From Minisyncoccota bacterium (GTDB lineage Bacteria > Patescibacteriota > Minisyncoccia > Phycocordibacterales > Phycocordibacteraceae), in NCBI GenBank assembly GCA_035533615.1, contig DATLTM010000003.1, forward strand, positions 1 to 43,524: a stretch of DNA of 43,524 nt, given 5' to 3'. Of the stretch, positions 1-43,524 are shown piece after piece. The position numbers were made by a program, and so were the translations under genes. The notes beneath the pieces were generated by a model, which made no database searches, was not told the DNA's origin, and was given only the letters and a program-made list of their open reading frames with translations. Within the stretch, counting starts at the first letter, position 1; the number at the start of each line of letters is the position of its first letter.

Positions 1-2757
1 GCATTGAGTGACGGAAGTGTTACATTAGATCATGCTACTGTCACAATTCCCCCAGCCATTTCAGCACCGATAGTCACGAGCGTCGCTTCATCTACCGGTG
101 CAACGGCGGGCGGGACTATTGTAACCATCACCGGTTCCGGCTTCACCGGAGCTACTGCCGTCAAATTCGGCACCACTGCCGCAACGTCGTTTACTGTTAA
201 CAGTGACACGTCTATCACCGCGACTTCTCCGGCAGGAATAGGGGCGGTTGACGTGACGGTTACTGCACCCGGCGGCACCAGTGCCACCGGTTCGGCGGAC
301 CAGTTTACCTATGCGCCCTGCGTAGGCGCTATCGGCAGTCCGCTTCTTGTTAACGTGACGCAAAACATTAGCAACGACGTTGACTCGGGATTCCATGGAA
401 ACTGGGCGCTCGATGATTATACGCGGCACATCCAAGTGTGGCTCGATAGCGGGACGACATACTGTGCTCAAGTGGACTATAACGGCACCTTCCATGCACC
501 GGCAGGAGTATCGAGTCCGGCAGCCGGGACACCAATTCCCGCAGCTATAGTCGGTACAATGGTTGGCGGCTATCGCGCATCGATTGTGGGGACGCTCCTT
601 GCCTCTCAAACCATACCGACAACCGTTGATTACCAAGGAGTCATCTCCACAGGAGCTACTCCCGGTTATGTTTCTTGGCCAGGCGCAACCTTCAACACGG
701 GATATACCTTCAATTATCTTGACAATGGCAACGACTGGTCCTGGACGTACACGACTCCGAATGGTGCCACGTGGATAAATGCCGGCTCAGGAAGTACCGG
801 TGATATCGGTCCGGTTGTCGACACAAATACGGGTACCGGATATGAAACTATCCAGGCCGCCGTAACTGCGGCACACTCCGGCGACACGATCAATGTCGCG
901 GCGGGAACGTATGACAGTTTCTCGGTAGCGAACAAAACGGGCATCACCATCACTGGTGCGGGAACGACAGCGACGCTCATCGTACCCACGACCCTAGTAA
1001 CCACTGGCGTTGCGCACAAATACACGTCCAACCTGCTAGCGTCCGTTTTCGTCAATAATTCAACGAATGTTCTTATCCAGGGCATGACGATTCAATCAAA
1101 CAATCAGACGCCAGGTTCCGGCGGACCCGACGCAATAGTGTTCTGGAATGCTTCGACGGGAAGTATTAAAGACTGCGCCGTAACGGGCACGTACGCAATA
1201 AATGGTGTACAAACCGGCCAAGGTATTGCTGTAGATGCCGCTAGTGGGACCACAAGTCTGACTGTCAACAATTGCGCCATCTCCGGCTTTCAGAAGAACG
1301 GCATCGAGGCCATTGATGGCAATGGTGCTGTTTCAGGTGCGACCGATACAACCACCGTGACCGTGACGGGTGGTAGCATCACTGGTGCTGGTCCGACTGG
1401 CGCAATCGCTCAAAACGGTATCGTGCTATGGAATCGAGGCGGCGGTACAGTGACGGGTTCAGTTAACGGCACGACCATTTCCGGCTTCGATTACACTGGC
1501 GCAGATACGGCTGCAGGCGCACTTGCGTACGGCGGAGGAAATCTCACTACTGTACACAACGCAACGTTAACCAATAATCAGCTAAATCTCTCGACGACTG
1601 GTAGTCCTGCGATTGATGCGACGCAAAACTACTGGGGTCGTGCGGCCGGTCCTGACGTTACTACGCTTGATGGGAGCATCACGTATTCTCCCTGGTGGGC
1701 TGATGCGGCGATGACCACACTTCAGAGTTCTACGACGCCTGACACGAATGGTAATCAGACAACTTCGCTTCCGAGTGTTTCGACACTGATCGGTACGAGT
1801 ACTGCAAGTACAAATATCAATGTCACAGCGGTCATCCCTTCAGGAACGACAGTAACTGGTAACACGACATGGGACGGTGTTATCTCTGCTCCGACCCCAC
1901 CGGTAACGACACCAACCGTCATTGTCTCGGGCTTTAACACGACGGTGACGTCTGCAGTGACCGTGGGCTCCACGGCGAGTGACCTCATCTTCGACAACGC
2001 AGTGAAGCTTACCTTCGCGGGACAATCTGGACAGCATGTCGGCTGGTATAACCACGCGGGCGCGTTCACCGAGATTACGGCTACTTGTGCGGCAAATGAC
2101 CAGATAACGGGAGACGCTCTTGCCGCGGGTACTTCCTGCAAGATTGATGCATCTCCTGATCTTGTCGTCTGGACGAAGCATTTCTCAACCTTCGTGACCT
2201 ACACGCAGACAGCGATTCCTCCAACCCCAGTTGCCACAACTCCGGTTGTGAATGGTTCAATACTATCCTTCAGCGGTGGCGGCGGCGGCACGCCGAACCC
2301 GCTTCCTGGAGCGATTGCAGTAAATACGGAAACCGTGACGACTACGAATACGACGACTTCCGTTCCGCAGGGTCGTGTGCTCGGTGCGGCGGTATATAAC
2401 TTCGGGCAGAATCTCACGATTGGCTCGCAGGGTGCTGATGTGACGGCGCTCCAGCAGTACCTCATCAATGGTGGGTACTCAATTCCGGCTGGCGTAACGG
2501 GCTACTTCGGTGCGGAAACGCGTGCAGCGGTCATCGCTTTCCAGAAGGCGACCGGCATCGCACAGGTCGGCATCGTTGGTCCTCTTACCAGAGCCGATCT
2601 TGATAAAGGCGTCATTGCGACGACTCCCGAGACCACGCCGACGGTAGAGAAAACGAATCTCACGACGAGTCAGGTGGATTCCATCCTCGGCGTCCTTCAG
2701 TCCTTCAACGTGGACCAGGCGACCATGAATAAGGTTCGCGCGGCGCTCGGGCTATAA
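1..2757 (+). CDS. Large cell-surface protein, 5-prime partial: IPT/TIG domain + right-handed parallel beta-helix region + C-terminal PG_binding_1 domain
   Basis: The frame is open from nt 1, before the track start at 4, so the gene is probably cut by the window edge. IPT/TIG-like 'GGTIVTITGSGFTGATAVKFG...VDVTVTAPGGTS'. Beta-helix-type 'IQAAVTAAHSGDTINVAAGTYDSF...ITITGAG'. PG_binding_1-like 'GSQGADVTALQQYLINGGYSIPAGVTGYFGAETRAAVIAFQKATGI'. Confidence 0.8.
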   Translation, partial: ALSDGSVTLDHATVTIPPAISAPIVTSVASSTGATAGGTIVTITGSGFTGATAVKFGTTAATSFTVNSDTSITATSPAGIGAVDVTVTAPGGTSATGSADQFTYAPCVGAIGSPLLVNVTQNISNDVDSGFHGNWALDDYTRHIQVWLDSGTTYCAQVDYNGTFHAPAGVSSPAAGTPIPAAIVGTMVGGYRASIVGTLLASQTIPTTVDYQGVISTGATPGYVSWPGATFNTGYTFNYLDNGNDWSWTYTTPNGATWINAGSGSTGDIGPVVDTNTGTGYETIQAAVTAAHSGDTINVAAGTYDSFSVANKTGITITGAGTTATLIVPTTLVTTGVAHKYTSNLLASVFVNNSTNVLIQGMTIQSNNQTPGSGGPDAIVFWNASTGSIKDCAVTGTYAINGVQTGQGIAVDAASGTTSLTVNNCAISGFQKNGIEAIDGNGAVSGATDTTTVTVTGGSITGAGPTGAIAQNGIVLWNRGGGTVTGSVNGTTISGFDYTGADTAAGALAYGGGNLTTVHNATLTNNQLNLSTTGSPAIDATQNYWGRAAGPDVTTLDGSITYSPWWADAAMTTLQSSTTPDTNGNQTTSLPSVSTLIGTSTASTNINVTAVIPSGTTVTGNTTWDGVISAPTPPVTTPTVIVSGFNTTVTSAVTVGSTASDLIFDNAVKLTFAGQSGQHVGWYNHAGAFTEITATCAANDQITGDALAAGTSCKIDASPDLVVWTKHFSTFVTYTQTAIPPTPVATTPVVNGSILSFSGGGGGTPNPLPGAIAVNTETVTTTNTTTSVPQGRVLGAAVYNFGQNLTIGSQGADVTALQQYLINGGYSIPAGVTGYFGAETRAAVIAFQKATGIAQVGIVGPLTRADLDKGVIATTPETTPTVEKTNLTTSQVDSILGVLQSFNVDQATMNKVRAALGL

Positions 2758-2773
2758 ATAGAGAGAGATACCA

Positions 2774-2809
2774 CATCCCGCAATCCCGCTGTAGCGGGAT
2801 TGCGGGATG
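2774..2809 (+). terminator. Perfect 16-bp stem hairpin after the surface-protein gene
   Basis: catcccgcaatcccgc-tgta-gcgggattgcgggatg lies 17 nt after the stop at 2755-2757. There is no clear U-tract, so the hairpin is certain but terminator function is inferred. Confidence 0.55.
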
Positions 2810-2873
2810 TGCGTCATGCTGTTCCGACGCAGTGATTGTGCATTTTTAGAATTCGTCGTATCGTCACAGAGAT

Positions 2874-3863
2874 ATGCGTACGCCGTTCTTCCACAAGCTC
2901 CACGATTATTTCTTCCCGCACAAGCGCAATAACTACCGCCCGCATCTCTTCAGTATCGCGTCGATTGCCGCGCTTGTCGCCGTCGTCATCGTGTTTGAAG
3001 CGGGATACCTGGTGCAGACAAAACTCGTTTTCCTGAAGACCGATTTCCTTGCGTCTGTGTTGCCGGGCGCGCTCGTCGCGCTCACCAATCAGGACCGCCT
3101 GGCGAACGGCCTCGCTGGCGTTACCGAAAGTCCGCTCCTCGACCGGGCGGCGCAGGCGGTGGCAGAGGATATGGCAGCGAAAGGATACTTCGCCCATGTG
3201 TCGCCCGACGGAAAGTCGCCGTGGCAGTGGCTTGATCAGGTCGGCTATCGGTACAGCTACGCAGGAGAAAATCTCGCCGTGAACTTCACCGATTCTTCTG
3301 CCGTCGAGGCGGCATGGATGAACTCGCCGATGCATCGGGCGAACATTGAGCGGCCGCAGTATACGCAGGTCGGTTTCGGTACGGCAAACGGTATGTATGA
3401 AGGGAATGAGACGACCTTTGTTGCCGAATTCTTTGCGACGCCCGCTGCAGTCGTTCAAGCGGCACCGACTGCTCCTGTGCGCGTCGCGCTCGCGAAGCCA
3501 TCGCCGGCCGCTCCCGTTGTTACCGCAGCCCCACAGGTGTTAGGCAGTCAAACGAATGCCGCTCCCGCTCCGGCAGTCGCCGAAGCGGCTCCCCGCACAA
3601 CGAATTGGCTCACCTCCTTGCTCGTGTCGCCCTTCAGCACGATTGAAAGTATCCTCGCCGCGCTCTTCGCCGCCATTGCCGCACTTTTCGTCATCGCTCT
3701 TATCGCGCACGGCAGGCTCCAGCATCCGCGCCTGGTCTTCGGCGGCGTATTTCTTCTCCTTTTCATTTCAGGAGCGATGCTTGCGAGCGCGGCGTTCGCC
3801 GGCTCGGTGCTTCTTCCTGCGGGCGGACAGGCGGCGAGCGTATCTATGGGTGTTGCGCCCTAG
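2874..3863 (+). CDS. CAP/SCP (PR-1, YkwD-like) domain protein with N- and C-terminal transmembrane regions
   Basis: 'AEDMAAKGYFAHVSPDGKSPWQWLDQVGYRYSYAGENLAVNF...AWMNSPMHRANI' fits the CAP-domain signature. There is a hydrophobic 'IASIAALVAVVIVF' near the N-terminus and a hydrophobic C-terminal third. Confidence 0.75.
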   Translation: MRTPFFHKLHDYFFPHKRNNYRPHLFSIASIAALVAVVIVFEAGYLVQTKLVFLKTDFLASVLPGALVALTNQDRLANGLAGVTESPLLDRAAQAVAEDMAAKGYFAHVSPDGKSPWQWLDQVGYRYSYAGENLAVNFTDSSAVEAAWMNSPMHRANIERPQYTQVGFGTANGMYEGNETTFVAEFFATPAAVVQAAPTAPVRVALAKPSPAAPVVTAAPQVLGSQTNAAPAPAVAEAAPRTTNWLTSLLVSPFSTIESILAALFAAIAALFVIALIAHGRLQHPRLVFGGVFLLLFISGAMLASAAFAGSVLLPAGGQAASVSMGVAP

Positions 3864-3955
3864 TGCGTGTTGGAGACGAGTGCGGGCAGGAACAGAGTTG
3901 CGATCATGCCGATACCGAGAAGGACGACGATGACGACGGCAAAGACTTTTTTCAT
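3860..3955 (-). CDS. Possible 31-aa hydrophobic peptide (MKKVFAVVIVVLLGIGMIATLFLPALVSNTH)
   Basis: Hand-translated from the minus strand; too short for the ORF track. It has a single TM-like segment in the gap between two real genes. No other support. Confidence 0.25.
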   Translation of the reverse strand: MKKVFAVVIVVLLGIGMIATLFLPALVSNTH

Positions 3956-4003
3956 ATAGCGGAAAGATATCAGAAATCTCGCGGACGGCAACCATCCGCG
4001 GGT

Positions 4004-5011
4004 TCAGAGCACTGGCTCGCGGCCGCCGCGTTTGAGGAATCGACCCTCAAGCGAGTATCGGTCATATCCGTAAAAGATGAAGGCGATAGGAATGCCTATC
4101 AGGATGAGGTGCGGCCAGACGACTTCGCCGAAATACCAGAGCGAAAGCGAGAGCCAGAAAAGCAGAAAGAGCGACGTGAAGCGGATTTCAACGCCGAGGA
4201 TAAAGAAAGTCGCGATAAGTATCTCAATGATAGCGGCGCCGAGAACGAGGAAGTGCGGCTCGAGTCCGAACACCTGCGCCAGGCTTTGCGTATGTCCGGC
4301 AAGCGGGAGGGTCGCGACTTGCAGGGCGAGATTGTTATGGAGGATTTTCGCATAGAAAGAGGCGTAGAAGAGCGAGATGCCGAAACAGACGCGAAGGAAA
4401 GGGAAGGCATACGGGGCAAGTTTCCCTCCGAGAATCCGCGCTCCGCGCCAGGACCCGAGAATGAGCAGGACAACTATCTCGCCGAAATAATTCGTGTAAG
4501 TGAGCATATAGATGCCGTGGAAATACACCGCACATCCAAACAGGACCAGAGCCACCAGAGCGGCAATCTCCGTATAAACGCCGGCGACAAGCATCGCACC
4601 GATTATTACCAGAATGACCCGGATGGCGTCCGTGGCCCCGCCGAATGTGGCGGCGATCGGGAGTTCAGGGCCGTACGTCGCCCCGTAATATGCCGCAGCG
4701 AAGAAAGAGAGACCAATCGTAATGCGCGCCACCGGCTCTGCGTAGCGCCGCATGCGCGCAAACATCGGATCAAACCAGCGTTCAAGTGGCCGGATGATGG
4801 AAACGAAGAAGACTACGAATACAACGAGCACGGCGATGAATCCCCAGAACACGAACTGATCGAAGTTCTGGAGTATCACCTGCCACTCGTTGAAGGCGGG
4901 CGTCGCAAGCGCCTGTTTAATGGTTTCGGGCGAGAGCACGTACACCTCGTGCGCCGAGGCGCTGAAAGGTGCAGCAAACAGTATCGCAAAAAACGCAACT
5001 ATGCGTCTCAT
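4004..5011 (-). CDS. Multi-pass membrane protein with signal-peptide-like N-terminus, family not recognised
   Basis: Track ORF 4004..5371 is trimmed to the internal Met 'MRRIVAFFAILFAAPFSASA', because the long form would overlap gene 5040..5432. It has many hydrophobic segments. Confidence 0.6.
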   Translation of the reverse strand: MRRIVAFFAILFAAPFSASAHEVYVLSPETIKQALATPAFNEWQVILQNFDQFVFWGFIAVLVVFVVFFVSIIRPLERWFDPMFARMRRYAEPVARITIGLSFFAAAYYGATYGPELPIAATFGGATDAIRVILVIIGAMLVAGVYTEIAALVALVLFGCAVYFHGIYMLTYTNYFGEIVVLLILGSWRGARILGGKLAPYAFPFLRVCFGISLFYASFYAKILHNNLALQVATLPLAGHTQSLAQVFGLEPHFLVLGAAIIEILIATFFILGVEIRFTSLFLLFWLSLSLWYFGEVVWPHLILIGIPIAFIFYGYDRYSLEGRFLKRGGREPVL

Positions 5012-5039
5012 CAATTCAGTATAGCACTCCCGTATCGGC

Positions 5040-5432
5040 TTACGGGGTGGAAGAGGCAGCGGGACGCAACTGGATGTTCGTAGCTGAAATGCTGCCATCA
5101 CCATTGGTCGCGCCAGAGACCATGATAGTCGACCCAACCGAAACATCATGTATGGTGCCAGCAACGCTCTTGAAGACGGCTGTGGCTGGCGTAATGAGCA
5201 CGACGTGCGAGCTGCCGTCTCTGGTATCGAGAGTGATGCTTCCCGAGTCAGTTTTTGCAACCGTACCGGTAAGGAATCCCCCGCCTGTACCGCCGCGTGC
5301 ACCCCCGAAGCCGCCCGTCCTGGTCGCGGTACCTCCCACCGGTGCGGTTGATGCGGCAGGGGCGTGCACAAGGTACCCGCCGCCGAATCCGATAATGAGT
5401 GCGATTATAGTAATAAGGAGGTTTTTGTTCAT
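5040..5432 (-). CDS. Membrane-anchored secreted protein with Gly-rich linker, unknown function
   Basis: N-terminal TM 'LLITIIALIIGFGGGYLV', then 'GGFGGARGGTGGGF', then a beta-rich C-terminal part. No family recognised with confidence. Confidence 0.55.
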   Translation of the reverse strand: MNKNLLITIIALIIGFGGGYLVHAPAASTAPVGGTATRTGGFGGARGGTGGGFLTGTVAKTDSGSITLDTRDGSSHVVLITPATAVFKSVAGTIHDVSVGSTIMVSGATNGDGSISATNIQLRPAASSTP

Positions 5433-5484
5433 AGGACGTTATGTTATTACTACTATGTTTCTAATACGCATTTTCGGCCCGCTT

Positions 5485-6723
5485 TTATTCATAGCGCAGG
5501 GCGTCAATCGGGTTAAGATTCGCGGCACGGCGGGCTGGGTACCATCCAAAAACGATGCCGATAGCCGCTGAGACGCCGAAGGCAAGCAGGACTGACGAGA
5601 GCGAGACCTGAGCGGCGACAAGTCCCGTCATCGACACGATGAAGGATATGCCCCAGCCGAGCGCGATACCGATAGCACCGCCGATGAACGTGAGTGCCAC
5701 GGCCTCAGAAAGGAACTGGTTATTGATATCCGACTTCGTCGCGCCGATGGCTTTGCGCAGCCCGATCTCGCGCATGCGCTCGGTCACGGTCGTAAGCATC
5801 ATATTCATAATGCCGATACCGCCGACGATGAGCGAAATGCCCGCAATGGCGGCGAGGAGTGTCGTGAGCGTACCGGTGACGCTGGAGGCGGCCGAAACGA
5901 GGTCTGCCTGGTTCAGGATGCTGAAATCGGCCTTCGTCGGATCGCTGATATTATGGCGGGCGAGCAGAAGCGCGGCCACGTCGTTTTGTACCTGAGTCAT
6001 TGCCGCTTGCGTTGTCGCCTGGATGTCGATGGTTGAGAGATAGGAATTCCCGTTCCCGGCGAAATAGTGCATTGCGGTGCCGAGCGGAATGAAGACTGTG
6101 GTATCTGTATTGCCGATGCCGGAAGCGCCTTTCGTCTTTGTGACGCCGATGATGGTAAAGAGGATGTTATTGACACGGATATTCTGCCCGAGCGCGTCGC
6201 TCGCCGTTGCCGTGGTGCCGAAGATATCGGTAACGACGGTCGGTCCTATGACCGCGACCTTTGCGAGCGACGCCGACTGATTGTCTGTGATGAACGAACC
6301 CTGGTCTATGACAAGATTACGGATAGTGGCATAGGCGGCATCCACGCCATCAACAACCGTGTTGGTATTTGCGCCGGCGGCCGCGACTTGGTAGCGGCTG
6401 GAGAGTTCACCCGAGACCGCCGCGACGTTCGCGACTTGTGACGAGATGGCATCTTCGTCGGCGATGGTGAGCGAACGCGCGGTACCGCGGCCGCTCGAGA
6501 CGCCAAAGCCGATTTGTCGTGTCGCACCCGGCAGTACCTCAATCAGATTGGAACCGATGGATTGAATGGAAGTCTGAATGGAGGCTTGCGCTCCCTGGCC
6601 GATGGCCGTGAGCGCGATGACCGAGGCAATGCCGATGACGATGCCGAGCACGGTCAGACCTGAGCGTACTTTGTTCGCCGAGAGGGCGGCATAGGTTTCT
6701 TCAAAAAGATCGCGATTTCTCAT
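5485..6723 (-). CDS. ABC transporter permease, MacB/FtsX family
   Basis: 412 aa. N-terminal TM '[17 protein letters not shown]', a large extracytoplasmic domain, and a C-terminal FtsX-type block '[23 protein letters not shown]' with 3 TM. Its start overlaps the stop of the ATPase gene by 4 nt. Confidence 0.85.
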
Positions 6724-7502
6724 ACGGGTACGGGGGCATTGGGTCCGTCATACAGCCGCGTCTCGTTCATTGCGTCGCGCGGGGCAGCGCTCTTTTCGTC
6801 GGAGACGATGGCACCGTCGCGGATGCGGATGATGCGGTCGGCGTGTTCGGCGATGTCCGGTTCGTGTGTGATGAGGACGATGGTGCGTCCGTGTTTGCGA
6901 TTGAGCTCCTGGAGCGTCCCGAGCACGATAAGACTCGTCCGGCTGTCCAGGTTACCGGTCGGTTCATCGGCGAGAATGAGCGCTGGGTCGTTTACCAAGG
7001 CGCGCGCAATAGCAACGCGCTGTATCTGTCCGCCTGAAAGTTGGTTGGAGAGGTGAGAGAAATGTTCTTCGGTGAGTCCGGCGGAGGTAAGTGCGTCTGT
7101 CGCGCGCGCCACCCGCTCGTCCTGCGGTATGCCGGCATAGACAAGCGGGAGCATTACGTTTCGAAGTACAGTCGTGCGGGACAGGAGATTAAATGACTGG
7201 AAGACGAATCCGATTTTATCTTTCCGTATCAGGGCGAGCTCGTCGTCCGACATTGTAGAGACGTCTCTGCCATCAAGCGTGTAGGTACCCGAGGTCGGTG
7301 TGTCCAGGCAGCCGAGGATGTGCATCATCGTGGACTTGCCGCTGCCCGATGGGCCCATGATGGCGACAAACTCACCCTCATCAATAGAGAAGGAAACGTT
7401 GCGGAGTGCGGTGTACGCCTCCGGCGTATCCGCGTTATAGGTTTTGGTGATATTTTTGAACTCAATCATCTTGTGAGGAGCATGACCTCTGTCGTTTGTC
7501 AT
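6720..7502 (-). CDS. ABC transporter ATP-binding protein (MacB/LolD-type)
   Basis: Walker A 'GPSGSGKST', ABC signature '[15 protein letters not shown]', Walker B '[12 protein letters not shown]'. The start could instead be the Met of '[11 protein letters not shown]' at 7469. Confidence 0.9.
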
Positions 7503-7552
7503 AGGTCATAGGGGTTGCTGGCTGCCAAATCGCCCGCGGTTTCTAACGGGAA

Positions 7553-9349
7553 TCATGGCGCGAATGCGCGTATCGCTCCGCCGCCTGGTCGTCCGCCGGC
7601 CCCGCCGAAGAGAGAGGTGCTTTGTGCGGCGCTCGAGGCGGTTGTTACCGCTGTACCGGCTATCGTCTTGATGACGACCTGTTCTCCCAGAGTCAGACCG
7701 GTTTCGATAACGACGTTCGTGTTATCGGTAAGGCCGGTAGTTACTATGGTCGGCGTCGGTGCGACGGGGGATGGCGCTCCGGTACTCGAGTTGCTCCCCG
7801 CGAGCGGGGGACTGAAGGTCTGCACATAACTCTGGGTGCCTGAGGTCTTAACCGCGCTGCTTGGTACGACAAGGCCGGTCTCAGTGCCGGTGATAATGTT
7901 GGCAGTCATACTCATGCCCGGCATCACCTGGGGATTCTGGGTGTCAAAGCTGATGGTCGCGGTATACGACACGACACCCTGCGAAACGGCGCCGACACTG
8001 TTAATCACCGCGACCGTGCCGGCAAGCGTGACGCCCGGCAGAGCGTCAAAGGTGAGTGTTGCTTTCTGCCCAACCTTGAGCTTGCTCGCGTCCACCTCGT
8101 TTACGGAAATGTCGGCGGTCTCGTTGTTCGTAACGAGCGTTGCGACGCTGGTGCTTGGGCCCGCCTGGTCATATTCTTGTACCCCGACGGCGGCAATGGT
8201 ACCCGCAAAGGGCGCCGTGACGGTGTACCCGGCGAGCGTCGTCTGTGCATTGATAACTGCATCTTTTGCCTGCTGGAGCGAGAGCGCTGCTTGCTGGACA
8301 GTGAGTGCATTTGAGCCCGCCTCGGTTGACTGGAGCGTGTTCTGCGCCTGCGCGAGCGATTGTTCGGCGGAGACGATATTCGTCTGGTTCGTAAGCGCAT
8401 TGCCGAGGTCGGTTGAAACGGTCGTCGTGTAGGTGTTCGTGTCCGAAAGGAAGGTCGCGAGTGTCGGAGATGTGCCGAGATTATTGAGCGAATAATCGTT
8501 TGTGACACGGTCAAAGAAATCGTGCGCGTTTCGTACCGCTTCGGCCACCGTCTGGACGGTTGCATATGTTGATTGCGCAAGCGCGACGAGGTCGCTGTCT
8601 GAAATGGTGCTGCTCGTGGTCTTGTACGCGGCAATGCCGGCGTTGTAGGAATTGTAAGCAGCCGTGTACGAGGTGTTTGTTGAATTCGTATAGACTCCGA
8701 TGCTGGTGTCGTATTGCGACACCAGGTCGTTGTATGCATTTATATTTTGTTGATTCGTGCGCCCCGCGACGTTGTAACTGTAGAGCACCGTATCGAGGTC
8801 ACTTACCACAGTCCCGAGATCGCTGTAGATGCTCGCGATGGATGCATACGCGTCGTCGTGCGCTTTCTGGAGCGCAATCTGCGCGTTCGTGACTCCGTTT
8901 TGTGCGGTGGTGAGATTGAGCGCAAGGGTTGAGGTCGCCGTTGTCTGCTGGTAGGTCAATTCGGCATTTTGGAGCGCAAGTTCCGCCTCTCGAAGTGACT
9001 GCAGAGCGGTGGTCGCGTCAATCTGCGCGACGATTTGTCCCGTGTGTACCTGGTCACCAGGTTTGACGTATATGCCGGTCACCTGGCCGGAGGATTGAGG
9101 AGAAAGCGATATCTGATGGGATGCGTCCACCTGCCCCGTCTCGGTCATAGTTGCGACGACGGTGCCGCTTGCGGCGGTCATGGTGACGTACCGAGTCGCA
9201 GTGGAGGGGGCAGTGAAGACGCCGTATGCGTAATAGCCGCCATACAGGACTATGAGGACGGCTACCGTGGAAATCACCTTATGCGCGGTTGCATATGCCC
9301 ACACGGAACCCCGCACAGTGCGGGCGGAATTGAGAATAGGAGTGGGCAT
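7553..9349 (-). CDS. HlyD/MacA-family membrane-fusion (periplasmic adaptor) protein with very long coiled-coil/low-complexity insert
   Basis: N-terminal TM, barrel motifs 'GQVTGIYVKPGDQVHTGQIVAQID' and 'TAPFAGTIAAVGVQEYD', and a long T/S/A/N/Q-rich helical middle. It lies directly upstream of the ABC pair. Confidence 0.75.
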   Translation of the reverse strand: MPTPILNSARTVRGSVWAYATAHKVISTVAVLIVLYGGYYAYGVFTAPSTATRYVTMTAASGTVVATMTETGQVDASHQISLSPQSSGQVTGIYVKPGDQVHTGQIVAQIDATTALQSLREAELALQNAELTYQQTTATSTLALNLTTAQNGVTNAQIALQKAHDDAYASIASIYSDLGTVVSDLDTVLYSYNVAGRTNQQNINAYNDLVSQYDTSIGVYTNSTNTSYTAAYNSYNAGIAAYKTTSSTISDSDLVALAQSTYATVQTVAEAVRNAHDFFDRVTNDYSLNNLGTSPTLATFLSDTNTYTTTVSTDLGNALTNQTNIVSAEQSLAQAQNTLQSTEAGSNALTVQQAALSLQQAKDAVINAQTTLAGYTVTAPFAGTIAAVGVQEYDQAGPSTSVATLVTNNETADISVNEVDASKLKVGQKATLTFDALPGVTLAGTVAVINSVGAVSQGVVSYTATISFDTQNPQVMPGMSMTANIITGTETGLVVPSSAVKTSGTQSYVQTFSPPLAGSNSSTGAPSPVAPTPTIVTTGLTDNTNVVIETGLTLGEQVVIKTIAGTAVTTASSAAQSTSLFGGAGGRPGGGAIRAFAP

Positions 9350-9435
9350 GCGAGGAGATAGTTAGATTAGTTAAGTAAGTGTAGCACAAAACTCTACCAT
9401 ACAGTAGTACGTTCCATCTGCGGGTTTCATTCAGG

Positions 9436-11094
9436 CTAATACTTGACGAGATCGCGCTTGATGTCGTCAAAGGTGCCGCCAACTTTCTTTCCAGGATTGA
9501 GGATGTTCAGGGGATCAAAAACTTTTTTCGTCTTCTCGAAAAGAGCGACCATTTCCGCCCCGAAGAGCAGTCCGAGATACGGTGTGCGGATGATGCCGTC
9601 GTTGTGCTCGCCGGTCGTTGTCCCACCCTCGGAGACGACAAGTTTATAGACTTTCGGCGCGAGGTCGAGAATGACCTGGCGATTTTCCTCTTTCGTAAGA
9701 TCCATGAGCGGAATGATGTGGAAATTTCCGTCGCCGATATGGCCCGCGATGGTATAGATGAAATGCTCTTTGTATTCGTCGATAAGCGCGTTCAGTTTTG
9801 GCAAAAATGTGGGGTAGCAGGAAGGCGGTACGACGAAATCATCGATGAATGGCGCCGCTTGGAGCCCGCGGACGTTTTTACGCAAAAGATTGAAGCTCTC
9901 GCGTCGGACGATCCAATATTTCTCCGATTCTTTTTCATTCTTCTCTATCTTGGTCCGCACGGCGAGGCCGTCGAGTGCGTCTCGCGCCGCCGCTGCGCGC
10001 TGGTCGGCCTCCTCAATCGTATCTTCGGCGAACTCGGCCATGAGAATGAGCTTCGGCACGCCGCCGGTGGCGACCATTGCCGCCTCGGGGATAAAATCAA
10101 CGCCGAGTCGCGCGGCCTTCGCAAATCCCATTTGGGAGAGCATCTGCGGGAGAAACTTCACGGCGAGCGTGAATGTATGATCGTCGTAACTTTCAAATGA
10201 CTCCGGGTGCTGGAGGAGGACACGGTTCACTATCTCGGGCAGGATACCGATGTCGGAGAGGAAGATGACGAGCATCGCGCGGTGCTCTTTCGGCTTTACG
10301 AGCGCGAGCTTGGCCTTCGTCCAGAGAGCGAGCGTGCCTTGGGAGCCGCAAACGAGCTTCGCGAGGTTAAAGGTATTCGTTTTTGTGTCGCGTATGTTCC
10401 AGAGCGCGTAGCCGGCGGAGTTTTTAGATACCTTCGGGCGCTTCTCTTCGATGAGTGCGGCGTTGTCGGTTATGAGCGCATCCATAGTGCGATAGATATC
10501 ACCTTCAAGCGTTTGAAGCTTTTTCTTTTCTTCCAATTCCGCTTCTGTGAGCGCCCTGAAGGTTGTCTGCGATCCGTCAGAGAGGACGACAGCAACTTCC
10601 TCGACATATTTCTCCGTTTTCCCGTATTCGAGTGTGCGCTCACCGCCGGAATTGTTGGACACAATGCCGCCCATGGCGGCTATCTCACGGCTCGCGGGGT
10701 AGGAGGGAAGTATGAGACCCTTTTCCAGCGTCGCCTTTTCAAAATCACGATAGTACACACCGGGTTCGGTCACAGCATAGTCGTTGCCGACCTCAGTCAC
10801 GTGGTTCATATGCTCCGTGAAGGAGACGACGACGCCGGTGGTGAGCGGACCGCCGGACATATCGGTACCCGCCGAACGTCCTGCGAGCGAGATATCCGCG
10901 CCCGCGGAGCGGGCGCGGCCGATCTCCTTCACGACCGCGCTCACGTCATGTGCGTCTTTCGGGTATACGACGAGCTCCGGCATTCTTGTAAAAAGGGAAG
11001 TGTCGCGGCTGAATGTTTTAAGTGTCTCCGCGTCATCCGATACTTCTCCCCGCACCGCGCTCTGGAGCGCGTTCTTTAATTCTTCGGTAGTCAT
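9436..11094 (-). CDS. FAD-linked oxidase (GlcD-like; FAD_binding_4 + FAD-oxidase C-terminal domain)
   Basis: 'AVVKEIGRARSAGADISLAGRSAGTDMSGG' in the N-terminal half. 'TIAGHIGDGNFHIIP' and 'GGTTTGEHNDGIIR' in the C-terminal half. Confidence 0.8.
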   Translation of the reverse strand: MTTEELKNALQSAVRGEVSDDAETLKTFSRDTSLFTRMPELVVYPKDAHDVSAVVKEIGRARSAGADISLAGRSAGTDMSGGPLTTGVVVSFTEHMNHVTEVGNDYAVTEPGVYYRDFEKATLEKGLILPSYPASREIAAMGGIVSNNSGGERTLEYGKTEKYVEEVAVVLSDGSQTTFRALTEAELEEKKKLQTLEGDIYRTMDALITDNAALIEEKRPKVSKNSAGYALWNIRDTKTNTFNLAKLVCGSQGTLALWTKAKLALVKPKEHRAMLVIFLSDIGILPEIVNRVLLQHPESFESYDDHTFTLAVKFLPQMLSQMGFAKAARLGVDFIPEAAMVATGGVPKLILMAEFAEDTIEEADQRAAAARDALDGLAVRTKIEKNEKESEKYWIVRRESFNLLRKNVRGLQAAPFIDDFVVPPSCYPTFLPKLNALIDEYKEHFIYTIAGHIGDGNFHIIPLMDLTKEENRQVILDLAPKVYKLVVSEGGTTTGEHNDGIIRTPYLGLLFGAEMVALFEKTKKVFDPLNILNPGKKVGGTFDDIKRDLVKY

Positions 11095-11172
11095 ATGGTC
11101 CAGTATATACTAGAGGAATAGTCCGAGTCCCAGACGGCCAGCTAATAAAATACAAAAGGATTCAAACCTATT

Positions 11173-11931
11173 TTAAGGAACAAGTAAGGTTAGTTTTGAA
11201 AGAAGAATACTAAGATCTTTTGCATCAACGACGCCGTCGCCATCGAGGTCTGCCTCTTTATCTTTTGGTATTCCCCAATTAGCAATGAGGATGCTGAGGT
11301 CGGTAAGGTCCACCTTCCCATCGTGGTTCAGATCTCCCACCAGATACGGAATCGTCGGCGGAGTTACTATATTGAAATCGGCAAGTTGGCTCGGGACAGT
11401 CAGTGCAGTCCCTAATCCGTCATTGGCAAGTACGCTCGTATTAATGAGTGATAACTCAATCGGCCCGGGTACTTTTGCTTGGAAGACCACTGTGAGAACG
11501 TTGCCCGCTATTCCAAGGAAGCCGGGTGTCGGCAGGCCGCCTGAAAAAATAATGGTGTTGGTAGTTGTGGAAAAGTACGGATTGACCGGTACCCAGAACG
11601 TATCTATTGAATTTTTGGTGGAAATAGATTTTATTGCAAGTTTATCGGCCGGGAAGACGATCTCACCCCCAACGGTATTCACTGCGTCCTTCGTGGAGTC
11701 GAGGAGTACCGATACGGCGATAAGATCGCCCGTATTGTACTCTCCACTTGCAGGGCTGAAATACATTCTTGTTTGTAAAGTGTCTGCCCGTATAGTCGTT
11801 TCTACATTTTTATTACTGGTCAGAAGATACACTATGGTATTGAAGTTATAAATGACTAACAAAAGAAAGAAACAGACAACGATTAACAACCAGTGTTTTC
11901 TGAGATATCCAACCGCGAGGGGAGGATTCAT
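11173..11931 (-). CDS. Membrane-anchored protein with a cohesin-like domain and a C-terminal dockerin (two EF-hand-like repeats)
   Basis: Dockerin repeats 'DLNHDGKVDLTDLSILIANWG' and 'DLDGDGVVDAKDLSILLSKL'. Cohesin-like beta region 'GDLIAVSVLLDS...VGGEIVFPADKLAIKSIS'. N-terminal TM. The gene is visibly AT-richer than its neighbours. Confidence 0.65.
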   Translation of the reverse strand: MNPPLAVGYLRKHWLLIVVCFFLLLVIYNFNTIVYLLTSNKNVETTIRADTLQTRMYFSPASGEYNTGDLIAVSVLLDSTKDAVNTVGGEIVFPADKLAIKSISTKNSIDTFWVPVNPYFSTTTNTIIFSGGLPTPGFLGIAGNVLTVVFQAKVPGPIELSLINTSVLANDGLGTALTVPSQLADFNIVTPPTIPYLVGDLNHDGKVDLTDLSILIANWGIPKDKEADLDGDGVVDAKDLSILLSKLTLLVP

Positions 11932-12089
11932 AGATTACTATCAGTATACCCCTGCTACAGGATATCAATCATTTGACTGTGGACTGCCAACGGTTCTCAC
12001 ATCGAACCACACGGTCACCAGCCCGGTAGACCTGTGATAGGGTGTGGATTTCTCGCGTTCGCAGACGTGGCGGTGATACGATTCAACAT

Positions 12090-12263
12090 ATGGCGACGAA
12101 TCCACCACCTGGGCCGGGGAGAAGGGGTGAGGTGAGGAAACGTGATCAGGTCTACAGCCCGCAGAATAAGCGCTGGACGAAGCGTGGTGCGGATAAGAAA
12201 TTCATGGATCAGATGGCGAAGAAGAAGGCGAAGTTTAAGGGCGTTCGGAAGATAAAGAAATGA
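12090..12263 (+). CDS. Small very basic protein (57 aa), unknown
   Basis: Track ORF 12042..12263 trimmed to 'MATNPPPGPGRRGEVRKRDQVYSPQNKRWTKRG...'. TACGAT-N7-ATG lies upstream. K/R-rich. Confidence 0.4.
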   Translation: MATNPPPGPGRRGEVRKRDQVYSPQNKRWTKRGADKKFMDQMAKKKAKFKGVRKIKK

Positions 12264-12412
12264 TCAAGAAGATCAGCGGGAAGTACGTGGTCGTGGGCGA
12301 GGCGAAGATGAAAAACGGGAAACTGCGAAGATTCGGAACGTATAGGACACTCGCTGAGGCGAAGAAGCGTTTGCGGGAAGTAGAATTTTTCAAATACCGC
12401 GCACGCAAATAA
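12260..12412 (+). CDS. Small basic protein (50 aa), hand-called, ATGA-overlapped with the previous ORF
   Basis: Hand translation MIKKISGKYVVVGEAKMKNGKLRRFGTYRTLAEAKKRLREVEFFKYRARK. The ATG at 12260 overlaps the TGA at 12261-12263. Below the track length cut-off. Confidence 0.4.
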   Translation: MIKKISGKYVVVGEAKMKNGKLRRFGTYRTLAEAKKRLREVEFFKYRARK

Positions 12413-12429
12413 ATTGGTATGCTAGGGGT

Positions 12430-12945
12430 ATGAAGGAATACGCCATTGTGCTCGGCGTTGTTGCCGTGACGATTGTCGCCGCACTCTGGGCGGAAGGCAT
12501 GCGTATACCAAAGACGCCGGCTGGACAGGTATGTTCGACGGAGGCGAAGCTTTGTCCCGACGGTTCGTACATCGCACGTACCGGCCCGAATTGCGAATTC
12601 GCGCCGTGTCCAGCGGCTACAACTACTTCGCCGGGCACTTCCGGTGTGCGCGGGACAATCTCACTCGGGCCGACCTGCCCGGTCGAGCGCATACCGCCCG
12701 ATCCCGCCTGCGCCGATAAGCCGTATGCGACGGCCATTGCGGTGTACCGCGCCGGCTCAAGCTCGCCATTCATCATCGGGAATTCAAACACGACGGGGGC
12801 ATTCTCGCTCACGCTCCCGCCCGGCTCCTATACGCTCAACGCAGGGAACGGGACGATGCTTCCCCGCTGTACGCCGGTGAACGTTATCGTCGTCTCCGCT
12901 GCATACGCTACTACGAGCATTTCATGCGACACTGGGATTCGGTAG
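12430..12945 (+). CDS. Membrane-anchored secreted Cys-containing protein, unknown
   Basis: N-terminal TM 'YAIVLGVVAVTIVAALW' and a beta-rich C-terminal domain. TATGCT-N6-ATG start context. Confidence 0.55.
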   Translation: MKEYAIVLGVVAVTIVAALWAEGMRIPKTPAGQVCSTEAKLCPDGSYIARTGPNCEFAPCPAATTTSPGTSGVRGTISLGPTCPVERIPPDPACADKPYATAIAVYRAGSSSPFIIGNSNTTGAFSLTLPPGSYTLNAGNGTMLPRCTPVNVIVVSAAYATTSISCDTGIR

Positions 12946-12960
12946 AGTATACTTTTATAC

Positions 12961-13233
12961 ATGCATATCAAATGGAATACGGTGACGTGGTATTCGAAGC
13001 TCGCGGCGGTTGTGGTCTTCCTCGGTACATTTCTCATTGCCTTCAATCTCGGCATTCTCTACGAGCAAGTGCACGTCGAGAACGCACTGCTTGAAGCGCC
13101 GAGTATTCCCGGCGGTACCGCCGGGGCGCGCTGCGGCGGATTCATCAGGAATGCGCCGACTTGCGCGGGCGGTTACCATTGTCAACTCATAGTCAGCCGA
13201 CCAGATACGGGCGGCGTTTGTGTGAAGGATTAG
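12961..13233 (+). CDS. Small membrane-anchored Cys-rich protein, unknown
   Basis: TM 'LAAVVVFLGTFLIAF' and C-terminal 'CGGFIRNAPTCAGGYHCQ...GVCV'. TATACT-N7-ATG start context. Confidence 0.5.
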   Translation: MHIKWNTVTWYSKLAAVVVFLGTFLIAFNLGILYEQVHVENALLEAPSIPGGTAGARCGGFIRNAPTCAGGYHCQLIVSRPDTGGVCVKD

Positions 13234-13257
13234 TCCCGGGTCTGGTAGAGTGTTGTG

Positions 13258-14925
13258 ATGACCCAAGGCGAGGCGCTTACGATTTTAAAGACGGGTGCGA
13301 ATGTATACCTCACCGGCGAGCCGGGGAGCGGGAAGACACACACGATAAACGAATTCGTCTCCTGGCTACGCGCCTCCGGCATCGAGCCCTCGGTGACGGC
13401 AGCGACTGGTATCGCTGCCACCCACGTCGGGGGAATGACCCTTCACTCATGGAGCGGCATCGGTGTGAGCGAATCGCTTTCCCGCGCCGACATTGACCGC
13501 ATCGCGGGCAAGGAGCATATCGCGCGACGCATCCAGAAAGCGAAGGTGCTCATCATCGAAGAAATATCCATGCTCTCGGCGACGACATTTGAGATGGTGG
13601 ATGCCGTTTGCCGCGAGGTGCGGCGCATAGACGCGCCGTTTGGCGGACTGGTGGTCGTCCTTGTCGGCGACTTCTTTCAGCTCCCGCCGGTCTCGCGTCA
13701 CACAGAGGCCGTCTTCGCGTATAGATCGAAAGTCTGGCGCGAGTTGAATCTCATCACCTGTTACCTTACCGAGCAGTATCGGCAGGATGATAGCGAGTTT
13801 CTTAGCGTACTCGCAGCGATACGCACCGGGAATGTGGAGGAGTTCCATTACGAAGAGCTGATGGCGCGCCATACAGAATCGACGGAACTGCCCGTTAACA
13901 CGCCGAAACTCTTCTCTCATAACGCCGACGTTGACCGCATCAATGCGGCGGAACTTGCGAAGCTTCCAGGCAGGGTCAGGACATTCCGCATGAGTTCCAA
14001 AGGCAAGGATTCGCTTGTGGAAGGGCTGAAGCGAGGCTGTCTTTCGCCCGAAGTCCTGGAACTGAAGGAGGGCGCGGCGGTTATGTTCACCAAGAACTCG
14101 CCGCAGGGAAGGTTCGTCAATGGCACGCTCGGCGTCATCACCGGCTGGAGCGTTGATGGTATGCCCGTCGTGGAGACGAAGAACGGCTTCACTGTTTCTA
14201 CTGAGCCGATGGAATGGCAACTGGAAGAGCAAGGGAAAGTGAAAGCGAGTGTCGCCCAGGTACCGCTCCGGCTCGCCTACGCGATGACGGTGCATAAGAG
14301 TCAGGGAATGAGCATGGATGCCGCGATCATGGATCTTTCCAAAGCATTTGAATACGGACAGGGATATGTCGCGCTCTCCCGTGTGCGGAAGCTCTCCGGC
14401 GTGTATCTCATCGGTCTCAACCAGCGCGCGCTTGAAGTGCATCCGGAGATTTTAGAAAAGGACAGGGACTTCCGTGCCGCATCAGACGCGGCGCAGAGCG
14501 CTTTCTCCAAGATGCTGGAGACGGAAAAAGTCTCGCTGCAGAAGAAATTCGTCAAAGCGATGGGTGGGGCATATGTCACCAAAGGAGCAAAGCGTGATAT
14601 GCAAAATCCAAAGCAAAGAAACGCAGGGCTACCCGGGAGATTGGCGGAGACGCTCCAGAGCGTGCGGGGCGCTAAGAGTTTGAAAGAGGCGGCGAAGATG
14701 CGCAGATTCGTCCCATCGACTATCGTACAGCATCTTGAAGAGCTCGACGCTATCGGAGCGCTGACCCGCACTGATTTTGCGCATCTCGTGCCGATGGATG
14801 CCATCGACGAGATCCATGAGGCGTTCGCCGGCGAGAGCAGCGACAAACTCTCACCCATTTTCCACGCGCTTGGCGGCCGCCACTCATTTGAAACCATCCG
14901 CCTCGTGCGGCTTATGCGGTCATAG
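13258..14925 (+). CDS. PIF1/RecD-family ATP-dependent DNA helicase with C-terminal HTH-like tail
   Basis: Walker A 'LTGEPGSGKTHTI', Walker B 'VLIIEEISML', 'VLVGDFFQLPPV', 'AMTVHKSQGMSMD'. I prefer the ATG at 13258 (TAGAGT-N6-ATG) to the track GTG at 13255. Confidence 0.85.
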   Translation: MTQGEALTILKTGANVYLTGEPGSGKTHTINEFVSWLRASGIEPSVTAATGIAATHVGGMTLHSWSGIGVSESLSRADIDRIAGKEHIARRIQKAKVLIIEEISMLSATTFEMVDAVCREVRRIDAPFGGLVVVLVGDFFQLPPVSRHTEAVFAYRSKVWRELNLITCYLTEQYRQDDSEFLSVLAAIRTGNVEEFHYEELMARHTESTELPVNTPKLFSHNADVDRINAAELAKLPGRVRTFRMSSKGKDSLVEGLKRGCLSPEVLELKEGAAVMFTKNSPQGRFVNGTLGVITGWSVDGMPVVETKNGFTVSTEPMEWQLEEQGKVKASVAQVPLRLAYAMTVHKSQGMSMDAAIMDLSKAFEYGQGYVALSRVRKLSGVYLIGLNQRALEVHPEILEKDRDFRAASDAAQSAFSKMLETEKVSLQKKFVKAMGGAYVTKGAKRDMQNPKQRNAGLPGRLAETLQSVRGAKSLKEAAKMRRFVPSTIVQHLEELDAIGALTRTDFAHLVPMDAIDEIHEAFAGESSDKLSPIFHALGGRHSFETIRLVRLMRS

Positions 14926-14933
14926 TGCTGGTT

Positions 14934-15686
14934 TCAGTCGGAGGAGAGGACACTTTCGATAATCCGTGCTGTCTCGGCGGGACCGCTTACTTGGTGGGTT
15001 GCAATTCCTGATTCCTTCACAATCTCATCGTTCCCTCCGGGGAAGAGTGCGTCGCCGACGTAGAGCATGTTAGAAATCGGCACCCCGAGAATTTCAGAGA
15101 ATTTTCGAACACCGTACGCTTTTGTTATGCCCTCGCGTGTGATATCGATGGAATTGGTTGCGTTCACGCGAACGGAGAACCCGGGAAGCCGTGCAATGAG
15201 AGTGGCCTGGAGCGGCGCTCGTTTCTTCCGTTCGGGATCCCAGCTCTGTTTCTCGCCAATTGGCGCTTGTTGTCCGAGCGCCGACCATGTAATCTGCGAG
15301 CCGCGATCTTCCGTTTGCTCACCCCAGAGCTTTGGCGGTGGCTTATCGAGACCGGTTTCGCGGAGTGCTTCTGTAAGCGCCCCAAGTACGCGGGACTTCT
15401 CCTCCGGCGTAAACGGGTTGGCGTATCGGGATTGCCAGGACCCGTCTTTCCAGAGGTAGCACTGTGAAGCGCTCGTCGGGAAGAGATAAAGATTTTTAAG
15501 ATTAGCTTTTTGTGGAATACCGCCAAGAAATTGCTTCTGAAACTGTGTATAAGAGCCGCCGGACATAACAGCTACCGGCATTTTCTCAAAAAGACGTGCG
15601 AGAGCCTCTCCCATTTCTGCCGTCAGCGGCGATTTGCTTTCCGTAAGCGTACCGTCAAGATCAAAAATAATTGCTTGAAGCTCCAT
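14934..15686 (-). CDS. HAD-IIB hydrolase, eukaryotic-type phosphomannomutase-like
   Basis: HAD motif I 'IIFDLDGTLTES' and motif IV 'MLYVGDALFPGGNDE'. The cap region is PMM-like. Starts 3 nt after the GH130 gene stop. Confidence 0.75.
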   Translation of the reverse strand: MELQAIIFDLDGTLTESKSPLTAEMGEALARLFEKMPVAVMSGGSYTQFQKQFLGGIPQKANLKNLYLFPTSASQCYLWKDGSWQSRYANPFTPEEKSRVLGALTEALRETGLDKPPPKLWGEQTEDRGSQITWSALGQQAPIGEKQSWDPERKKRAPLQATLIARLPGFSVRVNATNSIDITREGITKAYGVRKFSEILGVPISNMLYVGDALFPGGNDEIVKESGIATHQVSGPAETARIIESVLSSD

Positions 15687-15689
15687 AGG

Positions 15690-17603
15690 TCACGAGAGTG
15701 CATCAAGCATATGCGCGAGAGAAGCAGTCGCGACACCGATAACTTTGTCGGCAGCGCCGTAGTAGAGAAAGAGGGTATCGCCACGAACGACAGTGCCGCA
15801 GGAGAAGACGACGTTTGCAATCTCTCCCCGCTGCTCGTATTTTTCCAGTGGCTCAAAAACGGGGTCGGCGGTACGCGCGAGAATCGTCGTGCCGGAAGAG
15901 TCAAGGAGTGCGGCACCAAGGCGATAGGTTCCGTGACGCGAGACGCCGTGGTAAATCATCAGCCATTTGTCGGCAACTTTAATCGGCGGCGCTGCGCTGC
16001 CAACCTTCAACCCGTCCCACATGCCGCGGCGAGGTGCCATGATTTCGATGCAGCGGCTTACGCGCTTTCCGGACTCTATGTCAGGCAGAAGGTCGGCACA
16101 AATCCGATTATCGATGCGGTGATATAGCAGATAATTTCCGCCTATCTTTTCTGGCAGAAGCGCGAGATCCTTGTCGTCCGTGCCGTCAGGCGTCAACAAA
16201 TTCGGCATGCTCCATTTATCGAATCGTTTTGCAAGAAAGTCGTCCACGCTAATTGAAGTTACCGCGCCAGCGGGTGGCCGCACACCGTCGTATGCGGTGT
16301 AGGTCATGTGAATCATATCGCCAATATGTACGATGCGCGGGTCCTCGCAACCGGAATTATTAGTAGGACCTCCGTGTTTCATCTCAAACTCTTTCCGCGG
16401 TATATACACTGGCTCATCCAGTCGTTCATCGATCGCGACGCCGTCCTTAGAGACGGCAAGTCCGATGGTTGAGGTATTCATTTTATCCATAGCTCGATAG
16501 AGGAGGTATATCGAACCGTTGAGATCGAGTGCGGCAGTGTTCAGGACGTCATGGCTCTCGAAGCCGTCGCCACGGGCAGAGAGGATTGGATTTTGCGGCG
16601 CGCGAGTAAAGGTGCGTGCGGGCTGTTTGGGGTCGAGCGCGCGCATAAGATCGTGGAGCTTTACGCTTGCTTTAGCGCAGACGGTGTCCGCTGCGCCGTA
16701 CCAAATATCGAGCCAGCCGCCCTCGCCGACAGTGACGCTGGTTGGAAAGACGATATGCGGTACGAGACCATATTCCTCATAGAATTCCTGCGGTACCAGA
16801 ATGGACTCGGTGCGCGAAATGATCTTCTGGGGATTCCCATGGTCAAGCAGCGCCGCTTCAACTGAGAAAATGCGTTCCTGTTCGTTATAGTAATTCTGAA
16901 TGTACGAATAGACGAGCAACCACCCATGCGGGGTCGAGAGCGGTGATGCTCCGACCTCGATATGGTCATCGTCGCTCCGGCGCAGCTCAGAAAGCGCATG
17001 ATCGGCGATATGATCATGCCAATTATGCCAATACTCTGGACTAAAGAAATCCTCAATCCGTTTCGCGCGCGCGAGCGCGATAGTCGGCCGCTGATGTTCT
17101 GCGGTCCAGTCGGTATGCGCAGTGAGGAGCATTACAATGTCGCCGTCCACGCGCTCGGAGAACAGCGTTGCGGCTTTCGCGTTGAACGGCGTGAGCAGAT
17201 GCCGTTCGGTAAAGGTATCCGGCGTATCGCCAATAGCAACCGCAACCTTGATATTGTCTGGGCCGAACGGAAAGCCGCCGAGTGCCGTATAGAAACAGTA
17301 CCAACGGCCTTCAAAGAGAGTTACGCGCGGGTCTTCACAGCCGAAGGCATCCCACGGTTCTTCAGGAACGATGACCTGTTTTCGCGAATGGAAATGTGTA
17401 CCGTCTTCGGCAAAGGCGGTGCCGATTGTCGAGAGGTTGGGGTGTGTTCCAAGCGCATCCGTGCTCCCGAGCGCACGGTAGTAGAGGCGCATCCCGTCGA
17501 GGGTAGCGACAACAGACGGATTGTAGGTGGCGAGCGATTCCCACGGACGTTCGCGCTGGGGAGCGAGGATTGGGTTACTTGGTTCTCGGCGGATGACGAA
17601 CAT
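15690..17603 (-). CDS. Tandem (duplicated) GH130-family glycoside phosphorylase/hydrolase
   Basis: Two GH130-type halves, each with the 'CEDPR' motif ('FGCEDPRVTLF', 'SGCEDPRIVHI') and a 'YGAAD' motif ('WYGAADTV', 'YYGAADKV'). Confidence 0.8.
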   Translation of the reverse strand: MFVIRREPSNPILAPQRERPWESLATYNPSVVATLDGMRLYYRALGSTDALGTHPNLSTIGTAFAEDGTHFHSRKQVIVPEEPWDAFGCEDPRVTLFEGRWYCFYTALGGFPFGPDNIKVAVAIGDTPDTFTERHLLTPFNAKAATLFSERVDGDIVMLLTAHTDWTAEHQRPTIALARAKRIEDFFSPEYWHNWHDHIADHALSELRRSDDDHIEVGASPLSTPHGWLLVYSYIQNYYNEQERIFSVEAALLDHGNPQKIISRTESILVPQEFYEEYGLVPHIVFPTSVTVGEGGWLDIWYGAADTVCAKASVKLHDLMRALDPKQPARTFTRAPQNPILSARGDGFESHDVLNTAALDLNGSIYLLYRAMDKMNTSTIGLAVSKDGVAIDERLDEPVYIPRKEFEMKHGGPTNNSGCEDPRIVHIGDMIHMTYTAYDGVRPPAGAVTSISVDDFLAKRFDKWSMPNLLTPDGTDDKDLALLPEKIGGNYLLYHRIDNRICADLLPDIESGKRVSRCIEIMAPRRGMWDGLKVGSAAPPIKVADKWLMIYHGVSRHGTYRLGAALLDSSGTTILARTADPVFEPLEKYEQRGEIANVVFSCGTVVRGDTLFLYYGAADKVIGVATASLAHMLDALS

Positions 17604-17628
17604 ATATATAATATAGTGTACCGTGCCT

Positions 17629-18792
17629 TTAAGGGGCCTCTGTGGGAGTTATCTCCGCAAGCGAAGGTTGGCTGCCTTGGATAATGGCATCAAGGAAAGG
17701 GTCCAAGGGTACGGTTGCAACGCAAACAACCTTGTCCGCGCCGCCGTAATAGACGAAAAGCAGGTCGTCTTTAACGATAGCTCCCGCAGCGTATACGATA
17801 CCGGGTTTGCCGTGATTTTCGTATGGTTCGTCGGGTGAGAGAACGGGTACTGCGGCGCGGTGAAGTACTTTTGTCGGGTCGGCAAGATCAAGCAACATTG
17901 CGCCGAGTTTGTAGCGATGACCTTCGCGCGCGTCGTTTGCGTGGTACAGGACAAGCCACCCTTTCCTCGTTTTGATCGGCGGCGGGCCGGCGCTTCGCGT
18001 ATGAACATGCCATGCGATAGGCGTATCGGGAATTCTTTGAGGATCTGGACTCACAAATTTTCGCTGAGCTAGAGCCGCGAGGTCATCGGTGTATTCAACA
18101 CGGACATGGTGTTCGTCATCCCCGATGATGCTATGCAGTACGGCGAATTGTCCGCCGATTTTCTCAGGGAACAATACCCAGTTCTTATCACGATTGCCGT
18201 GTGAAAGGACAATCGGACCTTCCCAGCTATCGAAACGCGCTGCGAGAAAGTTTTCTACATCCATTGATATAACTGCAACACGGAGCCTCCAATTTTCGAA
18301 CATATTGAACGTGATGTATACCTGCCCGTCGATGACGACCATGCGCGGGTCCTCGCATCCGCCCCAACTGCCGCCAGAAGGATACATCACAGGTGAGTAG
18401 CGTCGCAGATGTACGGCAGGATTGTTCAGATTTCTCGCGACGTAGACGGGATAGGGAAGGCGCTTGTCAAATCTTATGCCATCTGGACTGCTCGCATAGC
18501 CGAGCCGTGAGACGCCGTCCATGCCGATGGCGCGATAAATAAGATGTACATGGCCTTTGATGAGAGCCGCCGCTGGATTCAGCACCGCTTCGGCAGTCCA
18601 AGGAGTAGTGCCCGGTTTGATGATTGGATTATGGGGAGATTTGTTGAGAAAAAGGCGCTGAATTTTTTCCAGCCGCAGGAGAACGACTATTTTTTTCCGT
18701 ATCGGCTTCGAAAACGCAGCGCCGAGAATTGCCCCGACAACGAAGAAAGAAAAAAGCAGCGCGATGATGTTCGCCCAAAAAATAAAGTTCAT
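17629..18792 (-). CDS. Membrane-anchored GH130-family protein
   Basis: Track ORF 17629..18996 trimmed to 'MNFIFWANIIALLFSFFVVGAILGAAF' (the long form would overlap panD; a GAGGGAG SD lies upstream). 'GGCEDPRMVVIDG' and 'YYGGADKVV'. Confidence 0.75.
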   Translation of the reverse strand: MNFIFWANIIALLFSFFVVGAILGAAFSKPIRKKIVVLLRLEKIQRLFLNKSPHNPIIKPGTTPWTAEAVLNPAAALIKGHVHLIYRAIGMDGVSRLGYASSPDGIRFDKRLPYPVYVARNLNNPAVHLRRYSPVMYPSGGSWGGCEDPRMVVIDGQVYITFNMFENWRLRVAVISMDVENFLAARFDSWEGPIVLSHGNRDKNWVLFPEKIGGQFAVLHSIIGDDEHHVRVEYTDDLAALAQRKFVSPDPQRIPDTPIAWHVHTRSAGPPPIKTRKGWLVLYHANDAREGHRYKLGAMLLDLADPTKVLHRAAVPVLSPDEPYENHGKPGIVYAAGAIVKDDLLFVYYGGADKVVCVATVPLDPFLDAIIQGSQPSLAEITPTEAP

Positions 18793-18858
18793 AATGAAGT
18801 GAACTCCCTCACAATACCATTCATATACCGCACAGTGGCTAGATAATGCACAGCGTGG

Positions 18859-18864
18859 TATATT
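18859..18864 (+). promoter_or_regulatory. -10-like box TATATT (TGn-extended) 6 nt before the panD ATG
   Basis: gtggTATATTttcctcATG. There is no SD, so the spacing implies a leaderless mRNA. Confidence 0.45.
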
Positions 18865-18870
18865 TTCCTC

Positions 18871-19248
18871 ATGTTGCTGAACGTCTGTATTGCGAAGATA
18901 CATCGGGCGACGGTCACTGACGCCGATCTCGACTACGTCGGTTCCATCACGATAGACGAGTTGCTTATTACCGCAACCGGGCTTCTTCCTGGACAAATGG
19001 TTACGATTAACAATGTCTCAAACGCAGTTTCGTGGCGTACGTATATCGTGAAGGGGAAGAAGGGGAAGGGCGACATCATTCTCAACGGTCCGCCGGCTCG
19101 ACTTTTCAAGAAGGGTGACAAAGTCATTATCCTCGGTGAGGCGTGGGTGGACGAGGAAGATGCGAAGAAAATGTCGCACCCAACCATCGCTTTCGTAGAC
19201 GAAAAGAACCAAATTACAAAGGTTAAAAAAAGTTGGCGTCCTTCCTAG
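18871..19248 (+). CDS. panD: Aspartate 1-decarboxylase (pyruvoyl-dependent)
   Basis: 'KIHRATVTDADLDYVGSITIDELL' contains the Gly-Ser self-cleavage site. The overall alignment to PanD is recognisable (125 aa). Confidence 0.9.
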   Translation: MLLNVCIAKIHRATVTDADLDYVGSITIDELLITATGLLPGQMVTINNVSNAVSWRTYIVKGKKGKGDIILNGPPARLFKKGDKVIILGEAWVDEEDAKKMSHPTIAFVDEKNQITKVKKSWRPS

Positions 19249-20335
19249 TCGTCGCTGCCTTGCGAACAATACAGAACGGCGTCATTTCGTCGGACTGTCC
19301 GAGCGGATTGTCCCGGAAGAGCTTGCCGATGAAGCTCTCGGAGATACTGCGGGTTGATTTCCCAAGCGAAAAAGCGCCGCGGTAGTTCGCGTCGAGGATG
19401 ACCGTTTCGTGGCCGCCAAGGAGTTTCCTAATCGCGCATGCCGCACCATCGGGATCGTTTGGGGCGAGCTTTACGGAGTGTGCGTATTCAAGAATGAGGA
19501 ACGACATCGGGCAGTCAATTGATTTCGCCCGCAGGCCGCAGATTCGGTAGAAAAGACCGCGGATGCCAAACGGACGTGTTATTGCCGATACCGCCGCCGC
19601 GAAGAAAATGCGCAGGTAGCCTGCCTCCTCAATGAAAAGCTGCATCGCGAGGTCGGTCCCGTGTCCGAACCCGTGGAAATCATCGGTGCCGTAATAATTA
19701 CCAACATGGCGCGCGAGGAAACGCGCAAACGGCGTCGGATGAATGTCGCTCATGTCGACGACCCTTCCTTGGGTGATAGTCAGCGCTTTTTCGCTCACAA
19801 AGACAATATCGCCTTTCTGTAGATGCGGTCGCACGTACTCGTCCACAATCGGAAGAATGTCCGTATCTCGCATCGTGATGAGGCGCGTCTTGATCGGCAA
19901 GCGCAGGTACGAAACACCATCCACCTCAATTTCAATTCTTTTCCCGGGATTTGCGGCATACTCGCCGACCGCCTGCTTCGGTTCGGCAATCGGAGCGGAG
20001 GTTTCTTCGCCCACTGGTTTCTCGCCGCGGAAGAGCGCGAAGAGTCTCTCGACCACCGTGCGGATAATTTCCGAATCCTGACCGATTTCTGCGCGAGAGC
20101 GGAGAAGCTCGGTCGCCTCCATATATAAAATGTGCGCTTCATCAATTGAGGTTTGTTTGAACGTTGCTTCAATTGCTGGTCCGCTTACGGCGATAGCGCG
20201 TATGACGACTTCGCCATCCGGCTGTGGGTCATAGACGATGGAAAACCCGGTCTTTTCCCGCGTCTTCGCATATTCTTGGCGCATTTCTTGTGTTGATGCC
20301 TTTGTCCTAAATAGAGAACCGAGTCTCAATGCCAT
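19223..20335 (-). CDS. F420-0:gamma-glutamyl ligase (CofE)-like fold protein with ~150-aa N-terminal extension
   Basis: 'LQKGDIVFVSEKALTITQGRVVDM' and the following region resemble the F420_ligase family. The assignment is by memory of the family, not by search. The 3-prime end overlaps panD convergently by 26 nt. Confidence 0.5.
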   Translation of the reverse strand: MALRLGSLFRTKASTQEMRQEYAKTREKTGFSIVYDPQPDGEVVIRAIAVSGPAIEATFKQTSIDEAHILYMEATELLRSRAEIGQDSEIIRTVVERLFALFRGEKPVGEETSAPIAEPKQAVGEYAANPGKRIEIEVDGVSYLRLPIKTRLITMRDTDILPIVDEYVRPHLQKGDIVFVSEKALTITQGRVVDMSDIHPTPFARFLARHVGNYYGTDDFHGFGHGTDLAMQLFIEEAGYLRIFFAAAVSAITRPFGIRGLFYRICGLRAKSIDCPMSFLILEYAHSVKLAPNDPDGAACAIRKLLGGHETVILDANYRGAFSLGKSTRSISESFIGKLFRDNPLGQSDEMTPFCIVRKAATTRKDANFF

Positions 20336-20456
20336 AGCGATTAACTATAATTAATAACTTTGTATTCCCGCAGTGTAGCGCATCCGCGCCAAAAGCCAGA
20401 AAGAAGGACGTGACCGACAACTGGTCGGAGTCGGAGGATGGAGGTATGCTGTCGGT

Positions 20457-21464
20457 ATGGATTCGGCATTGGCACTACCGCGTATCATTTCTGTCAATTC
20501 GGATGTGCTCCCGGTCCACTGGGCTAAATTCTTCGTCGAGAATCGCGCTAAACTCCACATCGTCGTGCTGTATGAAAACGAAGCGGAGAACGGTAAGATG
20601 TGGCCGGCGCAAGAAATTGTTTTCCGCGGCGTTAGCCGCGGAGACCATGGCGGTGCCGATACGATTATCGACTCCACATCCGGGAATTATGGCACGGCGC
20701 TCGCCGCGGTCATTCGTCAGCATACCAAACGTGATCCCGGGTTTCCGATTAAACGGGTTGTTTCCGTGGTGTCGCGAAGTCTTCCGCAAGGGAAACGCGA
20801 CCGGTTGCTCGCGTGCGGTATTGAGCTCATTGATGCCGATGATGCGATAGATGCAATGCGTGTTGCCGAAGCTGTTGCCAAAGAGCGCGGATACTGGTAC
20901 ACGAAGCAATACTGGAACAAGGACAATAGCGCGGGCTATCGGCGTGTTGCCGAACATATTGCCAATCAATTACCGACGCTCGGTCTCATCGCGTGGGGTG
21001 TTGGGAGCGGAGGCGGCTGTTCGGGTATCATGCCGGTTCTCCAGGAGCGTTTCAAGAATCGTGGCACCGGTTTTCATCGCGTTGCCGTTGTTGCCGAAGA
21101 CGGGCAGAAGATCGGCGGCGTTAGGGATGAAAAAGCACTCGAGCCCGGTTCGCTTGACTGGCGCACAAATGTTGACGACGTGCGTTTTATAGCCGAAGAC
21201 CCCTCGTATCGTTTTAGTGCTGCACTCTGGCGAGGGCGAGATATGTCGTCGGACAGTGCATATTTGGTCGGCCCCAGCACGGGATTCGCCGCCGAAGGCG
21301 CTTGCCTCGCGGCTCGCCGGCTTTCTATCATGCGCACATTTGACGAGGTTCGTGCGCCCGACGGTTTTGTGCATATTCTCGTGCCGGCGCTCGACAAACG
21401 TACACCCTATCGTCTTGAATACGAACAGAAAGGTGTCTATCTTCCGAAGTCGGAGTGGGAATGA
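20457..21464 (+). CDS. PLP-dependent enzyme, fold type II (cysteine synthase/CBS-like)
   Basis: 'IIDSTSGNYGTALAAV' and the Gly-rich phosphate loop 'WGVGSGGGCSGI'. TATGCT-N6-ATG start context. Confidence 0.7.
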   Translation: MDSALALPRIISVNSDVLPVHWAKFFVENRAKLHIVVLYENEAENGKMWPAQEIVFRGVSRGDHGGADTIIDSTSGNYGTALAAVIRQHTKRDPGFPIKRVVSVVSRSLPQGKRDRLLACGIELIDADDAIDAMRVAEAVAKERGYWYTKQYWNKDNSAGYRRVAEHIANQLPTLGLIAWGVGSGGGCSGIMPVLQERFKNRGTGFHRVAVVAEDGQKIGGVRDEKALEPGSLDWRTNVDDVRFIAEDPSYRFSAALWRGRDMSSDSAYLVGPSTGFAAEGACLAARRLSIMRTFDEVRAPDGFVHILVPALDKRTPYRLEYEQKGVYLPKSEWE

Positions 21465-21489
21465 GGTTTGCCGTGCTACCATTCTCCGC

Positions 21490-21984
21490 ATGAAATCGCC
21501 CGCGCTCTATCTACGCACTATCGTCTTTGGCATCACGGACAGTCTCGTCTCAACCGTTGGGCTTCTCGCGGGCATCGATGTCGCAGGTGCTCCGCACGCG
21601 ACGCTTGCTCTTACCGGAATCGTCTATGCTTTTGTGGAAGCATTTTCAATGGCGATTGGGAATTTCCTTTCAGAAGAATCGGCGGAAGAGTATGCGAGTA
21701 AGGCAGACGTCGCCGACGGCCCCTCTATCATCGCTGGAACTATCATGTTCATCTCCTTCGTTCTCGCGGCACTCATTCCGCTCGTGCCGTACCTTATCTT
21801 CGGCACATGGGTTGCACTCGCGACGTCGGTCATCGTTTCTATTCTTGCGCTCTTCATCGTAGGCATATTCAGCGCCCGTTTTTCCCGCCTTCCCATGTTT
21901 CGACGTGGCGCACGGATGGCGCTGCTTGGCGGCGCGGCGATAGGTATGGGTGTCATCATCGGCATGGTTGTGCCGATTCATTAA
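21490..21984 (+). CDS. VIT1/CCC1-family (iron/manganese transporter-like) membrane protein
   Basis: Track ORF 21217..21984 trimmed to 'MKSPALYLRTIVFGITDSLVSTVGLLAG', because the long form overlaps the PLP gene. TACCAT-N7-ATG start context. Confidence 0.7.
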   Translation: MKSPALYLRTIVFGITDSLVSTVGLLAGIDVAGAPHATLALTGIVYAFVEAFSMAIGNFLSEESAEEYASKADVADGPSIIAGTIMFISFVLAALIPLVPYLIFGTWVALATSVIVSILALFIVGIFSARFSRLPMFRRGARMALLGGAAIGMGVIIGMVVPIH

Positions 21985-22088
21985 CCTATCTCGTTGTACC
22001 GCTCCATCACAACCTATTGACAGTATATTGTCAATGTGCTAGGATGAAAAAACGGGGTAGCTTGAGGCTATTTCGGTAATTCAATCCA

Positions 22089-22649
22089 ATGGTACCACTT
22101 ACAGCCCTTATGGGGTTTTTGTTTTTTCCCGGCATTGGCGGCACTACGATGCCGCCGGTGTACGCTGGTGCGCCGACGTCGCCGGTGGATTATAGCGTAA
22201 CACTTACCGCCTATAACGCCGTCCCGGCGCAGACTGATAACAGTCCTTTTGAAACTGCCTCTGGCGCATATTCAAATCCAGAGATTATCGCGGCGCGTTC
22301 GCAGGACCTCTCTGGTACGTTACCATTCGGCACCATCATCGAGCTCGACGGGCCGACCGCACCACAGTATACCTGCGGATATAGTGTCGTCTCCTCCCGC
22401 ATAGGATATCGCGTCATCGAAGATACAATGAATGCCCGCTACACCAATCGCATCGACGTTCTTTTGGGCACGGCGGCAGAGTATGTGACGGCTGACAAGA
22501 AGATGAAGAATGCGGCGCAAGTTCTCGGCGTCTGCAGCGGCGTCACTATCCGCGTCGTCGGACATATCGGCATCAATCATCTTCCAAAGACGCAATCACA
22601 ACTTGCCGCGATAGTCGCCGGCACGACCAATACGCTGGCCATCAGATAA
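22089..22649 (+). CDS. Secreted 3D-domain protein (MltA/RlpA-type double-psi barrel)
   Basis: 'VTLTAYNAVPAQTDNSPFETASGAY...AARSQDLSGTLPFGTIIELDG' fits the 3D domain. N-terminal hydrophobic segment. Confidence 0.7.
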   Translation: MVPLTALMGFLFFPGIGGTTMPPVYAGAPTSPVDYSVTLTAYNAVPAQTDNSPFETASGAYSNPEIIAARSQDLSGTLPFGTIIELDGPTAPQYTCGYSVVSSRIGYRVIEDTMNARYTNRIDVLLGTAAEYVTADKKMKNAAQVLGVCSGVTIRVVGHIGINHLPKTQSQLAAIVAGTTNTLAIR

Positions 22650-22667
22650 AGGGAGCCGGCATGGGGT

Positions 22668-23333
22668 ATGCTTATTCCCATGAAGCATCTCGCTTTCGAG
22701 GAATCGGGCCTCACGCGGCGGGAATATAAAACGCTCGCCGCACTCTCGACACCGATTCTGATACAAAATTTTCTTGATGCACTCCCGTTCAATTTTGAAG
22801 AAAGTGGCGATACACATATGTCGCCGCAGCGCGCTCTTTTAGAAGGGAAGGCACACTGTATCGAAGGCGCGCTACTCGCCGCAACCGCGCTGTGGATATA
22901 TGGCCAGCCGCCTCTCATCATGAATCTCTCCTCGCGGATGGGAAAGGGAGACGTCGACCACGTGGTCGCGCTTTACAGGCGCGGCGGTCGTTATGGCGCC
23001 ATTAGCAAAACAAATCACGCCTCGATTCGTTTTCGCGATCCCGTTTATCGGACGCCTCGCGAGCTCGCTCTTTCGTATTTTCACGAATGGTTTATGAACG
23101 AAACGGGGGAAAAGACACTTGAATGTTACTCCAAGCCGCTTGATATGCGTCGCTGGGGTGTTCACTGGCTTACGGCAAAGGAAGAGTTATGGGTTGTTGC
23201 CGATGCGCTCGCCGAACGGAAACATTACTTTCTCGTCCCGAAAGGGAACTGGCGTCACGTACGCAGGGCAGACGCAATGGAACTAAAAGCGGGAAGACTC
23301 ATCGAATGGCGGAAGTCTCATCCGCCAATGTAG
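22668..23333 (+). CDS. Transglutaminase-like / papain-fold cysteine peptidase-like protein
   Basis: Candidate Cys-His pair 'GKAHCIEGALLAA' and 'DVDHVVALY'. The alternative start ATG 22680 has a TATGCT-N7 context. Confidence 0.5.
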   Translation: MLIPMKHLAFEESGLTRREYKTLAALSTPILIQNFLDALPFNFEESGDTHMSPQRALLEGKAHCIEGALLAATALWIYGQPPLIMNLSSRMGKGDVDHVVALYRRGGRYGAISKTNHASIRFRDPVYRTPRELALSYFHEWFMNETGEKTLECYSKPLDMRRWGVHWLTAKEELWVVADALAERKHYFLVPKGNWRHVRRADAMELKAGRLIEWRKSHPPM

Positions 23334-23391
23334 GCCGCTCGCGCTTTGCAGGTGTCGGGGGAAATATGATATACCGATAACAAATACGACG

Positions 23392-23793
23392 ATGAGAACG
23401 AAGAAACCAATGTATTCCGGAGAAATCCGGGTGGGGAGGGCGAGTGCCGGACTCGGGCTTTTCGCGACACGTTCCTTCAAGAAGGGCGAGCGCATCGTAG
23501 AGTATATCGGCCGGACCATCACAGACGCCGAGGCATATTCGAGCCGCAGTAAATATTTGTTTGAAGTAAGCACGCGCAAAACAATTGACGGCACCAGCCG
23601 CTCGAACATTGCGCGGTATATCAATCATTCCTGCCGTCCGAACTGCGAGCCGGAGATAGAGCGCGGTCGTGTCTTCATTGATGCGATAAAAAATATCAAA
23701 GCGGGCGAAGAGCTCACCTATGATTACGGCGAAGAGTATTTTAATGAGCACATCAAGCCACGCGGTTGTCGTTGTGCGAAGCACCGTACCTAA
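23392..23793 (+). CDS. SET-domain protein (lysine methyltransferase-like)
   Basis: 'ARYINHSCRPNCE' and 'GEELTYDY' are canonical SET motifs. Short Cys-containing post-SET tail 'GCRCAKH'. Confidence 0.85.
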   Translation: MRTKKPMYSGEIRVGRASAGLGLFATRSFKKGERIVEYIGRTITDAEAYSSRSKYLFEVSTRKTIDGTSRSNIARYINHSCRPNCEPEIERGRVFIDAIKNIKAGEELTYDYGEEYFNEHIKPRGCRCAKHRT

Positions 23794-23796
23794 AAA

Positions 23797-23826
23797 GAAA
23801 TCGCCCCGCGAAAGCGGGGCGATTTC
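23797..23826. terminator. Bidirectional intrinsic terminator between the SET gene and csp
   Basis: gaaatcgccccgc-gaaa-gcggggcgatttc (13-bp stem), flanked by an A-run upstream and T-rich sequence downstream. Confidence 0.7.
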
Positions 23827-23842
23827 TGCTCAACCTAATTGC

Positions 23843-24052
23843 TTAGATCTTGCTGACGCCGAGGGCGTTCGGGCCCTTCGGGCTGTCTCCGATAGTGAAA
23901 GAGACTTTGTCTCCCTCCCGGAGCTCGTCGAACGAAATGTTCTGGAGCTCGTTGGAATGGAAGAAAAGGTCCTTTGCGCCTTCTTGCGCGCCGTCGACTT
24001 TGATGAAGCCGAAGCCCTTCTCGTTTTTCTTGATTACGGTACCATTTTGCAT
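23843..24052 (-). CDS. cspA: Cold-shock protein (CspA family)
   Basis: 69 aa with RNP1-like 'KGFGFI' and RNP2-like 'LFFHS'. Symbol used in the family sense only. Confidence 0.9.
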   Translation of the reverse strand: MQNGTVIKKNEKGFGFIKVDGAQEGAKDLFFHSNELQNISFDELREGDKVSFTIGDSPKGPNALGVSKI

Positions 24053-24244
24053 ACTGTAGTTCGATAGATTGTGTGACTAAGGTATCAAATCAGTAGCCGA
24101 AGATAGAAGCTCGATCCCACTTCTCTGGATCCAGCGCTGGTTGATATGTATAGCATAGCAGGCGCTGTATTTTTTGTCAATACGTCGTACACGCGATATG
24201 AGTGCATTCGGCCGTCTGCTATACTTTTCGGCATATCGGTCACC

Positions 24245-24913
24245 ATGGAGACGCAACAACCCGATTCTTTTACACTTAAAGACCTGTTCAAGCCGGAACA
24301 TCGGTATTCGCTCCTCGGCGCGTTCTTCCTGCTTTGCCTCGCGTATATCGCCGAGCATTTCGCCAATCTCTACGAAATTGCATACTCGCTGCGGCCGACT
24401 TCAACGTACGTGGGAGATCTGCTTCTCGATAATCTACCGGTGGTAAACCTGAACTTCATCATCATCGAAGGCGCGCTGCTCAGCATCGTCGTTGGAACCA
24501 TATTTGTGCTCCTGCGTCCCCGTTATGTTCTCTTTGCGCTCAAATCACTGGCGCTCTTCGTCGCTATACGCGCTCTGTTTGTTTCTCTCACACACGTCGG
24601 CATCTATCCCGGTAGCATAAATCCAGGCGCGGGAATTCTCGATGGTATCTATACCTATCTCAATTTCCAGACGGGGTTCTTTTTTTCAGGGCATACCGCC
24701 CTGCCGTTTCTGATGGCGCTCATTTTCTGGGAAGAACGACCCGCTCGAATCGTTCTTTTATCGCTCTCATTTGTGTTCGGCACCGCGGTGCTTCTCGCGC
24801 ACATCCACTATTCAATCGACGTATTTGCTGCGCCCTTCATGGCTTATGGCATATTCAATATCGCCCGCCATCTCTTTCCGCACGATTGGGAACTAATTGA
24901 AGGAGGGTTTTAA
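24245..24913 (+). CDS. PAP2_C / sphingomyelin-synthase-like membrane phosphotransferase
   Basis: Track ORF trimmed to 'METQQPDSF...'. Motifs 'FFFSGHTALPF' and 'LLAHIHYSIDVFAAP'. 5-6 TM. Confidence 0.6.
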   Translation: METQQPDSFTLKDLFKPEHRYSLLGAFFLLCLAYIAEHFANLYEIAYSLRPTSTYVGDLLLDNLPVVNLNFIIIEGALLSIVVGTIFVLLRPRYVLFALKSLALFVAIRALFVSLTHVGIYPGSINPGAGILDGIYTYLNFQTGFFFSGHTALPFLMALIFWEERPARIVLLSLSFVFGTAVLLAHIHYSIDVFAAPFMAYGIFNIARHLFPHDWELIEGGF

Positions 24914-25800
24914 CCGGGGAATTTTTCTGCAAAAAGTGCTGTAGTCGTTGGAGCGTTTAGTGCACTTAACATATAAAGTCGATTCGAAAATTGCTCCCCG
25001 GTATAAAAATCTCCCCGAGCAGATCGATAGCCGGCTTTCTTCACGAGTGCCGTGGTCGTTGCGTTGTATTGTCCGAACGGATAGGCAAATTCGTTAATTG
25101 TAGTACCCAGGTTCTTCTCGAGAATCCGCTTGCTTTCGTCAATCTCTCTCCATAAAACAGCAGGATCGGTTATTTTCGTAAGGTAGGGATGCGAAAGAGA
25201 ATGGCTCTCGATGGACATACCGGCGTTGCGAAGTGTCCGCAGGTCGTTCCACGAGAGAAAGCCGCGCGTTCCGATGGAATTGACGAAAACAAAGAAGGTT
25301 GCGGTGTAATGGTATTTTTGAAGAATCGGAAATGCGTATCTAAATTGATCGCCCCACCCGTCGTCAAAAGAAATGATGACCGGCTTTACTGGCAGTGGCG
25401 CGCCGCTTTGAAAGTGGTTTTCAAGATCGTCGAATGATACGACATGATATCCGGCGTCCCGTAAGTGCTGCATCTGCGCGTTAAACACATCCGGCGTCTG
25501 AGCGAGGGCACGCACAGCCTGGTCGTCATTCGGGTAGCTTGGCCGGACAATGTGGTACACCAGTATCGGCAGATTAATCCTTGTCGTAGAGGCAGTACTA
25601 GGAGGAACGATTTGTGTCGCATCAACTGGTACCTCGGCATAGAGCGCTTCGTTGTTTAGAAATACCGTCTTTGCCGATGAGGCTTGATTGTTGGACAAGA
25701 AAAATATGCTTGCCAGTACGGCAATGCCGAGAATACCAGGTACGAAAAGGAAACAAGTATAGCGAGCCATTGTGGTTGGTACTACTATAACAACAGGCAT
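24910..25800 (-). CDS. Polysaccharide deacetylase (NodB homology, CE4)
   Basis: 'VIISFDDGWGDQF' (motif 1) and 'IESHSLSHPYL' (His motif). N-terminal TM. The start may be the internal Met of 'MARYTCF'. Confidence 0.85.
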   Translation of the reverse strand: MPVVIVVPTTMARYTCFLFVPGILGIAVLASIFFLSNNQASSAKTVFLNNEALYAEVPVDATQIVPPSTASTTRINLPILVYHIVRPSYPNDDQAVRALAQTPDVFNAQMQHLRDAGYHVVSFDDLENHFQSGAPLPVKPVIISFDDGWGDQFRYAFPILQKYHYTATFFVFVNSIGTRGFLSWNDLRTLRNAGMSIESHSLSHPYLTKITDPAVLWREIDESKRILEKNLGTTINEFAYPFGQYNATTTALVKKAGYRSARGDFYTGEQFSNRLYMLSALNAPTTTALFAEKFPG

Positions 25801-25850
25801 GTCGGAAAGAAAATAAAATCTCCATGGTACGATATAGACGCAATTATCCT

Positions 25851-26222
25851 ATGCGTACGTTCATCGGATGGAGTGCTCTCGTTATCCTCGTCGTGATGGG
25901 GATTTCCGGTTTCGGAATTGCTCGCGCGCAGAACATAACTTCGCCGAGCTATCAGGTGCTTGCGCCGGTAATTACATCCGGTGGCGGTTACGGAACATCG
26001 GCCGATTTCTCCCTGCTCGGCGTTATCGGTGAATTTTCCCACAACCTCTCAAGCTCGACATCGTTCAATCTGGTTCCCGGTTTTGCCGCTTATCCGTTCG
26101 TCTCGACACCGGTGGCGAGCGCGACCGGAGTCAGTACGGCGGTGGATCTTTCATGGACGGCGGCGGTGCCGGGGCATATTCAAAGATCTCTAATCTCACG
26201 CTTACTGCGAATGGTTCTGTAA
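25851..26222 (+). CDS. N-terminal (signal/TM + beta) part of a glycine-rich surface protein; the frame ends at 26222
   Basis: 'MRTFIGWSALVILVVMGISGFGIARAQ...'. The last ~20 codons ('PGHIQRSLISRLLRMVL') look like out-of-frame read-through. See the frameshift finding. Confidence 0.5.
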   Translation: MRTFIGWSALVILVVMGISGFGIARAQNITSPSYQVLAPVITSGGGYGTSADFSLLGVIGEFSHNLSSSTSFNLVPGFAAYPFVSTPVASATGVSTAVDLSWTAAVPGHIQRSLISRLLRMVL

Positions 26223-27139
26223 CTATCCAGGTTGGAACAGGCGGCGGTTCCAAAGTTTCCGGGACGGACACGTGGTTTAACGGTTCTTCGTGTACCGGTG
26301 CGTCTGTCTGCGCAAAAGGCGGAACGACAGCATCTGGCGCTACCGCCGGCACAGGCGGCGCAGCTGGTTCAGGGGTTGGGACTACAAAATATTCAGGTGG
26401 TAATGGCGGAGCGGGAAGTACCGTCAAGGCCACCGATGGCGGCGGTGGCGGTGGCGCAGCCGGTCTCAATGGTAATGGAAATGCCGGCGCCGCCAGCGGG
26501 ACGTCCACCGGCGGTTCCGGCGATGCGGGATCTGGCGGCGCCGGCGGTGCAATCGGTAGCGGCACCGGCGGCAACGGCACGGAATGGGGAGCGTCAGATG
26601 GTTCTGGCGGCGGCGGCGGCGGTGCAAGTTCTAACAGCACGGCCGGCGGCGCTGGCGGTACCTACGGCGCCGCTGGCGGCGGCGGCAGAAGCTCCGCAGG
26701 CGCGGGCGGTGCAGGCACACAGGGCATCATCGTCATTACCTATACGCCTTCCAGTACCGCCCCCACCGTCACCACCAACTTTGCTGGCAGCATCAACTTC
26801 AACTCGGCGAATCTCGTCGGTTCCATCACCGCTACTGGTGGCGTGAACCCCGGCACGGAAGGTTTCGCCTACGGTACGAGTGCAACGCTCGCCACCGTTA
26901 TTGCCACCACCACCACAACCGGGAGTTTCAGTACTGGTCCTTTCAACACCGGAATCGGCGGACTTTCCGCAAACACGACCTACTACTTCCGTGCGTATGC
27001 CACCAATACCGCCGGAACCGGGTACGGAAGCATTGTGAGCTTCACGACCGGTGATTCAATCCCGAGTCGTATCATGCGCCTTTTTGAAGGGTTCGTCATT
27101 AAACTCTTCAGCGGTCGGTTCATTCTCTTTGGCTCGTGA
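26153..27139 (+). CDS. Glycine-rich repeat protein with C-terminal Fn3-like module and hydrophobic tail; probably the continuation of 25851..26222 in another frame
   Basis: 'GGGAGAYSKISNLTLTANGSVTIQVGTGGG', then long GGxGG tracts, then 'LSANTTYYFRAYATNTAGTGYGSIVSFTT'. Overlaps the previous ORF by 70 nt. Confidence 0.6.
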   Translation: MDGGGAGAYSKISNLTLTANGSVTIQVGTGGGSKVSGTDTWFNGSSCTGASVCAKGGTTASGATAGTGGAAGSGVGTTKYSGGNGGAGSTVKATDGGGGGGAAGLNGNGNAGAASGTSTGGSGDAGSGGAGGAIGSGTGGNGTEWGASDGSGGGGGGASSNSTAGGAGGTYGAAGGGGRSSAGAGGAGTQGIIVITYTPSSTAPTVTTNFAGSINFNSANLVGSITATGGVNPGTEGFAYGTSATLATVIATTTTTGSFSTGPFNTGIGGLSANTTYYFRAYATNTAGTGYGSIVSFTTGDSIPSRIMRLFEGFVIKLFSGRFILFGS

Positions 27140-27158
27140 TGTATTATATTATTTGTCT

Positions 27159-27764
27159 ATGAAAAAACTTCCTTTTAAAGGCATCCCTATCCTACTCGGC
27201 CTTCTTGTAGGCGGAGGAGTGTTTGCATTCTCTCTTTCTCATCACGCGAATATTGCTCCCCAGGTTGCCGCCGTTGCCACAACTCAGATCCCGGTTGCAA
27301 CCGCCCCGGCACCTTCCGGCACGCACGTGACTCCCCAGACGATTGCCACCGTGGCATCATCCACGCCTGGTCGCGTAGAATACCAGAACGAAAAATATCA
27401 TTTCTCGTTCTATCATTCACCGGAATCAACCGTACAGGAATATGACGAAGGGGGAGGTGCGGAGACCGTTGTGCTCCAGAATTTGCAAAAAGTACGCGGA
27501 TTCCAGGTGTTCATCGTGCCCTATACGCAAACCACAATTTCAGAAGAACGGTTCAAGGAAGATGTTCCGTCTGGAGTCAGAACCAATGTGGAGAATACGA
27601 CGCTCGACGGGGTACGGGCCGTAACATTCAACAGCTATGACGCCGTTCTTGGCAATACGCGCGAGATCTGGGCCATTCGCGGCGGCTACCTATATGAGGT
27701 AACAACCTTCAGCGGCGTCGCAAACTGGTTTGACCCTATCATAGAGACGTGGCGCTTCATATAA
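27159..27764 (+). CDS. Membrane-anchored secreted protein, unknown
   Basis: Track ORF trimmed to 'MKKLPFKGIPILLGLLVGGGVFAF'. The remainder is a soluble domain with no recognised family. Confidence 0.55.
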   Translation: MKKLPFKGIPILLGLLVGGGVFAFSLSHHANIAPQVAAVATTQIPVATAPAPSGTHVTPQTIATVASSTPGRVEYQNEKYHFSFYHSPESTVQEYDEGGGAETVVLQNLQKVRGFQVFIVPYTQTTISEERFKEDVPSGVRTNVENTTLDGVRAVTFNSYDAVLGNTREIWAIRGGYLYEVTTFSGVANWFDPIIETWRFI

Positions 27765-27847
27765 CGGAATGAATGGCATCGTACAGAACAAGATTAAACA
27801 TTACTCTGTACCGAGAACGAAGAAGGTAGACGGGGTGTCTCCACGTT

Positions 27848-27874
27848 CACAGTGCATAAAATATATCCACTGTG
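27848..27874. promoter_or_regulatory. Inverted repeat CACAGTG-N13-CACTGTG abutting a TATACT box
   Basis: cacagtgcataaaatatatccactgtg is followed 3 nt later by TATACT (27878-27883). It lies upstream of the Cys/His-rich small gene. Confidence 0.35.
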
Positions 27875-27922
27875 CGGTATACTTTACGGCATAGAAGCGT
27901 TACGTCATTAAAATATAAACAT

Positions 27923-28156
27923 ATGGATAAAGAAATGAAGGAAGGGCAGTCGGGGTGCGGTCATTGTGGAATGTGCGGGCACGGCATGGGCGGGATGTGC
28001 AGCCATCATCACTGGGCGCACATCGCCATCAAGATACTCGTCGCGATCTTTATTTTCTGGTGTGGCGTTCAGTTTGGAGAACTGCGTGGATTGCTCCGGG
28101 CGGGGAATTATACCAGCGGCTCTGGCTACGGCATGATGAGCGGCTGGATCCAGTAG
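27923..28156 (+). CDS. Small Cys/His/Met-rich membrane protein (putative metal-binding)
   Basis: 'MDKEMKEGQSGCGHCGMCGHGMGGMCSHHHW' followed by the TM 'IAIKILVAIFIFWCGV'. Trimmed from track ORF 27872..28156. Confidence 0.55.
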   Translation: MDKEMKEGQSGCGHCGMCGHGMGGMCSHHHWAHIAIKILVAIFIFWCGVQFGELRGLLRAGNYTSGSGYGMMSGWIQ

Positions 28157-28188
28157 GGAGCAGCACGATTTTTTGCTTCATAGTGAAT

Positions 28189-28225
28189 AAAACGAACCCG
28201 CCCTGTTACAGGGCGGGTTCGTTTT
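28189..28225. terminator. Bidirectional intrinsic terminator
   Basis: aaaacgaacccgccctg-tta-cagggcgggttcgtttt (17-bp arms including the A/T tails), between convergent genes ending at 28156 and 28228. Confidence 0.8.
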
Positions 28226-28227
28226 AT

Positions 28228-29259
28228 TCAGGCGGATTCCATGTGCTTTTTCTCCTCAAAATTATATACGCGGATAACCGAGAGGAACACTGAAAGAACG
28301 AGCGGCCCCAGTACAAATCCGATCGGCCCAAAAAAGACGATGCCGCCGAGGATGGAAAACAGGACGAATACCGGCGATATCTCAAGCCCTTTGCTGAAGA
28401 AGTATGACGTGAGGAAGTTGTCGACGAGCGCGATGATGATACCGCCCAGAAGCGCAAGCACGAGCGCAGAAACCACATTGCCTTGCAAGTACAGATACAC
28501 GACCGCGCCGATAAGGGCAAAGGGGGTGCCGACTCCGGGAATTGCCCCGATGATAGCGCCGATACTACTCCAGAGAAGCGCGTTTGGGATGCCAAAGAGG
28601 GTGAACGCAACGCCAAGACAGACCCAGCGGATAATCGCGATGAACAGCGTTCCCCGCACCACCGAGCGTATCGTCTCGTACATTTTGGATAGAATGTCGT
28701 TCGTCGCACTGTTTCCAAACGGGCTCATTCGCGCGAACGAGGCGAGGAAACTGCGTCCGTCGCGAAGGAAGAAAAAGAGTGCGAGAAGCATGAGGAATGT
28801 GTCAAATAGCACATACAAGGTCTGATAGATAAGCGATCCGAGATTGTTTGAGATAAAGACGAGCGCGTTTCCGACATATGCGTTCAGGTCAAATACGAAT
28901 CCGGGGAACAACTGTCGGAGCGGACCCTCTATCGCCGTTTGGACCGTCCGCACATACTGCGCCTCGTTCCCGTGCATTCCCGTATACAGGCTTTGTGCCT
29001 CCTGGAATATCTGCGTTCCAAGAAAGAAGAGCGGCACGATGAAGAAGACGAGCATAACGCCGACCGTGAGCAGGGCAGGTATACTCTTCCATCCGCCGAA
29101 GAACCGCACGAGGTCTTCGTAGGGGGAGTGAAGAAGAACCGCAAAGACGACAGCGAGTGACAGCGCCGCAAAAAACGGTGCGAAGACGAAAAAGAGGAGA
29201 ATGGAGGCGCCCAAAAAGAGCACAAGGAGAGGGAAACTTTCAGGCCGACTTTTATCCAT
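28228..29259 (-). CDS. AI-2E family transporter (PerM/YhhT, UPF0118)
   Basis: 343 aa with ~8 TM and the typical length and topology of the family, including a conserved-looking 'GAIIGAIPGVGTPFALIGAVV' region. TACGCT-N7-ATG start context. Confidence 0.8.
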   Translation of the reverse strand: MDKSRPESFPLLVLFLGASILLFFVFAPFFAALSLAVVFAVLLHSPYEDLVRFFGGWKSIPALLTVGVMLVFFIVPLFFLGTQIFQEAQSLYTGMHGNEAQYVRTVQTAIEGPLRQLFPGFVFDLNAYVGNALVFISNNLGSLIYQTLYVLFDTFLMLLALFFFLRDGRSFLASFARMSPFGNSATNDILSKMYETIRSVVRGTLFIAIIRWVCLGVAFTLFGIPNALLWSSIGAIIGAIPGVGTPFALIGAVVYLYLQGNVVSALVLALLGGIIIALVDNFLTSYFFSKGLEISPVFVLFSILGGIVFFGPIGFVLGPLVLSVFLSVIRVYNFEEKKHMESA

Positions 29260-29297
29260 ACCGTACAGCGTAGCACGAAGACGGGTGTCCGTGCGCG

Positions 29298-29543
29298 TTA
29301 CGACCCTTTCTCCACTCTTATTTGTCTAGACGTCAACCAGTCCATTACTTTCTTTCGGTGCTGGTCAAGGGACCACAGGTTGCCGTTCTTAAAGAGAGCC
29401 GTATTCGTTTTCTTGAATTCACGCAGGAGCGCAAGCGATGCGCGGGGAAATGCCGCGGGGAGATTTTCGTTATAGAATTTCAGAAAGTCTGAAAATGGAA
29501 TCGGTTTTTCGCTCCGCAGCCGGTCTACGTCGGGCAATTTCAT
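29298..29543 (-). CDS. Hypothetical 81-aa protein
   Basis: Clean ORF with no family recognised. Confidence 0.45.
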   Translation of the reverse strand: MKLPDVDRLRSEKPIPFSDFLKFYNENLPAAFPRASLALLREFKKTNTALFKNGNLWSLDQHRKKVMDWLTSRQIRVEKGS

Positions 29544-29622
29544 TTTTTAATAATACCACGAACTATTTGATAGATCAATAATCCGTACTCGTTACATGCG
29601 AGAATATGTACGGAAAATAATG

Positions 29623-29645
29623 AACCCGCTCGAGATGAGCGGGTT
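29623..29645 (-). terminator. Hairpin immediately after the stop of the zinc-ribbon gene
   Basis: aacccgctc-gagat-gagcgggtt (9-bp stem). On the minus strand it is followed by CATTATTTTCC. Confidence 0.55.
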
Positions 29646-29819
29646 TCAAGAGGGGACTTTTCGTCCCCAGTGTGTGTTGGGAGGCCGATACGGCTCCCAG
29701 CATCTGGGGCAGAGATCATACCCCTTTGTGCCGGAGGAAACCACGTATCTCCACCCCTTCTTACTGCGTTTGTGCCGAAAATATAGAATCTTTTTTCCGC
29801 ATTCGCAGTATTTTTTCAT
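29646..29819 (-). CDS. Small zinc-ribbon-like protein (57 aa)
   Basis: Track ORF trimmed to 'MKKYCECGKK...LCPRCWEPY' (CxC...CxxC). A GGGAGGA SD lies 5 nt upstream of this ATG. Confidence 0.5.
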   Translation of the reverse strand: MKKYCECGKKILYFRHKRSKKGWRYVVSSGTKGYDLCPRCWEPYRPPNTHWGRKVPS

Positions 29820-29958
29820 TGTGATCCTCCCTGTCTTGTGAGAGATCGTGAATTTATGCCCTTCCTTTTTTAGGATACGTTGTAAAACAATCTCTGTCAA
29901 CAAGACGCAATGTAGCAACGTTGCTCCGGAATGTCCGAGCGTTGAAATGCGTGCGGCA

Positions 29959-29986
29959 AAACGTCCGGCTGAACAGCCGGACGTTT
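29959..29986 (-). terminator. Intrinsic terminator for gene 30040..30375
   Basis: aaacgtccggctg-aa-cagccggacgttt (13-bp stem). The minus-strand downstream sequence is TTTTGCC. Confidence 0.65.
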
Positions 29987-30039
29987 GTCGCATACACTTC
30001 ACGGCACGAATACCGAGAGATGCGGCTAGCTCTGTCGAA

Positions 30040-30375
30040 TTAAAGACCCTGGATGCTCTGACTGACTGAATTCTGATCTTGCGTCAAAGCGGCAGAATCA
30101 TTCGGTATCTGACTTAAGTCGGTTGCAATGTTTGCGGTCGTATTGCCGCTGGTAAGCGGCGGGAGCTGGTTTTGCTCAACTGCTGAGGTTTGTACCGCCG
30201 TTTGCTGCTGCGAACTGCTTGGCAAGAAATACCAGACAGCGACGGCAACAAGGACAAGTACGACTATCCCGAGCATGGCATAATTTTTCATTGCATGCCT
30301 GGGAGCAGATCCATAGACCGGTTGCGTCGGCGGCACACTATTTTCTGTCGGCTGATTCATTGGTTGATAATTCAT
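30040..30375 (-). CDS. Membrane-anchored Q/S/T-rich protein, unknown
   Basis: Central TM 'YAMLGIVVLVLVAVAVWYF' and low-complexity flanks. Confidence 0.5.
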   Translation of the reverse strand: MNYQPMNQPTENSVPPTQPVYGSAPRHAMKNYAMLGIVVLVLVAVAVWYFLPSSSQQQTAVQTSAVEQNQLPPLTSGNTTANIATDLSQIPNDSAALTQDQNSVSQSIQGL

Positions 30376-30396
30376 GGTAATTTCAATTATTTTTTC

Positions 30397-31248
30397 CTAC
30401 TGACCAGTCGAGGTCGATGTTGTCGACGATTCGGTTGAAGTTGCAGTTACCTGGTCGACCCCGGGGATCTGGGTAAGTGCTTGAAACGCGCCTTGCACCG
30501 CCGTGCGCACACTGGTCATCGGGCCATCACGCAGCGCAGAGAGATCGCCGAAGAGTTGTTGGCGGAGCGTCTCGAATCCCGTCCGGAATCCCTGCATGAT
30601 CTCCTGCTGGCCGGAGGACGTCGACGTCGCGATCGCAGTCGTGGTTGATGAGGAGGAGAAGTCAGGCGTGTATGTCTTTGCCGCCTGCGCCGCTACCGCC
30701 GTACGGGCGCTTGCGATGGCTGTTTGCGCCGCTTGAATGGCCGCGTTCGTTGCCGTTATATTTTTGCCGCTTGCCGAGGCAGTGTTTGCCCGATCCTGAA
30801 TCTTCTGCAAGATTGCTGCATAGCGATCAAGAAGTTGCGAGAAGTGGTCGGTCCACGCTTTGTTGATGCGATCAAACGCTCCCGACAAGTTCTCGACCAG
30901 TTGTTGCTTTACTCTGTCTTGGATAGCGGCAAGGCGCTGTTCCACCATTATATGCATTTGCATGGCACGCGCCTGGCCTGCCGCGCCCATACTCTCCATC
31001 GTAGAAGAACTCATGCCGGCGAAACCGCGTCCGGGACCGGATTGTCCGACTGCAGAAGGACGGCGTTCGTAAGAAGACCGACTGGCTGGCCGTCCTAGGG
31101 CGCCGGTGGTCGCTGCACCGGGAGATTGGTATTGTCTCCCGACATTTTGGGCGAGCCCTCTCGATCCTGCCTGTGCGAAGGCAACAGTGGTGGAAAGGGC
31201 GAGAGCCATAATGACACCGATTGCTCCGACTGTAAGATATGTACGCAT
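30397..31248 (-). CDS. Secreted helical/low-complexity protein, unknown
   Basis: Signal peptide 'MRTYLTVGAIGVIMALALSTTVAFAQ' and an A/Q/T-rich helical body. Confidence 0.55.
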   Translation of the reverse strand: MRTYLTVGAIGVIMALALSTTVAFAQAGSRGLAQNVGRQYQSPGAATTGALGRPASRSSYERRPSAVGQSGPGRGFAGMSSSTMESMGAAGQARAMQMHIMVEQRLAAIQDRVKQQLVENLSGAFDRINKAWTDHFSQLLDRYAAILQKIQDRANTASASGKNITATNAAIQAAQTAIASARTAVAAQAAKTYTPDFSSSSTTTAIATSTSSGQQEIMQGFRTGFETLRQQLFGDLSALRDGPMTSVRTAVQGAFQALTQIPGVDQVTATSTESSTTSTSTGQ

Positions 31249-31374
31249 ATTATAGTAAGCGTGAATGATGTTAATAAATCGACTCGGAGTATAGAACAGT
31301 ATTTTGCAATCGGCACGGACGTTGTGGACATTCCCAGAACCGGGTTACCATGATATTCCGATCGCTGTATAAAA

Positions 31375-31401
31375 GCGAGACACCCCACTGGAGTGTCTCG
31401 C
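31375..31401 (-). terminator. Hairpin with minus-strand U-tract in an ORF-free region
   Basis: gcgagacac-cccactgga-gtgtctcgc. The minus strand reads GCGAGACAC...GTGTCTCGCTTTTATAC. No minus-strand ORF lies upstream of it. Confidence 0.45.
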
Positions 31402-31640
31402 TCCATCCACAGAATGCCAAGAGGCTATCGCTTACCCTAGGTTGTCCAAGAATAGCGGGGCAAGGCGTACTGCAGGTCCAGGATATTTACGGTTCCTAAA
31501 ACGCCTCAAATATTATTCACCTGTAAACTGCCCCTTGAGGCTCTATAGGTGCCGTACCGAGTGGTCCATACATTACAAGCTTTCCGTATTTTTTCGGACA
31601 ACTCCTATTATTTTATGTATATCTACTTGTAAACAGATAC

Positions 31641-31682
31641 GGCCAAGGAGACCGTATCGTATGTCGTACGGTTTCCTTGGCC
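31641..31682. other. 16-bp stem hairpin (one G-U) in the ORF-free region
   Basis: ggccaaggagaccgta-tcgtatgtcg-tacggtttccttggcc. Confidence 0.6.
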
Positions 31683-31878
31683 AGTTATGCGTTCATTTGT
31701 AGCATAGCTGTTGAACCAGCTGATAATAAAAACCTGACACGAGGTGGGAACATTTTTGCACCCCATTTGAGAAGCCGTTGTTGGCATCGGTATTGTTACA
31801 CTCATTGACCTATCTTGGATACTTGCTTTTAGAATTTGTAATGACTACGGTAAATGTTCGGCCTCATGGGTACTACGT

Positions 31879-32109
31879 ATGAAAAGATATTCGCTCATAC
31901 TATCGTTATCGTTTGTCCTCCTGTTTCCAATTGCTGGTGCGTTTGCACAATCAAGCGTACAAAGTGCTTCGTTATATAACGGCCAGGGTGACGGGGTTAT
32001 TCTCGCAACGCCATCAAGTTCCGTGGTACATGAGACTTTTGGTAAAAGTGAAAGCCGTGGCAATTTTTTTAACTGGTTCACGAATCTCTTCATTCATAGT
32101 GGCGGGTAA
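31879..32109 (+). CDS. Small secreted protein (76 aa), unknown
   Basis: Signal peptide 'MKRYSLILSLSFVLLFPIAGAFAQ'. Confidence 0.45.
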   Translation: MKRYSLILSLSFVLLFPIAGAFAQSSVQSASLYNGQGDGVILATPSSSVVHETFGKSESRGNFFNWFTNLFIHSGG

Positions 32110-32308
32110 CACAATATCTAAAACTGTAAGAAAGATGTACATTCCAGTCCGGAGCAGTAGAGAATTACTCTGTTTTGTGAGAATACAAAAGAGAATCCTA
32201 GGGGAAGTCGTTCCTTAAAGGAGAATACGCCTATGACCACACCCATTAAACGTTCGCTTCCCATACATGCAATCGGAGTCACTGTAAGACTTCGGACATA
32301 AAAACAAA

Positions 32309-32339
32309 ACTGTCCCCGTGACTTTTTACCAAGGACAGT
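32309..32339 (-). terminator. Terminator of gene 32349..32726
   Basis: actgtcc-N17-ggacagt. The minus strand is followed by TTTGTTTTTATG. Confidence 0.55.
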
Positions 32340-32348
32340 CTTTCAGGT

Positions 32349-32726
32349 CTATGCCGCTTCGGGTGGAGTCGGACCGGTTTCAATATTGTTGAGTTTCTCT
32401 TTGAGTGCCGGATCGATCTGGACAGCATCTTCCCATACTCGCATAAGTATGCGGAGCAGGGGTTCGATGAGTTCCCGCTTGCGTTTATTACGAAACCGTT
32501 CGGATGCATCATAGGGTCTCAGCCATACTCTATGGGTATGTGTACCGTCCTGCAGCTCATCATCCTTCAAAGAAACGATGACCCATAGTGTATTGGTACG
32601 CGACTCAACCCATACCTGATTTACATCAAGAAGTGCCTTACCGCGCGGTCCCCGCCTTAAGGGCGGATGACCGATAGGGCGGTTTCGCCTGCTCTTATAC
32701 GCTAAGAGCGAAATTATCTTGGACAT
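32349..32726 (-). CDS. Hypothetical basic 125-aa protein
   Basis: Clean ORF with no family recognised. Repeat copy I and TTGACT-N17-TAGTTT lie upstream. Confidence 0.5.
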   Translation of the reverse strand: MSKIISLLAYKSRRNRPIGHPPLRRGPRGKALLDVNQVWVESRTNTLWVIVSLKDDELQDGTHTHRVWLRPYDASERFRNKRKRELIEPLLRILMRVWEDAVQIDPALKEKLNNIETGPTPPEAA

Positions 32727-32791
32727 GGTGGCCTCGCGGGTCGACGGTTTACAGAAACATCCGTGTAAAAACTATGCCTGGAGAGCACATA

Positions 32792-32835
32792 AGTCAAATT
32801 AGATTTGGCTCCGCCGGATTAGGAATCGTCGGACC
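32792..32835 (-). repeat. Island promoter-proximal repeat, copy I
   Basis: Plus strand: agtcaaattagatttggctccgccggattaggaatcgtcggacc. The left end is 66 nt from the ATG at 32726. Confidence 0.7.
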
Positions 32836-32848
32836 TGAGCGGGATAAA

Positions 32849-32885
32849 AGCAGAAGACCGCTTCGTGAGGAAGCGGTCTTCTGCT
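32849..32885. terminator. Strong bidirectional terminator
   Basis: agcagaagaccgcttc-gtgag-gaagcggtcttctgct (16-bp stem) with T-runs on both strands. Confidence 0.8.
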
Positions 32886-32894
32886 TTTCTTTTA

Positions 32895-33041
32895 TTAAGC
32901 CTTCTTTTCTAGCGCTGACCAAAACGCAAGAATTGCGACCAGGACGCCGATAATGACAAATCGTGTGGTATGGTCTCCACCCATATAGGCCAAGACGATT
33001 ACTGCAAGTCCAAGAAGAACGTTAATCCACTGTTTCCACAT
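32895..33041 (-). CDS. Small 2-TM membrane protein (48 aa), hand-called
   Basis: MWKQWINVLLGLAVIVLAYMGGDHTTRFVIIGVLVAILAFWSALEKKA. A terminator lies immediately downstream. Below the track cut-off. Confidence 0.5.
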   Translation of the reverse strand: MWKQWINVLLGLAVIVLAYMGGDHTTRFVIIGVLVAILAFWSALEKKA

Positions 33042-33093
33042 GGTGTAGGTATGTTATGTGATTTTAATTCAGGTTCCCGAAACTAGTATAGCA

Positions 33094-33123
33094 TTCTGAC
33101 CGCTGAATAGGGAGCATCAGAAC
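33094..33123 (-). repeat. Island repeat, diverged copy J
   Basis: Plus strand: ttctgaccgctgaatagggagcatcagaac, about 15 of 24 core positions by hand alignment. It has the same orientation and the same position relative to a minus-strand gene (53 nt from the ATG at 33041). Confidence 0.35.
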
Positions 33124-33177
33124 TTGCATTACAGTATAACCCCTTTGGGGCGGAAATTCTGACACAGTAACTAATGG

Positions 33178-33183
33178 TATACT
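33178..33183 (+). promoter_or_regulatory. -10 box TATACT (TGn-extended) 6 nt before the GST ATG
   Basis: atggTATACTccagcaATG with no SD. Confidence 0.5.
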
Positions 33184-33189
33184 CCAGCA

Positions 33190-33807
33190 ATGATTAAGTT
33201 ATATACGTGGCCTACACCAAATGGCTATAAGGTTTCCATTATGCTCGAAGAACTCAAACTTCCTTATGAAATAATCCCGGTTCATATTGGCAAGGGCGAG
33301 CAGAAAAAACCGAGCTTTTTGAAACTCAACCCCAATCATAAGATACCCGTGCTCGTCGATGGCAAGACAACCATCTTCGAATCTGGCGCGATACTCATCT
33401 ATCTCGCAGAGAAAAATGGTGCGCTTCTGCCGATGAAAGGGCCTAAACGTTATGAGACGCTTGAATGGCTTATGTTTCAGATGGCAAGTGTCGGACCCAT
33501 GTTCGGGCAGGCGAATCATTTCCGCAAGTATGCTCCAAAGAAAGTCCCTTACGCAATTGAACGCTACGACACAGAAGTCGTGCGTATATTCGGCGTACTC
33601 GAAAGTAAGCTCAAGAAAAGTAATTACCTCGCTGGCTCGTATTCCATCGCTGACATCGCAACCTGGCCGTGGGTGTGCATTCATAAAAATATGGGCATTG
33701 GGTTGAAAAGATACCCTGGGGTGCATCGTTGGCTTGAGCGTGTGAAGCGGCGCCCTGCAGTGCGGCATGCGCTAGCGAAGGTAAGCGATGCATGTGCCAA
33801 GTCTTAA
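33190..33807 (+). CDS. yfcG: Glutathione S-transferase, Nu-class (YfcG/YghU-like disulfide reductase type)
   Basis: Co-linear similarity to E. coli YfcG from memory: 'LYTWPTPNGYKVSIMLEE', 'LNPNHKIPVLVD', 'FESGAILIYLAEK', 'VPYAIERY', 'YSIADIATWPWV'. Confidence 0.85.
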   Translation: MIKLYTWPTPNGYKVSIMLEELKLPYEIIPVHIGKGEQKKPSFLKLNPNHKIPVLVDGKTTIFESGAILIYLAEKNGALLPMKGPKRYETLEWLMFQMASVGPMFGQANHFRKYAPKKVPYAIERYDTEVVRIFGVLESKLKKSNYLAGSYSIADIATWPWVCIHKNMGIGLKRYPGVHRWLERVKRRPAVRHALAKVSDACAKS

Positions 33808-33857
33808 AGACCGGATATAAGGAGGTTCGAATCAACGCGATATTATACGTTTGAATT

Positions 33858-34217
33858 ATGTGGCGATTTTTTGCATCTAACCTTTTGCTCCGTGTTGCCA
33901 TCGCCTTTGCATTCCTTTATGCGGCCATCGACTCATTGATAGAACCGAACTTGTGGGTTACTTTCTTTCCGCCCATCCTGCTTACGGTTATCCCAGGTAA
34001 TTCGCTGTTAGTAGTCTGGAGCGTTGTGGAGATTGTCATCGCTTTATGGATATTGTCAGGCAAGTACATTTTCATTCCTTCGCTTTTTGCAGCAGCGTCG
34101 CTTGTCGCCATCGTTTTCTTTAACATCCCGCTGATGCAGATTGTGTTTCGAGACCTTGCGCTTGCGTGCGTTGCCCTGTTCCTTGCACTTCAAAGTCTTT
34201 CCCCAGTATCTAGCTAG
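33858..34217 (+). CDS. 4-TM membrane protein (weakly DoxX-like)
   Basis: Four hydrophobic segments. The family call is weak. Confidence 0.5.
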   Translation: MWRFFASNLLLRVAIAFAFLYAAIDSLIEPNLWVTFFPPILLTVIPGNSLLVVWSVVEIVIALWILSGKYIFIPSLFAAASLVAIVFFNIPLMQIVFRDLALACVALFLALQSLSPVSS

Positions 34218-34282
34218 CTTGAGCTTGTGCCGAATGACGCATTTGCTATTCTATTTCATGTTATTCATCTCACGCAACCAAC

Positions 34283-34756
34283 ATGAACAAATCGGTAGTT
34301 ATGTGGACAGTGCTAGCGGTCATTGTTATTGCTGGCGGATGGTATTGGCTCTCGATGAGCCAGACTTCATCAGCGATAATTGCGCCAACACAAACGGTCG
34401 CTACCCAGCCCACTGCGGTCGTGTCGTCAACCACGCCAGTGCTAAATGTACATTCTGACCCAACGCTTGGTACCTACCTTGTTGCTGCTAACGGTATGAC
34501 GCTTTATGTAGATACGAAAGATACGAATGGCGTTAGCACTTGCACAGGTGTTTGTGCCGCGAATTGGCCCCCCTATATTGTAAATAACGAACCAACATTT
34601 ACTGGAGGAGTAGGTGTTTCGGGAGCGATCACTGTAATTAGCGATACCATGCAGCTTACCTATAAGGGTATGCCGCTTTATTTCTGGATCAAGGATACCA
34701 AGGTAGGTGATGCGACTGGAAATAAAATCGGCAATTTCGTCCTTGCCAAGCCGTAA
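34283..34756 (+). CDS. Secreted protein with two 'Yx(FWY)xxD'-type repeats (PF03640/COG4315-like)
   Basis: 'LGTYLVAANGMTLYVDTKDTNGVSTCTGVCAANWPPY' and 'MQLTYKGMPLYFWIKD'. N-terminal TM. Confidence 0.75.
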   Translation: MNKSVVMWTVLAVIVIAGGWYWLSMSQTSSAIIAPTQTVATQPTAVVSSTTPVLNVHSDPTLGTYLVAANGMTLYVDTKDTNGVSTCTGVCAANWPPYIVNNEPTFTGGVGVSGAITVISDTMQLTYKGMPLYFWIKDTKVGDATGNKIGNFVLAKP

Positions 34757-34790
34757 TTGAATACGGATTAAGCCCTGTCAGAGAAAACAA

Positions 34791-34815
34791 AGCCGCCTTT
34801 ATTAGGGAGGCGGCT
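34791..34815. terminator. Hairpin between convergent genes
   Basis: agccgcct-ttattaggg-aggcggct (8-bp stem). Confidence 0.5.
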
Positions 34816-34841
34816 GGGGCACTCTAGTAAGATTCCCCCTG

Positions 34842-35183
34842 TCAATTCATTCCTCGAGACATACCACGTTTGAGCGTCGCATGAAGTGATTTCTTTTGCA
34901 CAGACCGCTTCCAGAGATCGTAGCGCGTGATTATGTCGTTGGATTTCTCCTTGAAGACCTCGATTTTGAGGTTGAATTGTGGGATGGCGGCGATGGCTCG
35001 ACGCACATCTGCATAGCCGCGCGGACACTCCCAGAGGTCGCGTCTCTTTTTGTCAATGCACAGTTTCTCCCGATGTTCACACTCCTGATTTTGCTCACCG
35101 ATAATCTTGGCGAGGTATTCATTCGTGGCTGGATCATTATTGATCGCATACAGATACCACCTGACTACTTGTTTTATGCACAT
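34842..35183 (-). CDS. Hypothetical 113-aa protein
   Basis: A GAGGTGA SD lies 5 nt upstream of the ATG. No family recognised. Confidence 0.5.
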   Translation of the reverse strand: MCIKQVVRWYLYAINNDPATNEYLAKIIGEQNQECEHREKLCIDKKRRDLWECPRGYADVRRAIAAIPQFNLKIEVFKEKSNDIITRYDLWKRSVQKKSLHATLKRGMSRGMN

Positions 35184-35445
35184 AGTTCACCTCGCTTTTC
35201 ATATAAAGTTCATCTGTGACCGAGTTTACGCTCTTCTGCGACGTTGGGGAAGGCGTAAGTATTTTGGTTCCAGGTCATATCGTCAATATACAGAGCCTAT
35301 GCAATACGGACTTTTTATTTTCTAAAAAACAGCGATTAGATTTGAACGCATTTTGTGCTGAATCTTAAGCAACAGGAATGCGCAAAAATACGCTATCAGA
35401 AACGGCAATAAGAAAAGCAGTGGCAGTTAAGAATCTGGCAAAATG

Positions 35446-35471
35446 AAAAGACGCCGCGGGGGCGTCTTTTT
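35446..35471 (-). terminator. Terminator of the RlpA-like gene
   Basis: aaaagacgcc-gcggg-ggcgtctttt. Confidence 0.7.
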
Positions 35472-35472
35472 G

Positions 35473-35835
35473 TTACTTGCGAATTATGCTAACGGCGAGT
35501 TGCGTCACACCTTTCTCAGCGTAACCGAGTATCTTTGCCGCAGCATACGAAAGATCTAAATCCCGGCCCGTTACATAAGGACCGCGATCTTGAACAACAA
35601 CAATCAAACTCCGGCCATTCATCGGATTTTCTACAAGCAATGTAGTGCCGAGCGGAAGCGTCCGATTCGCCGCAATCGTCGGGTCGTTACTATTGAATGG
35701 TAGCCGGTTTGCCATGGGCTTGCCTTCAAGGCCAGGTCCATACCAGCTCGCAATGACTATCCTAGTGTCTGCTCTTACCGGAGTGCATAGAAAGAACAAA
35801 AGCAAAACAAATACTACTGAAATACCCTTCATCAA
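35473..35835 (-). CDS. RlpA-like double-psi beta-barrel (septal-ring lytic transglycosylase family) secreted protein
   Basis: 'IASWYGPGLEGKPMANRLPFNSNDPTIAANRTLPLGTTLLVENPMNGRSLIVVVQDRGPYVTGRDLDLSYAAA'. Confidence 0.8.
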   Translation of the reverse strand: MMKGISVVFVLLLFFLCTPVRADTRIVIASWYGPGLEGKPMANRLPFNSNDPTIAANRTLPLGTTLLVENPMNGRSLIVVVQDRGPYVTGRDLDLSYAAAKILGYAEKGVTQLAVSIIRK

Positions 35836-35961
35836 TTACTCCTAAATGGTTCCAGTAAGAGTTACTACACCTCAATAGGGGAATTTGTTACAAGATATAA
35901 AATTTGATTGGCAGGGAAGGAGAGGGCAGTGATGTAGATTGTCTTGGAGCAGATACAAAAA

Positions 35962-35985
35962 GAAACCTCGTCGGAACGAGGTTTC
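35962..35985 (-). terminator. Terminator of gene 36013..36423
   Basis: gaaacctcgt-cgga-acgaggtttc (10-bp stem). The minus strand is followed by TTTTTGTATC. Confidence 0.75.
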
Positions 35986-36012
35986 GAATTTAGCCGAGAC
36001 CGTAGTAGTGGG

Positions 36013-36423
36013 TTACTTCGCGACGAGTGTCGCGCCATCCAGCGTTTTGAGCTTCAGCAGCTGACTGGCACAGTTGTCGGCAATTGCATCCTTGATATAC
36101 GAATCCAGTTTCTGACCCGGTTCAGTGACCCACTTACCTTTTTCGATGTAAGTTGAGTCTTGCCAGGACGAATCCTGGTCTTGCTTGTAGAGTGCCTTCC
36201 ATGCGGCGACCGAGTTTGGTTGTTGCTCGAATCGTGCCATACAGACGGGCGTAGCGTAGGCTACGACTGCCGTCTGTGCCTGCTGCGCGGCTATCTGTTT
36301 TGCAGCCCCTGCACTCATCCAGCCGAAACCTGACGAGAGGACCATCCACCAGACCATGGCTCCCACCACTCCGCCCCAGAAACCGTGCTTTACCAAGGCG
36401 GGTATCTCAAAGGACTTTTTCAT
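36013..36423 (-). CDS. Membrane-anchored protein, unknown
   Basis: Track ORF 36013..36546 trimmed to 'MKKSFEIPALVKHGFWGGVVGAMVWWMVL' (GAGGAG SD upstream). The long form would read through repeat copy A. Confidence 0.55.
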   Translation of the reverse strand: MKKSFEIPALVKHGFWGGVVGAMVWWMVLSSGFGWMSAGAAKQIAAQQAQTAVVAYATPVCMARFEQQPNSVAAWKALYKQDQDSSWQDSTYIEKGKWVTEPGQKLDSYIKDAIADNCASQLLKLKTLDGATLVAK

Positions 36424-36494
36424 GCACATCTCCTCGGTTCCTAGAGGAAAGGAATTTCCTCCTAGTTTTGCTATAATACTGAGAATCACATACT

Positions 36495-36534
36495 TGTCAA
36501 TTTTTTGGTTCGCTAGATAGAAGATATTCGGATC
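36495..36534 (-). repeat. Island repeat, copy A (with abutting minus-strand TTGACA-N16-TATTAT)
   Basis: Plus strand: tgtcaattttttggttcgctagatagaagatattcggatc. Confidence 0.7.
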
Positions 36535-36582
36535 TGCTTTGCTCAAAGTGCTATACTGAACAGATGACTACAATCTATTAGG

Positions 36583-36588
36583 TATACT
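36583..36588 (+). promoter_or_regulatory. -10 box TATACT 6 nt before ATG 36595
   Basis: aggTATACTttatctATG with no SD. Confidence 0.5.
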
Positions 36589-36594
36589 TTATCT

Positions 36595-37002
36595 ATGGAA
36601 ACTCATCCCCTTACCGCTTCAGTGCTTCAAGACGACATAGTGCTCATAATTATTCAAGGAAATGTTACCGAAGATAGACTCCCGTTACTCAGAGAGGATA
36701 TAGAAAAAGGAACTGCCCTCCTCCAGGAGGAGTCACAGCGGGTTCTGCACCCGCTTCGTGTGCTTGTTGATTTGAGCAATCTCAACGATACCTATTCGCC
36801 AGAGGCTCTGTTATTGCTTGCCGACTTTGAGAAGAAGAACCGATCATATGTAGAAAGAACCATATGTTTCGGGGCAGATATAAAAATCAGATTCGCCGGT
36901 GAGATAATTTCAGCACTTTCAAACCGCGAGAACATTTCTTTTTTTGATACCAAAGAAGAGGCTTTAGCATCACTTAAAAGTGATGCTTCTCAGAGCAGAT
37001 AG
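36595..37002 (+). CDS. STAS / SpoIIAA-like fold protein
   Basis: The pattern 'DDIVLIIIQGNVTEDRL...LRVLVDLSNLNDTYSPEALLLL...ERTICFGAD...ISFFDTKEEALASL' matches the STAS/SpoIIAA-like layout. Assigned by eye only. Confidence 0.5.
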   Translation: METHPLTASVLQDDIVLIIIQGNVTEDRLPLLREDIEKGTALLQEESQRVLHPLRVLVDLSNLNDTYSPEALLLLADFEKKNRSYVERTICFGADIKIRFAGEIISALSNRENISFFDTKEEALASLKSDASQSR

Positions 37003-37080
37003 CCCTATCCCATAAAGACAAAGTATCTTCGAACGTATCCAAGAGGGAAGCGATTGGGAATCAACAACAATTCTTTCTTC

Positions 37081-37332
37081 TTACCTAGGAACTCGAGCTG
37101 TTCTGCGAGAATTCAGAATCAACATAGATCGAAAGACTCTCTTTGAAGAAGTAATGAATCGGAAAAAATTCCTAGAAAATTGAATCTGCATTTCTCTAAC
37201 GAAATATTTTGCTGGCTGGAAAATGTATTTATGCTCAAGCTCCAAAAGGAAAATAGTCGAGACTATACCAGTTGCAACACCAACGATCCAGAAAAGCACA
37301 ACCACCTCCGCCATCAGTACATACATAAGCAT
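37081..37332 (-). CDS. Small membrane protein with basic tail (83 aa)
   Basis: TM 'VVVLFWIVGVATGIVSTIFLL'. Repeat copy B lies 59 nt upstream. Confidence 0.5.
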   Translation of the reverse strand: MLMYVLMAEVVVLFWIVGVATGIVSTIFLLELEHKYIFQPAKYFVREMQIQFSRNFFRFITSSKRVFRSMLILNSRRTARVPR

Positions 37333-37390
37333 GATGACGAGTGATGAATTAGTTCTATTACAATATAAATCATGAAGGATCGTTTTTAAT

Positions 37391-37423
37391 GATTTGATCC
37401 GCTGGATAGAGGATGTTCGAACG
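37391..37423 (-). repeat. Island repeat, copy B
   Basis: Plus strand: gatttgatccgctggatagaggatgttcgaacg. Confidence 0.85.
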
Positions 37424-37464
37424 TATTTTGTCTAAACTATTTTATTCAAAACCTGTTTGAGGTA

Positions 37465-37599
37465 AAGAAAACCCCAGGCGCTGTAGCGACCTGGGGGAGC
37501 TTTTTAAAAGATCGCCTTCTTGCGCCCTGACTTGCTCAAGGGCAGTCACGCACGAAGTGGGGAGCTGTCTCAGCCGAGCCGTCCCGTCGCTTTATCGGC
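37465..37599 (-). ncRNA. Candidate ~135-nt small RNA (or 21-28-aa peptide mRNA) driven by the repeat-C promoter
   Basis: Minus-strand TTGACA (37629-37634) -N17- TAACTT (37606-37611), then a locally GC-rich segment with the stem GCCCT-N10-AGGGC. It ends at the terminator ccccaggcgc-tgta-gcgacctgggg (37472-37496) followed by TTTTCTTT. No ORF of 60 aa or more on either strand. Confidence 0.35.
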
Positions 37600-37627
37600 A
37601 TAGAAAAGTTAGCATGCTTCATATACT

Positions 37628-37664
37628 TTGTCAAGCGCTCCGCTGGATAGAGGATATTCGAACC
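37628..37664 (-). repeat. Island repeat, copy C
   Basis: Plus strand: ttgtcaagcgctccgctggatagaggatattcgaacc. Confidence 0.85.
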
Positions 37665-37674
37665 TGTTGTGGGG

Positions 37675-37680
37675 TATACT
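37675..37680 (+). promoter_or_regulatory. -10 box TATACT 6 nt before ATG 37687
   Basis: tggggTATACTctctcaATG with no SD. Confidence 0.5.
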
Positions 37681-37686
37681 CTCTCA

Positions 37687-37920
37687 ATGGAACGTCTTAA
37701 TTTCCCCTCTCATGAGCAAGGAGATGGCTATCTCGTACTTGTTGGGAACCTCATGCAGCAGCAGCTCGCGGAGCGTCATGGCGAGACTATCGAGACCTTT
37801 ATAGAGAGGCACGCAGCGCAATTTCGCGATGTACTGAATAAACATCCTGAATACATCGCAAAATTTGACGATAACGCTGAAGAGACGCTACAACACATTG
37901 AAACAATTCTCTACCATTAG
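37687..37920 (+). CDS. Small helical protein (77 aa), unknown
   Basis: The track GTG start at 37669 lies inside the -10 box. I prefer ATG 37687, 'MERLNFPSHEQGDGY...'. Confidence 0.5.
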   Translation: MERLNFPSHEQGDGYLVLVGNLMQQQLAERHGETIETFIERHAAQFRDVLNKHPEYIAKFDDNAEETLQHIETILYH

Positions 37921-38075
37921 GATCTGTGACCGCCAGTTGGATGAGTTCAGAACTCTAGATTGGAGGAGTATTGAGAAGGAATTGGGGGAGTTGAGTTGAA
38001 TAGAGGCTGTTAGGACCTGTTTGGTATAAAAAATCCGTCCAGGCCGCATTGGCGAGGACGGAAATTGCTGTCGGC

Positions 38076-38993
38076 TCACTGGTTCTTGTAGAGCTTAAGA
38101 AGTGCCGGGAAGTTCTTCGACGATGGTGCATATGTTGCTCCTCCACCGGTTGAAGTAACGATTCCAATGACTTCGCCCCACTCGTTATAGAGCGGACTAC
38201 CCGAGAAACCAGCTTCGGTTTCGCCCGCGATACGGATCAGCTGATACTGCGTTGGAATGACTTCATAAAATGGTTCGCGTTCTCCCATACCGGAAAGATT
38301 CTGCGAGATACCAGCATTACCTTTCGCGGCAACGGTGCCGAAAAAGGAAACTGGTCCAATCATCGAGATAGTATTCGGTGCGGTCTTGGTTTGAGCAGTA
38401 TCGACTATCACGTTCTCTTGTATTGACCTTCCATATACTGCTTCGCCAACGACTGCTTCTTTGAAGGGAAGCCCGCGCATGCCATTCGGCACCTTCTCGA
38501 CTTGAAGCAGTGCCAGATCCGCTTCTGAGATACTGCCAATATAACGAGCAGGAACACCACGGAAGGTTATTCCTTTGCCGTTTAACTGCTCGATGTAAGG
38601 CGGTAAGCAATGGTGCGCAGTGATGACCAGTCGTTTTTCCATGCTGGCTAGGAAACCGCCACACCGGAGTGTTTCTGTGACTCGCGCCGTCGTTTTTATT
38701 TTAATTTCGATGAGGCCGTATCCCTCCCTGTAGGCTTTTTCGACAGCAATCGGCAACAGAGCCGACTGATAAGCAATTGCAGTCTCGTACGGTACTTCGA
38801 TGCACTGCTTACCGAAGCACAACTTGCGAATATCGCCGCGCCCACGCGCTTCCACGCGCTTTGAGACAGATGTCTCTTCCTTGATAGGAATGGTTGTGCT
38901 CGAAGCGTTTGCTGGCGACGGTACCTGTGCTATTGCCGTCGTTACTGCTCCGATCAGCAGACGTGCCACAAGAATCCCAACTAATTTTTTCAT
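38076..38993 (-). CDS. Secreted trypsin-like (S1/chymotrypsin-fold) serine protease
   Basis: Signal peptide 'MKKLVGILVARLLIGAVTTAIAQ'. Triad candidates His 'VITAHHCL', Asp 'EADLALLQV' and Ser 'GFSGSPLY'. A GAGGTGG SD lies upstream. Confidence 0.8.
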   Translation of the reverse strand: MKKLVGILVARLLIGAVTTAIAQVPSPANASSTTIPIKEETSVSKRVEARGRGDIRKLCFGKQCIEVPYETAIAYQSALLPIAVEKAYREGYGLIEIKIKTTARVTETLRCGGFLASMEKRLVITAHHCLPPYIEQLNGKGITFRGVPARYIGSISEADLALLQVEKVPNGMRGLPFKEAVVGEAVYGRSIQENVIVDTAQTKTAPNTISMIGPVSFFGTVAAKGNAGISQNLSGMGEREPFYEVIPTQYQLIRIAGETEAGFSGSPLYNEWGEVIGIVTSTGGGATYAPSSKNFPALLKLYKNQ

Positions 38994-39080
38994 TTTTCCA
39001 CCTCATGTTTGTCAGTGAACTATTACCCCAATTGGGGATCTGAGAACCTGAAGTCTATAATATCACAATATATAGAAAAA

Positions 39081-39116
39081 GCAAATTTGCTCCGCTGGAT
39101 AGAGGATGTTCGGACC
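39081..39116 (-). repeat. Island repeat, copy D
   Basis: Plus strand: gcaaatttgctccgctggatagaggatgttcggacc, 88 nt from the ATG at 38993. Confidence 0.85.
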
Positions 39117-39138
39117 TAGGTGGTATAGAAACAATAAG

Positions 39139-39166
39139 CCCGTCACAGGCCTATTGCTGTAACGGG
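39139..39166 (-). terminator. Terminator of the DUF4406-like gene
   Basis: cccgtcacag-gcctattg-ctgtaacggg (one mismatch). The minus strand is followed by CTTATTGTTTC. Confidence 0.6.
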
Positions 39167-39179
39167 TCTTTGAACAACG

Positions 39180-39707
39180 TCATTCGGGAATGAGAGCTAA
39201 GACTTTCTCCGCGTACTCCAATGGGTGCTCTTCTTTCATGAATCGTCCAATTTCTTCGCGGGTAAGATCAGAGATACCAAGCTTAAACCTCACGAGCTTT
39301 TCGCGTTCAAAATATGCCCCAAGTGACGAATGCCATCCTGGAATAAACCATCCTTTGGTAATGAGTCCACTCTCGACAAGTCGCGTGTAGAAAACCGTCA
39401 GGATGGGCATGCAATAGCCTGAATTACCTTTTGCCTCCCATGCATACGCGAGGCGACGCAATCCAAACTCATATGGGACTTGGCTGAAGATATTCTCGCC
39501 CGCCCGCTGGAGTCCGCGAATCGCAGCGTTGAACACCTCGAAATTGTGTATCTGGTTGTTCGTACCTCCCGTAGATATCGGCCCGCAAACGACACCGCTT
39601 GGACCTTGTTCACGGAGGTTCTTTACTGCTATTTCCGCTAGCGCTTCAAACGACGCGGCTTCGATACCGTGTGTCTGGAGCTCTCTGGGTCCTGCTGCAT
39701 ATACCAT
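39180..39707 (-). CDS. DUF4406-like (nucleoside 2-deoxyribosyltransferase-like superfamily) protein
   Basis: 'VVCGPISTGG' (compare the 'ISGPMTG' of the family) and 'FIPGWHSSLGAYFEREKLVRFKLGI' (compare 'LPGWE.S.GA..E...A'). Assigned from memory of the family. A GGAGG SD lies upstream. Confidence 0.5.
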   Translation of the reverse strand: MVYAAGPRELQTHGIEAASFEALAEIAVKNLREQGPSGVVCGPISTGGTNNQIHNFEVFNAAIRGLQRAGENIFSQVPYEFGLRRLAYAWEAKGNSGYCMPILTVFYTRLVESGLITKGWFIPGWHSSLGAYFEREKLVRFKLGISDLTREEIGRFMKEEHPLEYAEKVLALIPE

Positions 39708-39758
39708 GACTGCCTCCGTAGAAAATAACTATGTCAGACTGTAAATTAGCATATTAGA

Positions 39759-39782
39759 ATCGGAACCGCTATCGGTTCCGAT
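39759..39782. promoter_or_regulatory. Perfect 10+10 palindrome in the divergent promoter region
   Basis: atcggaaccg-ctat-cggttccgat, 25 nt upstream of the TAGAAT box of the zeta-kinase gene and 52 nt upstream of the DUF4406-like ATG. Confidence 0.55.
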
Positions 39783-39807
39783 GTCGGAAGTACCCTTTGA
39801 ATCATAG

Positions 39808-39813
39808 TAGAAT
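39808..39813 (+). promoter_or_regulatory. -10 box TAGAAT 6 nt before ATG 39820
   Basis: catagTAGAATgtaaagATG with no SD. Confidence 0.5.
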
Positions 39814-39819
39814 GTAAAG

Positions 39820-40536
39820 ATGTCTCCAGATGAAATAAGAGCGCAGGCGATAGATTTTGCTAAAAAGCATAAAGGTGAGATCGCCGACGAATTAACTGAT
39901 ACCTCTCGTATTCTCTCGGACGAGCACCCAATCTCAGTGTTTATGGCAGGGTCGCCGGGAGCAGGTAAAACCGAATTTTCGAAAGAGCTAATCGGCATCT
40001 TAGAAAAGGACGGCCAACGTAAGGTCCTACGTATCGATGGAGATGATTTGCGCCAGCGTATGCCGGAGTACGTCGGCAACAATTCAGACCTCTTTCAGGG
40101 CGCGATTTCCATAGTTGTAGATAAAATTCACGACTCCATATTAGAAAAGAGACAGTCTTTTATCCTGGATGGGACATTCGCGAAGTACGAAAAAGCTTCT
40201 CATAACATTCGGCGTTCGCTCAATAAGCACCGTAGCATCTTTATCTTTTACGTATATCAAACGCCTAGCACTGCGTGGCGATTTACCCAGGCACGGGAGC
40301 AACTCGAAGGCAGGAATATTCCAAAGTCGGCTTTCATCGAACAATTCTGTGGGGCCAAGGAGACGGTCGAGAAACTACATCGTGAATTTACAGACAAAAT
40401 AGTGATATTTCTCGTGAAGAAAGATTTCAACTCAAGCGCAACTAAGGAGATGGTAAAAATAGTTGACCCCAACACCTCGATTGACGCATACGTCGGCGAG
40501 CATTACACTAAAGAAGAACTCGAAAAATCACTATGA
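39820..40536 (+). CDS. Zeta-toxin-family P-loop kinase (PF06414-like)
   Basis: Walker A 'VFMAGSPGAGKTEFSKE', 'LRIDGDDLRQ', 'FILDGTFA'. The length and layout are typical of zeta-toxin-domain proteins. Confidence 0.75.
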   Translation: MSPDEIRAQAIDFAKKHKGEIADELTDTSRILSDEHPISVFMAGSPGAGKTEFSKELIGILEKDGQRKVLRIDGDDLRQRMPEYVGNNSDLFQGAISIVVDKIHDSILEKRQSFILDGTFAKYEKASHNIRRSLNKHRSIFIFYVYQTPSTAWRFTQAREQLEGRNIPKSAFIEQFCGAKETVEKLHREFTDKIVIFLVKKDFNSSATKEMVKIVDPNTSIDAYVGEHYTKEELEKSL

Positions 40537-40733
40537 AATGGCTCAAAAACCTATTTGAAAGCAATGAATCCGCAGTAAAGACTCCTTATGTAAATGAATA
40601 TAAGGGTTTTTCTGATTTCCTCCGCAACGCGCCTAACAGGGAGAAAATAGCAGTTTTTACTGAAGCCGCACGACGCGCAAACGAGGATCAGAGGAATACT
40701 CTTGAGAAGGCACGCGTATTAGTAGCAGATTAA
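40533..40733 (+). CDS. Small 66-aa protein translationally coupled (ATGA overlap) to the zeta-family kinase
   Basis: The ATG at 40533 overlaps the TGA at 40534-40536. Helical and charged. No family recognised. Confidence 0.5.
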   Translation: MKWLKNLFESNESAVKTPYVNEYKGFSDFLRNAPNREKIAVFTEAARRANEDQRNTLEKARVLVAD

Positions 40734-40751
40734 GTTCTAAAGAAGATTCTA

Positions 40752-40785
40752 GACAAAGGCCCCACTCGCACTCGGGGTCTTTGTC
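40752..40785 (+). terminator. Terminator of the zeta-kinase operon
   Basis: gacaaaggcccc-N10-ggggtctttgtc (12-bp stem with one G-U), followed by TTGTCTT. Confidence 0.7.
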
Positions 40786-40800
40786 TTGTCTTAAAAGAAC

Positions 40801-40826
40801 TCGCCCGAGGATTTCTCCTCGGGCGA
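40801..40826 (-). terminator. Terminator of the lipoprotein operon
   Basis: tcgcccgagga-tttc-tcctcgggcga (11-bp stem). The minus strand is followed by GTTCTTTT. Confidence 0.7.
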
Positions 40827-40840
40827 TGTTTTGTGGACGG

Positions 40841-41122
40841 TCAACTATCGAACGTACACTGGTCGTCTGGTCCTCTCTTCATACGGACTGGATTGTAAAT
40901 GCTCCAGCCGATGAAGTACACGGGGAAGACAATCGTCTCGATTAGTATGATGCTCCAGACGACATTCCCAGCGGAGATTTCGTAGCAGACATTCTTGCTC
41001 TTGTCCGAATTCTCGTTGAATAGACCGTAGGTTGGATAAGTCATTCTCTCGGTATTAAGAGGATGGCCGCAGCCACTAAGCAGGATGCTCAAGGCAACCA
41101 CAACTGCAATAAATCTCTTCAT
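40841..41122 (-). CDS. Small lipoprotein with C-terminal TM
   Basis: Lipobox 'LSILLSGC'. 'VVWSIILIETIVFPVYFIGWSIY'. It lies 27 nt downstream of the preceding gene with a GGGAGAAG SD, so it is probably the second gene of an operon. Confidence 0.6.
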   Translation of the reverse strand: MKRFIAVVVALSILLSGCGHPLNTERMTYPTYGLFNENSDKSKNVCYEISAGNVVWSIILIETIVFPVYFIGWSIYNPVRMKRGPDDQCTFDS

Positions 41123-41149
41123 CTGCTTCTCCCGTAAAGTTACCTGCGC

Positions 41150-41488
41150 CTACATGAAGAGGTGAACAACCCAACCGAACAGCAGGGCTATCCTCGGTTT
41201 GAGGATAGACATCACAGTCGCACGGGATATTACTTCTCCGAACGATCGTTTGTCATCTCTCGAGTCGTGCGTTTCCTGCTTCGTCAGGTATCCGATGACG
41301 AGAGCGATGCCGATAGCCGTGGGGATTGAAAGTTGCGGCAGGTGGAAAACAGGCACCAGGAACCATCCCCACAGGACGCTCAGGGCGTATCCGTTACAAA
41401 TGCTGCTGATGACGATGAGTGCGACAACGAAAACGAAACCTCTGAGTACAGCCGTATAGACCTCCCTATCGAGATTGATGACAAACAT
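41150..41488 (-). CDS. 3-TM membrane protein, unknown
   Basis: Three hydrophobic segments. Repeat copy H lies 42 nt upstream. Confidence 0.55.
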   Translation of the reverse strand: MFVINLDREVYTAVLRGFVFVVALIVISSICNGYALSVLWGWFLVPVFHLPQLSIPTAIGIALVIGYLTKQETHDSRDDKRSFGEVISRATVMSILKPRIALLFGWVVHLFM

Positions 41489-41529
41489 CAGTTAACAACT
41501 GTTGATGTGTTAGCACAGTTGAATTGTGC

Positions 41530-41567
41530 TGTCAAATTTGCCCCGTACGTTGGTCGATGTTAGAACC
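41530..41567 (-). repeat. Island repeat, copy H (G/H subfamily)
   Basis: Plus strand: tgtcaaatttgccccgtacgttggtcgatgttagaacc. The minus strand has TTGACA-N17-TAACAC abutting. Confidence 0.7.
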
Positions 41568-41600
41568 TTGATTTGAGCCTGGAGGTGGTAAGACCACTCC

Positions 41601-41915
41601 TTACTTTGTATTTTGTTCTAGGTATCTTGCCATTGCCTGGCGTGCCCACCATCCAAAATATGGAGAAAAATTCATGTCCTCCTCTACGATCTGCATACTC
41701 TTAAGATATACGTTGAAAGCCGTATCAAATGTCGACATTCCTGCGTCAACCAATTTAGTCTCCAGAGTCGCACTCAGCTGCCGCACTTTTATGATTTGCC
41801 GAGCTTGATATAAAGCTGTAGTACGAACAGCCTGCCGTAGTTCTTCTCGGGCATTCAAATCAGTCACAGCTTTCTTTTCGAGATCTTTATCGTTGAGCGG
41901 GTCTTCTTCCTCCAC
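41601..41915 (-). CDS. 104-aa protein whose C-terminus resembles sigma-70 region 2.2-2.3 and then stops
   Basis: 'NFSPYFGWWARQAMARYLEQN' compared with the canonical '[21 protein letters not shown]'. GTG start with a TGaTATTGT-N6-GTG (leaderless-type) context. Confidence 0.4.
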   Translation of the reverse strand: MEEEDPLNDKDLEKKAVTDLNAREELRQAVRTTALYQARQIIKVRQLSATLETKLVDAGMSTFDTAFNVYLKSMQIVEEDMNFSPYFGWWARQAMARYLEQNTK

Positions 41916-41974
41916 GAGGGTACAATATCAGGAAATACCTATCCTAAACAGGAATGGATCGTTTGCACAAAAAC

Positions 41975-42008
41975 AGTCAAGCTCGGGTGGATAGAGGATG
42001 TTCGGACC
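41975..42008 (-). repeat. Island repeat, copy E
   Basis: Plus strand: agtcaagctcgggtggatagaggatgttcggacc. Confidence 0.85.
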
Positions 42009-42018
42009 TGTTTCCTGT

Positions 42019-42399
42019 TTAGACAATATTCTTAACCAATAAAATCAATTCTTCGAGCCTCTCGTCCATTCCTTCATTGACTTGGAGATGTCTTGGGAAA
42101 AGATTATCGTCTATAACATTGTTGCTTTGTGCTGGCACAATAAAGACATTACCGCTCGCAGGATATTTTCCTAAAACTACTCTCATTCCTTCATTTTTAA
42201 ATCTCTCTATCAGCTCATCTATCAGAGTTACATAACCCGGGTCTTCTTCCTCACTAGCTTTTATTGTTGCGTATGCTTCTCGATCAATGCCCGGGAAAGG
42301 AAAGACTTCTTTACTTTCGCTGAGTTCTACTGCCAGCGCAATAATTTTTTCCTTTTTCAGCCTTAAGATTTCGGACTGGTTTGGAGGTCCTTCTGTCAT
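42019..42399 (-). CDS. Hypothetical acidic 126-aa protein
   Basis: Track ORF 42019..42516 trimmed to 'MTEGPPNQSEILRL...', because the long form reads through repeat copy F and a hairpin. Confidence 0.5.
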   Translation of the reverse strand: MTEGPPNQSEILRLKKEKIIALAVELSESKEVFPFPGIDREAYATIKASEEEDPGYVTLIDELIERFKNEGMRVVLGKYPASGNVFIVPAQSNNVIDDNLFPRHLQVNEGMDERLEELILLVKNIV

Positions 42400-42423
42400 T
42401 AGAAGAGTGTACAATATATTGCA

Positions 42424-42457
42424 GAAATTTGCTCCGCTGGGTAGAGGATATTCGAAC
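42424..42457 (-). repeat. Island repeat, copy F
   Basis: Plus strand: gaaatttgctccgctgggtagaggatattcgaac, 25 nt from the ATG at 42399. Confidence 0.85.
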
Positions 42458-42519
42458 GTTTTTGATATAGAAACGAAAAGCCCACGATCGCGTGAGCTAA
42501 TCGTGAGCACATCCATGGC

Positions 42520-42921
42520 CTACCTTTGCAAGATCCGAAACACCCCGTTGTAGCGAAGATAGATCCTTTTTTGCCCGAGTTTGGTAGAGAGAAGTTCAGC
42601 CAACTCCTGGAGAGTTGATATCACTTCCTCATCAGTAAGCTGGGCATTATATTCTGGACTTACCTCACCATCGTAGAACACGACGGGTTCAACGATGAGT
42701 GAACCAGACGTACGCCCGTAGTAGTACATCTTGCTTTTCGTGATGCTTCCCGGCAGGTATATTCTTCCGCATTTCCTTTGTTCCAGAAGCCAACGGGCAA
42801 CAATCTCGCCGACCTCTTCTGGTTTATGAAGTGTTCTGCCTTCTTCGTATCCTTCAATCAGACCTATGCCCAATCGGAACGAGCGAGCAATTTGGTTTTC
42901 TTTGTTAAGAACAGTGAGCAT
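42520..42921 (-). CDS. Hypothetical 133-aa protein
   Basis: Clean ORF with no family recognised. Repeat copy G lies 91 nt upstream. Confidence 0.5.
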   Translation of the reverse strand: MLTVLNKENQIARSFRLGIGLIEGYEEGRTLHKPEEVGEIVARWLLEQRKCGRIYLPGSITKSKMYYYGRTSGSLIVEPVVFYDGEVSPEYNAQLTDEEVISTLQELAELLSTKLGQKRIYLRYNGVFRILQR

Positions 42922-43011
42922 TTGGGCACCCTCATTAAGTTAAACTCAGTCATACACAACGAGCGCACGCAGCTCGTACCTGTTTTGTCATTTAACATAT
43001 CGAATCCTATC

Positions 43012-43049
43012 TGTCAAATTTGCTCCGCGGACTAGACGACGTTAGAACC
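43012..43049 (-). repeat. Island repeat, copy G (G/H subfamily)
   Basis: Plus strand: tgtcaaatttgctccgcggactagacgacgttagaacc. The minus strand has TTGACA-N17-TAAATG abutting. Confidence 0.7.
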
Positions 43050-43143
43050 TCCATTCGCAGCACATACGAGCACCATTTTGCTGTAGTACGCGAGTGGGGC
43101 GACCTCGTTGAGACATGCTAGCGTGGCGGGCTTTGCACGAATA

Positions 43144-43524
43144 ATGCCTCTCGAGGCTGATATGCTAAAGTTCAATCCGATGAAGAGATTCTGCTTCACT
43201 GACTCGAGCGGCATTCTTAAAAGAGATCGGTTATTCGGTACGGGTCTGCTGGTCGTGAAGAACGTCGGCGATCTTGGAGACAAGCTCAATAAAAATAGTC
43301 AGCCGGTGAAAGCTCTGGTGAAAGCGGCAAAGAATCAGAGGATAGATACGCTTTTGAGCGCAGATAACGGAGAGGAAGTTATAAGGATTCTGCGTGCAAA
43401 CGGGCGCTTTGAGATGAAGTTCGATCACATCGGAAGTGGGCCCACGCTACCGTACTACGGACGCATGGTTGATATATTCTTGGCCGATTCCGATAATCGG
43501 TTTTCCGTCATGGTTGTAGACAAG
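43144..43524 (+). CDS. DUF3800-like protein, 3-prime partial (runs off the window); not in the ORF track
   Basis: Hand translation: MPLEADMLKFNPMKRFCFTDSSGILKRDRLFGTGLLVV...RFEMKFDHIGSGPTLPYYGRMVDIFLADSDNRFSVMVVDK. 'FTDSSG' and 'EMKF...Y..MVD.F...RFSVMVVDK' match the DUF3800 pattern. The start could be ATG 43162 or GTG 43123. Confidence 0.55.
   Translation, partial: MPLEADMLKFNPMKRFCFTDSSGILKRDRLFGTGLLVVKNVGDLGDKLNKNSQPVKALVKAAKNQRIDTLLSADNGEEVIRILRANGRFEMKFDHIGSGPTLPYYGRMVDIFLADSDNRFSVMVVDK

Follow-up and report, generated by a model that had tools for sequence, protein, structure and literature searches.

The window analysed here, a 43,524-nt stretch of a Minisyncoccota genome, carries an island in which a 29-nt element very probably marks the boundaries of gene cassettes, that is, recombination junctions. 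We put at roughly two in three the probability that the element is the recombination site of a cassette platform resembling integrons or tycheposons. Most likely, the island represents an undescribed integron-like gene-collecting locus that is common to very distant ultra-small (CPR) bacteria.

A repeated element confined to one island

In the orientation of the genes (minus strand), the element reads AGGTTCGAACATCCTCYAYCCAGCGGAGC, with the junction immediately after its last base. The 27-nt core consensus put forward in the initial annotation is real (five matches at ≤2 mismatches, compared with none in 100 shuffles). Scored without gaps against the 29-nt consensus, ten co-oriented copies (A–I and K, without J) reach 20–28 of 29 positions, whereas the best score among 61,942 non-island positions on both strands is 18. 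Nine of the ten copies listed initially (A–I) therefore stand; the tenth, J (33094–33123, minus strand), scores 17/29, which lies inside the null range, has no profile match and lacks support as a family member. One decayed copy, K, had been missed.

All copies lie on the minus strand. Nearest the end of the window is copy G (43022–43050; AGGTTCTAACGTCGTCTAGTCCGCGGAGC; 23/29; 11.1 bits, E = 0.008), with its junction between 43022 and 43021. It is followed by copy F (42431–42459; ACGTTCGAATATCCTCTACCCAGCGGAGC; 26/29; 41.9 bits), with a terminator at 42479–42498 just upstream on the minus strand, and by copy E (41981–42009; AGGTCCGAACATCCTCTATCCACCCGAGC, then TTGACT; 26/29; 27.7 bits). Copy H (41540–41568; AGGTTCTAACATCGACCAACGTACGGGGC, then AAATTTGACAG) has a slightly decayed 3′ end and scores 20/29 against the null maximum of 18; together with G it forms one subfamily, members of which are also present in other contigs. 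Copy D (39089–39117; AGGTCCGAACATCCTCTATCCAGCGGAGC; 28/29; 41.7 bits) again has a terminator just upstream on the minus strand (39139–39166). Copy K (37990–38018; 21/29), detected by a repeat finder, keeps TATACCAAACAGGTCCTAAC, has lost the CCAGCGGAGC end and sits between convergent genes rather than ahead of a minus-strand gene. Copies C (37637–37665; AGGTTCGAATATCCTCTATCCAGCGGAGC, then GCTTGACA; 28/29) and B (37396–37424; ACGTTCGAACATCCTCTATCCAGCGGATC; 27/29) both reach 37.4 bits. The diverged copy A (36507–36535; AGATCCGAATATCTTCTATCTAGCGAACC; 22/29) precedes a strong TTGACA-16-TATTAT (promoter match 11/12 at 36500–36473), and the most distal copy, I (32808–32836; AGGTCCGACGATTCCTAATCCGGCGGAGC; 21/29), also diverged, has a perfect 19-bp hairpin at 32846–32888 just upstream on the minus strand. 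A profile derived from other genomes gives 28–42 bits for B, C, D, E and F and 11 bits for G; on that test alone, copies I, A, H and K would be marginal.

The geometry described initially also holds: copies are co-oriented, intergenic and restricted to the island, frequently in the order terminator, element, −35 box, and there are no copies in the first 32 kb of the window. The element is neither a palindrome nor stably folded, and it has no match in Rfam.

Conservation across CPR bacteria

A search beyond the window recovered the core in 9 CPR metagenome-assembled genomes among 185,579 species genomes and in 56 metagenome stretches; it was absent from 2.9 million viral contigs. In total, 144 copies fall in 66 loci, none of mixed orientation; these counts cover the retrieved loci, and further copies may lie away from tRNA-Asn. 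Co-oriented arrays of the same element occur in CPR genomes of two phyla, and copies from different phyla are almost as similar as copies of one array (3.26 mismatches on average between phyla compared with 2.77 within an array). Conservation is one-sided, starting about 29 nt before the junction and stopping at it; one subfamily has, in addition, a fixed second box at +47 to +64. Elements are spaced at a median of 799 bp (interquartile range, 640–1,158). A literature search found no paper containing the motif, in agreement with the earlier statement that no such element had been described.

As a short intergenic repeat with tRNA-like sequence, the element could be a selfish repeat of the REP or MITE kind, or an RNA-level tRNA-like signal (a processing site or insulator) between genes, and RAYT-type Y1 transposase genes do occur in two arrays. 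Each of these genes, however, is flanked by its own unrelated REPs. Clustering at one locus in a single orientation (66 of 66 loci), the absence of copies from the other 32 kb of the window and the lack of a palindrome, stable fold or Rfam match further argue against this reading. The element also follows gene terminators and precedes the next promoter, and thus lies mostly outside transcripts. We consider such an origin extremely unlikely.

Anchoring at tRNA-Asn

The element resembles the 3′ end of tRNA-Asn, from the T-loop onwards: aligned with the last 25 nt of the tRNA, it shows 24/24 identities with three small gaps and five inserted bases, a score reached by none of 2,000 shuffles and far above those for other tRNAs. 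In 21 loci a tRNA-Asn(GTT) gene stands at the head of the array, which begins at its 3′ end. Among the 15 tRNAs first detected in element loci, 12 are tRNA-Asn(GTT), and in 12 of 12 cases the elements lie 3′ of the tRNA and share its orientation, as do 77% of the genes. Contig L067, which is related to the window, contributes one more such tRNA, and eight additional tRNA-Asn genes are masked by group I introns. The 5′ side of tRNA-Asn is occupied by housekeeping genes.

Exchange exactly at the edge of the element

In nine pairs of contigs, the upstream cassette and its element are identical and the DNA right after GGAGC is unrelated. Six pairs show the converse: their downstream DNA is shared, and what precedes it is a different element or, in two of the pairs, tRNA-Asn. 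The breakpoints fall exactly after GGAGC. Close relatives of copy H that end in the canonical GCGGAGC are found in L025 and L037, where the upstream DNA is the same and the downstream DNA differs.

The window's own lineage is polymorphic in this way. The cassette between copies G and F (42460–43021, minus strand) comprises its own TTGACA promoter region, a 133-amino-acid gene (42520–42921) and a terminator, and has three different left partners: AAATTTGACAG directly follows a genuine tRNA-Asn 3′ end in L067, copy G in the window and in L069, and another element in L068. The flanks of the three arrangements are 99.7–99.9% identical; in L067 and in L068 the cassette itself is 99.9% identical to that of the window, with the same promoter region, and the sequence downstream of copy G, AAATTTGACAGATAGG, recurs behind both the tRNA of L067 and the element of L068. 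Alignment with L067 ends at window position 43030, within the shared CGGAGC. Window positions 43051–43524 thus belong to one or more additional tRNA-proximal cassettes missing from L067; a plus-strand ORF without a Pfam match starts at 43144 and runs off the window. The tRNA-Asn gene itself is expected outside the window, past this edge and on the minus strand.

Distal cassettes are invariant in all contigs related to the window. The remaining stacked units (32837–42430, minus strand), bounded by F, E, H, D, K, C, B, A and I, are collinear in L070–L079. According to the ORF map and Pfam, they include single-gene units (42010–42430, 41569–41980, 38019–39088 and 37666–37989), one unit without an ORF (37425–37636) and multi-gene units at 39118–41539 (with a zeta toxin among its genes), 36536–37395 and 32837–36506 (DPBB, GST and others).

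Because the element stays with the upstream cassette and the DNA after GGAGC is exchanged, these sequence comparisons indicate that each element closes the cassette before it, at the 3′ end, and that the promoter opens the following cassette at its 5′ end. The initial annotation had instead favoured an operator or activator site of an island regulon; on this view, or on that of a promoter-upstream module, a regulator or sigma factor occupying the element (at roughly −38 to −68) would control the island's minus-strand genes. Two of the observations made there are confirmed: copies A, C, E, G, H and I do have TTGACA or TTGACT within the next 0–10 nt, and the terminator hairpins ahead of D, F and I are present. 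Copy A also has an 11/12 sigma-70 match, and the strong constraint on the sequence would fit protein binding. Yet the element segregates with the upstream cassette and not with the gene ahead, and gene 42520–42921 keeps its promoter behind tRNA-Asn or a different element. Across genomes, TTGACA occurs within 16 nt after the element at only 9 of 74 unique junctions, and a terminator hairpin occurs there instead at 24. Within the window, the −10-like ATATTGT box lies anywhere between 13 and 52 nt from the core, the region shows no excess of promoter-like matches (13 found, 14.9 expected), and copy K precedes no minus-strand gene. Conservation that ends exactly at the junction also counts against regulation, which would leave the anchoring at tRNA-Asn and the likeness to its end unexplained. 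A regulatory role is therefore very unlikely. The other suggestion made initially, a module duplicated ahead of one acquired gene after another, comes closer to the truth but reverses the linkage, as the TTGACA promoters belong to the next cassette.

A model of cassette accretion

In the model we propose, each element is a DNA recombination site that bounds a small mobile gene cassette on its 3′ side, and cassettes join in succession directly 3′ of the tRNA-Asn(GTT) gene. Exchange would take place within or right after GGAGC, the pentanucleotide common to the tRNA end and the element; given this shared exchange point, the tRNA end may act as an integron attI does, and the element as attC. A newcomer would arrive beside the tRNA and push older cassettes outward, which would yield a co-oriented array. 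Each unit would consist, in order, of the junction, its own promoter or terminator, one or more genes, a terminator and the element, and the −35 boxes that follow elements in the window would be the 5′ ends of the next cassettes. The polymorphisms probably arose by insertion rather than deletion, although some tRNA–cassette junctions could come from microhomology deletion, as the tRNA and element share only 5–7 nt of identity at the crossover. In L047 a near-empty cassette is found, in which the tRNA is followed by 26 nt and then an element. Cassettes presumably pass through a free form, probably circular. A 120-nt terminal overlap of L037, the join of which is spanned by the independent contig L019, suggests either a circular cassette of 5 kb or an array in permuted order; as L037 also fits a tandem or permuted arrangement, the circle is a candidate form.

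No integrase linked to the arrays was found. Pfam and PHROGs searches of 150 ORFs of ≥190 amino acids from element loci revealed no recurrent integrase, and about 450 kb contained no integrase remnants. Probes for lambda Int, Cre, XerD and resolvase yielded a single hit, a weak resolvase-like ORF that lies 5 kb from an element. We slightly favour a dedicated recombinase acting in trans, which would be encoded elsewhere and be site-specific, over recombination without a dedicated enzyme. The one-sided conservation of the junction is unusual for the core site of a classical tyrosine or serine recombinase, and because the element does not fold, a single-strand hairpin mechanism of the integron type is not evident.

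Recombination without such an enzyme could proceed if tRNA-Asn and the elements served as short anchors of portable homology, with cassettes swapped, inserted or deleted after DNA uptake in a RecA-dependent or microhomology-mediated manner. Patescibacteria are reported to be naturally transformable, the searches gave no recombinase, and swaps that leave the element whole would be just as expected if crossing-over took place within a 29-nt identical block. Junctions between tRNA and element, however, share only GGAGC or CGGAGC and are nevertheless precise in three independent cases, and no junction makes use of the longer shared block AGGTTCGAA, although selection for an intact tRNA could explain this avoidance. 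Homology alone also accounts neither for an element at the 3′ end of every gene unit, nor for strictly one-sided conservation, nor for the fixed second box of one subfamily. We regard this route as unlikely, while giving it some weight.

Somewhat less probable still is that the elements are passive scars, fossil attR sites left as ordinary integrase-bearing islands or prophages repeatedly integrated at tRNA-Asn and decayed, with cassettes that are leftovers and not individually mobile. Integration at tRNA genes is classical, and tRNA-seeded islands such as tycheposons do accumulate partial copies of tRNAs (bioRxiv 10.1101/2020.12.28.424599). The likeness to the tRNA-Asn 3′ end and the decayed copies (K, A, I and H) fit such an origin. 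The repeats are, however, not copies of the resident tRNA end: with their five inserted bases they form a distinct 29-nt sequence, nearly identical across two phyla. The absence of integrase remnants from about 450 kb, the small (only ~0.8 kb) and regularly built units, the empty cassette and the recombination of the same cassettes with different partners exactly after GGAGC also count against passive scars.

Comparison with known systems

Integrons are attI/attC cassette arrays run by the tyrosine recombinase IntI. The arrays described here share with them small, co-oriented, mostly single-gene cassettes (median, 0.8 kb) that each have a terminal recombination site and mostly lack cargo of known function, stacking at one fixed chromosomal entry site, exchange at the very edge of the conserved site and the highest variability at the entry end. 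They differ in that the entry site is a tRNA gene 3′ end, with no intI beside it or anywhere in the ~450 kb, and in that cassettes have their own promoters and terminators. Whereas attC is a structure-conserved hairpin of 57–141 nt with R″ and R′ boxes, the element is a sequence-conserved, non-folding 29-nt mimic of a tRNA end.

CIMEs are integrase-less elements flanked by att sites that accrete in tandem (ICESt1/St3-type). Here too, non-autonomous segments with att-type boundaries pile up at a fixed site and would depend on a recombinase supplied in trans; CIMEs, however, are few, large and derived from recognizable ICEs or IMEs with a known integrase, in contrast to these long arrays of tiny units without a known helper. 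IS200/IS605-type (HUH Y1) elements insert 3′ of a specific tetra- or pentanucleotide, and the cassettes likewise join precisely behind GGAGC, a short fixed word, while only one side of the joint is conserved in sequence. Unlike those elements, the cassettes lack conserved subterminal hairpins and a linked TnpA; the two RAYT genes are associated with REPs of their own.

Tycheposons and other tRNA-targeting integrative elements build tRNA-seeded genomic islands (bioRxiv 10.1101/2020.12.28.424599; Williams 2002, cited there). Such elements carry their own tyrosine or serine recombinase and span several kilobases, unlike the ~0.8-kb units without integrase found here, and they leave genuine partial copies of the tRNA, some 40 nt long, as repeats rather than a diverged mimic that is conserved across phyla and has only GGAGC in common with the tRNA at the crossover. 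In both kinds of island, growth starts on the 3′ flank of one particular tRNA gene, successive insertions are separated by direct repeats that are related to the 3′ end of the tRNA, newcomers sit beside the tRNA, where heterogeneity is greatest, and the hosts have streamlined genomes without classical mobile elements.

Copies of the element in the window and beyond

The initial annotation had described ten copies of a conserved element in the island of the window. Its 27-nt core gave five matches at up to two mismatches and none in 100 shuffles, and a repeat finder recovered nine copies, including an unlisted one at 37990-38021. We compared every window position with a 29-nt consensus in minus-strand orientation, AGGTTCGAACATCCTCTATCCAGCGGAGC, for which the maximum over 61,942 non-island positions on both strands was 18/29. 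On the minus strand of the island, the copies score 28 (D and C), 27 (B), 26 (F and E), 23 (G), 22 (A), 21 (I and K) and 20 (H) of 29. The repeat is thus real, minus one false copy and plus one missed copy: nine of the ten listed copies exceed the null maximum, J is left out of the count because it reaches 17/29 and has no profile match, and K (37990-38018, minus strand) had been overlooked. K sits between the convergent genes 37669-37920 (plus) and 38076-38993 (minus), and keeps its 5' half but has lost the ...CCAGCGGAGC end. The weak copy H is authenticated by further junction polymorphism of its variant in two other contigs (L025 and L037). All ten real copies lie on one strand, between genes and within 32.8-43.05 kb. 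Neither ARAGORN nor Rfam found a tRNA or known RNA within the window, and the element itself has no Rfam match.

The element also occurs outside this island. Searched against 185,579 species genomes, an exact 20-mer of the core matched nine metagenome-assembled CPR genomes, with hosts named as Paceibacterota, Nomurabacteria, Parcubacteria and Saccharibacteria, which belong to two NCBI phyla, Minisyncoccota and Ca. Saccharimonadota. A tenth match, in Sporocytophaga, was taken as chance because no full-length core copy is present there at up to 8 mismatches. With a broader pattern, 56 metagenome stretches were recovered, and a profile search found 144 copies over 66 loci, none of which (0/66) has copies in mixed orientation; the largest arrays hold 9-14 copies (for example, L009 and L049). 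Three pattern scans of IMG/VR gave zero matches, and a phage-borne attP was rejected. In the literature searched on CPR, tRNA-Asn, integrons and tycheposons we found no description of the locus or the element, motif included. One Nomurabacteria contig (L002) has an Rfam LOOT RNA (RF03000, 73.6 bits) at 2978-3094, about 2.5 kb from its single element.

The element mimics the end of tRNA-Asn

Read in tRNA orientation, conservation starts about 29 nt before the junction that follows GGAGC and stops abruptly after ...CCAGCGGAGC. Aligned to the final 25 nt of a CPR tRNA-Asn gene, the consensus shows 24/24 identities, with three insertions (2, 2 and 1 nt). None of 2,000 shuffles reached the tRNA-Asn alignment score of the element, and the Gln, Arg and Phe tRNAs score far lower. 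These identities and controls show that the element is a diverged mimic of the tRNA-Asn end, which, as aligned, spans the T-loop to the discriminator plus C. A plus-strand resemblance to a D-arm and T-loop was resolved as this same similarity on the minus strand. Relative to the resident tRNA 3' end the element has five inserted bases, and the stretch common to both at the crossover is only (C)GGAGC. As DNA, it has no stable fold (-2.6 to -4.6 kcal/mol; z -0.4 to -2.1). A by-eye comparison with dif consensus sequences spoke against a Xer/dif-like site, as the element is without a core of the ATAA-N6-TTAT type.

Arrays are anchored at tRNA-Asn genes

Loci selected solely for the presence of the element were searched for tRNAs with ARAGORN, and 12 of the 15 tRNAs found are tRNA-Asn(GTT). 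All 12 have the elements 3' of them, and each is co-oriented with the reverse complement of the initially described core. Beside eight more arrays, Rfam identified group I introns that each interrupt a tRNA-Asn gene (L001 6967-7192, L047 1918-2157, L005 5594-5916, L006 591-881, L008 928-1251, L014 877-1084, L020 3927-4269 and L057 4983-5256). These eight tRNAs were missed by ARAGORN because the introns split the anticodon loop of tRNA-Asn(GTT); the 3' exon, ...AGGTTCGAnnCCTnnnnnCGGAGC, follows the intron at 23-24 nt. Group I introns in CPR tRNAs have already been mentioned in passing (PMC8172020). In total, 21 loci are anchored at tRNA-Asn(GTT), in one relative orientation throughout. In the single apparent exception, L014, an HNH gene is followed, immediately past its stop codon, by a degenerate 3' fragment of tRNA-Asn from which a second array starts. 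On the 5' side, tRNA-Asn is flanked by housekeeping genes (PBP, glutaredoxin, fmt, def and EPSP synthase).

An HNH-like family of about 105-120 amino acids adjoins tRNA-Asn, mostly divergently, in seven loci (L004 5998-6345, L047 1468-1779, L057 5452-5763, L008 1141-1458, L014 1192-1554, L001 6502-6807 and L042 2-289). Its members share an invariant CxxC...HH...N...CxxCH motif and have only sub-threshold Pfam and PDB matches. The family tracks the group I intron (five of the eight intron loci versus one of about nine others) and is absent from the lineage of the window; we therefore rejected it as the cassette enzyme. It is probably a free-standing homing endonuclease of the intron.

Cassettes are joined at a precise nucleotide

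We compared the junctions of all loci pairwise and set breakpoints by nucleotide alignment. Nine junction pairs are identical upstream, including the element, and unrelated downstream; six are unrelated upstream and the same downstream, and in two of these six the upstream partner is a tRNA-Asn gene. All breakpoints fall exactly after GGAGC, and where a tRNA partner meets an element partner their identity is GGAGC or CGGAGC only. A crossover at the palindromic GTTCGAAC of the T-loop class was rejected, as tRNAs beside shared flanks keep their own 3' ends. The simplest reading is a site-specific exchange at GGAGC, in which the tRNA-Asn end would recombine with the element that an incoming cassette carries. 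Recombination through short homology, without a dedicated enzyme, is a live rival.

The window's own lineage provides an example. The gene at 42520-42921, with its upstream region AAATTTGACAGATAGG..., lies in the cassette between copies G and F (42460-43021) and differs among contigs in what lies to its left: in the window and L069 it is copy G, in L067 an intact tRNA-Asn, and in L068 another cassette, which ends in a canonical element. Downstream of its tRNA-Asn joint, L067 is 99.9% identical to the window. From these three partners it follows that the window has at least one extra tRNA-proximal cassette (43051-43524), and its tRNA-Asn should lie on the minus strand past the right edge. Distal cassettes are collinear in all related contigs, so variation is concentrated next to the tRNA, and under site-specific exchange the newest cassettes would be those next to it. 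At 1-195 (minus strand), the alternative cassette of L068 encodes what, judged by eye, may be a LexA-like N-terminal DNA-binding domain.

Three other loci support the mobility of whole units. In L047 (2204-2255), the GGAGC junction of tRNA-Asn is followed by 26 nt and then by a complete element with its own GGAGC junction, a nearly empty cassette. In L010, the sequence at 5516-5700 recurs at 7815-8000 (99%), so that the same flank follows both tRNA-Asn and a second element. L037, a complete contig of 5124 nt, has a 120-nt terminal direct repeat (1-120 and 5005-5124) that starts inside an H-type element, and its end-to-start join is spanned by L019, a diverged contig (82-94% identity) from a sibling sample. 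These two contigs point to five cassettes that either form a circle of 5.0 kb or stand in permuted or tandem order; L037 encodes an EEP-family protein, and no replication (rep) or recombination (rec) gene was found in it. The cassette between the two L010 flanks carries an atypical tRNA-like gene at 6698-6771, which has an unusual anticodon loop, matches the Rfam tRNA model at 47.9 bits and was passed over by ARAGORN.

Cassette anatomy and promoters

Elements are spaced at a median of 799 bp (interquartile range, 640-1158), and 86 of 111 array ORFs are co-oriented with the tRNA. Directly after the junction comes an A-rich stretch, followed in 24 of 74 unique junctions by a terminator hairpin; TTGACA lies within 16 nt after the junction in 9 of the 74. 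Terminator-type and TTGACA-type sequences of the same kinds also follow genuine tRNA-Asn genes. On the other side, a gene terminator precedes the element in 29 of 70 cases by a strict heuristic, clearly so at window copies D, F and I.

The initial annotation had read the element as an operator or activator site, or as part of a promoter cassette, in a layout of gene, terminator, element, -35/-10 and next gene. The order is right, but the promoter is not part of the element's unit: a cassette ends with its terminator and element, and the promoter is where the following cassette starts. Nor is the promoter at a fixed position, as its distance from the element varies among window promoters, and promoter-like matches are not enriched in the region. 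An operator or UP-type element would differ from what we observe in having fixed -35/-10 spacing and linkage to the downstream gene; here the element is linked to the upstream cassette, and TTGACA follows nearby in only 9 of 74 junctions. A probable cassette-boundary recombination site replaces the regulatory interpretation.

One subfamily of junctions (13 of 75 unique junctions; absent from the window) has a second box, GATACC-N9-11-GTTCGAAC-C, a repetition of the element's 5' half. Its position is constant, +47 to +64 from the junction and shortly beyond the terminator. It occurs in L049 (1069, 1661, 2153, 3031, 4677, 5071, 5644 and 8686) and in L041, L047, L054, L057, L011, L024 and L028, and by analogy may be an accessory or arm-type site.

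Many cassettes open with a terminator and then an inverted element-like sequence in which a hairpin of 20-25 nt occupies the place of the element's variable triplet, GCTCCGNCGGAG-AAAG-hairpin-CTTTCGTCAGGATTCGAA (L058 4834-4999 and 5950-6290; also just after junction terminators in L048, L040, L034, L008, L001 and L033). The inverted sequence and the preceding element or tRNA end together form an imperfect palindrome that is long and straddles the junction. L058 also contains ORF-less mini-cassettes that end in other variants of the tRNA-Asn end.

Search for an enzyme and comparison with known systems

No recombinase was found in the window, and Pfam and PHROGs revealed no recurrent recombinase among 150 larger ORFs of the other loci. 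Pfam and PHROG summaries and phmmer or jackhmmer probes likewise found no tyrosine recombinase in the loci; local probes of lambda Int, Cre, XerD and gamma-delta resolvase returned only one weak resolvase-like ORF, 5 kb from an element. All-against-all clustering of 630 ORFs identified no recurrent cassette-encoded enzyme, only housekeeping flanks, fasciclin and HNH. RAYT/IS200-like Y1 HUH transposase genes with 44% mutual identity occur inside or at the end of two arrays (L046 3839-4510, which equals L044 16-687, and L058 5199-5861). We rejected these as the enzyme: each is bracketed by its own REP-like repeats, of GGGTCAGGACCC type and GGGACAGGGACA type, which bear no relation to the element, and a def gene precedes one of the two.

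Because the loci yielded no recombinase and IMG/VR lacks the element, a dedicated enzyme would act in trans. We propose, with a probability of roughly 40%, that CPR bacteria of at least two phyla share a dedicated integron-like capture platform with entry at the 3' end of tRNA-Asn, a 29-nt non-folding mimic as cassette site and an enzyme encoded off the array. As such an enzyme would need sequence on one side of the joint only, it may be a new recombination or nicking enzyme rather than a classical integrase. Such an enzyme could make the system categorically new.

The closest functional parallels are the integron and the tycheposon-type tRNA-seeded island, and the array lacks defining features of both. 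Like integrons, it consists of small co-oriented cassettes that each end in a recombination site, with exchange at the edge of the site. Unlike integrons, it has no intI beside the entry site, and whereas attC is an imperfect inverted repeat of 57-141 nt that folds as single-stranded DNA, the site here is about 29 nt and non-folding. It also lacks the paired R''(RYYYAAC)/R'(GTTRRRY) boxes of attC, and the hairpins nearby are variable gene terminators. Like tycheposon-type islands, the arrays target a specific tRNA gene and grow from its 3' side, but their repeats are not exact partial tRNA copies, and an element-encoded integrase is absent from the window and essentially absent from the other loci. 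REP/REPIN-RAYT or MITE repeats differ from the element in its single orientation, its clustering at one locus (in the loci scanned) and its lack of a palindrome or fold, and the RAYT genes of L046 and L058 are flanked by different repeats. For IS200/IS605 (HUH Y1), insertion 3' of GGAGC fits, but the arrays have neither conserved hairpins nor a linked TnpA; a HUH enzyme may act in trans.

The genomes of CPR bacteria are tiny and contain few recognizable mobile elements, which raises the question of how strain-specific genes are acquired. The locus offers a testable, sequence-defined answer, a tRNA-Asn hotspot that stacks promoter-bearing mini-cassettes exchanged at a precise nucleotide. Among the cargo are toxins, proteases, and proteins of the membrane or secreted ones, alongside many unknowns. 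As a ready probe for metagenomes, the 29-mer could serve to catalogue the flexible genes of CPR lineages, and would allow strain-level turnover to be tracked and the enzyme to be hunted by phyletic profiling. If new, the enzyme would represent a further recombination system, one whose target is short and defined. For annotation, such repeats should not be taken for regulatory motifs.

Composition and gene content of the window

The G+C content falls from about 55% to about 46% where the element copies begin, at the array's distal end (31000-35000). The cumulative GC skew has its maximum near 34-35 kb, consistent with a replication-related strand switch or with foreign composition alone. The flanking 32 kb encode ordinary chromosomal functions, and the repeat-rich part encodes small, mostly uncharacterized proteins, along with a zeta toxin, a GST, a trypsin-like protease and a DPBB protein.

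Copies C and B are separated by an ORF-less unit of 212 nt (37425-37636), previously suggested as a small RNA candidate. With TTGACA-17-TAACTT immediately behind its junction and, at about 37470-37510, a strong terminator hairpin on the minus strand, the unit has the build of a complete cassette that lacks only a protein gene.

Facing away from copies A and C are two plus-strand genes with TATACT, 6 nt and ATG in succession (36585-36597 and 37675-37690), a sequence layout that suggests leaderless mRNAs. Inside the multi-gene unit between copies H and D, at 39820-40733, a zeta-toxin gene (PF06414) overlaps a 66-amino-acid ORF by 4 nt. Both are on the strand opposite to the array direction and may be a toxin–antitoxin pair that stabilizes the array.
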